Part shown: piece after piece, positions 1-64,000 of the stretch | Numbering within the stretch: the stretch's first letter is position 1 | How the letters are laid out: every line of letters begins with the position of its first letter | Assembly (NCBI GenBank): GCA_965235115.1 | Contig: OZ249444.1 | Span: 2,046,001-2,110,000 of the forward strand | Source: Laetmonice hystrix | Taxonomy: Eukaryota | DNA: 64,000 nucleotides | Direction: 5' to 3' | Translations under genes and position numbers: made by a program | Notes under the pieces: model-generated | What the model was told of the DNA's origin: nothing | What the model saw: only the letters and a program-made list of their open reading frames with translations | The model's database searches: none

Positions 1-899
1 ATTATTTGTTGAGGTTGAAGATGTTCTTTTGCCAGGTCCTGTTATATTGGTTCTAGCACCATACTGACAAACTGTGGGGTTTATCAGAGGACATTGATGC
101 CTCCTTGGTCATTAATTTTATCATGGACTAATTGCCATCCCCCTCCCACTGTAATATTATTTTATGTGGTATCTCATAGGCAAACTATGTACTAGGCCTA
201 GTACTGTAAGGTAAGATCCTCCCTCTCACATGTCTCGCCCCTCTTCCTAGATGAAAGTAATGAAAATTACAGTCCACTGTCATAACTTCATACTGGGTTA
301 ATGTTACAATTTAAAATGTTAACATTCGGACTTTCCGTTTGTTCTTTGTTTGTTTCTCATTATGATATAAATGCATTGGATCGGTATGTACCGGTACTTT
401 CCCAACAAATTTGAACATTCATTAATGAAAAAATATAGTACTCTGCAGCCACATTTCAACACATGCGCTTTGTAGTAATTGCAACCTAATTTCAATACAT
501 AGACGTACATCGTAATGGACTATGAATAATTATAATTTATAGACTTTGCCGAGTTACGCTGGTAACCGCCCAAAACTGGGTTAGAGTTACGCAGGTACCG
601 CAGAATGAGTTACGCAGGTACTAGCCCCAAAACAGTACGCGATTTCTCCTTCAGCAACTAAGATTACATGGAAGGAACCCCATACACATAATGAACCGTT
701 CATAAACTCTTCCCAAACCAAATATTTAGATGTATAATGCGCTAATAGAGAAGCAATCGTGAGAGAGAAAATGGGCTGAACTTAACGTCCGCCATGTTGA
801 ACCTAGGTAACTCGAGTTACGCTGGTAGGTGTCGTCACAGTGATGGTGCTATCATGCACCCGTGACGACTTATAAGCCTTAGAAGATGCAAATTATGTC

Positions 900-1400
900 A
901 TTATATGTAACTACCTATTAGTGTTTAATAGTCACTCTAGTTCTAACCTCAACCATTAACAAGTTATATCCCTGAGACAATATGGATGACATCGTTGAGA
1001 CGTCTATGTCCCGTGACCTAAAAAATAATGGTCCCAAATGAAAGAGAATATGACTTCCCATTAGTGTCTAATAGTAATCATGGCTCTAACTTCAACCAAT
1101 TACAAGATATATCCCTGAGAAAATATGGATGGCATCGTTATGACGTCATAGGTCACATGACCTGAATAGTAATGGTGCCAAATGAAATCGCATACTTTCT
1201 ATTAGTGTTTAATAGTAACTATGGCTCCAACTTCAACCATTTACAAGTTATATCCCTGAGAAAGTATGGTTGACATCGTTATGACGTCACAGGTCACGTG
1301 ATCTAAAAATAATGGTGCCAAATGAAAGAGCAAATAGGACTTCCTATTCGTCTTTAATAGTAACTATCTGGCACTGTTTAGAAGTTGTAGCCATAGATAG
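900..1400. repeat. About 3.5 diverged tandem copies of a ~140-145 bp unit inside an interspersed repeat
   Basis: Motif tattagtgtttaatag...caagttatatccctgag...aatggt(g/c)ccaaatgaaa recurs at about 916, 1060, 1200 and 1345. A related motif (aaatggcgccaaatgaaa...aatagtaactatggc) occurs at about 63000. Confidence 0.7.
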
Positions 1401-1486
1401 CTAAACTGACCACTGTTGAAAACTTCAAGGTCACGTGATTCAGCGAATATAGTTCAAATCGCTTATCCCTGCATGATTCTATGGAT

Positions 1487-1559
1487 GAAGAAGAAGAAGA
1501 AGAAGAAGGAGAAGGAGAAGGAGAAGAAGAAGAAGAAGAAGAAGAAGAAGAAGAAGAAG
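1487..1559 (+). repeat. (GAA)n/(GGA) microsatellite
   Basis: Directly visible in the sequence. Confidence 0.98.
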
Positions 1560-1560
1560 C

Positions 1561-2460
1561 GATTTAACCAATTTGTAAGGTGAGGCCCAGTTCTTCCAAA
1601 GGTCAAAGGTCAAATGAAGACTCAATTTTAAGCATCACCCATGCCTGATTATAGAAATTTTAGAAATTTTTTAGAAATTCTCAATATGAGCTTAAAAAAT
1701 GGCCTTAATGTACAAATCACGTTTGGCGTCATGACGTCCTGACCTGACGTCATGACTAATTGTATGACCTGTCTTTGTCATGGTCAAGGTGTGTATTCAT
1801 GAACAATTATGGCTCTGTCTCAAATCTTTCAAGAGTTACAGGCAGGAATCTTCCAAATGACCTAACTTTAAAACTTGCAGGTCAAGTGGTTCAGCGAAAA
1901 TAGGTCAAATCCTTCGAAATAATGGTGCCAAACGAAAGATCATATCACTTACTATTTGTGTACAATAATAGACATGGCCCTTTAACAGAAGCATCTTCGA
2001 GTTATAGCCATAGCCAAAATTTCAATGACACGTAACTCCGCGAAAATAGGTCAAATCGCTTATCCTTGGATGATTATTGAAGAGCTTTTGTCAGAGAGTC
2101 CTTCTGCCAAATATAATTGTCAAGTTTTATAAAAAAAAATGAAGAAGTAGGGATTTAACCGATTTACGACCTAGGATACAGTTCTCCCTAAGGTCAAAGG
2201 TCAAACAAAGGGTCAGTCTTTGGCAAGACCCTTGCCCAATCACCTTGCCTGATAGATATTGTAAATTCCCAATACGAACTTTAAAAATGGCTCCCAATGT
2301 CCCAAAAATTTGACGTCATGACGTTCCGTCACGTGACGTCATGACTCATTGTTTGACCAGACTTCGTCATGGTCAAGATGCCTACCAAGTTTGATTGAGA
2401 TATCTTGAAAACTGACTGAGATAGACATACTGTTTATTACTACTACTACAACGCAAAGAC
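1561..2460. mobile_element. Non-autonomous interspersed repeat (possibly Helentron/HINE-like) with an internal ~230-bp diverged duplication
   Basis: Block gatttaacc...aaggtcaaaggtcaaa...tgacgtcatgact...gtcatggtcaag occurs at about 1561-1790 and again at about 2152-2378. The element ends near a (CTA)n microsatellite. The family call is inferred from architecture only. Confidence 0.4.
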
Positions 2461-2492
2461 CATACAATTTCAAGATCCCATCCCCCTGTAAT

Positions 2493-2633
2493 TATAAGAC
2501 GGACTTCACACTCAAAGAGGAACAGATGGATATTATTCCTCATATCCTGAAAGGAAACAAAATATTTGGTTTCCTTCCCACTGGGTTTGGGAAGTCACTT
2601 ACATTCATCTTACCACCACTTATACTTGATGAG
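2493..2633 (+). pseudogene. Isolated exon of a RecQ-like SF2 helicase (Q motif plus Walker A)
   Basis: Translates YKTDFTLKEEQMDIIPHILKGNKIFGFLPTGFGKSLTFILPPLILDE, and is followed immediately by a canonical donor GTAAGT at 2634-2639. It is absent from the ORF track. Confidence 0.75.
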
Positions 2634-2999
2634 GTAAGTTGTCATTTTTTCTACCATTTCTACAGCACGGGGTTCAAAATATAAAGGGGTTTAAAGAGTA
2701 AGAAATAAAAATAGGCACGAGGCTGTCTTTGCAAGGTTTCTTCTCTTCTTTCTGTAATTGGAGATGTGGTTCACTGATTTAGTCTTTCTTTCGGGTTTGA
2801 TTTGTGCTCAAATCTTCATCTTCTCAAATCGTGTGCTTCTTTATACCATTTCAAAAGTTCCCTTCACCATTCATGTTACAACCTTTAAGCCCCAGTCCCA
2901 CCAAAGCCAAATTAGTTGCGACGTGTCACGATCTGATAAATCGTGTAGAATCGGGAAAGGTCCTAACTCGGTCGTAGAGTAGTCTTGATAGATCCTCAT

Positions 3000-3149
3000 T
3001 GTAATGGAATGCCCCCTTATTCAAGTTATTGTTTAGTTTAATGACTGATCCCTACAAGCCTTGTGTGATGACGTCAAACCAACGAGCCAATAGGAGAACG
3101 TTAATAAAGGCGGTCAGAGTCGCCAGTGAAAAGCCTATAGATGTTTACA
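3000..3149 (+). repeat. Gypsy A 5' LTR
   Basis: TGTAATGG...GTTTACA, with AATAAA at 3103-3108; matches 13864-14013. Confidence 0.96.
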
Positions 3150-3162
3150 TGGTGGCAGCGGT
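3150..3162 (+). promoter_or_regulatory. Primer-binding site, tRNA-Leu type
   Basis: TGGTGGCAGCGGT directly after the LTR, complementary to the 3' end ACCGCTGCCACCA of eukaryotic tRNA-Leu. Confidence 0.8.
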
Positions 3163-3466
3163 AAAAAAGGACTATTTTTATGCCATCCGAAGGATTTTGG
3201 GTGTGAACATTATAGTTGGACGACCAATCATCATCTCTAGCACATGTGGGAGCCTTCTGTGGGGATGTATTGCGGTCCATCGCTGCTCATTACCGCTGAG
3301 ATGCAGCAAGCACTGTGTGTGACATTCACTGTGTGATGACGGTAAGCCTGCTGTGCACTGAACGTCAGTTGGACTAATATTAGCAACACACCAAGACAGT
3401 CCGTGAGCACTATTTCTTAGTGGCAGAAATACTGTGTTGACCCCCAGGCCATTTTAGCACGTCAGT

Positions 3467-6400
3467 ATGGGTGATTTCAAAGCTCCGGTCATGGACTGGT
3501 CTAGGCAAGACCGAGCTGCTGCATACAAACTGTTCAAGCAAAAGGCTCTCATGTATTTTGACTGCAAAGATATTCAGCCTGACAAGCAGGTCTCGTACAT
3601 CTTGCTGATGACAGGGGACGAAGGTGTCCAGATGTACAACAGCTGGGACTTATCAGGTGATGACAAGAAGAATCCTGTGAAAGTGTGGGAGAAATTTGAT
3701 ACACACATTGAGCCGAGGTCTAGTTTCAGGGTTGAAAGGCACTCGGCTCACCCACGATTGACTGCGTCATATCTCGGCTGTACGACGAAGGTCGCCATGC
3801 TGGAGGGTGGGGTGGGTGGGTGGCTAGGTCGGGACCACTGACCCGGATGTAAACAACAAACTCGCGCGTTGCCGCCGTGCCGAAAATGTAGAACTCCCTA
3901 GTGTCGGACTTTATACAAAGTCAGAATATCTGGGTTTCCTCCCAGGTGAAGAAGAGGACTGTTTTGTCTCCACGATAGAAAATTCGAGGTATAGGTATGC
4001 TGAGAAATTATAATTGAACTAGGCCTATGTGCCTGTGCGTAGGGGTCGACTATTTACTCTCTGTGTTCATGTGCGACCGCTTTACACTACTTTGCACGAA
4101 AAACGGGAAAATGGCCGCTTCATACATCCGAGGCCTGCTTCGCCTCCGGATATGACCTAGAAACAGCCAATCAGAAGCAGCGTCGGTGCTCCGAGTGGGT
4201 TGAAAGGCTTACTTTTCAACGCATGCGTCAACGCAGTGATGAGTCCAGTGATGACTTTGTGAGTAGACTCACTAACCAGGCAAATCTGTGCAAGTTCAAG
4301 GACAGGGACGAACGTATAATAGAGCAGATAACCTTTGGCACAAAGTATGCTGATGTACAGAAAAGCTTACTTGTCAAGGATGAGGCTTATAAACTAGCCG
4401 ATGCAGTTAAAGCATGTTGCATATATGATGCATCGGTTGTACATCAACAGGCCTTCAAGGGTATTCAAGGCGGTGAAACACATCAGGTTGACATGGTACA
4501 GCATGGATATAAGTCTGCTAAGCGTTGCCCCAATTGTGGTGAGGTGCGCCACAGGTCAAGACAAGGATGTCCAGCAAAAGGAACAACGTGCAATAAGTGT
4601 GGTGGTGCAGACCACTGGGCCAAAGCTTGCCCAATAACATCGCATGAGCAACCCCGTGATAGTTATCAGTTCCGAGGACGCCGCAGAGCACAGAGTCAGG
4701 ACAGAAAGCGAGGAGAGAGTCCCCATCCACATCGCAGCTATTACAAAGTAGGCACAGTAGAGCAAGAGGAAGGAGCCACAGATGACAGCTTCGACACAGT
4801 CGCATATCATTGTGTGCAGGTCAAGGCAGTTGAAGGAAAAGAAACCGCACATGCCACATTGGATATACAGCTACCACACAGGCCAGTTACAGACACTCTA
4901 AAGCTTAAAGTGGACACTGGTGCCGAGGGGAATATACTACCTCTACGCATTTTTCGGCATATGTTTCCCAGAAAGTTGGATGTTGATGGCTACCCCAAAC
5001 CTAACGATGTTATACGCAAACCAGAAGTGAGGCTATCTGCATATAATGGCACAGCGATCAAGTACTATGGCATGACCCCACTCAGTTGTCATTACAAAGA
5101 CTCTGGTTGGCATTTCCTCGACTTCTACATTGCGGAAGTAGAAGGCCCCGCTATACTAGGCCTGGCGAGCTCCAAGCTCATGAGTGTGGTTACCTTGCGC
5201 TGTGATGACATTGGTGTCGAGGTCTATCCAGTCAACACAAACGAAACTCCCATGATACAGGACATTGAAGACCTGAAGGCAGCATTTCCCAACACATTTG
5301 ACAGGCTGGGCAACTTCAAGGAGAAATACCATCTAACAGCTGACCCAAACGTACCTCCCGTTGTGCACCCAAACCGCTAGTACCCGATCCAGCGTCGTCT
5401 AGCCATCAAGTCAGAGCTGAGTAAAATGGAGGCTATGGGAGTAATTACTCAGGTGACAGAGCCTACAGATTGGGTGTCAAGCCTTGCCATTGTGGAAAAG
5501 AGAGGAGGAGGTCTGCGTGTTTGCCTAGACCCCAAAGACCTTAATCGTGCATTGAAACGCCCACATCACAAGACACCGACCCTGGAGGAAATTACACACC
5601 ATTGGTCTATCCGATTGGACGAGCCAAGCTCCAAGCTCACAACTTTCAACACACCCGGGCACTACAGGTTTCTGCGTCTTCCATTTGGCCTTGTCGTCTC
5701 TCAGGATGTGTTCTAACAGCGTATGGATGCCATACTTGAGAAGTGCCCTGGTTGTGTTGGCATTGCAGACGATGTCGCAGTCTACGGTCGTGACGATGAT
5801 GAGCATGATCAGCACCTTCTCCAGCTAATGAAGGTGGCACAAGAGCAAGGACTGGTTTTCAACTCCAATAAGTGCATCATCAAGACCAGAGAGATTCCTT
5901 TCTTCGGTATGCTGTACTCAGCAGGAGGGGTCAAGCCTGACCCAGAACGTGTGGCAGCCATTAGCTCTCTGCCATCTCCTCGAACTGCAAAAGAGCTACA
6001 AGAGTTTTTAGGGATTGCAACATATATGGCACCATTCGTGCAGCGTCTATCGCATCATTCAGCAGTGCTGCGGGAGCTTTTGAAGAAAGACACTGAGTAT
6101 GTATGGTTGCCAAGTCATGAAGAAGCCTTCAAGAAGATCAAGTCAATGATCAAGATCAAGTCTGTGAGGCAACTATACTTGCTTACTTCGATCCAAACAA
6201 GGAGAGCACCCTTCAAGTTGACAGCTCCCTCAAGGGCCTCGGGGCTGTGCTACTGCAAGAAGGCAGACCTATCTCCTTTGCCAGTAAATCGCTTTCTGAC
6301 ACGGAATCCCGCTACGCAAATATAGAAAGAGAGCTCTTGGCTGTTGTGTATGGCTGCGAGCGTTTTCATACCTACCTGTACGGAAAGCCATTTTTGGTTG

Positions 6401-7104
6401 TGTCCGATCACAAACCTTTGGAAATGATTCAGCTGAAAAACCTTCATGCCGCACCACTAAGGTTACAGCGCATGCTTCCTCGCTTACAAAATTATGATGT
6501 AACTATCCAATACCAGCCAGGCAAATCTCTTACTCTTGCTGATGGGCTGTCGTGTCTGCCAGTGGCTAAGGCATTGCCAGATATTGAGCTTGATGTTCAA
6601 GTCAATCTCTCCGCACCTCTCCGTGATCTCATTGTTGCGGGATGGCCAGACGCACAGAAAGAAGTACCCAAGCTACTTAGACCCTATTGGTCCTACCGTA
6701 ATGAACTCTCCATTGAGGATGGTGTGATTCTAAAAGGAAGCCAACAAGTTCTGATACCAGCAGCCATGCAGAAATACATCCTTACTGCGCTACATGCTGG
6801 GCACCAGGGGAGAGAAAAATGCCGCCTGAGAGCAAAGGGCAGCGTGTACTGGAGCGGCATTAACAGAGACATTGAAGCTTTATTTGCCAGCTGCTCAGTG
6901 TGCCAAGAAACAGCAGGAGCACAGCAAAAGGAGCCTCTTGTGCATAGAGACATTCCGCCATACCCATTGCACACTCTTAGTGCCGATTTCTTTGAACTCA
7001 ATGGGGATGGATACCTACTAGTGGCTGACCACTACAGCAAGTATCCGTTCATCAAGTGTTTCGGAAAGTCATACAGCAGCAAAGCCACTGTCACATACAT
7101 GAAG
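3467..7104 (+). pseudogene. Gypsy A gag-pol, part 1 (Gag with double Zn knuckle, aspartic protease, RT, RNase H, integrase Zn finger and start of core)
   Basis: CPNC...CNKCGGADHWAKAC; LKVDTGAEGN; GIADDV; ERELLAVVYG; HAGHQG...CSVC. Interrupted by the MITE at 3740-4197, in-frame stops ending at 5380 and 5716, an 11-bp duplication frameshift near 6150, and internal deletions. Confidence 0.93.
3740..4197. mobile_element. 458-bp non-autonomous DNA transposon (MITE) with a 10-bp TSD
   Basis: Imperfect TIR CACTCGG(CT/AG)CACC(C/G)ACG; TSD GGTTGAAAGG at 3730-3739 and 4198-4207. Removing it restores gag SFRVER|LTFQRMRQ in frame. Confidence 0.92.
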
Positions 7105-7969
7105 TGTGATGTGTGTGAGGTAGAATTCCTCAGTCTAGGTTAATTCTAATCCGCCAGGTGGCGTTGTGGTCTGATGGTAGTTAAATGTCCCGCCAGAGGG
7201 AGCTTGAGTGGGAGGTTCTGGGTTTTCTCAGTGAGACCAGAAAGTTCCCGTAATAGTTTTAAATTAGAAAGTTCTCAAACAACTAGAATTATCCAGTGAC
7301 AGTCGAACATTCTACAACGAGAAGGTTCTTAAACTGAAGGTATATAAGCTGGTAGAACTGATGATGCGGGGAGACTTGCGTTGAGATCTAACAGAGAGTG
7401 TAGTTTAGTGACTACGTTGGAACAAGACCTGATTGACGATTGTGAGACTGTATTATCGCTCAGTGTGGGATTACGAAAGCTGTCATATTTGGGCGTTGAG
7501 CTGATACGTGGACAGTAGACTATAGCCTAGGGCTACGGGTCTTCAATTCGTGTGCTACTGAAGTTGGCGACTTCAATAGGAAGATTTATCCACGGATTCC
7601 TGGAGTACGTATCTGAACTTGTGCTGGGGACATTGTGCTTGTGAAAACCACGGAGGAAAACCACTGGAACTTTATGTGAACTTTGGATTTACGTGTGGAC
7701 ATTGGGCTTGTGAAATCCACGGAGGAAATCAACTAGAACTTTATTCGAACTCTGATTTGGATTTACGTATGGACTGAGAACGTTCTGGAATTGCAGACGG
7801 GACAATAGACCACAATAGATGGTAGGAACATTCCAGAAGGTAAAACACCGAGTTTTATGATTGTGAATCAGACCTTATTTTGTCATCATCGTGTAACTGT
7901 GAGGATTCATTAAATTGTTTAAAATTAAATTCTGGGTGTTTGTCATCTACTGCCGTTGGCCACGTAACA
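7105..7969 (+). repeat. Gypsy B 5' LTR
   Basis: TGTGATG...CGTAACA; TATATAA at 7341-7347; internal ~69-bp duplication at about 7630-7770. Confidence 0.96.
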
Positions 7970-7974
7970 TAAAT

Positions 7975-7991
7975 TGGGGGCTTGTCCGGGA
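7975..7991 (+). promoter_or_regulatory. Primer-binding site, tRNA-Pro
   Basis: TGGGGGCTTGTCCGGGA, one mismatch to the canonical tRNA-Pro PBS TGGGGGCTCGTCCGGGA. Confidence 0.9.
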
Positions 7992-8069
7992 ACTGAGCAA
8001 ATTTGGCACATTGAGCCATTATTTTAGAAATTGTCCACCATCTTTGTTTCAAGAACATTCTTACTCAAA

Positions 8070-9521
8070 ATGTCAGCGGCCGTAGATGATTTCGTGGCAG
8101 CGCCAACTGTAGATGAGTTGAGGAAGCTTAAAAAGTCTGAGTTGTTAGCAGTTGCTGAGAAATGTGAGTTAGAGGAGGTGAACAAAGGGATGACAAAGGC
8201 AGTTCTCCAAGGAAAAATAGCTGAGTTCTATCATGAAGAAGATGTCTTTACAACAGATGAGTTAAATCAGTTTGTGGACATTGGAAAAGGGAAATCCATG
8301 TCAGACATGGAATTCAAACTCAAGATGGCAGAATTAGCAGAGCAAGAGAAACAAAGACAGTTTGAATTAGAGAAGTTAGAGAAATTCAAAGAGAAGGAAC
8401 AGGTTGAGTTAGCCAAATTGAAAGAGAAAGAGCAGTTTGAGTTAGAGGAGAAAGAGAAACAAAGACAGTTTGAGTTAGAGGAGAAAGAGAAACAAAGACA
8501 GTTTGAGTTAGCAGAGAAAGAGAAACAAAGACAGTTCGAGTTAGACAAAGAAAAACTTGAGTTAGCCAAGTTAAAAGAGAAAGAACAGTTTGAAGCAGAG
8601 GAGAAAGAGAGACAGCGACAGTTTGAGTTAGAAAAACTTAGGTTGAGTGGAGGAGGAAGAAGCCATTCAGATGACACCCAGAGGTTTGCTGCTAGTCGAG
8701 AAGTTAGGTTAGTTCCTCCATTTGATGAGAAAGAAGTAGACAAGTACTTTCAACATTTTGAAAAGGTAGCTGAGAGTCTGGAATGGCCACCGAAATACTG
8801 GCCTCTGATGTTGCAGAGTGTTATCAAAGGGAGAGCACAACAGGCATATTCTGCATTGTCGGTTCAGGATTCCTCAGATTATGAGATTGTCAAGAAAGCC
8901 ATTTTGACGGCATATGAGTTAGTTCCAGAAGCTTACAGGCAAAAGTTTAGAAATTGGAAAAAGAGGGACGGTCAGACTTATGTGGAGTTTGCTCATGACA
9001 AGGAGGTGTTCTTTGAACGTTGGTGCAACTCAATGTCGGTTGACAAGGACTTTGACAAGTTGAAGGATTTGATGTTGGTTGAGGAGTTCAAGTGCTGTGT
9101 CAACGATGATATTGAGACCTATCTTAATGAGAGAGAAGCCATTACTCCACAGAAAGCTGCAAAATTGGCAGATCATTATGCACTCACTCATAAGTCCAGA
9201 TTTGGGTCCAGTGAGAAGTCTCAGTTCTACAAGAAGAAAGACAATGGTACCAAACCAAGTTTCCAGAGAAATGACAGCAGAAACAAGAGCAATGTTGGTA
9301 AAAGTGAGTCCAAGGACAAATCTGTCAGCCCCACATGCAATTATTGCAAGAAACCAGGTCATGTTATGTCGGATTGTTGGGTTCTTAAGAGAAGGAAAGA
9401 AAAAGTCACAGTTCCAAATGCTCTAGTTAGATCTTGTATAGAGGCACCTATTGTGAAAGCTAGTTCTGTGGATCCACCTAGTTTTTTTGAGGCTAAGGAG
9501 CCAGATATGTCTACCTTGTAA
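8070..9521 (+). CDS. Gypsy B Gag (coiled-coil EKEKQRQFEL repeats, capsid-like domain, CCHC knuckle)
   Basis: ATG at 8070; VRLVPPFDEKEVDKYFQHFEK; CNYCKKPGHVMSDC. A 1-bp deletion relative to copy D (tctacc vs tctgacc) creates the terminal stop. Confidence 0.9.
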   Translation: MSAAVDDFVAAPTVDELRKLKKSELLAVAEKCELEEVNKGMTKAVLQGKIAEFYHEEDVFTTDELNQFVDIGKGKSMSDMEFKLKMAELAEQEKQRQFELEKLEKFKEKEQVELAKLKEKEQFELEEKEKQRQFELEEKEKQRQFELAEKEKQRQFELDKEKLELAKLKEKEQFEAEEKERQRQFELEKLRLSGGGRSHSDDTQRFAASREVRLVPPFDEKEVDKYFQHFEKVAESLEWPPKYWPLMLQSVIKGRAQQAYSALSVQDSSDYEIVKKAILTAYELVPEAYRQKFRNWKKRDGQTYVEFAHDKEVFFERWCNSMSVDKDFDKLKDLMLVEEFKCCVNDDIETYLNEREAITPQKAAKLADHYALTHKSRFGSSEKSQFYKKKDNGTKPSFQRNDSRNKSNVGKSESKDKSVSPTCNYCKKPGHVMSDCWVLKRRKEKVTVPNALVRSCIEAPIVKASSVDPPSFFEAKEPDMSTL

Positions 9522-11865
9522 GGGAGGAGTTTCTTCCATTTGTGTCAGAGGGATTTGTTTCTCTGAGTGAGAATTCGTCCTCTGTACCCATTAGGATTCT
9601 TCGAGACACTGGAGCATCTCAGTCACTTTTGTTAGAGGACGCGTTGGCCTTATGTGATGAGTCGGCTACTGGTGATTTCCTACTTGTTCAGGGTATTGAA
9701 GGGAGAACGGTTACTGTACCTCTGCACTCTGTGTATTTAAAGTCGGACTTAGTTACAGGACAGGTGAGGGTAGGAACTAGATCAAGTCTTCCGATTAAGG
9801 GTGTTTCTTTGTTGCTGGGAAACGACCTGGCTGGTGGAAAAGTTGTCCCCTCGATCCAGATGACGTCTCAGCCGAGCACTGAGGAAGTTAGTGAGGATCC
9901 CACTTTGTTTCCTTCGTGTGCAGTGACTCGGGCTATGGCCAAAAGGGCTAAGGAAGAGGAGGATTATGTGCAGTCTAGCACTTGTCAACGTCATGATGCA
10001 GGGAAAACTGGTTGTGACTCGTTAGGGTCTAAGGAGACTTCTACCTTTGATGATCTTGCAGACACGTTTTTTGGTTCTGTTTTCGAGCAGGATTCTGGTG
10101 ATAGGTCTGGTGATCTTGTAGTGTCTGATGATTTGCCGTTGTCCAGGGATCAGCTGATTAAGGAACAGATTGGTGATCCTGAAGTTGGTGAATTGAGGGA
10201 CAAGGCTCTCCCCAAGGAGGAGATTGAGAAAGTGCCGGTTGGTTACTATCTTGAAAATGGAGTGTTGATGAGGAAATGGCGACCCCCTGATAGTCCGGCT
10301 AACGAAGAGTGGGCAGTTGTTCGTCAAGTTGTAGTTCCTAGCGTTTATAGGAAGGATATATTGGCCATGGCACATAGTTTGCCATTAGGAGGTCATCTTG
10401 GTGTTAACAAGACAGTTATAACAAGATCTCAAAGCAGTTCTTCTGGCCAGGGTTGAGGAAGGATGTGTCCACCTTTTGTCGTACTTGTCATACTTGTCAG
10501 GTTGTTGGTAAACACACGTCAGATCCTCCTGTGGCTCCATTACAACCCATTCCAGCTCTGGGAGAACCATTTTCCAGGGTGATCATAGACTGTGTAGGTC
10601 CGTTGCCCAAGACTAGGTCTGGGAATCAATATTTGCTGACGATAATGTGTGCGGCTACAAGGTTTCCTGAGGCAGTCCCTCTGAAGACTATGATGAGAGC
10701 GTATTGTGAAGACAACGAGAAGGACTGGGATGAAGGTGTTCATCTGTTGTTGTTCGCTGCCAGGGAGGCAGTTCAGGAGTCCACTGGTTTTAGTCCTTTT
10801 GAGTAGGTGTTTGGCCATGAGGTTCGAGGCCCATTGGCTTTGTTGAGTGCTCAGTGGCAGGATTCAGAAACACATGTCAGTCTGTTGGATTACGTGGTGA
10901 AGTTTAAGGAAAGGGTGCATAAGGCATGTTCAATGGCTAAGGATAATTTGGAGTCTAGTCAAAGAAAGATGAAAACTTGGTATGATAGAAAGGCTAGATC
11001 TAGAGTGTTCCAGCCAGGACAGAAAGTGTTGGTGTTGTTCCCCCTTCAATCCAACCCGTTGCAGGCTAGGTTTCATGGGCCGTACGAAATCCACTCGAAG
11101 GTGAATAACCTCAATTACGTTGTCAAGACCCCAGATAGGAGAAAACCTACACAACTTTGCCATGTCAACATGTTAAAGCCCTATCATGACAGGTCTGTGA
11201 GTGTTGTAACCGTTGTTGAGGATGGTGTTGAGAGTTCAGAGGACAGTGTTGTATGTCAGGAGGAGGAACCAAAGGTCAAGCCTGATATTCTTCCTTGTAA
11301 GCTGTCCAATTCAGAGGTTTTGCAACACTTTGATGTGAAAGTTGCCCATTTAGAGCCTGAGAAACAAGACCAAATAAAAGAGTTGGTATTTAGGTATCAA
11401 GGTCTGTTTCCTGATGTTCCAAAGAGGACATCAGTGACTGTTCATGATGTTGATGTTGGTGATGCCACACCCATTAAACAACATCCCTATCGGATGAACC
11501 CAGAAAAATGTAAGATTGCTGAAAGTGAGGTCAAATATATGTTGGAGCATGACATTATTCAACCATCCCACTCAAATTGGAGTCCACCCTGTGTATTGGT
11601 TCCTAAGCCTGATGGTATTACAAGGTTTTGTACAGATTATAGAAAGGTGAATGCAGTCAGTAAGACTGATGTATTTCCTATGCCTAGAGTGGATGATTGC
11701 ATCAACAAAGTGGATAAACCAAGGTACCTCACAAAGATTGATTGTAAGATGAAGAATAAGAATAGAAGATTGCTAAACTGGAGATTAAGCACATCAAAGG
11801 TAAAGATAATGTCATTGCCGATTGTTTATCTCGATGTTAAGCTATATGCCAAGTTGGTTGTGTAA
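9522..11865 (+). pseudogene. Gypsy B pol: protease, integrase, then truncated RT fused to the RNase H tail
   Basis: ILRDTGASQSLL; HSLPLGGH...CRTC; IIDCVGPLP; FHGPY; PIKQHPYR...RFCTDYRKVN. Contains frameshifts, an in-frame TAG at 10804-10806 and large deletions. Confidence 0.92.
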
Positions 11866-11955
11866 TATTTGCCACATGTGTGTTATAACTGTGTAAAGAT
11901 TACATGGTATATAAAAATTTTTACAGGTAAAAATTTTTCTTTCCTAGAAGGGAGG

Positions 11956-12820
11956 TGTGATGTGTATGAGGTAGAATTCCTCAGTCTAGGTTAATTCTAA
12001 TCCGCCAGGTGGCGTTGTGGTCTGATGGTAGTTAAATGTGACGCCAGAGGGAGCTTGAGTGGGAGGTTCTGGGTTTTCTCAGTGAGACCAGAAAGTTCCC
12101 GTAATAGTTGGAAATTAGAAAGTTCTCAAACAACTAGAATTATCCAGTGACAGTCGAACATTCTACAACGAGAAGGTTCCTGAACTGAATGTATATAAGC
12201 TGGTAGAACTGATGATGCGGGGAGACTTGCGTTGAGATCTAACAGAGAGTGTAGTTTAGTGACTACGTTGGAACAAGACCTGATTGACGATTGTGAGACT
12301 GTATTATCGCTCAGTGTGGGATTACGAAAGCTGTCATATTTGGGCGTTGAGCTAATACGTGGACAGTAGACTATAGCCTAGGGCTACGGGTCTTCAATTC
12401 GTGTGCTACTGAAGTTGGCGACTTCAATAGGAAGATTTATCCACGGATTCCTGGAGTACGTATCTGAACTTGTGCTGGGGACATTGTGCTTGTGAAAACC
12501 ACGGAGAAAAACCACTGGAACTTTATGTGAACTTTGGATTTACGTGTGGACATTGGGCTTGTGAAATCCACGGAGGAAATCAACTAGAACTTTATTCGAA
12601 CTCTGATTTGGATTTACGTATGGACTGAGAACGTTCTGGAATTGCAGACGGGACAATAGAACACAATAGATTGTAGGAACATTCCAGAAGGTAAAACACT
12701 GAGTTTTATGATTGTGAATCAGACCTTATTTTGTCATCATCGTGTAACTGTGAGGATTCATTAAATTGTTTAAAATTAAATTATGGGTGTTTGTCATCTA
12801 CTGCCGTTGGCCACGTAACA
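11956..12820 (+). repeat. Gypsy B 3' LTR
   Basis: Direct repeat of 7105-7969. Confidence 0.96.
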
Positions 12821-12824
12821 GAAG

Positions 12825-13520
12825 GAACTGTTTGGATTGCTCGGAGTTCCAGAAGTTCTGTATACTGACAATGGACCACAATTTGATTCATACACCTTTA
12901 AGGAGTTTGCTGATCAGTGGGCCTTTTGCCATGTAACCTCATCACCTCGTTACCCACAGTCAAATGGCTTTGCAGAGTGTATGGTACAGACAGCTAAGAA
13001 AACCATGGTGAAAGCCAAGAAGGACAATACTGACCCAGATCTGGCGCTTCTCTGTCTACGCACGACACCAGTGAGTGATGTGATCAAATCCCCCATGGAG
13101 ATGCTGATGGGTAGGAAGGCCAAATCCAATCTTCCAGTCTGTATCAGAAACCCTCTACCAGACAGTGACAACATAAATGCTGCTTTGGAGGCCCGCCAGA
13201 AACAACAGAAAAATCAGTATGACTGCCGTACTGGTCCAGAGTTACCACAGCTGTATCTAGGTCAACGAGTCCGTGTACAGGACCAATCTGATGGTAGTTG
13301 CTTCCCGGCCAAGGTGGTGGAGAAATGTCCGGAGCCACGGTCATATATCGTTGAAACACCAAATGGAGGAAGAGTGAGGAGAAATCGTAGACATATTACT
13401 GAATGTCCCCAAGTCAGACCTGCATTGGTGTTACCTGGGCCTGCAAATGCAGATGTTTCAGGGAGTAAGGAGGTCCGCTTTCAGGATGATGGACAGAACT
13501 TATTAGCAACCATGTCATAA
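12825..13520 (+). pseudogene. Gypsy A integrase, part 2 (core D...E region and C-terminus)
   Basis: GVPEVLYTDNGPQF...SSPRYPQSNGFAE; in frame with 7104 after removing B. Confidence 0.93.
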
Positions 13521-13863
13521 GTTACCAGAAGTCACAGAGGAATACGTAAGGCGCGATGGATTTAGCCGCTATGGTCGACCATTTAAAAAAACTCAAAGGC
13601 TCGACTTGTGAGCTATTAGTCAACTTAGCCAAGTATGAACATTCGTATGTTCAGTGCAGATGAACAATTTTGCCCTTACTATATCGTATAGTTTTGCAAG
13701 AGTACTTTCATGCATACCCGTAAGGTTATAACATAGACTAGCTACGAACACTATAACAAGGAACGTTTTAGTAGCAAACACTTAATGACACTATTAACAG
13801 ATTTTCAAGAGTCCTATTTTGACTTAAAGTGACACTCCGTTTTCTAAAGCTAAACAGGGGGGA

Positions 13864-14013
13864 TGTAATGGAATGCTCCCTTATTCAAGTTATTGTTTAG
13901 TTTAATGACTGATCCCTACAAGCCTTGTGTGATGACGTCACACCAACGAGCCAATAGGAGAACGTTAATAAAGGCGGTCAGAGTCGCCAGTGAAAAGCCT
14001 ATAGATGTTTACA
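13864..14013 (+). repeat. Gypsy A 3' LTR
   Basis: Direct repeat of 3000-3149. Confidence 0.96.
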
Positions 14014-14832
14014 CTCATAGGTCGCGACAATTTTGAACTGTTCAAAACAATCGGCATTGGTCGGGAAAAAGCTCAGATCGGGGCTATATCGTAGGTCAAA
14101 CGTTGCTCAATCGGGAATATAGTCGGGGAACAATCGGGATTATCGTATAGGGCAATTGCCAGAAAATTAAGCCCCACTCCCACCAAAGCCGATTGTACTA
14201 CGTTCCATGCCGTTCTATCAAGATCTAAAATGTATTTTAAGTCGTGATGAATCGTGATGAAATAATGACAACCCGAAGACATAGCTACGAATTCTCACGT
14301 TCAACGGCGACTGGGCAACGGTTTTTCGAAGATCTCTCAACGATCACGCTGCGTGCTATCATGTTCTATCTCGACATCCCCCGACCTTCCCGACCGCGAA
14401 ACAACTTTTAGCAACGTTCTCTGCCGACCTATGCAGATTGAGCTACGTCCTATAAAGAACCCGACCCGATGTTTGACCAACGATGTAGCAACGTTCTATG
14501 CCGTCTGAGCCCCAGCCGAGCTACGACCTGTCCCGATGACGTCAGAGCTAGATCTAGGAAATGTCTGGCGATTGTCCTACGATCAACCAGGACTAAACAA
14601 CGAACTATCCCGATTGTCCCCCGACTGAGCAACGTTTGCCCTACGGTATATTCCCGATTTGAGCTTTTTCCCGACCAATGCCGATTGTTTTGAACAGTTT
14701 AAAATTGTCAGGGTGCAATCGTGGCCTATCCCGACCTATGAGGATCTATCAAGACTACTGTACGACCGAGTTAGGACCTTTACCGATTCTACACGATTTA
14801 TCAGATCGTGACACGTCGTAGCTAACTCGGCT

Positions 14833-16250
14833 AACAGTACTACCAAGTTTGAAGACGAGTTTCGGAAGCTCATGTCACACCAGTTCAGAATTCTTCATCA
14901 ATTCGGTGAGATCAGGATGATGAAGACAAAATTGACAGAGGGAGAATGTATACTACAAATAGATTATTCCGACAATTATGCATGTAAGGCAGCAGTTGAA
15001 GTGCAGGCGATGCACTTCGGTGCAAGCAGGTCCCAGATCACCCTTCATACTTGCCATGTTACATTCTCTGACCTAACTACAACGTGCTATTGTACTGTAA
15101 GCAGTGATAACAGACACTGTGCGGAAGCAGCGTGGGCCCACCTCGAGCCCGTTCTAGATGACCTGTTATCAAGAAAGATTAAGGTGATCCATTTCATTTC
15201 TGATGGGCCCACAGCTCAGTATAAAAACAAGAGTTTTTTACCTCCTCCCTACATTGCCGTTCAGCAGATGGGACTTTGAACGAGTCACTCACAATTTTTT
15301 GGAAGCATCTCATGGCAAGGGCCCTGCAGATGGAATAGGTGCAGCAATGAAAAATGAAGCTGATAGGTTGGTAACATACGGTAAAGATATTCTTGGAGCA
15401 GATCAGCTGCTTGCAAACTTAGAGCTAGGGAAAGATCAATGTTCAGCTGCATGAAGTTACGAGTGAGCAAATAAATGAAGTTGTCTCTTTGCTGGATGAG
15501 TGTCCAATGAGTACAGTTAAAGGAACAATGAAAATACATCAGATGATGACAGGGAAAGCTTTGGTTGGTAAGGTGTACCATAGGGAACTGTCTTGCTTTT
15601 GGAGTGAAAACACTGAAGCCACATTCTGTGCATATTATGAGAAATCAGAATTCTTTGTTCCCCCACTGGAGAAAAAGGTGACGATGTTGCCGTCTGCAAA
15701 ATTAGAGTCCAGGTTCAGTGTTGAGCTGGTTTCTAAATTCAGCAAAAGGCTCACTGAGGGTTACGATGTTACCCATGATAATCTAGAGGCATTAGGTGAA
15801 CAAGAGCGAGAAGAATATTTGCTGTGGAAAGCATTGAGGGCTGCCAAATTTTAGGAACAAAGTAAAGTGAAACCAACTTTAAATGAGTGTGACATGGACT
15901 TAGATACGGTGACTGTCCATTCCACATCAGAGAATTCCTATTCTCATCTTGTGGTGGGGGCTTACTATGCTGTCCTGTTTTATGTAAGGGGATCTAAAAA
16001 AGGTCGTTACTACATCGGCCGTGCCCTTAACTGTCAAGGACCTGTCGCTGAGTTCAAATTTCTTGAGAGGTTATGTGGGTCAGTTCCTGGCACATTTGTG
16101 TGGGCCAAGCGTGATGAAGTGGAGCGCGTGGATGCTGACCACATCATATGCAAAGTAGAGATAACTGGTGTACCTCCTTTTGTTTTAACAACCTCTCAAG
16201 AGAATAATATTGAAAAAGTGGTCAGGACGTTTAAGCTCAAAACAACTTAA
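14833..16250 (+). pseudogene. DDD-type DNA transposase remnant, Sola2-like, 5'-truncated
   Basis: Motifs QIDYSDNY...QAMHF...QITLH, ISDGPTAQYKNK and EASHGKGPADGIG across frameshifted ORFs 14872-15454, plus a C-terminal VGAYYAV...YYIG...FKFL...FVW domain at 15867-16250. The transposase call is strong; the Sola2 label is from motif recall. A possible right end is ...GAGCGAGCCCTC at about 17881. Confidence 0.65.
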
Positions 16251-18375
16251 AACAAAGGTAGATAGGTTCAGATTAAGATGTTAAAATCTTGAGGTTCACT
16301 TGTTTAGATTTTGTAACTGTTAAAACGTTAAAATCAAGTCAAACATGTAATGCCAGTGCTTTACCAGCATCAAAAGCAAGTAAACTTGCAAGTAAACCAG
16401 TCAGGTCAGAAAGGTGAAATAAAAAAAAAACAATTGACATTTGGTTATGTACTGGGTAATGAGGTCAGGCAAAAATTACTTGACAGTGGAAAGAAACACA
16501 AAGAGTCACAAGTTATGCACAGGATGTTGACAGATAAATTACTAAAGAAATACAGCATGATCTAATGTTAAAATGTTGAGGTTCAATTGTTTAGTGGTTG
16601 TAACAGTTTCTTGAAAAAGGTATATTTGTGTTGTTCATCAGTCATGTGAAAAGATCTGAGCCGGTGAAGAAAGAGAATCTGATGTAATGTCCGTTGGCCT
16701 TCTTGCACTGCTTATATTTTCTAACTTGTAATGTAAAGTCCAATTCGTATGATTATTAATTGATTGGATGTGTGTGGCGGTAGACATATGAACACAAAGT
16801 TGAAGATGCTTTGGTTGGTGATATGCCCCTTCCAAAATAGGCCAGTGTTTGGTGGCCTCCCACTTTCTAATCTGATGGCGCCTCATGGAAGGTTGAGGGC
16901 AGCTGGGCGGGATGAAGTTGAAAAATTTGTGGTTTATAAAATTAAATACATGTATGTAGATCCTTAATTATGCCCTCCAAAGGTGAGGTGATTAGCATAT
17001 AATTTTACCACTATTTTATGAAGAATTATACCAATTTCTGAGTGTCAATTTCAGTTTTATTAGACTGTCAGCCGAAGTTTTGCAGAATTGATTTAGTCCT
17101 ATTTTTTGGAAAAATATTATTTATTAATCCCTTTTTGTGTTGTTATGTTAGCTGATGTTTGTCAGTATCACTCTAGTCCTAATTTTATTCAAATAATATG
17201 ATATTATTATTCACCAAAGTTTATGTTACAAATACTTATAAATACTTGTATTTTTGTACAATTTAAGGTTGTGATGTTTAAATGTGTCTACTTGAGTTTT
17301 GCAAATAAATAACTACTCCATGTATACAATGTATTGTCATATGAATTCTGTTCTGTCTTTCCTGTTACCAAATATGTCTTCACCGTTACCTTGGTAACGG
17401 TAAAGACTTGCACTCAAAATCTTGAGGTCACCTTCCTCTAAAACTATAAGTAATTAAGCGTTGCTAGTCTCACCCAGTAATGATTTCTTCATTTTCTTCC
17501 TAAATTGCCATTTTGGTTTAAAAGCAAGCTAAAAATATTTTTTCCATGTCTTTACCGTGACTTGGTATATTTTCCTGAAAATGGCCCATATGTATCCCGC
17601 CGTATCCTGTTTTCGTCGTTCTCCTGATTTCGTCGGTCACGTGACTTTTGAAGACGCGAGCGTTTCGAGAGTGTAAACAATACCAATTTGACAGCTCCAT
17701 ACCTGCTTGTTGCTCCTGGAATATTTTTTTTCGAAATGGATATAGATTCTCTACGCAAAGTAAGATTTATTTTTTTTCATACCGTCGGAAGGTTATTTCC
17801 ACCTATCTTGCTTATTACTTTTGACCAGTTGCCTAAAATGAGCTTAAAAAATAATTATTGACACATTAGGAGCGAGCCCTCCCGTCATCTGCTACCTCCA
17901 TTCTCTGTCTAACATACGCATGATCCGTTTCCGCGGAAAAAAATCTATGGAAGCCACCGTACCAGTTATTAACGACCGCCGACGAAAACAGGTGACGTAG
18001 TACACACGAAACAGTGAGTAAGCGACCGCCAAGGTTGTTGACATTTATGACCGCTGTATTTACTCAAGTGTATCGATCTTTTATACGGTTATGTCAGTTT
18101 TGATGCTGATTATACCAGGTATAATCAGCATATATCAGCAGATATGTTGGCCTTGTGAATAATTTACTATTGTCCCCCAATGGTGCAAGTTGTTCTTACG
18201 TCGACGAAAACCGGTCACGCCGGGATATACGCCTTATAAAATTCCAGATCCCAGCCCCAGCCAGATCCCAGCCCCAGCTGGCCATTCTCCTTTATTTATT
18301 TATTTTTTTATTTTATTTAAAAACAAAAAACAAAAAAACCCTGTAGTTTGACCCTGTGGTTTCTTAGTACATGTA

Positions 18376-19658
18376 TTAAGTGGAGGTACCGGCCTTAGAT
18401 TGCCATCCTCCTTATTGGCCCAAGTGGTCTGACCCAAGTGGTCGTTTACTATTATTGGAGGTACCGGCCTTGGATTGCCATCCTCCTTATTGGCCCAAGT
18501 GGTCTGACCCAAGTGGTCGTTTACTATTATTGGAGGTACCGGCCTTAGATTGCCATCCTCCTTATTGGCCCAAGTGGTCTGACCCAAGTGGTCGTTTACT
18601 ATTATTGGAGGTACCGGCCTTAGATTGCCATCCTCCTTATTGGCCCAAGTGGTCTGACCCAAGTGGTCGTTTACTATTAAGTGGAGGTACCGGCCTTAGA
18701 TTGCCATCCTCCTTATTGGCCCAAGTGGTCTGACCCAAGTGGTCGTTTACTATTAAGTGGAGGTACCGGCCTTAGATTGCCATCCTCCTTATTGGCCCAA
18801 GTGGTCTGACTCAAGTGGTTGTTTACTATTACAGGTACCGGCCTTAGATTGCCATCCTCCTTATTGGCCCAAGTGGTCTGACCCAAGTGGTCGTTTACTA
18901 TTAAGTGGAGGTACCGGCCTTAGATTGCCATCCTCCTTATTGGCCCAAGTGGTCTGACCCAAGTGGTCGTTTACTATTAAGTGGAGGTACCGGCCTTAGA
19001 TTGCCATCCTCCTTAGTGGCCCAAGGGATCTGACTCAAGTGATTGTTTGCTATTACAGGTACCGGCCTTAGATTCCCATCCTCCTTATTCATTGGCTTTG
19101 CCATCCTCCTTATTGGCACAAGTGGTCTAACCATGTGGTCGTTTACTATTATTGGAGGTACCGGCCTTAGATTGCCATCCTCCTTATTGTCCCAAGTGGT
19201 CTGACCCAAGTGGTCGTTTACTATTAAGTGGAGGTACCGGCCTTAGATTGCCATCCTCCTTAGTGGCCCAAGGGGTCTGACTCAAGTGATTGTTTGCTAT
19301 TACAGGTACCGGCCTTAGATTCCCATCCTCCTTATTCATTGGCTTTGCCATCCTCCTTATTGGCACAAGTGGTCTAACCATGTGGTCGTTTACTATTATT
19401 GGAGGTACCGGCCTTAGATTGCCATCCTCCTTATTGTCCCAAGTGGTCTGACCCAAGTGGTCGTTTACTATTAAGTGGAGGTACCGGCCTTAGATTGCCA
19501 TCCTCCTTATTGTCCCAAGTGGTCTGACCCAAGTGGTCGTTTACTATTAAGTGGAGGTACCGGCCTTAGATTGCCATCCTCCTTATTGTCCCAAGTGGCC
19601 TGACCCAAGTGGTCGTTTACTATTAAGTGGAGGTACCGGCCTTAGCTTGCCATCCCCT
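18376..19658. repeat. Tandem satellite, 72-76 bp unit (GGAGGTACCGGCCTTAGATTGCCATCCTCC...), 17 copies, with a 247-bp higher-order repeat
   Basis: 17 GGTACCGGCC cores counted. 18937-19209 is duplicated at 19184-19456. Degenerate relatives extend to about 20250. Confidence 0.97.
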
Positions 19659-20308
19659 TTAGTAAGTTTGTTTTATATTACAGGTGGCTAGATTCCATCT
19701 TTCCTGTTGGGTATTAATCGTTTATTTATTTCCAGCACCTCATCTGAGTCTAGCGCCTGTTCTTAGGGCCTTCGCCCTAGCTGTCCTTTCCCACTTCTCT
19801 GAACCAGTCTGTTCAGGAATCCTTAATCCTGTAGTATTAAGTGCAAGTAACGTCTGCTTCATATTACAGGTGTCTAGTTCCAATTGCTCTGATTCCAACT
19901 CTGTTGTTGGATATTAATCGTATATTTCTTGCCAGTACCTCATCTCTGAGTCCAGCGCCTGTTTGTTTTTTGTTCTAGTTACCTTCACCCTAGCTTCTCT
20001 AAGCCGCTTCTCTGAACCTGTCCGCTCAGGAGTTTTTAATGGTACATATTTGTGCCTAATATAGAATACGTTGTGGATAGAGTGCTACGTTTGCCTGAGG
20101 CAAACACGTCGCCTCATATGTGGTCACAGCAGGTTCTTAGGTTCGGCTGACGTTGGAGGTACCGGCCCCGGAATGCCTTTCTCCTTTATTTGGCCCAGTT
20201 GGTCATAGCATTAGGTGGTTGTCCACCCGATTACTACCCTATTGGTTGGTTATTAATTGTTTATTTAGTTCTCTTTCCAGTCCTTCAAATTAGTCCAGCG
20301 CCAGTTTT

Positions 20309-20309
<1 letters not shown>

Positions 20310-20353
<44 letters not shown>
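20310..20353 (+). repeat. (TTG)n microsatellite
   Basis: Directly visible in the sequence. Confidence 0.98.
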
Positions 20354-21685
20354 ATACGTACATTTTAGGGAATGTCATGCTTGGACTTTGGTACTGAGTC
20401 CAACATTTGTTATTCGATTTAGTAATTTCTGATCAATGCACTTTATAACCAATAGCATTGGCTTGATAGGTTGATGAGTATAAAGTAGTAGGTATTAAAT
20501 ACAGTCAGATGGAAGTCGTGAATAGATCGACGGTTATTGAATTCAAATGTATCTAGCTAGCCCAGAAATCCCACCAGTTCTCTTAAAATATCAAACAGCA
20601 TCGATCAAACCGCGTTGATCAAACTGAAAGAGTAAGCTTATTGTTTTCTTTTGTTATTTGGGTTATATATCCCATGTGGTGGCGTATGGTTCGCCAAAGT
20701 TAGCGATGTTTTGTTCCTTGGCTGTTGGTTTCTTCCCTGGTTGTTTCAGCATTAACGTCATCAGGCTGAGTGAAAGCTTCTGCGGCTTCGCCGATGTCTT
20801 CATCTACTCGGAAGCGGTATTCTCAAGCAAGTCCTAGTCTCGGGTCAAGAAACTGGACGACGATCATTCCTTGGGGTGGTGGATATCACCTTTACGCTTT
20901 TCGAGGGTTTTACCTATGAGTAGGATTTATCCCTGGTTTTTGGTGCGAAAGGGTTTGCACGGCGCCTTACAGGTCAAGTTAATGAGATTTTGATGCCTAG
21001 GGGCACGGATGTGTTAATAACTAGGGAGGAAAAATGGAAAAGCTACTTGTCATACTTGTCACCCTGTTTGGGATGTTCACCAACTTTAGCAGTATCGTGA
21101 CATTAAATTCGTTAAAATTAAGATAAGTATCGCCTCACTATTGGCATACGTTATGGTACCGAATATTTCATCTTAATTCGGTTAACACATCCTAGGGGTA
21201 GACAGAGCTCTGTAAAATGCTCCCAGATGCTGAAAAGTGTAAAATGTCATTAGTGTACAAACAAAGATAAAAATCTCACCATTCTCAATCGTTCGAACGT
21301 TGAATTGTGATCGGGTAGATCACACCTTCCTGGCAGTCCCCAAACGAATGTCGTTCCAGAATGTAGGTGTCGGACAACAAGTGGGTCTTATGCGGCGTCT
21401 GAGATAGGGTTTGGCCGATGCTTAGTAATTAGTTTGTAACATGATACCCGCCACATCCATATGTAAAGGTAGGGGAGCTTTTGATCGTAACAGAGACCTC
21501 AAGGTAGACCTGTATATTATAAGGAGAAACGATCATATATACTTGAAATTCACGAGTTCCTGTCAACTTATTTGTTATCTCACTGGAGAATTAAGGGGCA
21601 TTTTGCTGCGGTTTGTATCAGTGCCAAGCATTATCTTTGGTGTCATGGGTTACCTTATTGTCATTTTGTGTAGGGCCACCATATA

Positions 21686-21858
21686 NNNNNNNNNNNNNNN
21701 NNNNNNNNNNNNNNNNNNNNNNNNNNNNNNNNNNNNNNNNNNNNNNNNNNNNNNNNNNNNNNNNNNNNNNNNNNNNNNNNNNNNNNNNNNNNNNNNNNNN
21801 NNNNNNNNNNNNNNNNNNNNNNNNNNNNNNNNNNNNNNNNNNNNNNNNNNNNNNNNNN
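21686..21858. other. Assembly gap (173 N)
   Basis: Run of N. Confidence 1.
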
Positions 21859-22273
21859 TGTCGTGGGGTCCGCCTTCATCCTGTTCCAGTCAATCGGCGT
21901 AGCCCTTTCTCCGACCCCAATCCCAAGCGAATGCCATTGATGTTACATTAAGGTTACCTTCTAGTAAGTCATCTGTGGGCATTAAATATTTCGGTTATAT
22001 GACATTACCCCAACATCTGAGATGCATAGTGATGAACTCATTTGATTCCTAGGGGCTATGAACATGGGTGTAGGAGTTGATCCTATGCCTCTATTCTATG
22101 CCTCTATGTCTGATATGTCGATTACGTCATGACCGTGGCATCTGAGATTGAAAATGTTTAGCTTTATCGATTAAGAAATACCAGTATTGCAAGCAGACCT
22201 TGTTGCATGCTCAACTTGGACATCGTCTGGTGGCTGAAAATCATCATCGAAGGGATTGATGTACTATTTGAAT

Positions 22274-22766
22274 TCGGTGGGTATCAGGCGGTATATATCT
22301 TCATCGAGTCCGTGTGGTGGGTCATGTGGTGGACCGCCTCCAGTCGGTGGGTATCAGGCGGTATATATCTTCATCGAGTCCGTGTGGTGGGTCAGGTGGT
22401 GGACCGCCTCCAGTCGGTGGGTATCAGGCGGTATATATCTTCATCGAGTCCGTGTGGTGGGTCAGGTGGTGGACCGCCTCCAGTCGGTGGGTATCAGGCG
22501 GTATATATCTTCATCGAGTCCGTGTGGTGGGTCAGGTGGTGGACCGCCTCCAGTCGGTGGGTATCAGGCAGTATATTATATCTTCATCGAGTCCGTGTGG
22601 TGGGTCAGGTGGTGGACCGCCTCCAGTCGGTGGGTATCAGGCAGTATATATCTTCATCGAGTCCGTGTGGTGGGTCAGGTGGTAGACCGCCTCCAGTCGG
22701 TGGGTATCAGGCAGTATATATCTTCATCGAGTCCCTGTGGTGGGTCAGGTGGTGGACCGCCTCCAG
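22274..22766. repeat. 70-bp minisatellite, 7 copies
   Basis: Unit tcggtgggtatcaggcggtatatatcttcatcgagtccgtgtggtgggtcaggtggtggaccgcctccag starts at 22274, 22344, 22414, 22484, 22554, 22627 and 22697. Confidence 0.97.
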
Positions 22767-24033
22767 TTTTCTGTCTTGTGGTAATTGGAATATGCCTTTA
22801 TGCAGGCAACACTCGGAAACAGATAATGTTGTTATTTGGGCAACACCCGTTTATTATAATATTAAAAATATAAGTTGGACAGTGAGCCCACACTGCACGT
22901 GTCCAACATTAATTAAAGGTTTAGGAAAATTAGGTTATTTCTGAACAGAAAGGGTGTCACCATCCTATTTTTGACAATGAGCCCACGCTGCATTGTCATG
23001 GGAATAGATATGGTAAAAAATTACAACTAACGGTAACAATAAGTACATGTCTATGAATCCACACTGCACCGTCTCGAAACCATTAATGTCTATGTTCTTA
23101 AATCTAAAAATAGGAACATTATCGTTCAAAAATATGTGTTAAAGGGTTAAAAATGTGTTGAACAGTTAAATGTGAGTGACGACGCAGGGCGCATCAAACA
23201 AATGGCCTAGAGCGGCAGGTGGGGCGGGGGGGGGGCACTGAAAACCTTTACGCTGCGTGTCTTGAAGAAAGTGGGAAGGTTCAAGGACAACGTCACGGTC
23301 GTCAACCGGTTGCGGCATGATGCATGATGGGATTCGGCGTGACATAATTATTCAACACATGACCCAGAAAGTTGTTGCCATGACGGCACTGATTGGGACA
23401 GTAGGCATCTCCGTGTTTTCCTGCATAAAATTCATTGAACCTTCGGTTACAACGTGCCTTTTTGGCACCAATTTTCATCATTTTCCACTGTTCCTGCTTT
23501 TGCGTTCTAGAGTCCTTCTGTCGGGCAGCAAATGTCTTGTACACGCTGTCCCATGCACTAGCCTTTTTCTTATTTATCCCCGCATCAGTCGATTACTTTC
23601 ACGTGGTCCCTTATACAGTCTAGTAGAAAATGGCGCTCTGAACTTTGCCAATTCCTTGCACGTTTTCTTGGTGCACACTTTACTTCTGCAGGCTGTGTGA
23701 CATGTTGACTGTGTGGCAGCTAGAACTGTCTTGTGATTTGCATTACATAACGGGTGCAGGTCATCTATGGATTTCCTGGTGGCTTTGTACTCAAATACCG
23801 TGGAATACCACTACACTGTGGAATATGCTTATACTTCGTATAGTTCTACGCAGAATTGTTCTACTTGGTTTTATGCATACCGAATTTTCTAAACCGGGTA
23901 GCGGTGAATAACAATTCTTGGAATAGGCTGAACCACAGTAGATCTATAGTTACCTCCTCTTTTATGCATACGGGCTCAGGTATTGGCTGGCAACCTTCCA
24001 GGCGAGCCGTATCAGATAAGTCTGCAGACCGGA

Positions 24034-24916
24034 GGCCTGTTTCTCGAAAGCGTCGTATGAGTTATGCCATGCGTATCCTATCGTTGGTGTTTCTCGACGG
24101 CTGCGCAACTTTGCGCCGTTGCGTAAATCAAGTCTAAAGTTACGACGACCAGCGAGGTGACGTACGCAGCCGATTCTGAGTGGTTTGCGGAAATTGACCA
24201 GTGAAGCAGGAAAACATTGGGCAGGTTAAAAGACATGTATACTCAATATAAGTCCAAATTATGGGTAGAAAAGTGCTAGCAGTAAACTTGATTTTACTTT
24301 GATTTTCCTCAATGTAGCATCATTTGCTACATTGAAAAACGATGAACATTATTGTCATCAATCTGACATAATCGAACATAAACTATCCATAGAACAGGAA
24401 AATGAGAGAGAGATAAACTTTATAAACAGTAAACGCTTTACTGATAACGACATTTGGTACCGTATTAATGAATTTGTACCATTTGAATGCACTATCGTAC
24501 CCCTAGTTTCACTATGGGCTACTCTTGTTCAAAATAATGGACAAACATCTTATGTCAGAGACAATTCTTATGTTCGTTTCTAATGTAAACCTCTGATTTA
24601 CCCCCAGAAAGGTTATATGCACTACCGCGTGACTGATTGTTATACACCTCTATCCCCTGTCCTCAGACCTCCCTCTCATGTGTTGGCCACTTCGAACTGC
24701 ATGGTGAAGCTATTTCAATGACAATAGATTGCCATAGAAACGCACTTATTTGACCTCTTTTTGACGCCACCTAGTATGTCATTACAGTACCCTGTTATGC
24801 CCAAGTCCTTAGGTTAGGTCGAGAAACCATCTTACGCCATGACTTATGCCATTCGTAATGCCTTGCGTAAATCCTTACGTAAGTGTTGAACTTACGACAC
24901 CTTCGAGAAACAGGCC
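24034..24916. mobile_element. MITE with TIR GGCCTGTTTCTCGAA (Harbinger-like, tentative)
   Basis: Perfect 15-bp inverted repeat at 24034-24048 and 24902-24916, extended by imperfect ...GTCGTA...GTT. TSD not resolved. Confidence 0.7.
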
Positions 24917-25194
24917 CCTGGGCTTCATTTCTAAAGCCTGTCCGCAGGAATGCTGGCACGCTATCAGTGGGTCCTCCCACAGACGTCGGTGTGGTCTGGT
25001 GAACGACGTGAGCAGATTTTCGGTTCACTCACTGACCACCTCGTGACATACCTCACTGACCACCACGTGACATGTCTCACTGTTCACCATCATGAATATT
25101 AATGAAACAGCTGATCACCGCACGCCTGTCCACAACACAAGTTCAAGGACGGTGGTAACATATCACATAAAGGTTATGTTTATAACATTCAGGG

Positions 25195-25614
25195 TCGGGG
25201 CCCATAAATTTCTGCCTAAAAATTGACGTAGTGTTGACGTAAGAAGTAGAATGCTACTTCTTATACCGATTTGACGTAGGCCTGCCTCCGTCCAAGTGGA
25301 GAGCCGTCGGTAGGGACTTTTCTTTGGCGTGATGTGGGCTTTTATTTCAACGCAACATCAATTTTTATTAAAACATTAATGGGACCACATCCAGTATGTT
25401 CCTGGCACCACCATGAAACTTCATATATGTTGATGTAACATTATAAACTACATTAATTCAAAGTTTAGTATATTAATTCTTATTTTAGGAAGTTACGCAG
25501 GCAGGCTCCACCTGCGTAGAAATAAGCCCCTTACGTCAGTTACGTCGGTGACTTCTATTTGACATAAGTGATTATGGGCTATCTAAATTCTGACGTAACA
25601 TTTATGGGCCCCGA
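25195..25614. mobile_element. MITE with TIR TCGGGGCCCATAAAT
   Basis: Perfect 15-bp inverted repeat at 25195-25209 and 25600-25614, with subterminal TGACGTA motifs. Confidence 0.7.
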
Positions 25615-25918
25615 AAGTTCATGTCCCTTGAAATATAGTTCAATATTCTAGATAAAAATTATGGTAGAACGTTTCATCAGACTGTCGACATAAAAGTACA
25701 CTATATGCTGGGGGTAACTTGTTTTTTTTTCCGACGTGCATTGTTAAACTATACATTATGTATTATAATCATTTAATTGAATTATAGATTGTTTAGCATA
25801 GGGGCCTACTAGACGACCGTTATTTTAATAGCCAACTATAAAATATAGCATTCGTTGCATCTGTTGCAGGTTAAAAGAACCAAAGATTCTCACCAGACTG
25901 CCCAAAGCATACAATTGA

Positions 25919-26286
25919 AATGGGAGACTGGAGACGCATGCGCAACGGCGCATTCCAGTAATATCGTAATAACTAGCACTGTCGCCCCGGTCCTCTCGAC
26001 TGCAAATTAGCATGACGTTATATAGGACGACGGAATGCTAATCTGTGGCAGGATGCATTTAGACTATTTGTTATAAAAATTAATAACTCGATAAGCTTCG
26101 CCAGGTTGAATAGCTCCTAAATGCACCATAATATTTCATAACAAATAGCACTACGGCACCCAGCTACAGATTATCATTTCGTCGTCCTATCTAACGTCAT
26201 ACTAATGTGTAGTCATACGGGACCGAGGCGATAGTGCTGCCGCCACGTGGAAAAGACGGGAACTCCATTATTTCGAGTCTCCCATT
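25919..26286. repeat. Long imperfect palindrome (foldback element)
   Basis: aatgggagact vs agtctcccatt; atgacgtta(t)ataggacgacg vs cgtcgtcctatctaacgtcat; ctatttgttat vs ataacaaatag. Centred near 26100. Confidence 0.75.
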
Positions 26287-26858
26287 GAACCTATTAACAT
26301 TTTATCATTATATTTTACTGACTGTCTCGCGTTTACCACTAATATCATTTGGAAATCCATTATTGCATGCAGTTTGATACAGACAGGCCTTCGGCAGAAC
26401 TTTCTGGTTCTCTGACCCTACTCATAATTTAGAAACCATAGTTTCAAAATTTAAGGTGTATAAAAGGGTATAGTGATTAACTGCTCAAGTATACATTCTG
26501 TTTTTTTTTTTATTTCTGTTCTTGTTTCCTTTTTTCCGTTTCATTCTGGGCCCCCATCTTTCTCAGTTTTACAGTAATTTGTAAACGCCCAGGTTTTAGA
26601 CTAACCGGAAAGGGTATCAGTAATACCGTCGACGGGAAATATTTTTCCATAGCATGTAATAATAATAATGAAAAGAAAAAAAACCGCCAAATGACCATCT
26701 GTTGACCACGTCTGTGGTGGTCGGTGGCTCAGGTGTGACAACCTGGGTACAGCCGGCTGACCAGAATACCTGTGTAATAGTTGGTCAGATCACGTGACCT
26801 TGTTCTAATTGGTTAAGGTATTTCACAATAAGCTAGAACCCCTGTGTGATCTATATAT

Positions 26859-27727
26859 TGTGACGTAGCCAACGGCAGTAGATGACAAACATCCAGAATT
26901 TTATTTTGAACAATTTAATGAATCCTCACAGTTACACAATGATGACAAAATAAGGTCTGATTCACAATCATAAAACTCAGTGTTTTACCTTCTGGAATGT
27001 TCCTACCATCTATTGTGGTCTATTGTCCCGTCCGCAATTCCAGAACGTTCTCAGTCCATACGCAAATCCAAATCAGAGTTCGAATAAAGTTCCAGTTTGT
27101 TTCCTCCGTGGATTTCACAAGCACAATGCCAACACGTAAATTCAAAGTTCACATAAAGTTCCAGTGGTTTTCCTCCGTGGTTTTCACAAGCACAATGTCC
27201 ACAGCACAAGTTCAAATACACACTCCAGGAATCCGTGGATAAATCTTCCTGTTGAAGTCGCCAACTTCAGTAGCACACGAATTGAAGACCCGTAGCCCTA
27301 GGCTATAGTCTACTGTCCACGTACAGCTCCAGGCCCAAATACGACAGCTTTTGTAATCCCACACTGAGCGATAATGCACTATCTCACAATCGTCAATCAG
27401 GTCTTGTTCCAACGTAGTCGTAGTCACTAAACTACACTCTCTATTAGATCTCAACGCAAGTCTCCCCACATCATCAGTTCTACCAGCTTATATACCTTCA
27501 GTTTAAGAACCTTCTCGTTGTAGAATGTTTGTCTGTCACTGGATAATTCTAGTTGTTTGAGAACTTTCTGGTTTCCGACTATTACGGGAACTTTCTGGTC
27601 TCACTGTGAAAACCTGGAACCTCCAACTTAAGCTCCCTCTGGCGGAACATTTAACTACCAGACCACAGCGCCACCTGGCGGATTAGAACTATCCTACACT
27701 GAGGAATTCTACCTCACACACATCACA
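26859..27727 (-). repeat. Gypsy D 3' LTR
   Basis: Reverse complement of the B-type LTR; direct repeat of 58551-59419. Confidence 0.96.
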
Positions 27728-27849
27728 CCTCCCCTCTAGGAAAGAAAAATTTTTACCTGTAAAAAAATTTATATACTATGTAATCTTTACACAGTTATAA
27801 CACACATATGACTGGCAAATATTACACAACCAACTTGGTGTATAATAGC

Positions 27850-28150
27850 TTAACATCGAGACAAACAATCGGCAATACCATTATCTTTACCTTTGATGTG
27901 CTTAATTTCAAGATTGAACTCTTGCAAAATCAAACTCCAGTTTAGCAACCTCCTATTCTTATTTTTCATCTTACACAGAAACACCAAAGGATTATGATCC
28001 GTGTATAGAGTGATGGGTTTCTGACCAGTACAAATGTACACATCGAAATGTTGCAATGCCAAAATCAAAGCCAACAGCTCCTTCTCGATAGTAGAGTAAT
28101 TCTTCTGATGTTGATTGAACTTCTTTGAGAAGTAAGCAATTGGATGTTCT
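27850..28150 (-). pseudogene. Gypsy D RNase H C-terminus
   Basis: EHPIAYFSKKF...EKELLALILAL...YTDHNPL...IADCLSR. Confidence 0.93.
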
Positions 28151-28163
28151 AAGCTTACCATTT

Positions 28164-30315
28164 ATGTTGTTATCAGATAGAGACATTATTGCTGAATTTA
28201 AAGGCGTTTCTTATCCTATGAAGCAAAATGAATACGATCTTTTGAAATGGATTAATTATGCAGACTCTGAAATAGAAGAACATCTCCCCTTAAATGAGAT
28301 TGACCCTGATACGAATTGGTATACTACCAGCCAAATACAATCGACAAAATGCATTTCCCTAGATACATATATTGAATTAAGTGCAAGCTGGAATGATGCC
28401 GGGTTAACAACAAATGGTATGTTTTATATGAATATTAGAAGCCTTCCTAAACATTACAATGAATTACAAACCCTTTTATTGCAAAATAACTTTAGAATGC
28501 TGACCGTATATTGCAGAAAACCGGTTAAAGAATGAAAACGTAAATTTGTACAACTTAGTAGGATACAACAGTGTAAATGACTGCAGGAAAAAGAAAATAG
28601 GTGGAGGTGTCTCCATCATGATCAGAGAAGATTTATCATTTCACTGCATCGATCAACTATCCCTTATGGACTGTGACATTGAATCGATTTGTGTTAAATT
28701 GGAAGGAAACAATGTAGTGAATGATACAAACATTTGTTGTATTTATAGACCACCCCAGGGTAATATTCAAGAGTTTGCAAACAAGTTCAATTATATACTA
28801 GTGAAACTCTCTAAACATCCAACATATATTTTCGGTGACTTCAATATAGACCTCAAGAGAAGATCAGAATCTTCTGAAACTTTGCTAAACACTGGGTTCT
28901 CATATGGATTTCACCCTATTATCGATAAACCGACCAGAGTTCATAAACTTTCTAAGACAGTCATTGATAACATTTTTACAAATTCTTATGAGAGAATCTC
29001 GGATCACTATGTACTAGCTAGTGATGTTTCTGATCATTACCCATTATTAGTAACTATAGTAATTACTGAACCCAGTAAGAAGCAAATCAAACTGAAGAGA
29101 AAAATAAATAAGAAAAATGTCGAGACCTTTATTCAGACTATTCAATCCTATAAATTTACTGAAATCTTAAATATGGAAACATCGTCTGAAGCCTACAGCA
29201 TCCTACACCAAATTATAACCAAAACAACAAATCATTTCCACTTGCTAAACCTACATCCGCTTACAAAGATAGACTTCCATGGGTGGATATTAAACTTTAA
29301 AAAATAATCAAATTAAAAAACCAAATGTATATTACATCCCAAAAATATCCAACAATTGAGAATCAAGATAACTATAAGCGCCTCAAATCACTAGTAAATA
29401 AACAATTAAAAATATCTAAAAGAAACTATTACAGAAATCTATTATTAGAAGTGGGACAAAATATGAAGAAACAATGGCAAATACTTAAGGAAATCACAGG
29501 ACGTGACAAAACTAAAGATTGCCCCACTTTCTACATCTCAGAGGATGGGTTTCGTGAAGAGGATCACTTGGCTATCGCTGAAAATTTTAACACATATTTC
29601 TCACAAATTGACGAAAATCTTGCTCGCAAAATCCCATCTGAAAATATCGACGTTACTACTTACTTACACAATCCAACACAAGCAAGTATTTTTCTAAACC
29701 CCACAACTCCTAGTGAAATTCAAAAAATAATTTTAAATCTAAAAGACACGGCTGGGGGATGGGACAATTTATCAACAAAGCTTATCACCAATATTCTTGA
29801 TCACATTCTAGTCCCACTCACACATATAATCAATCTTACCCTTGAAACTGGAGTATTTCCATCTGAATTGAAAATTGCAAAAATTAAGCCGATCTTTAAA
29901 GCCGACAACAAACACCTGTACACCAATTATAGACCAATATCATTGCTACCAACCTTCTCCAAGGTCTTTGAAAAGATCATATACACCCGACTTATAAACT
30001 TCTTTGACAAACACAAAATAATATACTCCAGACAATTCGGGTCTCGTTCATCGTACTCAACCGAATTAGCGCTAAACCATTTAGTTAATGATCTTGCTAA
30101 AGCTCAAGCCAGTCAACTTAACACAATAGGAATATTTCTAGATTTCTCTAAGGCTTTTGATACGGTAAACTTTGACATTTTATTGACTAAGCTAAATCAC
30201 TACGGAATTAGAGGAAAACCATTAAAGCTGATGGAGTCGTACTTACGCGAGCGACTACAACATACCATGTATCAAAATTCGATTTCAAAGAACAAACCTA
30301 TCACCACAGGGGTAC
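28164..30315 (+). pseudogene. LINE ORF2 part 1 (endonuclease and RT N-half)
   Basis: ATG at 28164; frameshifts near 28500 and 29270; ends ...PITTGV at the Gypsy E junction. Confidence 0.9.
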
Positions 30316-31144
30316 TATCATCAAGTATAATTTAATGTTTTCTATATTTTATTCTTAATCTGTTTTATCCTTAATATTTCATGTTTCCACGTTTGGTGGA
30401 TATATATATATGTATCTTCTCTGCAGCAGACATCGTAATATTTTGAGAGTGGTATGCAGAGGCCACACACAGGTCAGAAATATGTAGACCTATCTCTATT
30501 TTAATCTTGGGAGGATGTGGAGGGGATATACGGTGGCTCAACGGAAAATCCCCAGCATGAGATCCCTGGTCCCCTAACACCTACCCCAGTCCTTATATGG
30601 TAGGGACATCAACTGACCAGTGGTCACCTCTGACGTGATTCCACGTATTTTGGGGGTCGGCCGCTGGTCCTCCCTTTGCCCCTCCAGATAAGGGCATGAT
30701 CTAGGAAACCACACCCCCTCTCACCGTGGGCAGCACGTGGGTGCAGGGCAGGGTTCATACTTGACCATGCGCTGTACCCACAGTATATAAGTCCCACAAA
30801 ATCCTACCCAGACAGATAGACCATAGACCAGATAGACACAGATAGACACACATAGACATTCAGATACGATACATAGGAGACACCCAGTCACCATCACCAT
30901 CCACGTCAGCCACCAGCCACTCCACTCCTCCGGTAAGTCAGCTTCTCACATTGTTGACGGTCACACTTGTACTGGGCATTTATACAACCTCTCGTAAGCT
31001 CTACTCGTATTAAATTATTCTCTCTAACTCACGGATCCTACGTTATTATTCCCCTCCTATTATTAATTGTGTCGTTCCCGCTTGCTCACGCTAGTCTCCC
31101 CCCACAACACGAAACCACCCATACACCGGTTAAGCGGGACGACA
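30316..31144 (+). repeat. Gypsy E 5' LTR (TA...CA termini)
   Basis: Direct repeat of 45861-46689; TATATAA at 30784-30790; GTAAGT donor-like site at 30933-30938. Confidence 0.95.
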
Positions 31145-31196
31145 GTTGGTGGAGAGCAACCCGGGTATTCGACTCCCATAACATATTCAAAATTTT

Positions 31197-32594
31197 ATGT
31201 CAAAAACTATTTCCACCCCCAGTACGAGTAGACCCGATACTGCATGTCCAGCACATGCTACGAGGTCCAGAAAGCCGGAGTTAGTTGGACAGTGGTCTGT
31301 GTCGGCTAGACAGGTGACTGATCCTCCTCCATCTCCTCCATCTACTCCATCTCCGCCTCCAACTCCACCGCCTCCATCACCACCTCCTGAGAGAATGGCT
31401 GAACAACCCGCCTGCCCGCCCTACACACAAACCTTTAACGGCTATTCAAGCAAGGATGGAGAAAATTTCATAGACAATTTTGATACCTACTGCAGCCACT
31501 ACAACTGCACGGCTAAAGAGAAGACGAATCTTGTGTCTCTGTCGTTGACAGAGTTGGCCAGGGACTGGCTCAAATCATTTCTTGAGAGAGAGGTCGCTTA
31601 TGGTACTGAGGAGGCCAAGTGGGAGGCCCTAAAACGTGAATTTGGGGAACGGTTTAGGCATTCAGCAGACGATGTGCTCTTAGGGGAGCGTGCACTGGCC
31701 AGTCGGACACAGTTACCTAACGAGCAAGTAACCGCCTATATTGATATCATGCAGCTTGCTGCCCGCCACTGCCCAGAAGTAACTGAGCCTCAATTAGTGC
31801 GGCTGATACTTGGAGGACTACGGCCAAAGATTAGGTCTCTGGTCATGACGCAACGCCCCCAGACTGTGGCCGATCTATATACGGCATCAGCCAACTGTAG
31901 CACACACAGCTACAGTGGCCCCGTAACCCAGGCGGCACCCCTGAACCTGAGACCGGCAGCACAACCCTTCACCACCCAGTCAGCAGCCCCACCCTTCACC
32001 ACCCAGTCAGCGGTTACATCATCACCCTCATCAACGGCCAGACTACCAGCACCCTCAGCCCTGCACTCCATCAGTAACCTACTGTATGGACAAACAACAA
32101 CAGACGTCACACCAGTAGATTTCACCCCATCCCAGCAGGACCAAACATCGTCAGCTCTACAGAGATTGACAGAAATGATGGAGAAATTAACAACAGCAGT
32201 CAACACACAAGTCAATAGCCATCAACACAACAGCCATCAACACTCCTACAGATCGACATCGCCATCACACAATAGAAACCCATCACCGCGCTACCATCAG
32301 AGGGGAAGATCGCCCTCACCCAGGTCATCAGGCAACAGTTACTGTGGCAACTGTGGAGACACCAGTTGCAGAGGTAGGCCCAACTGTCGCGCCAGAGGTA
32401 TGACTTGTCATCATTGTGGCAGAATAGGACATGTAATTTCTATGTGCAGGAGTAGGAAGAGTGGCATGCTTGGGCAAACATCCCTCAGGTACACCCCTCC
32501 CAGCCGCGGCAGAGCAAATGTTCAGTTTATGGCACCATCACACCCCCAAAATAACCAGTATACTACCCAGCGCCACCCCTCACACTGGCATTGA
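31197..32594 (+). CDS. Gypsy E Gag (Pro-rich N-terminus, capsid-like domain, CCHC knuckle)
   Basis: Open 465-aa ORF; FNG...ENFIDNF; RTQLPNEQVTAY; CHHCGRIGHVISMC. Confidence 0.9.
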   Translation: MSKTISTPSTSRPDTACPAHATRSRKPELVGQWSVSARQVTDPPPSPPSTPSPPPTPPPPSPPPERMAEQPACPPYTQTFNGYSSKDGENFIDNFDTYCSHYNCTAKEKTNLVSLSLTELARDWLKSFLEREVAYGTEEAKWEALKREFGERFRHSADDVLLGERALASRTQLPNEQVTAYIDIMQLAARHCPEVTEPQLVRLILGGLRPKIRSLVMTQRPQTVADLYTASANCSTHSYSGPVTQAAPLNLRPAAQPFTTQSAAPPFTTQSAVTSSPSSTARLPAPSALHSISNLLYGQTTTDVTPVDFTPSQQDQTSSALQRLTEMMEKLTTAVNTQVNSHQHNSHQHSYRSTSPSHNRNPSPRYHQRGRSPSPRSSGNSYCGNCGDTSCRGRPNCRARGMTCHHCGRIGHVISMCRSRKSGMLGQTSLRYTPPSRGRANVQFMAPSHPQNNQYTTQRHPSHWH

Positions 32595-35500
32595 TGTGGC
32601 TCATCTGTTCACAATAGGGTTCATTTGAACAGGGAGAATACCACAGATAGTTTGCTGGCAAAGAAGTTATTCAATGATTATGAAAGAATAGATCAAGTCA
32701 AAACATTATTTTCCTCTAAAGACTCCAACCTTTCAAAATCTTCAGACATTATATACAGTTCTCAAACCAATCAGTCAGTTGTCAAACAAATACAACCCAA
32801 GGCTAGGTTACCCCCATCTCAAAACAAGAAAATAAATAGTGCTACTCTGAGAATTTTATCCAATCAGGACACTAATACAGATTTACCAGATTCAGATCAT
32901 AAAGAAATAACAGTACCACGCATCATGCAAGTCAATTCTAACACAGATAGCGAGTTTGGTAATCTTATCAGACTCAAGGTAGGCAACATTTCAACCCTTG
33001 CATTGGTTGATTCAGGTGCACGTGTCTCATGCATATCAAATAATTTCTTACGCAATATGCCTACAACACCAAAACAATTAATGCCTTTATTTGATGCTGT
33101 CGTTGGTGTTGGTGGTGAAGAACATAAAGTTCTTAGTTGCATTGAATTAAAGTTAAACATTCAAGGCAATCTTGTTACCCAGACCTTCCATGTTTTGGAG
33201 GGACATCATTCCGTTATCTTAGGACTGGATTTCCTCAATAGGTACAATATTCAACTGAACTTTGAAGAAGGTAGCATGATTTTTCCAACAGGGAAATGTA
33301 TACCTCTTCAGCATCCACCACGACGGACAACAGTAGCTAGGACTGTTAGTACTATCCATATATTGCCAAGGTCATAACGAACAATAACAGTTGCTTTCTC
33401 TAAACCTCAACACAGCCTTATCTATATGGAACCAGTATTTTCACTTCAGGAATTCCACCCAGATTTAGTTGTACCTCCAACTGTGGATGATCCCAAGGGA
33501 CGCTTTACACAGTGTAAACTTTTAAATCACTCAGACAATTTAATTATTCTTCCAAAATTCACAGCTATTGGATTAGCGTCTACCTTATTCCAACCTGAAA
33601 TATTATACAATAGTGAGGATGCCTTCAACGATGAGCTCTCAGGCCTTTATAAGGGAATGACTGAGTCTCAACTTCCAAAGCAAGACATTGATTTTGATGT
33701 CTCAAACTCCAACCTATCTCCTGAAAACAAATCAGAGCTTTTAGAATTTTTAAAGGCACATAGAAAGGCATTTGCAGTTGACATCAGTGAATTAGGAACA
33801 GTAAAGGTAGCACCCCATACGATAGACACAGGAGATTCACCTCCTGTCTCTCAACGGTTCTACAGAGCCAATCCAATCGTCAGGGAGGAAATAGATAAAC
33901 AGATTGACCTACTTTTAAAACACAACGTTATTGAACCTTCCACCTCCATGTGGAGATCTCTTATTGTTATGGTTCGAAAAAGTGACTCTTCCTACTGTTT
34001 TGCCATTGACTTTCGTAAACTAAACCAAGTTACTAAGAAAATTTCGTTTCCCTTAGCTCGAGTCGAGGATGTTTGGGATTCTATTGGCCAACGGAAGAGT
34101 GCTATTTATAGCCTTCTCGATTTAAATTCGGGATTCTGGCAGGTAAAACTCGATCCAGCAACAAAACACAAAACAGGATTCGTTACCCAACATCGCCAAT
34201 TTCAATTTCGCAAGTTACCATTCGGTTTGTGCAATGCCCCAGCTACTTTTCAGAAAACCATGACTGAAGTGCTTGGAGATACTCTCTATGACTGTGCCTT
34301 CGTCTACGTCGATGACATAATCGTCCACTCGCCTGACTTTAAAACACATTTAAAAGACCTTGAACGAGTTTTCAAACGCCTTGAAGAAGCTGGTATAACT
34401 CTGAAACCGAGTAAATGCAAATTTGGTGAGAATTCTGTCAAATATCTAGGTCACATTCTATCAAAGGATGGAATTCGCCCAAACCCAGACAAAAGCAGAA
34501 TTGTTAAAGCGATCCGAAACCGCCACTAGCAATAGGGCCCATGGATAACCATGGTATAGTGCCTTTTACCTGCCACCATCTAATTCCCACAAAGTCTGTG
34601 TGTTAAAAGTAATCCCCGATAGAAACTGACAGTTGCCCGTTTGCTCACGGCGTCCATCTTGCCGAAATTCACTGCCGTGAGACCTTAAAAAATGGCGTCC
34701 CTAGAGCCTACCCCATTCCCCCATCACTGTGTTGGTCAACCATCTTCACGGACACTATGTACAATAATGGTTACCGGTGAACTCGGACCATGGTTATCTC
34801 GGCCCATGTCGATTACATGACTTCATGTCCCCTTCATGCGTGCCCTGTCCCAGGCTCCATGCCTCATCCGACACCCGAGTCAGGTGGTCAAGTCAACAAC
34901 GGGGCAGCACGGTGCTCCCGACGGGCGTGCACTGGTGGTTGGACGGGGCCAGACATGCCAATTTGGTCGATCGACGTAGTGAAAAATCTCTTACCGGGCG
35001 CTTAAACGAACAGAAATTCGTCGCAATACCCTCCAACGCATGAAATGATGGCTGAAAGCTATTATTTATACGGAGAATTGTCAACTAGAGAATGAAATGT
35101 ACACTGGTTGGGTCATGGATCGAGTCTGACAGTAGTGACAGACTACGGCAGTCTACGGCCGGGGACATGGCGTGCACTGCCACTGTCAAAGCGTCGGGCT
35201 ACCGTTCAGCTAGCACACCCAGGCATATCTTCACGAAGGATCAGCACCAAGTCAGTGGTGTGGTTAGACCTGCTGATCGGTCTCCTAGTACTATGACACG
35301 GATAATCTTACTCGCAGCTCTCAGTCTAGACTCTCTGACTACCTTGTATCCTCACCCGATCTGACAGCTAGTCGAAACTCGCGGCTCTGGCGACGTCACA
35401 CTTCCGGGTGACCTGACTGTTTTTGATTGGCTGAATCAATCTCCCATGTGATAATGTGATGTAAAATGGCGCCGAGTTCATTTCTCGGCTAGAGGTACGG

Positions 35501-38112
35501 TACTCGTAGTTTAAGGTTGGCATTCTCGTTTATGTAAAACCTATTGACCTGCATTTATTGCTGATGTTATTCTTTATTGTATAAGGCATATGGGAAGGTA
35601 TAAGGTAGCTGGATTGTTGCATTTGGCTTTAAAGATTTTGTTACACCTACCAATCCTCGCCATGTCAGAAAATTTTTAGGCTTATGCAATTATTATAGGC
35701 GATTCATAAAAGATTTTGGGAAACTTCGTGCACCATTGAATGATCTCTTGATCAAGAACACACCATTCAGCTGGACAGAAGAGTGTGCCCACTCCTTCCA
35801 GACACTGAAAGATAGACTGACAGGCCCAGTTATGTTATGTTTCCCTGACCCCACACGTAAGTACACCATTACCTGTGACGCCAGTGGCACTGGCCTAGGT
35901 TTTATTTTATCTCAGCAGGACAAACATGGTATTGACCGTGTACTGGCCTATGGTGGCAGATCACTGAGACGTGATGAGAAAGCATATTCCATCACTGAAC
36001 GTGAAGGATTAGCAGTGATTGAAGGAATCAGAGAATACAGGACATATTTAATCGGATCTGATTTTGATATTGTTACCGACCACAAAGCTTTGACCTACAT
36101 AAAAGCAAATGAAGGAGGCACTGGCAGATTAGCCAGATGGGCTCTAGAACTTGCGGGTTACAATTATAATGTTGTTTTCCGTAAGGGCGCTGAAAATGTT
36201 AATGCAGAATGTTCTTTCTCGTACTGATGACATCACTACAGACATTAAAGCAAAACTATCCCATTCCGTTGCATGTCAAACTGATTCTTTCCAACCTGGA
36301 GAGATGGAAACCGTTAATGTTGATGAAATTATTCATCCACACTTAGCTGCTCTGAGTGAACATCTTTTTCAACCAGATCCTATGCCTAACCTATCAACTC
36401 AAATTGCTGCCATAGACATCAATGCAGAAATTGATGCACAAGAACAAACCCAGTTACAACTCACTTCTGAAGCTGATATAAAAAGGCAACAACAAACTGG
36501 AAAAACAGGAAAGATTCTAAAGTATCTTCTGACCAATCAAAACAAACCAGAAGGCTACACAGACGCCAACCTAGCCAAGTTTAAGGTACAAGATGGTCTA
36601 TTGTATCATCAATTGTATCTTGGTGTAGATCCTACAGGCACAGAAATAATTAAATTACAGTTAGTTATACCAGAAGAAGGAAAAATCTCTCCTGGAGACT
36701 TAAGATCTAGTGTTATGGAACACTATCACAACAATCTCTTGGGGGGATGTCATCAAGGTTTTGACAGAACCTATGATGCCATAAGGCGAAAGTATTTTTG
36801 GTTCAATATGTATACGCATGTTCAAGATTTGGTCAACAGTTGTGCCAGCTGCCAACAAGCAAAGACCCACAGACACTCTCGGCCAGCACCTCTCAAGCCT
36901 ATGCCTATTGTTGGTCGTTTTGAACGATGGCATATTGATTTCTTGGGTCCACTTCACGAAAGTTCTGGCAACCATAAATACATCCTTTTAATACTTGATT
37001 CATTTTCACGTTGGCCAGAAGCCTTTCCACTTGAGTCAAGTGATGCAAAAACAGTTGCAAGGGTATTGTATGAAGAAATATTCACCCGCTATGGCGCTCC
37101 AAAAACTCTTGTATCAGATAGAGGAAAACAATTCCTATCCATGCTTGTGGCTTCCTTGTGTGAACTTTTCAAAGTTAAACGTATTCACACATCCCCTTAC
37201 CACCCACAAACGAATGCAACCTGTGAACGTTTTAATGCAGTAATTGCACAAGGATTGAGAGCATATGTGGACACAACTCAATCAGATTGGCATACATATT
37301 TGCCAGGAATTCTCATGAGCTACCGTGCAACACCAGCTGCTCGATCAACAGGAATGTCCCCATTCTATACACTCTTTGGTGAAGATATGTCTCTTCCCAT
37401 TGACAGAATAGTGGAACCTAAACCGAATCTTCCCACAACTGTACAGAATTACTTGACAAAAACACTGGGACACATCCGTCGAATTCATGAACTTGCAAAA
37501 AGTAACATTGAGAAACATCAAACTCAGTACAAAAGTTACTATGATAAAGATACAGAGCCTCCACGATTCAAAGTCAACCAATTGGTGTGGCTTAGAGACC
37601 AGAAGGTCCCAGTTGGTTTGTCTTCCAAACTACACAAACCATGGAAAGGACCATACTATATAGAACAGGTCCATGACAATAATACGTACACTCTGCGTAA
37701 CATGTCATCCTACAAACCATTACCAAATCGTCAGAATGGTAACAGGCTGAAACCATGTGTTACTTCAGAACCTCCACCTGAGACAATGGAACCTGACAAT
37801 AACCAGACCCCTCCACAGTCAAATACCACAACTGTACCCCCAAACATTCTGAGTGACCCAACTTCCAATGTAACACATGATGTTATGAATGATCCTAATC
37901 CACCCAAACCAATTAAGATCCTTAAAGCAGGATATCAAAATGGGAAAAAGGTTTATAAAGTTCGATTAGAAGGACAGTCACCACAATGGCTGCTTCCAAA
38001 CGATGTTCCACCAAACATGATAGCAGATTTTCATGCTAAGTTCACAAACACTGGAAAAGCGAAAAAGTTCAAACAGAAATCCTTGTTACAGGAATGTAGA
38101 GTTTCACAATAA
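32595..38112 (+). pseudogene. Gypsy E pol (PR-RT-RH-IN)
   Basis: ALVDSGA; LDLNSGFWQ...YVDD; TCDASGTG; HHxxxH...CASC; IDFLGP...VSDRGKQF; GPY. Contains an in-frame stop at 33375-33377, an insertion at 34508-35628 and a +1 frameshift near 36210. Confidence 0.93.
34508..35628. mobile_element. 1121-bp non-autonomous DNA element at a TTAA target, AG...CT ends (Kolobok-like)
   Basis: TTAA at 34504-34507 and 35629-35632. Removing it restores RIVK|DFVTPTNPRHVRKFLGLCNYYRRF in frame. TIRs are weak (AGCGATCCGAAAC vs AGCCAAATGCAAC). Confidence 0.8.
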
Positions 38113-38170
38113 TATGATAATAGTTCAGGCTAATTAAATGGCCCAGAATAATGATCCAAAAACATTATAA

Positions 38171-38842
38171 ATGGTAATGTGGATCGGCCTTCCTCATAAC
38201 TGCACAAGGGAGAGGACTTGTAGAAAGTCAACACTCGAGACAAGTGGTGTAAGACGGAAATTTTTTTTCTCACCATTATCATTTTCAACAATTAGGGCTG
38301 GTTCCCTTCACAACATTGAAAACTCATATTCCACTTTCTTCTGCTTGCTCTCCAGAGTGGCTATCAGCGGCCGCGATGGCACGACTGCCCACATCGTCAT
38401 CGTCCCGCAGTCGAGGATTTTTATGGCTTTTGATTCTTTGTTTCTGTGGCTATACATGCAGCCTGGCAACCTCATCGGTATAGAATTTTGTGATAGGGAT
38501 AAAAGTATCACAATACCGATTGTGTCAGTACCTTTTTGCCCCAAGTTCTATAATTTTACTGCTGCTAGCGTCTTAAAACAACTGGAAATCCAGGGTACTC
38601 TTCTCCCAAAGATTCTTATTACTTGGGATAACTTAAAGGTTACAAACTTGTTAACGGATGAGACCATTGAAATGCCAACTGTAATAACCATCTCACCCCT
38701 TTCTGCCTACCGCCTTAGGAAACTTGTTCGCTCACCTTATGAGGCCCATTTCTTGATGGACCATGGGCGTAGATCCGTCTATATACCACTGTGTGCCCAA
38801 ACATGTAATGCTATGTATCCTGAACTGCCACGTTCAACTTAG
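38171..38842 (+). CDS. Gypsy E third ORF (unknown function, possibly a truncated env-position ORF)
   Basis: 223-aa ORF downstream of the integrase stop and upstream of the 3' LTR. The C-terminal ~140 aa look protein-like (LITWDNL...MPTVITISPLSAYRLRKLV...Y). Confidence 0.55.
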   Translation: MVMWIGLPHNCTRERTCRKSTLETSGVRRKFFFSPLSFSTIRAGSLHNIENSYSTFFCLLSRVAISGRDGTTAHIVIVPQSRIFMAFDSLFLWLYMQPGNLIGIEFCDRDKSITIPIVSVPFCPKFYNFTAASVLKQLEIQGTLLPKILITWDNLKVTNLLTDETIEMPTVITISPLSAYRLRKLVRSPYEAHFLMDHGRRSVYIPLCAQTCNAMYPELPRST

Positions 38843-38978
38843 ATATTTTTAGGTTTTAAGGTATTTTAGCTTTTGTATTTGCCACTGTTGACGAGTCATA
38901 TTTCAATTATGTGTAATGCGACAGAGGGTCTGCCTCTGGTATTTTGGTGTTGTTTTTTTTTTCTTCTTCAAGTGTCAC

Positions 38979-41900
38979 TGTCGGAACCCATTCCTCTACT
39001 CCCAGTGTATCATTTGGCCGCTAGGTGCTAGTCTGTTATATCCCGCTAGGCGGCGCTTTTGTCCGATAGTTTTGCCATTAAAAGCTCTAAACCGGAAGCG
39101 GTGAACACGTTGCCGGACAACTCAACAATCGGATGTGTTTGCCTTCTTTTCTAACGTTGGAGTGGACATTTGGTGCCGTCAAGACCAGGATTCCGATCTT
39201 ACTATCTGGATTTATCTAACTATTCTGCTGTGGTACATCAGACTATATTTTGCGGACTACTCCAACGTGCATTCGTGTGAACTATGGACATGATGGATCA
39301 GGGTGAACATCTCAAACGGCGACGTGCCGGCCATAAGGGCTTCATAACCAGACAGATCAACAACGCTCAGGACGGAAATCAGGGAGAGGTCCAGCTAAGT
39401 GACTTGATTAACTCCATACGCGTCCATCTACGAACTGTCAATGAACTGTCAGACGAACTATTGAACGTCTGTGACGCAAACTCTGTAGAAACTGAGGTCT
39501 TAAACTCGTCAGAATATGACTTTGAGGTCAACTCCCAAATCAAACAGCTGGAACGAAAACTACATGAACTTAGCATCAGTGATGTCCCAGGTCAGCTGAA
39601 TCGGCCCACCGTTATCAACACGGCAACGTCAACCACGGTAACACCATCTAATGTGTCCAACTATCTGAATCAGTCAAATCAACTCGTGCCTTCTACATCT
39701 ACTGATGGTGTTACAACTGCAACAACGTCGACAGTCAACACTGTGACATGTACTGGGATGACACCAACTACAACACCTCTGCTGACTGGTCATACCGGAG
39801 GACAACACAGACAGAGTGTGAATCTCGGGGTGAGTTACCAACATTTATCTCCCCCTTCATCGGATGTGGACCCTGCCATAGTTGCCCTGGGTACATCCAT
39901 AGCTGAGTTTGATCCGTTTGCGCCACCACCTCCTCAACAACATACCCCGCTGTCATCAAGTCAGCCTTTACAAGCTCGAAATGTTACTGCATCTACCTAC
40001 AATATTCGGTTACCAAGATTGGAAATGCCAAAATTTGACGGATCGCCGATCAAATGGCAGACGTTTTGGGATTCATATCTTCCAAACATCCACATCAATC
40101 CTCAGATTCATGAGAGTGAGAAGTTCACAAGGCTGCTTGCACTACTAGAAGGTGAAGCTCTTAGCTGTGTTTCTGGATTCTCTATCACGGCAGCCAATTA
40201 TCAAAGAGCAGTTGAGTTGCTGCTCGAGCGCTTCGGACGAGCACATATTGTGATATGTGCACACAATCAAGCACTTGTGTCGATGGGTGCCCCAACAGAA
40301 GATCTTTCATCATTGTCTGCATTTTATGATGAGATGGAGACCCACATTCGAGGCCTGGAGGCACTGGGACAGACCCAAGATCAGCTCGGTACATTGCTGA
40401 TATCAATTATTCTCAGTAAACTGCCACCAAGTGTCATACAGAACATCACTAGAACCAACGGAGGGTCTGACTGGACCTTACGTGCATTGCGCAAAACATT
40501 GTATCGTGAACTAGATATCATGCGTGCTGGAGGGAACTTAGCAGAATCGGCTCATTCTAACTTTGCCCAGTCCTCACAAAGGCTGCACCAGTCATCCAAT
40601 CGAAATAGGAATGGAACAGGAAATCAGAACAGAAAACCCATCAAAAAACGCAATGACACAAACAATACTCAGTGCTGTGCTTTTTGTTCGAATGATCACA
40701 GAGAAACTGAGTGCACTGAAGTCAAGGACGTCACCCGTCGGAACCAGATTGTGCGAGAGAAAGGACTTTGTTTCAATTGTCTAAAGAGCAACCACAAACT
40801 AACTGACTGTAAATCAAAGTACTCGTGTCGGTGCTGTAAACGAAGACACCATTCTTCCTTGTGTCGATCTGGGAATCATGACAATTCTGAGGCAGCCAGC
40901 GCACCTTCCTATGTTGCACCAAGTCAACTTACTGCACAACAAAGGGTTGCTAGCCCCACTTCTGACCCTCAACACATTGGTATCAGTCCTGTAGAATCAA
41001 AGTCCAGTGACAAGCCACAACTACCAAGTCCCAATAACAAAAGTGAAGAAGCCATAAATGTTCTTACTGCTCCGACTACTCAAGGTGTGTTGCTATGTAC
41101 GGCTATAGCGAAAGTTCGATGCGGAAACGAGGTTTGCGAGGCTAAACTGTTGTTCGACCAGGGTGCTCAACGCAGTTTCGTCAGGGAAGAGTTTCTCAGG
41201 AATTTCACAAGCCACATTCCCCGAGAATACGAGAGCATAATGATGTCGGGTATAGAAGACAAGGCAGCCACTTATCGTAGACTACCAAAAGTGAGTTTAA
41301 ACATTGAGACACTAGAAGGAAGTGAGGTGACAGTCAACCCACTCATTTTGAAAGACATAGCTGCACCTTTGTCTGTCAAGAATCGACAGCTGAAACTGTA
41401 TCCCCACTTGGAAAACTTGCAGCTGGCCCATCCAGTAACAAAGGATGGAAAATTTGTCATCGATATACTCATAGCCGCGGACTCATACTGGGACTTAGTT
41501 GATAACCATACAGTAAGAGGCGAAGATGATGGCCCTGTTGCGCTGCAGTCCAAGATTGGTTATCTTATCTCTGGACCATTGAGAACAATGAAGACACACT
41601 GTGACCCTATTCCTGATCAAGTTTATGCAGGCATAACCTTTGCATCTGATCACAGGCCACCTGATGATGAACCAAACTTGGACCAGTTTTGGGAATTAGA
41701 GTCAATAGGAATCACAGGTCAGACTACGGATGATGAAGCACAGGACCAGAAGGCCTATCAAGACAATTGTATTGAGAAAGTCGGCCAACATTACCAGGCA
41801 AAACTACCATGGAGGAGAGTGTTTCCTGACCTACCTACGAACTACACAAACGATCTGACTTGAAGACCAGGAAACTATACGATGCGGTTGTAAAGGAGCA

Positions 41901-44900
41901 AGAGAGACGAGACTTCATTGAACGTGTGAACACTGAAGAGCTAGCCCGGAATCGAGTTCACTATCTTCCACATCACGGAGTTTTTAAAGACTCAGTAACT
42001 ACCCCACTTCGAGTAGTGTATAACTGCAGTGCACGACAGGCAGAACACCATGCGTCTCTAAATGACTGTCTTTATTCTACACCACCAGTGTACAATGACA
42101 TCGTTGACATTCTATGTAAATTTCGCATGGGTCAATATGGCATCATATCAGACATTGAGAAGGCCTTTCTGAACGTCAGACTGCATCCAGATGATCGTGA
42201 TGTAACTCGCTTCTTATGGCTAGGAGACCCTGAAGACTCAAACTCGCCGTGGATTACCTACAGGCTCAAGTCAGTCCTATTCGGGGCTACTTGTTCACCA
42301 TTTATGCTTGACGCCACACTCAGAAAACACCTGAATCAATCAGCCGATCCACTAGCATCAAAGATACTAGAAGGTCTCTATGTGGACAATGTTGTCAATT
42401 CGTTTGATGATGAAAAGGATCTACAGCACTATTTCTACAGGTCTCGTTCACTAATGCAAGATGCGGGCTTCAATTTGCGTGCTTGGAAGTCTTCATATCA
42501 CCCACTGAACACCATAGCAGATGAACACCAGGTGCTGGACCAAACTACGAAACCAAAAGTGTTAGGTTTGTTATGGGACCCGGATACTGACCAGTTGAGT
42601 TTTGTCCCATACGCCAGGACAATTAGCAAGTCCATTACCAAACGTGAAGCTGTAAGTGCCATCTCCAAACTCTATGATCCTTTTGGTATCCTGAATCCCG
42701 TGGTTGTGAGAGCGAAAATCTTTCTTCAAGATCTATGGAGGGTCCAGGATCTGAAATGGGATGACCTGATTCCAGAACAGTTACAAAAGGATTGGGAAAT
42801 ACTGCAACAAGATCGATCTGGAACTAGCAACCACGTTACAGCTGCCAAGACCATTCTTCAAGTGCAATAAGGTTGCCATGGACAAAATCTCACTACACAT
42901 ATTTGTCGACGCTTCTCCGAGAGCATATGGTACAGCAGCATACCTTGTGAGCGGTGGAGAATCTGTACTTATCTTGGCGAAAAGTCGAGTTGCACCGTTG
43001 AAAGAGCTCTCATTACCGAGACTGGAATTGATGGCCGCCGTTTTGGGAGCACGTCTTTACAGTCATCTCAAACGGATTATCCAACCTGCTAGTGCACACT
43101 TGTGGTCTGACAGTCAAATTGTTCTATCTTGGTTGTCAACTGACAGAAAGCTGGAAAATTTCACTCGAAACAGAGTAAAGGAGATCAAGCGACTCTCTAA
43201 AGGGGTTGACTTCCATTACTGCCCTACTGAGTGCAATCCAAGTGATCTTCTTACCAGAGGCATTCCGGCAAAAAGGTTCTTCAACAACGACCTTTGGTTC
43301 CATGGACCATCTTGGATGGAACATCCACCTGAAGATTGGCCCAAGACTCCAGCAACTTTATCCACTATTCAGTTGATAGCATTTTCGGAGGCCATAGTCA
43401 ACACGGATGATGGAAAGGATGAGGAAAGCACTGCACTGGATCCGCTTAGTGTGTTAATCTCCAAAACCAACAGTTTTGTGCGCCTACAACGTACTATAGC
43501 CGTCATGCTACGCTTTGTCAACAATGCAAGAAACAAAGCAAGGAAGTCCGGTCCTATCACCATAATGGAGCTGCGGAGTGCAGAAAAGGTTTTGATACGA
43601 CATGTTCAGAGCAAAACCTTTCAGCCAGAACTTGAGGCACTACAATCCAGAAAGTCGACCACGCTTTGCCGACAACTCCGCCTATTCCTCGACTCTGAAG
43701 GGATACTGCGATCAGGAGGGCGCATTCACAATGCCAACGTTAACTTCAATGCCAGGTTTCCAGTTCTACTGCCATCACATCATCCAGTCACAGATGCTTT
43801 GATCAGAAAGGTTCATTATGAACAAGCTCATCTTGGTCTCAATGCCACACTGACTGCATTACGACAGAGATACTGGGTACCTAAGGGAGGGCAGATTGTG
43901 AAGTCTGTCATCAGGAAATGTGTAGCTTGCAGAAAACACCATGGAAAGCCATACTCACTTCCGGAGTCACCCCCGCTGATGAGGATACGCGTTGAAGAAG
44001 CACCGCCTTTTGGCATAACTGGACTTGACTTCTCAGGAGCCTTGCCATATAAAACAGACAAGGGAACCGGCAGTGTCTACATACTACTTTTCACCTGTGC
44101 GGTGACTAGGGCAGTACACTTGGAAGCCACCACGTCTATGGACACTGACACTGTTCTCTTTGCTATTCGAAAATTCATAGCACGGAGAGGAAAACCATCA
44201 GTAATTGTCAGTGATAATGCTAAATCCTTTGAGGCAGCTGATAGGAAAATACAGTGTATTCTAAAATCAGAGAAGCTCCAAACATCACTTACCAACAGCG
44301 GAATAGACTGGCGTTTCATACCCAAAAGAGCCCCATGGTTCGGGGGGTTCTGGGAGCGACTGGTAGGGCTCACCAAGAAATGTATACAAAGCGTCTTAGG
44401 CCGCCACCTGGTGTCACTTGATGTCTTCACAACAATACTGACTGAGGTCGAAGCCATTATAAATAACAGACCACTAACAAGGGCGTCTAGCCAAATAAAT
44501 GACCTTGACCCACTGACACCCTCAGACCTTCTACATGGCAGGAGACTGCCACTGCTACCAGTGGGATTGCGTGAGACTGATGACCCAGACTTCGGCCCAT
44601 CCATGTTGCGAATCCGGAAAGACCAGTATACATCAGCATCTGAGGCAGTCTGGAAACGGTTCCACAATGAATACTTGGTATCCCTGCGGGAATACCACGC
44701 AAGTCAAGGTACAACACAACAGCTGATATCAGAAGGAGATGTAGTCCTCGTTCACAGTGAGAATCTGCGTAATACATGGAAAATGGCTGTCGTCGAGTCT
44801 TTGAATTATGGAAAAGATGGGCTGGTCAGATCCGCAGACATTCGAACAGCTGCTGGACGCAGTAACAGGCCAATCAGCAAACTCCACCCGTTGGAAGTCC

Positions 44901-45426
44901 GAGCTGAACTCCCGCAAAATCCAAACGTGCCACCTAAGACTGAAAAAGTGGACAGTGACTGTTCAAGGCACAGTTCCAGACTAGCGGCTAAACGTGCAAT
45001 GGACAAAATCCAGCAGATTCAGGCTCTTGATGTAACATCAGATTCCGATGACGACCTTTAATTGTTTGAACTGAGAACTCGGTATTGGATTAGCCATGCA
45101 CGATTGTTATTTTGCGTCATTATGGCGTCATACTCGTGCTTTTCATTCTTAAGGAGTATATTGCTTATAATTTTGTATAAGTTCTTTATTAATATTATGT
45201 TGTCCTTATAATGTTCAACTTTGCGCCCCGGGAGAATGTCGGAACCCATTCCTCTACTCCCAGTGTATCATTTGGCCGCTAGGTGCTAGTCTGTTATATC
45301 CCGCTAGGCGGCGCTTTTGTCCGATAGTTTTGCCATTAAAAGCTCTAAACCGGAAGCGGTGAACACGTTGCCGGACAACTCAACAATCGGATGTGTTTGC
45401 CTTCTTTTCTAACGTTGGAGTGGACA
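38979..45426 (+). mobile_element. BEL/Pao LTR retrotransposon F
   Basis: Identical 190-bp LTRs at 38979-39168 and 45237-45426; TSD GTCAC at 38974-38978 and 45427-45431; PBS TGGTGCCGT (tRNA-His-like) at 39171-39179; purine tract at 45230-45236. Confidence 0.97.
39284..45061 (+). pseudogene. BEL/Pao gag-pol polyprotein (near full length, two frame breaks)
   Basis: PKFDGSPIKWQTFWD; triple Cys knuckle CAFC...CFNC...CRCC; LFDQGAQRSF; SDIEKAF...YVDN; HIFVDAS; GLDFSG...SDNA...GGFWERLV. Breaks near 41850 (deletion) and at 42811-42818 (GATC duplication). Confidence 0.95.
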
Positions 45427-45860
45427 GTCACATTTATATTTTGTGACTTCTTCATGTGGACTCCTTACCTTTTGGACTGGACATATATCCACGACAAGTG
45501 TGTTTATTGATAATTTGTGTGCTTTTGTTTTCTTGGTGCAAACCTTTGACCAAGCAAGGTCATAACGAACAATGGACAATTCTCCAGTCGCATACGGACA
45601 TTCGCCAGTTGCCAGCACAACTGTGAACCCTCGGTGGACTATGCCGACTCAAGGACTTCAGTTCCATTTATATATATTATTATTGTATCAATGTGTTTTT
45701 TTAGCTTCGGCTCGAAGCATGGAACATTTAATTTCTTGTGGACTTATAAAATTTTTAAAGGTCTATCTTCAGACCTCTTTGTCATCTGTGAAGGACACAG
45801 TGCAAGATAGTTTTAATGACTTTACGTTCGGAGACCGAACTTTTCTAACAACCGGAGTGA

Positions 45861-46689
45861 TATCATCAAGTATAATTTAATGTTTTCTATATTTTATTCT
45901 TAATCTGTTTTATCCTTAATATTTCATGTTTCCACGTTTGGTGGATATATATATATGTATCTTCTCTGCAGCAGACATCGTAATATTTTGAGAGTGGTAT
46001 GCAGAGGCCACACACAGGTCAGAAATATGTAGACCTATCTCTATTTTAATCTTGGGAGGATGTGGAGTGGATATACGGTGGCTCAACGGAAAATCCCCAG
46101 CATGAGATCCCTGGTCCCCTAACACCGACCCCAGTCCTTATATGGTAGGGACATCAACTGACCAGTGGTCACCTCTGACGTGATTCCACGTATTTTGGGG
46201 GTCGGCCGCTGGTCCTCCCTTTGCCCCTCCAGATAAGGGCATGATCTAGGAAACCACACCCCCTCTCACCATGGGCAGCACGTGGGTGCAGGGCAGGGTT
46301 CATACTTGACCATGCGCTGTACCCACAGTATATAAGTCCCACAAAATCCTACCCAGACAGATAGACCATAGACCAGATAGACACAGATAGACACACATAG
46401 ACATTCAGATACGATACATAGGAGACACCCAGTCACCATCACCATCCACGTCAGCCACCAGCCACTCCACTCCTCCGGTAAGTCAGCTTCTCACATTGTT
46501 GACGGTCACACTTGTACTGGGCATTTATACAACCTCTCGTAAGCTCTACTCGTATTAAATTATTCTCTCTAACTCACGGATCCTACGTTATTATTCCCCT
46601 CCTATTATTAATTGTGTCGTTCCCGCTTGCTCACGCTAGTCTCCCCCCACAACACGAAACCACCCATACACCGGTTAAGTGGGACGACA
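45861..46689 (+). repeat. Gypsy E 3' LTR
   Basis: Direct repeat of 30316-31144. Confidence 0.95.
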
Positions 46690-46693
46690 GTAC

Positions 46694-47382
46694 CCCAGGG
46701 CAGTGTCTTGGGACCTCTATTCTTCCTGATCTATATAAATGACCTTGCTGAGGTATCAATGATTATTAAACCGATTTTCTTTGCAGATGATAGCAATTTT
46801 TTTCACAGCTATAACAGTAATACTGATCCATCACCTATCATCAATAGGGAGCTTGACAAAGTCACAAAGTGGTTAAACGTTAACAAACTCTCCTTAAATG
46901 TCAAAAAAACTAGTTATATTATTTTCTCGCATCCTAATAAGAAAAATGCATTTGAACAAAACTTATCTATTACATTAAATGGGCAATTAATCCAACCGGT
47001 TACACAAACTAAATTCTTAGGTGTCATACTAGAAAGTTCCGGTGTAACAAAGTAGCTAAATCAATTGGAATATTACAAAAAGCAAGAGCTGTCCTCGATA
47101 GAGATATCTTAATTAGACTTTATTACTCCTTCTTATACCCATATTTCAGTTCAGGAATTACAGTTTGGGGAAAAGCTAACAAGACCGTTCTTTTACCATT
47201 GTATAAACTACAAAAGAAAGCGGTCAGATTAATATTCAATAAACCACAAAGAACCCATACGTTACCACTATTCGTAGAGGCCAACATACTTCCATTATTC
47301 GAAATTTATAACTTATCAGTAGTCGTCCATATGTTTAAAGTTCACCATAACCTATTCCCGGAAATAATTACCAGCCTATTTA
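46694..47382 (+). pseudogene. LINE ORF2 part 2 (RT C-half)
   Basis: PQGS(V)LGPL.FLIYINDL, FFADDSN, WLNVNKLSLNVKKT, THTLPLF. Confidence 0.9.
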
Positions 47383-47587
47383 ATGAACATGATAAAACTA
47401 TAGTTTTAACTGTGTATAAATCCAAGGGAGGTGCAGTGCTTCCCGCCGTCGACGCCAGGGGGCAGTCGCGGAGCTGGACCGTTCTAATTCGCGCCACCGG
47501 GGTCAGCACACTCCTCGACACTGCACGGAGCACACGCAATTTTTTGCACGCAATTTTTGGACCTGGACTTTTCCGTGTTTGGACAAG

Positions 47588-48904
47588 ATGCCGAAGCAAA
47601 GAACCCTGCAAAAATGTTCCGAGTGTGGACATACGCATCCACCAAAAGGAGGTGGCAATTGCGCATATGTGAGGACTGCAAAATTAAAATCGGCTGCACA
47701 GGGCACCGACATAGATTGGCGCCCACTTCTGGACACGGATTTGATAACTATGGACTACGTTTATTTGTCAAATGATCAGGGGCGTGCAAATGAGCCTGAA
47801 CCGGACGATTTAGTGCAGGCTTTGCTTCAGGACAATGCAAAGAACAGAGAACTCATGGCCAAACAGGTGGAAATCATCAGCCAGATGATGTCTACCATGG
47901 GCATGGCTTTCAACCAAGGACCACAGGATCTGGCTGCAGGCACGGGGACGGTAAGTGGGACTGGTAGAGTGCAGTCAACCGCGACGCATAGGGATCAAGG
48001 TAGCAAACCATGTGCTAATCCATCTGGGCAGCTCGACGTGTCAAACCTGACCGAAACCCCCAAGCAATCTACCGCTCTCAAGTATGACAAGGCGCCCGAA
48101 GGTTTACTGATCCAGTCTACGCACCTGAGTGGAGTTCACGAAGGTCAAGCAGCGCCACCGACGGTTTCCGGAGAAGGCCACCAACTGTACCCCCCACCCG
48201 TTATGATGTGTGACCATACCGCGCAAGCCTCATCTTCTGGCGGGAGTTTACGAACGGGTATGCCAACACCTGGTTTTCTGAGATCAGGGACAGTTCCAGA
48301 CGGGGGATATTTCGCAGGTGCGGCACCTTTCGCCCCACGGAGTCAGGATTTTCAAGCCGGCTACTGCCATACCGAAGCTAGGAACACCAAACGTAAGTGC
48401 GTGTTATACGATTTAGATTTGCACCTACCCCTTGGCAAGACGGTCAATTCAACCAGCACTACTGTGGATGATATCATTTCCGCGAGTATGTCCATGCTGT
48501 ACTCAATGGCAGACCAGGGATTTGACGTTAGGGGGTATACCAAACATGTACAGTTCCTAATCGACAGGTCGAAGATATACCAGGGTTCTGCTATTATCAG
48601 ATATGACCAATCAGTCAGGGAGAGGGCTGAGGTTTTGGGGGCAGGTGTATTTGGTTACGGGGACCACCAATCCTTCTACATGCATCTGGGCCCGGAGAGC
48701 ATGAGAAAGGACAATGCCAAGTCAGTTAGTGGGGGTGCAGGTGGCAGGAATCGGCCGGGACCTAAGGATAGGAAGAAGTCGGGAGTCTGCTGGGCTTTCA
48801 ACGAGTCAAAAGGGTGTGCTAGGGACAAGTGCTGTTATAAACACGAGTGTGCAGATTGTTCTGGCGGGCATAGTGCAGTCAACTGTCCGAGGTACAGAAG
48901 ATAG
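47588..48904 (+). CDS. Ngaro ORF1 (Gag-like)
   Basis: Intact ORF from ATG 47588; N-terminal CSECGHTH...C; C-terminal CWAFNESKGC...C.YKHECADC...H...C. Confidence 0.85.
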   Translation: MPKQRTLQKCSECGHTHPPKGGGNCAYVRTAKLKSAAQGTDIDWRPLLDTDLITMDYVYLSNDQGRANEPEPDDLVQALLQDNAKNRELMAKQVEIISQMMSTMGMAFNQGPQDLAAGTGTVSGTGRVQSTATHRDQGSKPCANPSGQLDVSNLTETPKQSTALKYDKAPEGLLIQSTHLSGVHEGQAAPPTVSGEGHQLYPPPVMMCDHTAQASSSGGSLRTGMPTPGFLRSGTVPDGGYFAGAAPFAPRSQDFQAGYCHTEARNTKRKCVLYDLDLHLPLGKTVNSTSTTVDDIISASMSMLYSMADQGFDVRGYTKHVQFLIDRSKIYQGSAIIRYDQSVRERAEVLGAGVFGYGDHQSFYMHLGPESMRKDNAKSVSGGAGGRNRPGPKDRKKSGVCWAFNESKGCARDKCCYKHECADCSGGHSAVNCPRYRR

Positions 48905-48958
48905 GATGAGGAGTGCCTGGCCAAGTGTCGGAAACAACTTGAGTGTCTTCCTTATGGT

Positions 48959-51095
48959 GTGGTAGATAGGGAAGGTGAGGCCGGTTATGAGGATATGGCT
49001 GGTTCTCAATGTGGTTGTGAGTCTCACAGGCCGGTGAGCATAGATAACGCAAGTGTCGGTATAGGTGTCGCTAGTGTCGACAATGGAGGTTCGCGTGGTG
49101 TCTGTGGGGTTGATGGCATGGGCAGGGCTATCAGCCAGGATGACGACGTGAATTGTGGACGACGTAGTTGTGGAACTACACATGTTTATGACAGTAGAGT
49201 TGTTACTAACACACTTGATGAGGGGAAATTCGGATCCCCGCTGTCCGGCGCAGATGTTGGGGAGTCAGGTGTGGAGCGCGGTTTTGTGACTGTGAATCAG
49301 CTATCATCTTTAGGTCTAGGAGATGGTATCTTCTCTCGTGTTCCGGCCATAGTGAGAGTAGTAACACAAACGGGGAAAGTTTTTTCCAGACCATGTCAGG
49401 GTGTCTGTCAGGGTAGGCATGTTTTACAGAGCTGCAAGCTCCAATTGAATCCGTGTGCCTTTTTCGATGAGTGTTTCGCCGGGGGTGAGGCCGATGTCAA
49501 CGCGGAATTCATAATCGAAGGCGTGACTGGCGGGTTCCCCATAGTCGATGCCAGCTTCGACGACAGTTATATATGCCAGAATTATGATTCAATCTTGCAG
49601 GACGAGTTTAGGTCCCAGATGGACCAGATGGTGTCGGATGAGCTAGCCTCTGGTAAGGTCATGGTCGTCAGTGAACCCCCCTTTGTGTTCATGCCATGGG
49701 TGCCGTTAGAAAGAAACTAAGTGGCGGACTTAGGCCAATTACAGATGCGAAGCGTCCCGTAGGTAGGAGCATCAATTCATTCATGGAGTCTACATGTGAG
49801 AAATCTTCTTATCTCAGGATCGACGAGGTTGTGGAGGCTGTGGAACATGGGTGCTTCTTTGCAGTAGTGGATATTAAGTCCGCTTATCGATCCCTGCACA
49901 TAAGACCAGAGCATAGAACATATCAGGGATTCTCATGGGTAGTCGGGGGGTCGCCCGAGTGGCTGGTGGACTGTGCCTTGGGTTTTGGGTTGCGGTGTAG
50001 CCCTTGGATCTTTACCCAGATTACAGAGTTTGTCCTTCGCCGTGTAGGGGAGTCAGCTGGGCGTTCGGATACTTGGATGATTTCGTGGTCTTGGGTTCAG
50101 ACCACGCTCAGTGTGAAGATAATCTGGAAATTCTTCTTACAGTTCTTATGGAGCTGGGCTTCGATATTAACTGGGCCAAAGTTGTATTGCCATGTCAGAA
50201 GGTAATTTACCTGGGTCTCGAGTTGGACAGTATAGAGATGCAAGTTAGACTGCCAGATGACAAGCTAGTTAGGTAGTGTGAGTTGGTGGAAGAGTTCTTG
50301 TCGAAGAGTGTAGCTTCCAAAAAAGAATTACAGTCTTTGTGTGGTCATTTGTCTCACGCTAGCACAGTGGTCCGAGGTGGTCGTACCTTTTCTCGTAGGG
50401 TGGTGAACCTAGTCAAGTACTTCCCAGAAGGCGCTCGGGTCATTAGGCTGCCAGCATGGTTGTCTGATGATTTAGCCTGGTGGTCCAGGTTCATCCGTGT
50501 CTTCAATGGCTGCGCAAAAATGTTGAGCACGTCGGGGTCCCCCCTTTTTGAGGTGGAAACTGATTCATCGAAAACCGGATTTGGAGCGACGTGTGCAGGC
50601 GATTGGTTTCTGGGTGTGTGGGATCCAGGCTGGATAGGGAACGGTTCTGCATTGATTCCCGGCCACCATTGGGAGGAGTCCCCAGGCGATTGTTCTGATG
50701 CAGATTCAATTAATCTGCTCGAGTTATGGCCTATAGTGTCAGCAGCTAGGAGGTGGGGGCCTTGTTGGAAAGATAGCAGGGTAGTCGTCTACACAGATAA
50801 CACTGAGACACAAAGGTGCATCAACAGTGGTCGTAGCAGTAGCGTTCGTTCCATGTTCTGGTTGCGGGAACTATTCTGGTTGAGTTTTGTTTTTAATTTC
50901 GAGATTTCGGCACAAAGGGTGTCCTCAGCCGACAATATAGTCCCCGACTTCTTGTCGCGCTTCTTTGACCCTCGCTCATCGACCGCCCCTGACCCTGCCT
51001 TATTGGAATCACTTTGTTGTTTCAGGGCAGGAGTTGGAAGATCGGGTCAGATTCTTCCAGTCGAAATGGCTGGCAGCCAGTTCTCAAACGACTAG
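48959..51095 (+). pseudogene. Ngaro ORF2 (RT-RNase H)
   Basis: VDIKSAY, GFGLRCSP, GYLDDF, ETDSS, INLLELWP; two frameshifts and one in-frame stop. Confidence 0.9.
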
Positions 51096-51987
51096 GCAGT
51101 CACAGTGGCGGTTTTATTTCAAGTTCTGTACCGAGTTTGGGATCGACGTTCCTTTACCAGCTTCACTGGATACAGTTTTGTTGTATGTAGCCTATATGGC
51201 CGATAGACTCAAGTATGTATCCCTAATTAATTATCTGTCCGCCCTGTGGAGTCTACATAAGCTGAATGGTTTCACCCATGTTGATCCTGGAAATTTCGAA
51301 CTACAGATGACACTAAACGGCATTAAAAGGTCCATTGGCTGCGCCACGAAGCAAGCTAGGCCATTGAAGGTGACTTTGGATTTGATCAAGTCGGAGGACG
51401 TCGCCTTATGGGTCGCTATCTTATTATGTTTTAGAGGCTTCCTGAGAAAGAGTAATGTAGTGGAGGAGGAAATGTCCATCAAAGTTCAGGACTTGTCTTG
51501 GGAAACGTGGGGAGTTGGGGTCTCCGTGAGGAGGTCAAAGACGATCTCTTATGGGGAGAGGGTTCTCTTCATTCCTTTTACTACACTCAGGGGTTCTATT
51601 TTTTGTGTTGAGTTCTATGTTAAGTTGCTTCTTTCTGTAGTTGTGTTTCCATCAGGTCAGTCACAATTAGTATCGTACATGTCGGGCGGTAGGTGGGTTA
51701 GGGGTACCTACAAGTGGTTTCCTGACCGTCTGCGCCAATTGTGTAGTATGTTGAATCTATCTACGTTTACCACGCACTCTCTAAGGAGAGGAGGTGCCAC
51801 GGCTCTACATGAGTCGGGGTTTTCACTCTCTGACATTCGTGACTTAGGAGACTGGCGGAGCATGTCTGTCTTCTTGTATCTTCAAAGGACGTTGGAGAGC
51901 CGCCTACGCTTGGACCAAGAGATTAAGGCGAAGGTGTTCGGCGTGAAATTGGATCAGGAGAGTGAAAAGGGTAGATGGTATGTGTGA
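50965..51987 (+). CDS. Ngaro tyrosine recombinase
   Basis: Catalytic R (CFRGFLRKSN), K (RSKT), H-x-x-R (HSLRRGGA), W (GDWRS) and Y (VFLYL); overlaps ORF2 in another frame. Confidence 0.9.
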   Translation: MTLAHRPPLTLPYWNHFVVSGQELEDRVRFFQSKWLAASSQTTRQSQWRFYFKFCTEFGIDVPLPASLDTVLLYVAYMADRLKYVSLINYLSALWSLHKLNGFTHVDPGNFELQMTLNGIKRSIGCATKQARPLKVTLDLIKSEDVALWVAILLCFRGFLRKSNVVEEEMSIKVQDLSWETWGVGVSVRRSKTISYGERVLFIPFTTLRGSIFCVEFYVKLLLSVVVFPSGQSQLVSYMSGGRWVRGTYKWFPDRLRQLCSMLNLSTFTTHSLRRGGATALHESGFSLSDIRDLGDWRSMSVFLYLQRTLESRLRLDQEIKAKVFGVKLDQESEKGRWYV

Positions 51988-52390
51988 GTTTGGCGTGTGG
52001 CAGCGTTATCCGTTTACACTTAGTAAATATCGCCAAACTCACGTGTGTTTTTGTGTTATCTTTGGACGCAGCAGCGAAGGATTTATGAACATGATAAAAC
52101 TATAGTTTTAACTGTGTATAAATCCAAGGGAGGTGCAGTGCTTCCCGCCGTCGACGCCAGGGGGCAGTCGCGGAGCTGGACCGTTCTAATTCGCGCCACC
52201 GGGGTCAGCACACTCCTCGACACTGCACGGAGCACACGCAATTTTTTTTTTTTTGTTTGTTTTTGTTTGTTTGTTTAATTCTTCTCTTTGCTCCGAATGG
52301 TTATGGCAGCGTTATCCGTTTACACTTAGTAAATATCGCCAAACTCACGTGTGTTTTTGTGTTATCTTTGCACGCAGCAGCGAAGGATTT

Positions 52391-52608
52391 ATAAAAGAAA
52401 TCAATTAGTGCAAAGAACGACAAGACAGTCAGATCACTTTAATCTGCCACCCATAGGATGTAACTTGGTAGGAAAATCGTTATTCTTCCAAGGACCTAAA
52501 GTTTTTAATAAAATTGTAAAGGATGGCAACATCCAACTTAATGTATCAATTCATACATTTAAACGCCACTTAAAAAAGGAAATCATAAGTAATCTTGAGA
52601 TAACTTAA
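52391..52608 (+). pseudogene. LINE ORF2 C-terminus
   Basis: (N)KRNQLVQRTTRQ...FQGPKVFN; in frame with ...IITSLF after removing the Ngaro element. Confidence 0.85.
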
Positions 52609-55600
52609 TGGTAATTATCATTTATCTATTACCTTCACTAGCCCTTTTCATCTAACTCATTTTATTTGTTGTTTTATTGTTTTTCTCTGCTTCCAAATAT
52701 TACCCTTATCATATCGTTCCCGGTTTGTCGCTTGTGTTGAGCTACTATTTATATAAATGATTGTATGTATATACAGGATGTAAATAAGTTCCTCTGTGAG
52801 GACTTCCTCATCCCTACTAAACTATGTACAAGCACACTTGGAAATAAAACACCATTTCAATTCAAATTCAATTCAATTCTACCTCGTCATTGTCACCTTT
52901 CTGTAGCAACATTGCACCTGCAGCCTCATCACTCGCGTCCACTGCTATTGAAAATGGTCGGCCAAAGTCAGGTGACCTGAGTACCGGATAGTGACACAAA
53001 ATTGTCTTTAATTTATCAAGTGCCTTTTGGCAATGTTCATCCCATGTGAACTTTACATTTTTCTTGAGTTGGTTGGTGAGAGGTAGAGCAACATCAGCAA
53101 AATTCTTGCAGAACTTCCGATAATACCCTACCATCCCCAAGAATCGTCTTAGGGACTTTTTATTTGTTGGAACGGGGAAAATTGCCTGAACTTTAGCATC
53201 TACAGGTGCTACCTGACCTTGACCAATTTCATAGCCAAGATATGTGACCTTGGCACACCCAAATTCACTTTTGTTAAGGTTGACTGTCAAGTTCGCTTCA
53301 GACAACCGTTGAAACAAATTCTCCACATCCTGGAGATGTTCTACCCATGAATCACTTCCTGTGATTAAGTCGTCAACATAAGCATCAGTGTCAGGTAGAT
53401 CTTTAATCACTGACTGTATCATCCTTTGAAACGTAGCAGGAGCATTTTTCATTCCGAAGGGAAGAACTTGATACTCATACAGACCAGATGGTGTGACAAA
53501 AGCTGATATTTCCCTGGCTCTCTCAGTCAAGGGAACACACCAGTAACCTTTTAACAAATCAATCTTGGTGAGGTATTTTGCTTTACCCACTTTATCAATA
53601 CAATCATCCACTCTAGGAATAGGAAACACATCAGTCTTACTGACTGCATTCACCTTTCTATAATCTGTACAAAACCTTGTACTACCATCAGGCTTAGGAA
53701 CCAATACACAGGGTGAACTCCAATTTGAGTGGGATGGTTGAATAATGTCATGCTCCAACATATATTTTACCTCACTTTCAGCAATCTTACATTTTTCTGG
53801 GTTCATCCGATAGGGATGTTGTTTAATGGGTGTGGCATCCCCAACATCAACATCATGAACAGTCACTGATGTCCTCTTTGGAACATCAGCAAACATACCT
53901 TGATACCTAAATACCAACTCTTTTATTTGTTCTTGTTTCTCATGCTCTAAATGGGCAACTTTCACATCAAAGTGTTGCAAAACCTCTGAATTGGACAGCT
54001 TACAAGGAAGAATATCAGGCTTGACCTTTGGTTCCTCCTCCTGACACACAACACTGTCCTCCGAACTCTCAACACCATCCTCAACAACGGTCACAACACT
54101 CACAGACCTGTCATGATATGGCTTTAACATGTTGACATGGCAAAGTTGTGTAGGTTTTCTCCTATCTGGGGTCTTGACAACGTCATTGAGGTTATTCACC
54201 TTCGAGTGGATTTCATACGGCCCGTGAAACCTAGCCTGCAACGGGTTGGATTGAAGGGAAACAACACCAACACTTTCTGTCCTGGCTGGAACACTCTAGA
54301 TCTAGCCTTTCTATCATACCAAGTTTTCATCTTTCTTTGACTAGACTCCAAATTATCCTTAGCCATTGAACATGCCTTATGCACCCTTTCCTTAAACTTC
54401 ACCACGTAATCCAACAGACTGACATGTGTTTCTGAATCCTGCCACTGAGCACTCAACAAAGCCAATGGGCCTCGAACCTCATGGCCAAACACCTACTCAA
54501 AAGGACTAAAACCAGTCGACTCCTGAACTGCCTCCCTGGCAGCGAACACCAACAGATGAACACCTTCATCCCAGTCCTTCTTGTTGTCTTCACAATATGC
54601 TCTCATCATAGTCTTCAGAGTTCCATGAAATCGTTCCAAAGCGCCTTGACTTTCTGGATGATAAGCACTGGAAGTGATCTGTTTCACCCCAAGCTCATAC
54701 ACAACCTGTTGAAACAACCCAGACATGAAATTGCTACCTTGGTCCGACTAAAACTCTTTTGGGAGACCAACCAACGTGAAGAACTTAATCAGGGCCTTTG
54801 TAATCGTCTTAGGCTTTATGTGCCTCAGAGGGACTGCCTCAGGAAACCTTGTAGCCGCACACATTATCGTCAGCAAATATTGATTCCCAGACCTAGTCTT
54901 GGACAACGGACCTACACAGTGTATGATCACCCTGGAAAATGGTTCTCCCAGAGCTGGAATGGGTTGCAATGGAGCCACAGGAGGATCTGACGTGTGTTTA
55001 CCAACAACCTGACAAGTATGACAAGTTCGACAAAAGGTGGACACATCCTTCCTCAACCCTGGCCAGAAGAACTGCTTTGAGATCTTGTTAACTGTCTTGT
55101 TAACACCAAAATGACCTCCTAATGGCAAACTATGTGCCATGGCCAATATATCCTTCCTATAAACGCTAGGAACTACAACTTGACGAACAACTGTCCACTC
55201 TTCGTTAGCAGGACTATCAGGGGGTCGCCATTTCTTCATCAACACTCCATTTTCAAGATAGTAACCAACCAGCACTTTCTCAATTTCCTCCTTGGGGAGA
55301 GCCTTGTCCCTCAATTCACCAACCTCAGGATCACCAATCTGTTCCTTAATCAGCTGATTCCTGGACAACGGCAAATCCTCAGACACTGTAAGATCACCAG
55401 ACCTATCACCAGAATCCTGCTCGAAAACAGAACCAAAAAACGTGTCTGCAAGATCATCAAAGGTAGAAGTCTTCTTAGACCCTACCGAGTCACAACCAGT
55501 TTTTCCTGCATCATGACATTGGCAAGTGCTAGACTGCACATAATCCTCCTCTTCCTTAGCCCTTTTTGCCATAGCCCGAGTCATTGCACACGAAGGAAAC

Positions 55601-56506
55601 AAAGTGGGATCCTCACTAACTTCCTCAGTGCTCGGCTTAGACGTCATCTGGATCGAGGGGACAACTTTTCCACCAGCCAGGTCGTTTCCCAGCAACAAAG
55701 AAACACCCTTAATCGGAAGACTTGATCTAGTTCCTACCCTCACCTGTCCTGTAACTAAGTCCGACTTTAAATACACAGAGTGCAGAGGTACAGTAACCGT
55801 TCTCCCTTCAATACCCTGAACAAGTAGGAAATCACCAGTAGCCGACTCATCACATAAGGCCAACGCGTCCTCTAACAAAAGTGACTGAGATGCTCCAGTG
55901 TCTCGAAGAATCCTAATGGGTACAGGAGACGAATTCTCACTCAGAGAAACAAATCCCTCTGACACAAATGGGAGAAACTCCTCCCTCACAAGGTCAGACA
56001 TCTCTGGCTCCTTAGCCTCAAAAGAACTAGGTGGATCCACAGAACTAGCTTTCACAATAGGTGCCTCTATACAAGATCTAACTAGAGCATTTGGAACTGC
56101 GACTTTTTCTTTCCTTCTCTTAAGAACCCAACAATCCGACATAACATGACCTGGTTTCTTGCAATAATTGCATGTGGGGCTGACAGATTTGTCCTTGGAC
56201 TCACTTTTACCATCATTGCTCTTGTTTCTGCTGTCATTTCTCTGGAAACTTGGTTTGGTATCATTGTCTTTCTTCTTGTAGAACTGAGACTTCTCACCGG
56301 ACCCAAATCTGGACTTATGAGTGAGTGCATACTCATCTGCTAATTTTGCAGCTTTCTGTAGAGTAATGGCTTCTCTCTCATTAAGATAGGTCTTAATATC
56401 ATCGTTGACACAGCACTTGAACTCCTCAACCAACATCAAATCCTTCAACTTGTCAAAGTCCTTGTCAACCGACATTGAGTTGCACTAACGTTCAAAGAAC
56501 CCCTCC

Positions 56507-57538
56507 GGTGTCCCCCCATAAGTCCGACATATCATAAGTCCGACATATCACAAGTCTGACATCCCACAAGTCCGACAACTCATAAGTCCGACATATCATA
56601 AGTCCGACATATCACAAGTCCGACAACTCATAAGTCCGACATATCACAAGTCCGACAACTCATAAGTCCGACATCCCATAAGTCCGACAGACCACAAGTG
56701 TGAAAGGTATTTGTAGGCCTATTCTATCATCAAACACATATACCCAAAGAACAGGAGAAAATTTACCTCTTCATCTTACTGGGTTGCAATCCCATTTTTT
56801 GGGACGCTTATGATTTTAAAGTGTTCTATGTGTGGGTTTTCCCTGATCCAAATTGATATGGCAACCGAAAGAGCAAAGAATGCATTTCATGATTTTTTTT
56901 TATTCTTCTTCTCAATATGATACATTATCATCGCTAGCACGTGTAAAATAATTACAGAATGAAAAAAAAAATCATAGACGAATAACTAAAGCCGAACTCT
57001 GATACATTACCATCGGTAGCACGTGTCAAATAATTACAAAATGAAAAAGAAAATCATAGACGAATAACTAAAGCCGAACTCTGATACATTATCATCGGTA
57101 GCACGTTAGGGTTAGGGTTAGGGTTAGGGTTAGCTGATATTGATATTGATAGCTGCAACCTTGAGTTATTGCACGAAATATCATTTCAAAATGGCCGCCG
57201 TGGCGGCCATATTGGTTGGCGGAGCGGGCCCAAAATACCATCCTCTTCCTCTCTTGAAATACCAACCCATTCACCATTGTGCTGTTTGCTAATGGTAAGA
57301 ACTTTAATTTCAAAATCACCCAAGATAACCCCTTATTGTCGGACTTATGGGATGTCGGACTTATAGTACTTCGGACTTATGGTACCTTTTTCTGAATGTC
57401 GGACTTATGGGACGTCGGACTTATGGGATGTCGGAATTGTGGTAAATTTATAAAATGATTTTCCCATTGTCGGACTTGTGAGATGTCGCACTTGTGATGT
57501 GTCAGACTTATGGGATGTCAGACTTATGGGGGGGAATC
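56507..57538. mobile_element. MITE with subterminal ATAAGTCCGAC arrays, an internal ~83-bp tandem repeat and (TTAGGG)4
   Basis: TIR G(G/A)T(G/T)(T/C)CCCCCCATAAGTC; imperfect 8-bp TSD ACCCCTCC (56499-56506) vs ACACCTCC (57539-57546); interrupts gag DKEVFFER. Confidence 0.85.
57106..57133 (+). repeat. Interstitial (TTAGGG)4 TTAG
   Basis: Directly visible, inside the MITE. Confidence 0.95.
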
Positions 57539-58528
57539 ACACCTCCTTGTCATGAGCAAACTCCACATAAGTCTGACTGTCCCTCTTTTTCCAATTTCTA
57601 AACTTTTGCCTGTAAGCTTCTAGAACTAACTCATATGCCGTCAAAATGGCTTTCTTGACAATCTCATAATCTGAGGAATCCTGAACCGACAATGCAGAAT
57701 ATGCCTGTTGTGCTTTTCCTTTGATAACACTCTGCAACATCAGAGGCCAGTATTGCGGTGGCCATTCCAGACTCTCAGCTACCTTTTCAAAATGTTGAAA
57801 GTACTTGTCTACTTCTTTTTCATCAAATGGAGGAACTAACCTAACTTCTCGGCTAGCAGCAAACCTCTGGGTGTCATCTGAATGGCTTCTTCCTCCTCCA
57901 CTCAACCTAAGTTTTTCTAACGTAAACTGTCGCTGTCTCTCTTTCTCCTCTGCTTCAAACCGTTCTTTCTCTTTTAACTTGGCTAACTCAAGTTTTTCTT
58001 TGTCTAACTCGAACTGTCTTTGTTTCTCTTTCTCTGCTAACTCAAACTGTTCCTTCTCTTTCAATTTCTCTAACTTCTCTAATTCAAACCGTTCCTTTTC
58101 TCTCATTTTGGCTATCTCAAGTTCTTCTGTTTCTTTTACTTTGGCTAACTTCTCTAATTAAAATTGCCTTTGTTTTTCTTTCTCTTCTAACTCCTTCATT
58201 TTGAGTTTGAATTCCATGTCTGACATGGGTTTCCCTTTTTCAATGTCCACAAACTGATTTAACTCATCTGCTGTAAAGACATCTTCTTTATAATAGAACT
58301 CAGCTATTTTTCCTTGGAGAACCTGCCTTTGTCATACCTTTTGTCACCTCCTCTAACTCACATTTCTCAGCAACTGCTAACAACTCAGACTTTTTAAGCT
58401 TCCTCAACTCATCTACAGTTGCCACAGAATCATCTACGGCCGCTGACATTTTGAGTAAGAATGTTCTTGAAACAAAGATGGTGGACAATTTCTAAAATAA
58501 TGGCTCAATGTGCCAAATTTGTTCAGTT

Positions 58529-58545
58529 TCCCGGACGAGCCCCCA
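58529..58545 (-). promoter_or_regulatory. Primer-binding site of D, perfect tRNA-Pro match
   Basis: Minus strand reads TGGGGGCTCGTCCGGGA. Confidence 0.93.
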
Positions 58546-58550
58546 ATTTA

Positions 58551-59419
58551 TGTTACGTAGCCAACAGCAGTAGATGACAAACACCTAGAATTTAATTTTA
58601 AACTATTTAATGAATCCTCACAGTTACACAATGATGACAAAATAAAGTCTGATTCACAATCATAAAACTCAGTGTTTTACCTTCTGGAATGTTCCTACCA
58701 TCTATTGTGGTCTATTGTCCCGTCTGCAATTCCAGAACGTTCTCAGTCCATACGCAAATCCAAATCAGAGTTCGAATAAAGTTCCAGTTTGTTTCCTCCG
58801 TGGATTTCACAAGCACAATGCCAACACGTAAATCCAAAGTTCACATAAAGCTCCAGTGGTTTTCCTCCGTGGTTTTCACAAGCACAATGTCCACAGCACA
58901 AGTTCAGATATGTACTCCAGGAATCCGTGGATAAATCTTCCTATTGAAGTCTCCAACTTCAGTAGCACACGAATTGAAGACCCGTAGCCCTAGGCTATAG
59001 TCTACTGTCCACCTACAGCTCCAGGCCCAAATACGACAGCTTTTGTAATCCCACACTGAGTGATAATACACAATCTCACAATCGTCAATCAGGTCTTGTT
59101 CCAACGTAGTCGTAGTCACTAAACTACACTCTCTATTAGATCTCAACGCAAGTCTCCCCGCATCATCAGTTCTACCAGCTTATATACCTTCAGTTTAAGA
59201 ACCTTCTCGTTGTAAAATGTTCGTCTGTCACTGGATAATTCTAGTTGTTTGAGAACTTTCTGGTTTCCGACTATTATGGGAACTTTCTGGTCTCACTGTG
59301 AAAACCTGGAACCTCCACCTTAAGCTCCCTCTGGTGTCACATTTAACTACCAGACCACAGCGCCACCTGGCGGATTAGAACTATCCTACACTGAGGAATT
59401 CTACCTCACACACATCACA
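58551..59419 (-). repeat. Gypsy D 5' LTR
   Basis: Direct repeat of 26859-27727. Confidence 0.96.
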
Positions 59420-59539
59420 ATATTAATATAATAATGAATAATTATATTAAATCTAAATACTGGCTGATATCTTGTCCAAGATAATATTCTGGACCAAAAG
59501 TCCAGTCTAAAATTGCGAAAAGTTGGAGCTTTTGGACAA

Positions 59540-60090
59540 TAGACAGGTTCTGCTATCCCGGCTCCGGCTTAGGACAGCGTCGCGTCATCAGAAAATACTG
59601 TGACGTCATCGATACGCGCGTATTTGAAGCTGAGCCGTTCCCGGGTCAGCTCTGTCCCGTAAGTGTCTAACGGCGTAGGGTTTTTCTTGATTTCTTCTTT
59701 CCATGAGTTGATGGATTTGAAGTGTCAAGTAGTTGGATTAATATTTGAAGACTCGGCTGTCAGCACAATTATCTCGTGGTATTTTCAACTATTTTGGTCA
59801 TAAAGTGATGTGCTGTTTTGCATTCACTGCAGCTATAGGCTGTATCATCGCATGGCGTTCACAGGGCAACACAATCTGTCAGAGCAGCCAACTCGACCAA
59901 AGTCAAATCACCCGCCATATTCACTCTTGTGTTTGTTGTTGTCATGTTGTTGTTATGGTAACCTGGCCACCTACTATTACACGGCGGCGCCGGCGTAGCA
60001 GAACCAAAATACGACATTCCGTCTCCGGCTCCGAGATCGGCATAGCCGATCCCGGAGCCGGAGGCGGAACGGGATAGCAGAACCTGTCTA
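59540..60090. mobile_element. MITE with a 21-bp perfect TIR (TAGACAGGTTCTGCTATCCCG)
   Basis: 59540-59560 is the reverse complement of 60070-60090. The terminal TA may be the TSD. Confidence 0.85.
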
Positions 60091-60264
60091 CTGGCACGCC
60101 CCCCCCCCCGGCTAGGGGCCTGACTGTGAATTAAAGATAGCCTATATGGGCGAAAGCCTACATGTAGTTTTGCCTGAACATTAAACATGAAATCATCTGG
60201 GGGGGAAATCAAATTAATCCTATGTGAACTCAAAATAATATGGAATGCCGTTGGTATTCAGCAT

Positions 60265-60710
60265 TTACAGATATCTTCAAATATTTGAAGATATCTTCAA
60301 TTCATTTGAAGATATCCACAATTCATTTGAAGATATCCATAATTCATTTACAGATATCTGGAAATCAGCATCTATACATATATCTTCAAATGATTTGAAG
60401 ATATATGTAAATGAATTGTGGATATCTGTAAATGAATTGTGGATATCTGTAATTCAAATGAAAATATCTGTAATTCTTTTTAAGATGTCCTTAATAGAAT
60501 TAAGGTTATGTGCGAACATCACTTTAAATGTATAGCTTAAATTGTTTTGCAGATATCCCTAAAATAATTCAAGATATCTTCAAATCATTTGGGGATATCT
60601 TTAAATCATATGAGGATATCTTCATATCATTTAAAGATATCTTCAATTCATTTAAAGATATCTTTAAATATTTGCAGATATCTGAAAATATTTAAAGATA
60701 TCTAAAGATA
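60265..60710. repeat. AT-rich palindromic element built of ~21-bp GATATC-containing units
   Basis: Repeated gatatcttcaattcatttgaa units in both orientations. Confidence 0.8.
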
Positions 60711-60721
60711 CCCAATCGGAA

Positions 60722-61968
60722 AGATCAGTTAGAGTTGCCTTGGAGATTGTTAATGAGTTTGGGAGGGCTTCTGGCGCTAAGCTTAAGAGACATAAGTCAA
60801 AAGGCATGTGGTTTGGCAAGTGGCGTCACCGAAAGGGTATTTTGCATGGCATTGATTTTAGCAGCGAAAGTTTAAAGTGTCTAGGAGTGGTTTTCGGTAG
60901 AAATCAAAGTGAGTGGCAAACATTAAATTGGGAACCTCTGGTCGAAAAATTGTCTTAGGTTTTGGATGCCTGGAAATGTCGTAAAATGACCCTAGCAGGT
61001 AGAGCTGTTATTTTGAACACGGTGGCATTATCCAAATTGTGGCATCGTGGACAAGTCATTCACATGAATGACAAGTACATTAAGAAGTTCGAACGTATTA
61101 TTTTCAAGTTTCTTTGGCCAGGCCAGGAGAGGGCCTGGCCCAGGCATGTTGAAAGAGTAAGAGGAGGTGTTGGTCTAGTAGACCTTGGCTCAAAGTTGGA
61201 AGCCTTTCGAATTAATCACATTGGCAAGTTATTGAGGAGCCAACTAATCCAGAAATGGTCCGAGTTTGCTGGGTTTTTTTGTGGCTTTCAGTTGAGAACA
61301 GAAAGGCCAGAGTTTGGGGTTAATTCTAGACCCCATGCTTGGAATATTTCCCCATTTTATGAAAGGTGTCTTCGGGAATGGAAGAATTTTAAAGGAAATC
61401 GGAATGTTTCTTTGGAGAGCCTTACAAGTGGTTACATTTACAAAGAATTGACCAAGAAATGGGTTATTGTGCCACTGGTTGCAACCAAGTCTGTTGACAT
61501 TTTTATTGATTTTAGTGTTTGTTGGAATAACTGTTGCCATTGGTTTCTGCCATCGGAAATCAAAGAATTTGCCTGGCGGATAGGGCAACATATACTCCCT
61601 GTTATCGACAAGCTTCACAGGCACAACAAACGTTTACCTGTAAAGTGTGAACTATGTGGGGCGGGCAGGGAAACTTTAGATCACATTTTATTGCTGTGTC
61701 CAGTTGTACGTCCGGTTTTAAGGGAAGTGGAAGTCTTGATCTCAGAGATCTTGGATGCTCCATTTTTCCTGGACAGAGAAGTAATTTTGTTTAACTTTTT
61801 ACCAAGAATGAGGGACCAGACACGAGGAATGGTGCTACTTCTCTTGAATTCTTTCAAGAGAGAAGTGTGGTTTCATCGAAACAAGGTTAGAATGGGCTTA
61901 GCCAGGCCTAACCCTGAGAGTGTGGTCGGCCCTGATGGCAGGGCTCAAGTGGAGGTTTTCCATTGATG
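60722..61968 (+). pseudogene. Tx1/L1-clade LINE ORF2 fragment (RT thumb plus zinc-binding domain)
   Basis: EFGRASGAKL..HKS; KCLGV; TLAGRAVILN...SKLWH; GGVGL; CELCG...ETLDHILLLCP. Confidence 0.88.
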
Positions 61969-62989
61969 TGTGTCGCCCTCAAAATACAAAATGGGGTACA
62001 AAATGTCGCCCTCAAAATGCACCCCCCCCCAGGCATGTTGAAAGGGTCATATCTTTAAAACTATTGGATTTTTGCCCTAAAATTTTGCAGGGCTTCATAA
62101 TATATGGTGTAGTACATGTATGCCAAAAATGGCTGAATTCTGAGGGGGTCACCCGGGGACGCCTTGTCGAATGGAATGACCCCTATTTCCTCCACAAAGA
62201 GCCTCGGACACTCCACCTGCTTGCATGTCCCGCAAGTTGAAACTGATCTCCAAATCCATGCGGACTGAGGTTCAAGCCCGGAAGCGTAAAGTAGGGCGGG
62301 TCAGGTCAAGGTCACATCCAAATATGGGAAGTGAAGTCAGGGTGGCGTCATAGCCAACCTGTGTGTCTGTGTCCAGTCCGTATATCCAGCTTGCGGATAG
62401 GACTGGTGGTCGAGTCTATGGCAGGGATCGCTAGTGTTCCAATATGGCGAAGCTCCCATAAGTCATTGCGAATAGGGGCAGTCAAGCAACCTCAATGGGC
62501 ACCGATGGATAGGAGCGCCAGCGGCCCTGTTCCGGCTAGATACGTCCGAACGGCTAGTTATGTCCGATAGGAGATATGTCCGCAAACATCAGCTAGATAT
62601 GTCCGAAGAAATGGATATGTCCGCAAATATCAGCTAGATGACTGTGTCCGGTACTGAGCATTCAGAGCGTCATTTCCAAAATGACGCTTGACGCTCGACG
62701 CTTGCCGCTCATGTGTGTCTAGGCCTTTAGACGTTGGCTGTTGCTCCCAGATGACAGGGAAACGCGTAATTGGAACTTTAATTTTATTTTTTTTTCTTTG
62801 GAAGGGCCCACAGACCCCGCTCAAGGATTCGTGCTTTTTGACGCTCTCATCGACGCATGGGAGGTGCGCCCTCCTTCCTAAATTCCTGATTCCGCCCAAC
62901 TGCCCCCACCCCCCACCCACTCAGAAATTTCTAGCTAGGGCCCTGACAGCCCTGTTCAAAAAGCTGAATGCAAGAAGCTAGGTCACTCA

Positions 62990-63980
62990 AGGTCATGCAA
63001 AATGGCGCCAAATGAAACTTCATAGATTACTTCATATATGTCTATAATAGTAACTATGGCGTTATCTTTGACTATTTTTTAGATGAGCCAAAACAGTGTT
63101 ATTTTGGGGTCAAAAAACAAATATGGCCGCCATTTCGCCATTTTCAAGTTGAATTGAAAATACATGTACATTGCAATGCATTTTGGCCATCATAATCTGA
63201 CTTCCCACTGATGCTTAATAGTAATCTAACGCCTAACATGCATGGTTTTCCACAGTATAGACCAGAATATAGCTTGGCTCAGGGGTCAACAGAACAAATA
63301 TGGCTACCATTAGGTCAACTTTGTTCAAACTGAAAGTAAACGCACCCATGCATTGCCCTGCATGCCCCCTTTCTTTGTGTCTAATTGCAAGAAAACTGTT
63401 GGAAAAGGACTGAGATATGGCCTGAAATGCGTGCATCATGCCACAAGGGTGCCTGATCTTGTGAAAAGGATTGGAGCACACATATTTGAGATATCGCTAT
63501 CCAAGGATAAAGACAATAAAAGACAGGCCATGACCTGATTTGACCTTTCAAGGTCACCTAAGGTCAAAATGTAAGATGCCAAATGATACGTCTACCTATC
63601 ATGCACGGTTTTTGAGATATACCCAAGAATAGTTTCGCTCATGGGTCAACGACACCTATATGGCCGCCATTAGTTCAAATAAACGCACCCATTCATTGCC
63701 CTCCATGACCCCATTCTTTGTGGCTAGTTTAAAGGAAAACGGTAAAATATATATTGAGATATGCGCTGAAATGTGATCCCCCCCAATTTGGCATATAAAC
63801 CCCCCCCCCCAACATATTGGAAAATATCGGAAAATCCTTCGACGTGCATCATTCCAAGAGGATACCTGATCTTGTGTTAAAACATGCAAAGGATTAGAGC
63901 ACGCGTTTTGGAGATATCCCTGTCCACGGACGGACGGACAGAGGGTAAATTAGAAGCTTCCAGTTGGGGGCTAAAATGAT
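62990..63980. mobile_element. Non-autonomous interspersed repeat related to the 900-2460 family (HINE-like end with ACGG microsatellite)
   Basis: Shares aaggtcaaa/aaatggcgccaaatgaaa motifs with the window start; ends acggacggacggacag...gggggctaaaa. Confidence 0.4.
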
Positions 63981-64000
63981 CGCAATAAAATTGTTGTTGG

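What the first reader, a model, noticed from the sequence alone, without database searches (positions are those of the whole stretch)
10801..10870. Same in-frame TAG between integrase core and GPY/RT in two independent Gmr1 insertions
Seen: both B (10804-10806) and D (54495-54493, minus) read ...FSPFE-TAG-VFGHEVRGPL, where homologues normally have Leu. The copies have different TSDs, opposite orientation, diagnostic LTR indels and otherwise private lesions, so this stop predates both insertions. Because RT/RH lie downstream in this domain order, the stop would abolish RT. Inference: either a defective lineage has been amplified in trans, or the family uses programmed UAG readthrough inside pol to ration RT. 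I know of no such report for Gmr1. The +4 base is G (as in MLV), and weak pairing (CCATTG...CAGTGG) lies downstream, but I cannot confirm a structure.
Basis: partly seen in the sequence, partly recalled or inferred. Interest (0 to 1): 0.7.

Follow-up and report, generated by a model that had tools for sequence, protein, structure and literature searches.

The report
Shared nonsense mutation in two retrotransposon copies
Two separately inserted copies of a Gmr1-like jumping gene share a stop codon inside their integrase, but every other copy in the genome and 120 relatives from other animals read an amino acid there, so it marks a broken sub-lineage copied with borrowed enzymes, not a programmed readthrough signal.

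Summary
B (10804-10806, +) and D (54495-54493, -) both read FSPFE-TAG-VFGHEVRGPL. They are independent insertions with different 4-bp target duplications (GAAG and ATAT). Integrase lies upstream of RT/RNase H, so the stop cuts off the integrase C-terminal domain, RT and RNase H.

The readthrough idea fails. All 7 other copies in this 627-Mb genome that hold the site read a leucine codon, as do 14 copies of related families. Among the 120 best relatives from other animals, 117 have Leu and 3 have Met. Several Leu-bearing copies keep long open frames across the site (up to 1,606 codons), and their LTR pairs are as alike as B's or more so. The RNA after the stop folds no better than shuffled sequence (z -0.26). 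Changes private to B and D look neutral (downstream N:S 11:5).

The stop replaces a conserved hydrophobic residue late in the integrase core, not a domain boundary. B and D share a sub-lineage haplotype, and at least 9 further copies share one identical ~1-kb integrase deletion. Mobilisation of pol-defective members in trans is therefore already evident in this family.

Best reading: a nonsense mutation inherited from a trans-mobilised defective lineage (about 0.7). Main rival: gene conversion between the two neighbouring copies (about 0.17). This is ordinary.

The parts
7105..7969 (+). Copy B, 5' LTR (TG...CA); GAAG target duplication at 7101-7104
7970..11955 (+). Copy B body: gag with SCAN-like capsid, protease, integrase and the start of RT. 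Broken by a 1-bp deletion at 9512, a 2-bp insertion at 10417-10418, a ~210-bp deletion at 10678/10679 and a ~850-bp deletion after 11743 that removes most of RT and RNase H. Polypurine tract just before 11956.
10804..10806 (+). In-frame TAG in copy B, where all other copies read a Leu codon
11956..12820 (+). Copy B, 3' LTR; GAAG target duplication at 12821-12824
58551..59419 (-). Copy D, 5' LTR; ATAT target duplication at 59420-59423
52877..58550 (-). Copy D body, first part: gag (interrupted by a private ~1-kb insert at 57539-56507), protease, integrase, RT and the start of RNase H. His replaces the first catalytic Asp (54921); 1-bp deletion near 54259.
54493..54495 (-). In-frame TAG in copy D, same codon as in B
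54748..54750 (-). Second in-frame TAG in D (other copies read a Gln codon), shared only with the copy on contig 21. B has this stretch deleted.
28152..52876 (.). 24.7-kb block of nested insertions that splits copy D inside RNase H. It holds further LTR pairs at 47380-47545/52082-52247, 30303-30602/45848-46147 and 38979-39168/45237-45426.
26859..28151 (-). Copy D, last part of the body (28151-27728) and 3' LTR (27727-26859); ATAT target duplication at 26855-26858
9104..9149 (+). Haplotype patch P1: 7 changes in 46 bp inside the SCAN-like capsid region. Shared by B, D (56404-56359) and integrase-deleted copies on other contigs (three in full, one at 5 of the 7 sites).

Best explanation
The TAG is an ordinary nonsense mutation. 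It sits at a conserved leucine codon, codon 966 of the 1,606-codon gag-pol frame seen in an uninterrupted copy, late in the integrase core region. It arose once in a sub-lineage of a Gmr1-like LTR retrotransposon. RNA carrying it could not make the integrase C-terminal domain, RT or RNase H. That RNA was nevertheless packaged, reverse-transcribed and integrated at least twice, giving D first and B later, using proteins supplied by intact relatives. Template switching between co-packaged RNAs explains why the LTRs of B and D are not each other's closest relatives. After insertion both copies decayed neutrally.

Shown: the stop is derived and confined to B and D; the two insertions are independent; Leu-bearing copies have open frames; an integrase-deleted derivative has been amplified. 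Inferred: the stop predates both insertions, and mobilisation was in trans.
For: All 7 other copies of the family that hold the site (two on contig 4, and one each on contigs 12, 11, 29, 5 and 21) read TTG. So do 13 copies of a family 70-75% identical in DNA, and one more distant copy reads CTT.

Of the 120 best relatives from fish, shark, hemichordates, echinoderms, molluscs and a sponge, 117 have Leu and 3 have Met. Ty3 integrase has Ile and PFV integrase has Leu at the aligned position.

Leu-bearing copies keep open frames across the site: 1,606 codons (contig 12), 911 and 939 codons. Their LTR pairs differ by 0.9% (contig 4) and 1.8% (contig 11), against 1.7% for B and 3.7% for D.

B and D have different target duplications.

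B and D share the P1 haplotype, the TAG and two sites at 11376/11402. Together these give 94/94 support for a B+D clade in the body. P1 is also found in integrase-deleted copies on contigs 10, 12, 18 and partly 1, so it is a lineage marker and not a private B-D patch.

At least 9 copies on 6 contigs (1, 6, 10, 12, 18, 19) share one identical deletion junction. It removes about 1,004 bp, covering most of the integrase and the TAG site. This shows that pol-defective members of the family are mobilised in trans.

Truly private changes look neutral. B has N:S of 12:6 upstream and 6:3 downstream. D has 12:3 plus one stop upstream and 5:2 downstream in the well-compared part. The open contig-12 copy has 4:10.

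A permutation test finds no unusually long concordant tract between B and D (p 0.42).
Against: B and D lie only 44 kb apart, which favours a distance-dependent process such as gene conversion.

Their LTRs are not sisters. D's LTRs group with the contig-11 copy at 98/99 support, so recombination has to be added.

Without P1 and the TAG codon the body tree is a star, and B+D is neither supported nor rejected (p-AU 0.27).

The two sites at 11376/11402 are also variable in other copies. The TAG is therefore the only change exclusive to B and D.

The integrase-deleted P1 copies cannot be scored for the TAG.

No read-level confirmation of the TAG was possible.
Confidence: 0.7

Rival explanations
1. 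Ectopic gene conversion. The stop arose by neutral decay in one copy after it had inserted, and was copied into the other copy, 44 kb away in inverted orientation, by non-allelic gene conversion.
For: The only two TAG copies among 9 that hold the site are neighbours in one 64-kb window. The LTR tree does not make them sisters. A 257-bp stretch around the stop (10783-11039) has no B-D difference.
Against: That stretch is almost invariant in the whole family: B is 99.4% identical to the contig-12 and contig-4 copies there and 99.1% to D. The permutation test for a concordant tract is not significant (p 0.42). The P1 marker that B and D also share occurs in copies on other contigs, so they are related by descent at least in gag. 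Four family copies lie in the stretch 2.0-3.0 Mb along contig 10, so co-location is partly an insertion or retention bias.
Confidence: 0.17
2. Independent recurrence. The same T-to-A change hit the same codon separately in B and D.
For: Other pairs of copies also share 1-4 exclusive sites, so some homoplasy or reticulation exists in the family.
Against: From the private-change counts, about 0.2 identical coincidences are expected over the whole body, and far fewer at one given site (my arithmetic). The change is a transversion outside any CpG.
Confidence: 0.04
3. Programmed or tolerated UAG readthrough. The TAG-bearing sub-lineage makes a little full-length Pol by stop suppression and so remains partly autonomous.
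For: The stop is UAG followed by G, which is the stop and following base of the murine leukaemia virus gag-pol readthrough site (my knowledge). Two independent insertions carry it.
Against: The stop is absent from every other copy and from related families and species. It replaces a conserved hydrophobic residue late in the integrase core region, not a domain junction. The 97 nt from the stop onward fold no better than shuffles (z -0.26; 75 of 200 shuffles fold as well), and no Rfam family reaches its threshold. The identical downstream sequence is present in the Leu copies. Private changes downstream look neutral (11 N: 5 S). B and D carry many further frame-breaking lesions.
Confidence: 0.03

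Closest known systems
Gmr1-like Ty3/gypsy LTR retrotransposons (first described in Atlantic cod)
   Same: Integrase lies upstream of RT/RNase H (PMC8220671). The layout is SCAN-like capsid, then protease, integrase, RT-RNase H (bioRxiv 10.1101/2025.03.03.638093). The uninterrupted copy shows exactly this order in one long frame.
   Different: Nothing unusual for the family as a whole. B and D are decayed members carrying a nonsense mutation.
Non-autonomous or defective LTR retrotransposon lineages mobilised in trans (for example LARD and TRIM elements of plants, and defective retroviral genomes rescued by helpers; from general knowledge)
   Same: An inactivating lesion is shared by independent insertions. 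Open-frame relatives exist in the same genome. A deletion derivative with one identical junction has been amplified to at least 9 copies.
   Different: Here one lesion is a single stop codon in an otherwise full-length template, seen in only two copies. Mobilisation has not been shown experimentally.
Murine leukaemia virus type gag-pol UAG readthrough
   Same: A UAG followed by G, upstream of RT (my knowledge for MLV).
   Different: In MLV the stop is conserved, lies at the gag-pol junction, and is followed by a spacer and a pseudoknot. Here it is not conserved, lies inside the integrase, and has no supported structure.

Membership tests
Gmr1-like clade of Ty3/gypsy | Integrase domain upstream of reverse transcriptase | tested here: met
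   In the uninterrupted copy, Pfam places Integrase_H2C2 at 740-796, rve at 817-912, the SH3-like C-terminal domain at 1044-1093, RVT_1 at 1232-1390 and RNase H at 1453-1585. B and D show the same order.
Gmr1-like clade of Ty3/gypsy | Capsid C-terminal domain of SCAN type | tested here: met
   PF02023 SCAN, E 2.8e-9, residues 270-359. The relatives found carry the same domain.
Gmr1-like clade of Ty3/gypsy | Phylogenetic grouping with the reference Gmr1 element | not tested
   No reference Gmr1 sequence was at hand. The best solved-structure match is Ty3 integrase.
Programmed stop-codon readthrough element | Stop conserved among family members and related elements | tested here: not met
   TAG occurs only in B and D. 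The 7 other copies, 14 copies of related families and 120 relatives from other species read a sense codon.
Programmed stop-codon readthrough element | Stimulatory RNA structure or motif just after the stop | tested here: not met
   MFE -26.9 kcal/mol against a shuffle mean of -26.1 (z -0.26). No Rfam match reaches threshold.
Programmed stop-codon readthrough element | Purifying selection on the coding sequence downstream in stop-bearing lineages | tested here: not met
   Truly private changes downstream are 6 N: 3 S in B and 5 N: 2 S in D. The open contig-12 copy shows 4:10 over its whole aligned body. Power is low.
Programmed stop-codon readthrough element | Measured readthrough | not testable with these tools
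   Needs a reporter assay or ribosome profiling.
Trans-mobilised defective LTR retrotransposon lineage | Same inactivating lesion in independent insertions | tested here: met
   TAG is present in B (GAAG duplication) and D (ATAT duplication).
Trans-mobilised defective LTR retrotransposon lineage | Possible helpers: relatives with open gag-pol frames in the same genome | tested here: met
   Open frames of 1,606, 939 and 911 codons across the site in Leu-bearing copies.
Trans-mobilised defective LTR retrotransposon lineage | Independent sign of trans-mobilisation in the family | tested here: met
   At least 9 copies on 6 contigs share one identical ~1,004-bp integrase deletion junction.
Trans-mobilised defective LTR retrotransposon lineage | Lesion predates the insertions | tested here: inconclusive
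   The shared P1, TAG and 11376/11402 haplotype favours descent. Gene conversion between the neighbouring copies is not excluded.

The most novel reading that the evidence does not exclude
The TAG-bearing sub-lineage is kept partly autonomous by low-level suppression of the UAG inside the integrase. That would be a pol-internal readthrough that rations the integrase C-terminal domain, RT and RNase H in a Gmr1-like element.
Probability: 0.03. Interest if true: 0.55.

Novelty: new member of a known kind. Interest (0 to 1): 0.15.

Why it matters
It matters little beyond annotation. The result removes a candidate for a new recoding signal. It also documents a Gmr1-like family with a point-mutant sub-lineage and an amplified integrase-deletion sub-lineage that apparently live off intact relatives. 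Reticulate sharing of variants points to frequent template switching. This is useful for dating and classifying repeats in this genome, and as a caution: a stop shared by two insertions does not by itself indicate recoding.

Tried and rejected
1. Segmental duplication of B and D. Rejected: they have different target duplications and flanks.

2. D as the direct parent of B. Rejected: B and D LTRs differ by 5.4-6.2% in substitutions, and D's LTRs group with the contig-11 copy.

3. A recent conversion tract around the stop. The 257-bp identical stretch first looked suggestive. The stretch is nearly invariant family-wide, and the permutation test gives p 0.42.

4. An apparent excess of synonymous changes downstream of the stop. 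B showed 6:7, and D showed 10 S: 1 N in the RT part. This came from variants also present in outgroup copies, and from a part where only one sister clade was available for comparison. The truly private changes look neutral.

5. I briefly thought the family had Cys in place of the second catalytic Asp. This was a misreading. The catalytic Asp is the one in the SDQGSNF motif, with Glu 36 residues further on, and both are present. The Cys sits at a non-catalytic position where Ty3 and PFV happen to have Asp. HIV-1 has His there (from memory).

6. Read-level check of the TAG. Only three runs of one sample, held as Logan contigs, contain the stretch. They collapse the repeat to the majority T at 10805 and can neither confirm nor refute the TAG in B or D.

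7. Earlier notes of this scan held nothing on this place or family.

Full report
**Observation**

The sequence is as described. Copy B reads ...TTT GAG TAG GTG TTT GGC... with TAG at 10804-10806. The reverse strand of copy D reads the same with TAG at 54495-54493. Both translate to FSPFE*VFGHEVRGPL.

B is bounded by LTRs at 7105-7969 and 11956-12820 and flanked by GAAG on both sides. D starts with an LTR at 59419-58551 and ends with one at 27727-26859, flanked by ATAT on both sides. D is therefore a 32.6-kb composite. Its body runs 58550-52877, is split by a 24.7-kb block of nested insertions, and resumes at 28151. B and D are thus independent insertions, in opposite orientation, with different target duplications.

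**What the element is**

Pfam on the pieces of B and D, and on an uninterrupted copy from contig 12, gives this order:
- SCAN-like capsid
- zinc knuckle
- integrase zinc-binding domain
- rve core
- SH3-like integrase C-terminal domain
- RT
- RNase H

This is the Gmr1-like order, with integrase ahead of RT (PMC8220671; bioRxiv 10.1101/2025.03.03.638093). In the uninterrupted copy the whole of gag-pol is one frame of 1,606 codons, and the codon in question is number 966. That places it after the Pfam rve match (817-912) and before the SH3-like domain (1044-1093). In alignments to solved structures it matches Ile of Ty3 integrase and Leu of PFV integrase in the motif that follows the catalytic Glu. 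It is a conserved hydrophobic position inside the integrase fold, not a junction between proteins. A stop here removes the integrase C-terminal domain, RT and RNase H.

**The decisive comparison**

A search of the window's own genome (627 Mb, 35 contigs) with 311 bp around the stop found every stretch that holds the site. I read the codon in each.
- Of the nine copies of this family, only B and D read TAG.
- The two copies on contig 4 and the copies on contigs 12, 11, 29, 5 and 21 all read TTG.
- Thirteen copies of a family 70-75% identical in DNA read TTG, and one more distant copy reads CTT.
- Among the 120 best protein relatives from other animals, 117 have Leu and 3 have Met at this position. 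These come from pufferfish, sawfish, acorn worms, brittle star, sea cucumbers, pearl oyster, scallop and a sponge.

Predicted proteins cannot show stops, so this last set shows only what the norm is. The genomic copies carry no such bias.

Leu-bearing copies keep long open frames through the site: 1,606, 939 and 911 codons. Their LTR pairs differ by 0.9% (contig 4) and 1.8% (contig 11), against 1.7% for B and 3.7% for D. The stop is therefore a derived change limited to B and D. It is not a feature of the family.

**Readthrough signals**

The 97 nt from the stop onward fold to -26.9 kcal/mol. Dinucleotide shuffles average -26.1 (z -0.26), and 75 of 200 shuffles fold at least as well. No Rfam family comes near its threshold in 10600-11100. 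The downstream sequence is the same in the Leu copies, so nothing there is tied to the stop.

Changes found in B or D and in no other copy look neutral:

| Copy | Upstream N:S | Downstream N:S |
|---|---|---|
| B | 12:6 | 6:3 |
| D | 12:3 plus one stop | 5:2 (well-compared part) |
| Contig-12 copy (open frame) | 4:10 over the whole aligned body | |
| Unweighted neutral expectation | 3.4:1 | |

Both B and D also carry frame-breaking lesions of their own.

**How two insertions came to share the stop**

In an alignment of the body, B and D share 11 derived sites:
- seven clustered at 9104-9149 (patch P1)
- the stop itself
- 11376 and 11402 (and, by the strict count, one further site)

These give a B+D clade with 94/94 support. 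Without P1 and the stop codon the tree is a star, and B+D is neither supported nor rejected.

Searching the genome with P1 showed that its haplotype is also carried by four further copies on contigs 10, 12, 1 (partly) and 18. P1 is therefore a lineage marker, and B and D belong to that lineage by descent.

Those four copies and at least five others share one identical internal deletion. It is about 1,004 bp, with the same two breakpoints, and has 66-73-bp tandem repeats at the junction. It removes most of the integrase, including the site of the stop. Nine copies on six contigs with one junction can only have arisen by copying after the deletion. Pol-defective members of this family have therefore been mobilised by proteins made elsewhere. 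That is direct precedent for the same fate of a TAG-bearing template.

Variants are shared in a reticulate way:
- B shares 4 exclusive sites with the contig-12 copy.
- D shares 2 with the contig-21 copy, one of them a second in-frame stop at 54750-54748.
- D's LTRs group with the contig-11 copy at 98/99 support, not with B.
- The nearest neighbour of B changes along the element.

This pattern fits template switching between co-packaged RNAs, which is what one expects if defective RNAs travel with helper RNAs.

**The main rival**

The main rival is non-allelic gene conversion between B and D after insertion. The two TAG copies are only 44 kb apart, and the TAG is the only change exclusive to them. 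Three results weigh against this:
- The identical 257 bp around the stop is a stretch that hardly varies in any copy.
- A permutation test for an unusually long concordant tract is not significant (p 0.42).
- The 2.0-3.0 Mb stretch of contig 10 holds four copies of the family, so co-location is partly an insertion or retention bias.

I put gene conversion at about 0.17, independent recurrence at 0.04 and readthrough at 0.03.

**Limits**

- The TAG could not be checked in reads. The only public runs that hold the stretch come from one sample and are kept as contigs that collapse the repeat to the majority base.
- Grouping with the reference Gmr1 element was not tested.
- Further copies seen could not be fetched.
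Copies were only compared with one another.

**Verdict**

The recoding interpretation is not supported. What is there is a nonsense mutation marking a defective sub-lineage of a Gmr1-like retrotransposon, in a family that demonstrably amplifies pol-defective members. This is an ordinary finding.

Noticed in passing
L038, L039, L040, L041, L044, L045, L046, L049, L051 (contigs 10, 12, 1, 18, 6, 19 of the same genome): At least nine copies share one identical ~1,004-bp internal deletion that removes most of the integrase, with 66-73-bp tandem repeats at the junction. This is an amplified non-autonomous derivative of the family.
   Followed up: partly
window 54748-54750 (-) and L036 (contig 21 copy): A second in-frame TAG, where other copies read a Gln codon, lies 85 codons upstream of the first. 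It is shared only by D and a copy on another contig. It is either another inherited stop or a recurrent C-to-T change.
   Followed up: partly
window 9104-9149 (B) and 56404-56359 (D): Seven changes in 46 bp inside the SCAN-like capsid region, at least six of them amino-acid changes (K/N, S/T, D/N, K/R, D/E, V/I). They define a haplotype shared by B, D and several integrase-deleted copies. The patch looks imported by recombination from a diverged relative.
   Followed up: partly
LTRs 7105-7969, 11956-12820, 58551-59419, 26859-27727 versus bodies: The LTR tree and the body tree disagree. D's LTRs group with the contig-11 copy (98/99), and the body rejects that pairing (p-AU 0.0005). LTRs also differ far more between copies (up to 9%) than bodies do (2-3%). 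The family appears to recombine often.
   Followed up: partly
window 28152-52876: A 24.7-kb nest of other LTR elements is inserted in D's RNase H region. LTR pairs lie at 47380-47545/52082-52247, 30303-30602/45848-46147 and 38979-39168/45237-45426, and long open frames at 39284-45061. None was analysed.
   Followed up: no
window 7975-7991 (B) and the matching place after D's 5' LTR: The primer-binding site TGGGGGCTYGTCCGGGA starts 5 nt after the LTR. From memory it matches the 3' end of tRNA-Pro, as in murine leukaemia virus. Not tested here.
   Followed up: no
window 18606-19722 and 22224-22837; N run 21686-21858: Two tandem-repeat arrays (units of about 247/76 bp and about 70 bp) lie on either side of a 173-base run of N. 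The gap was left untouched.
   Followed up: no
window 56507-57539 (-): A ~1-kb insert private to D interrupts gag and contains short tandem repeats (about 16-48-bp and 82-bp offsets). Its origin was not determined.
   Followed up: no
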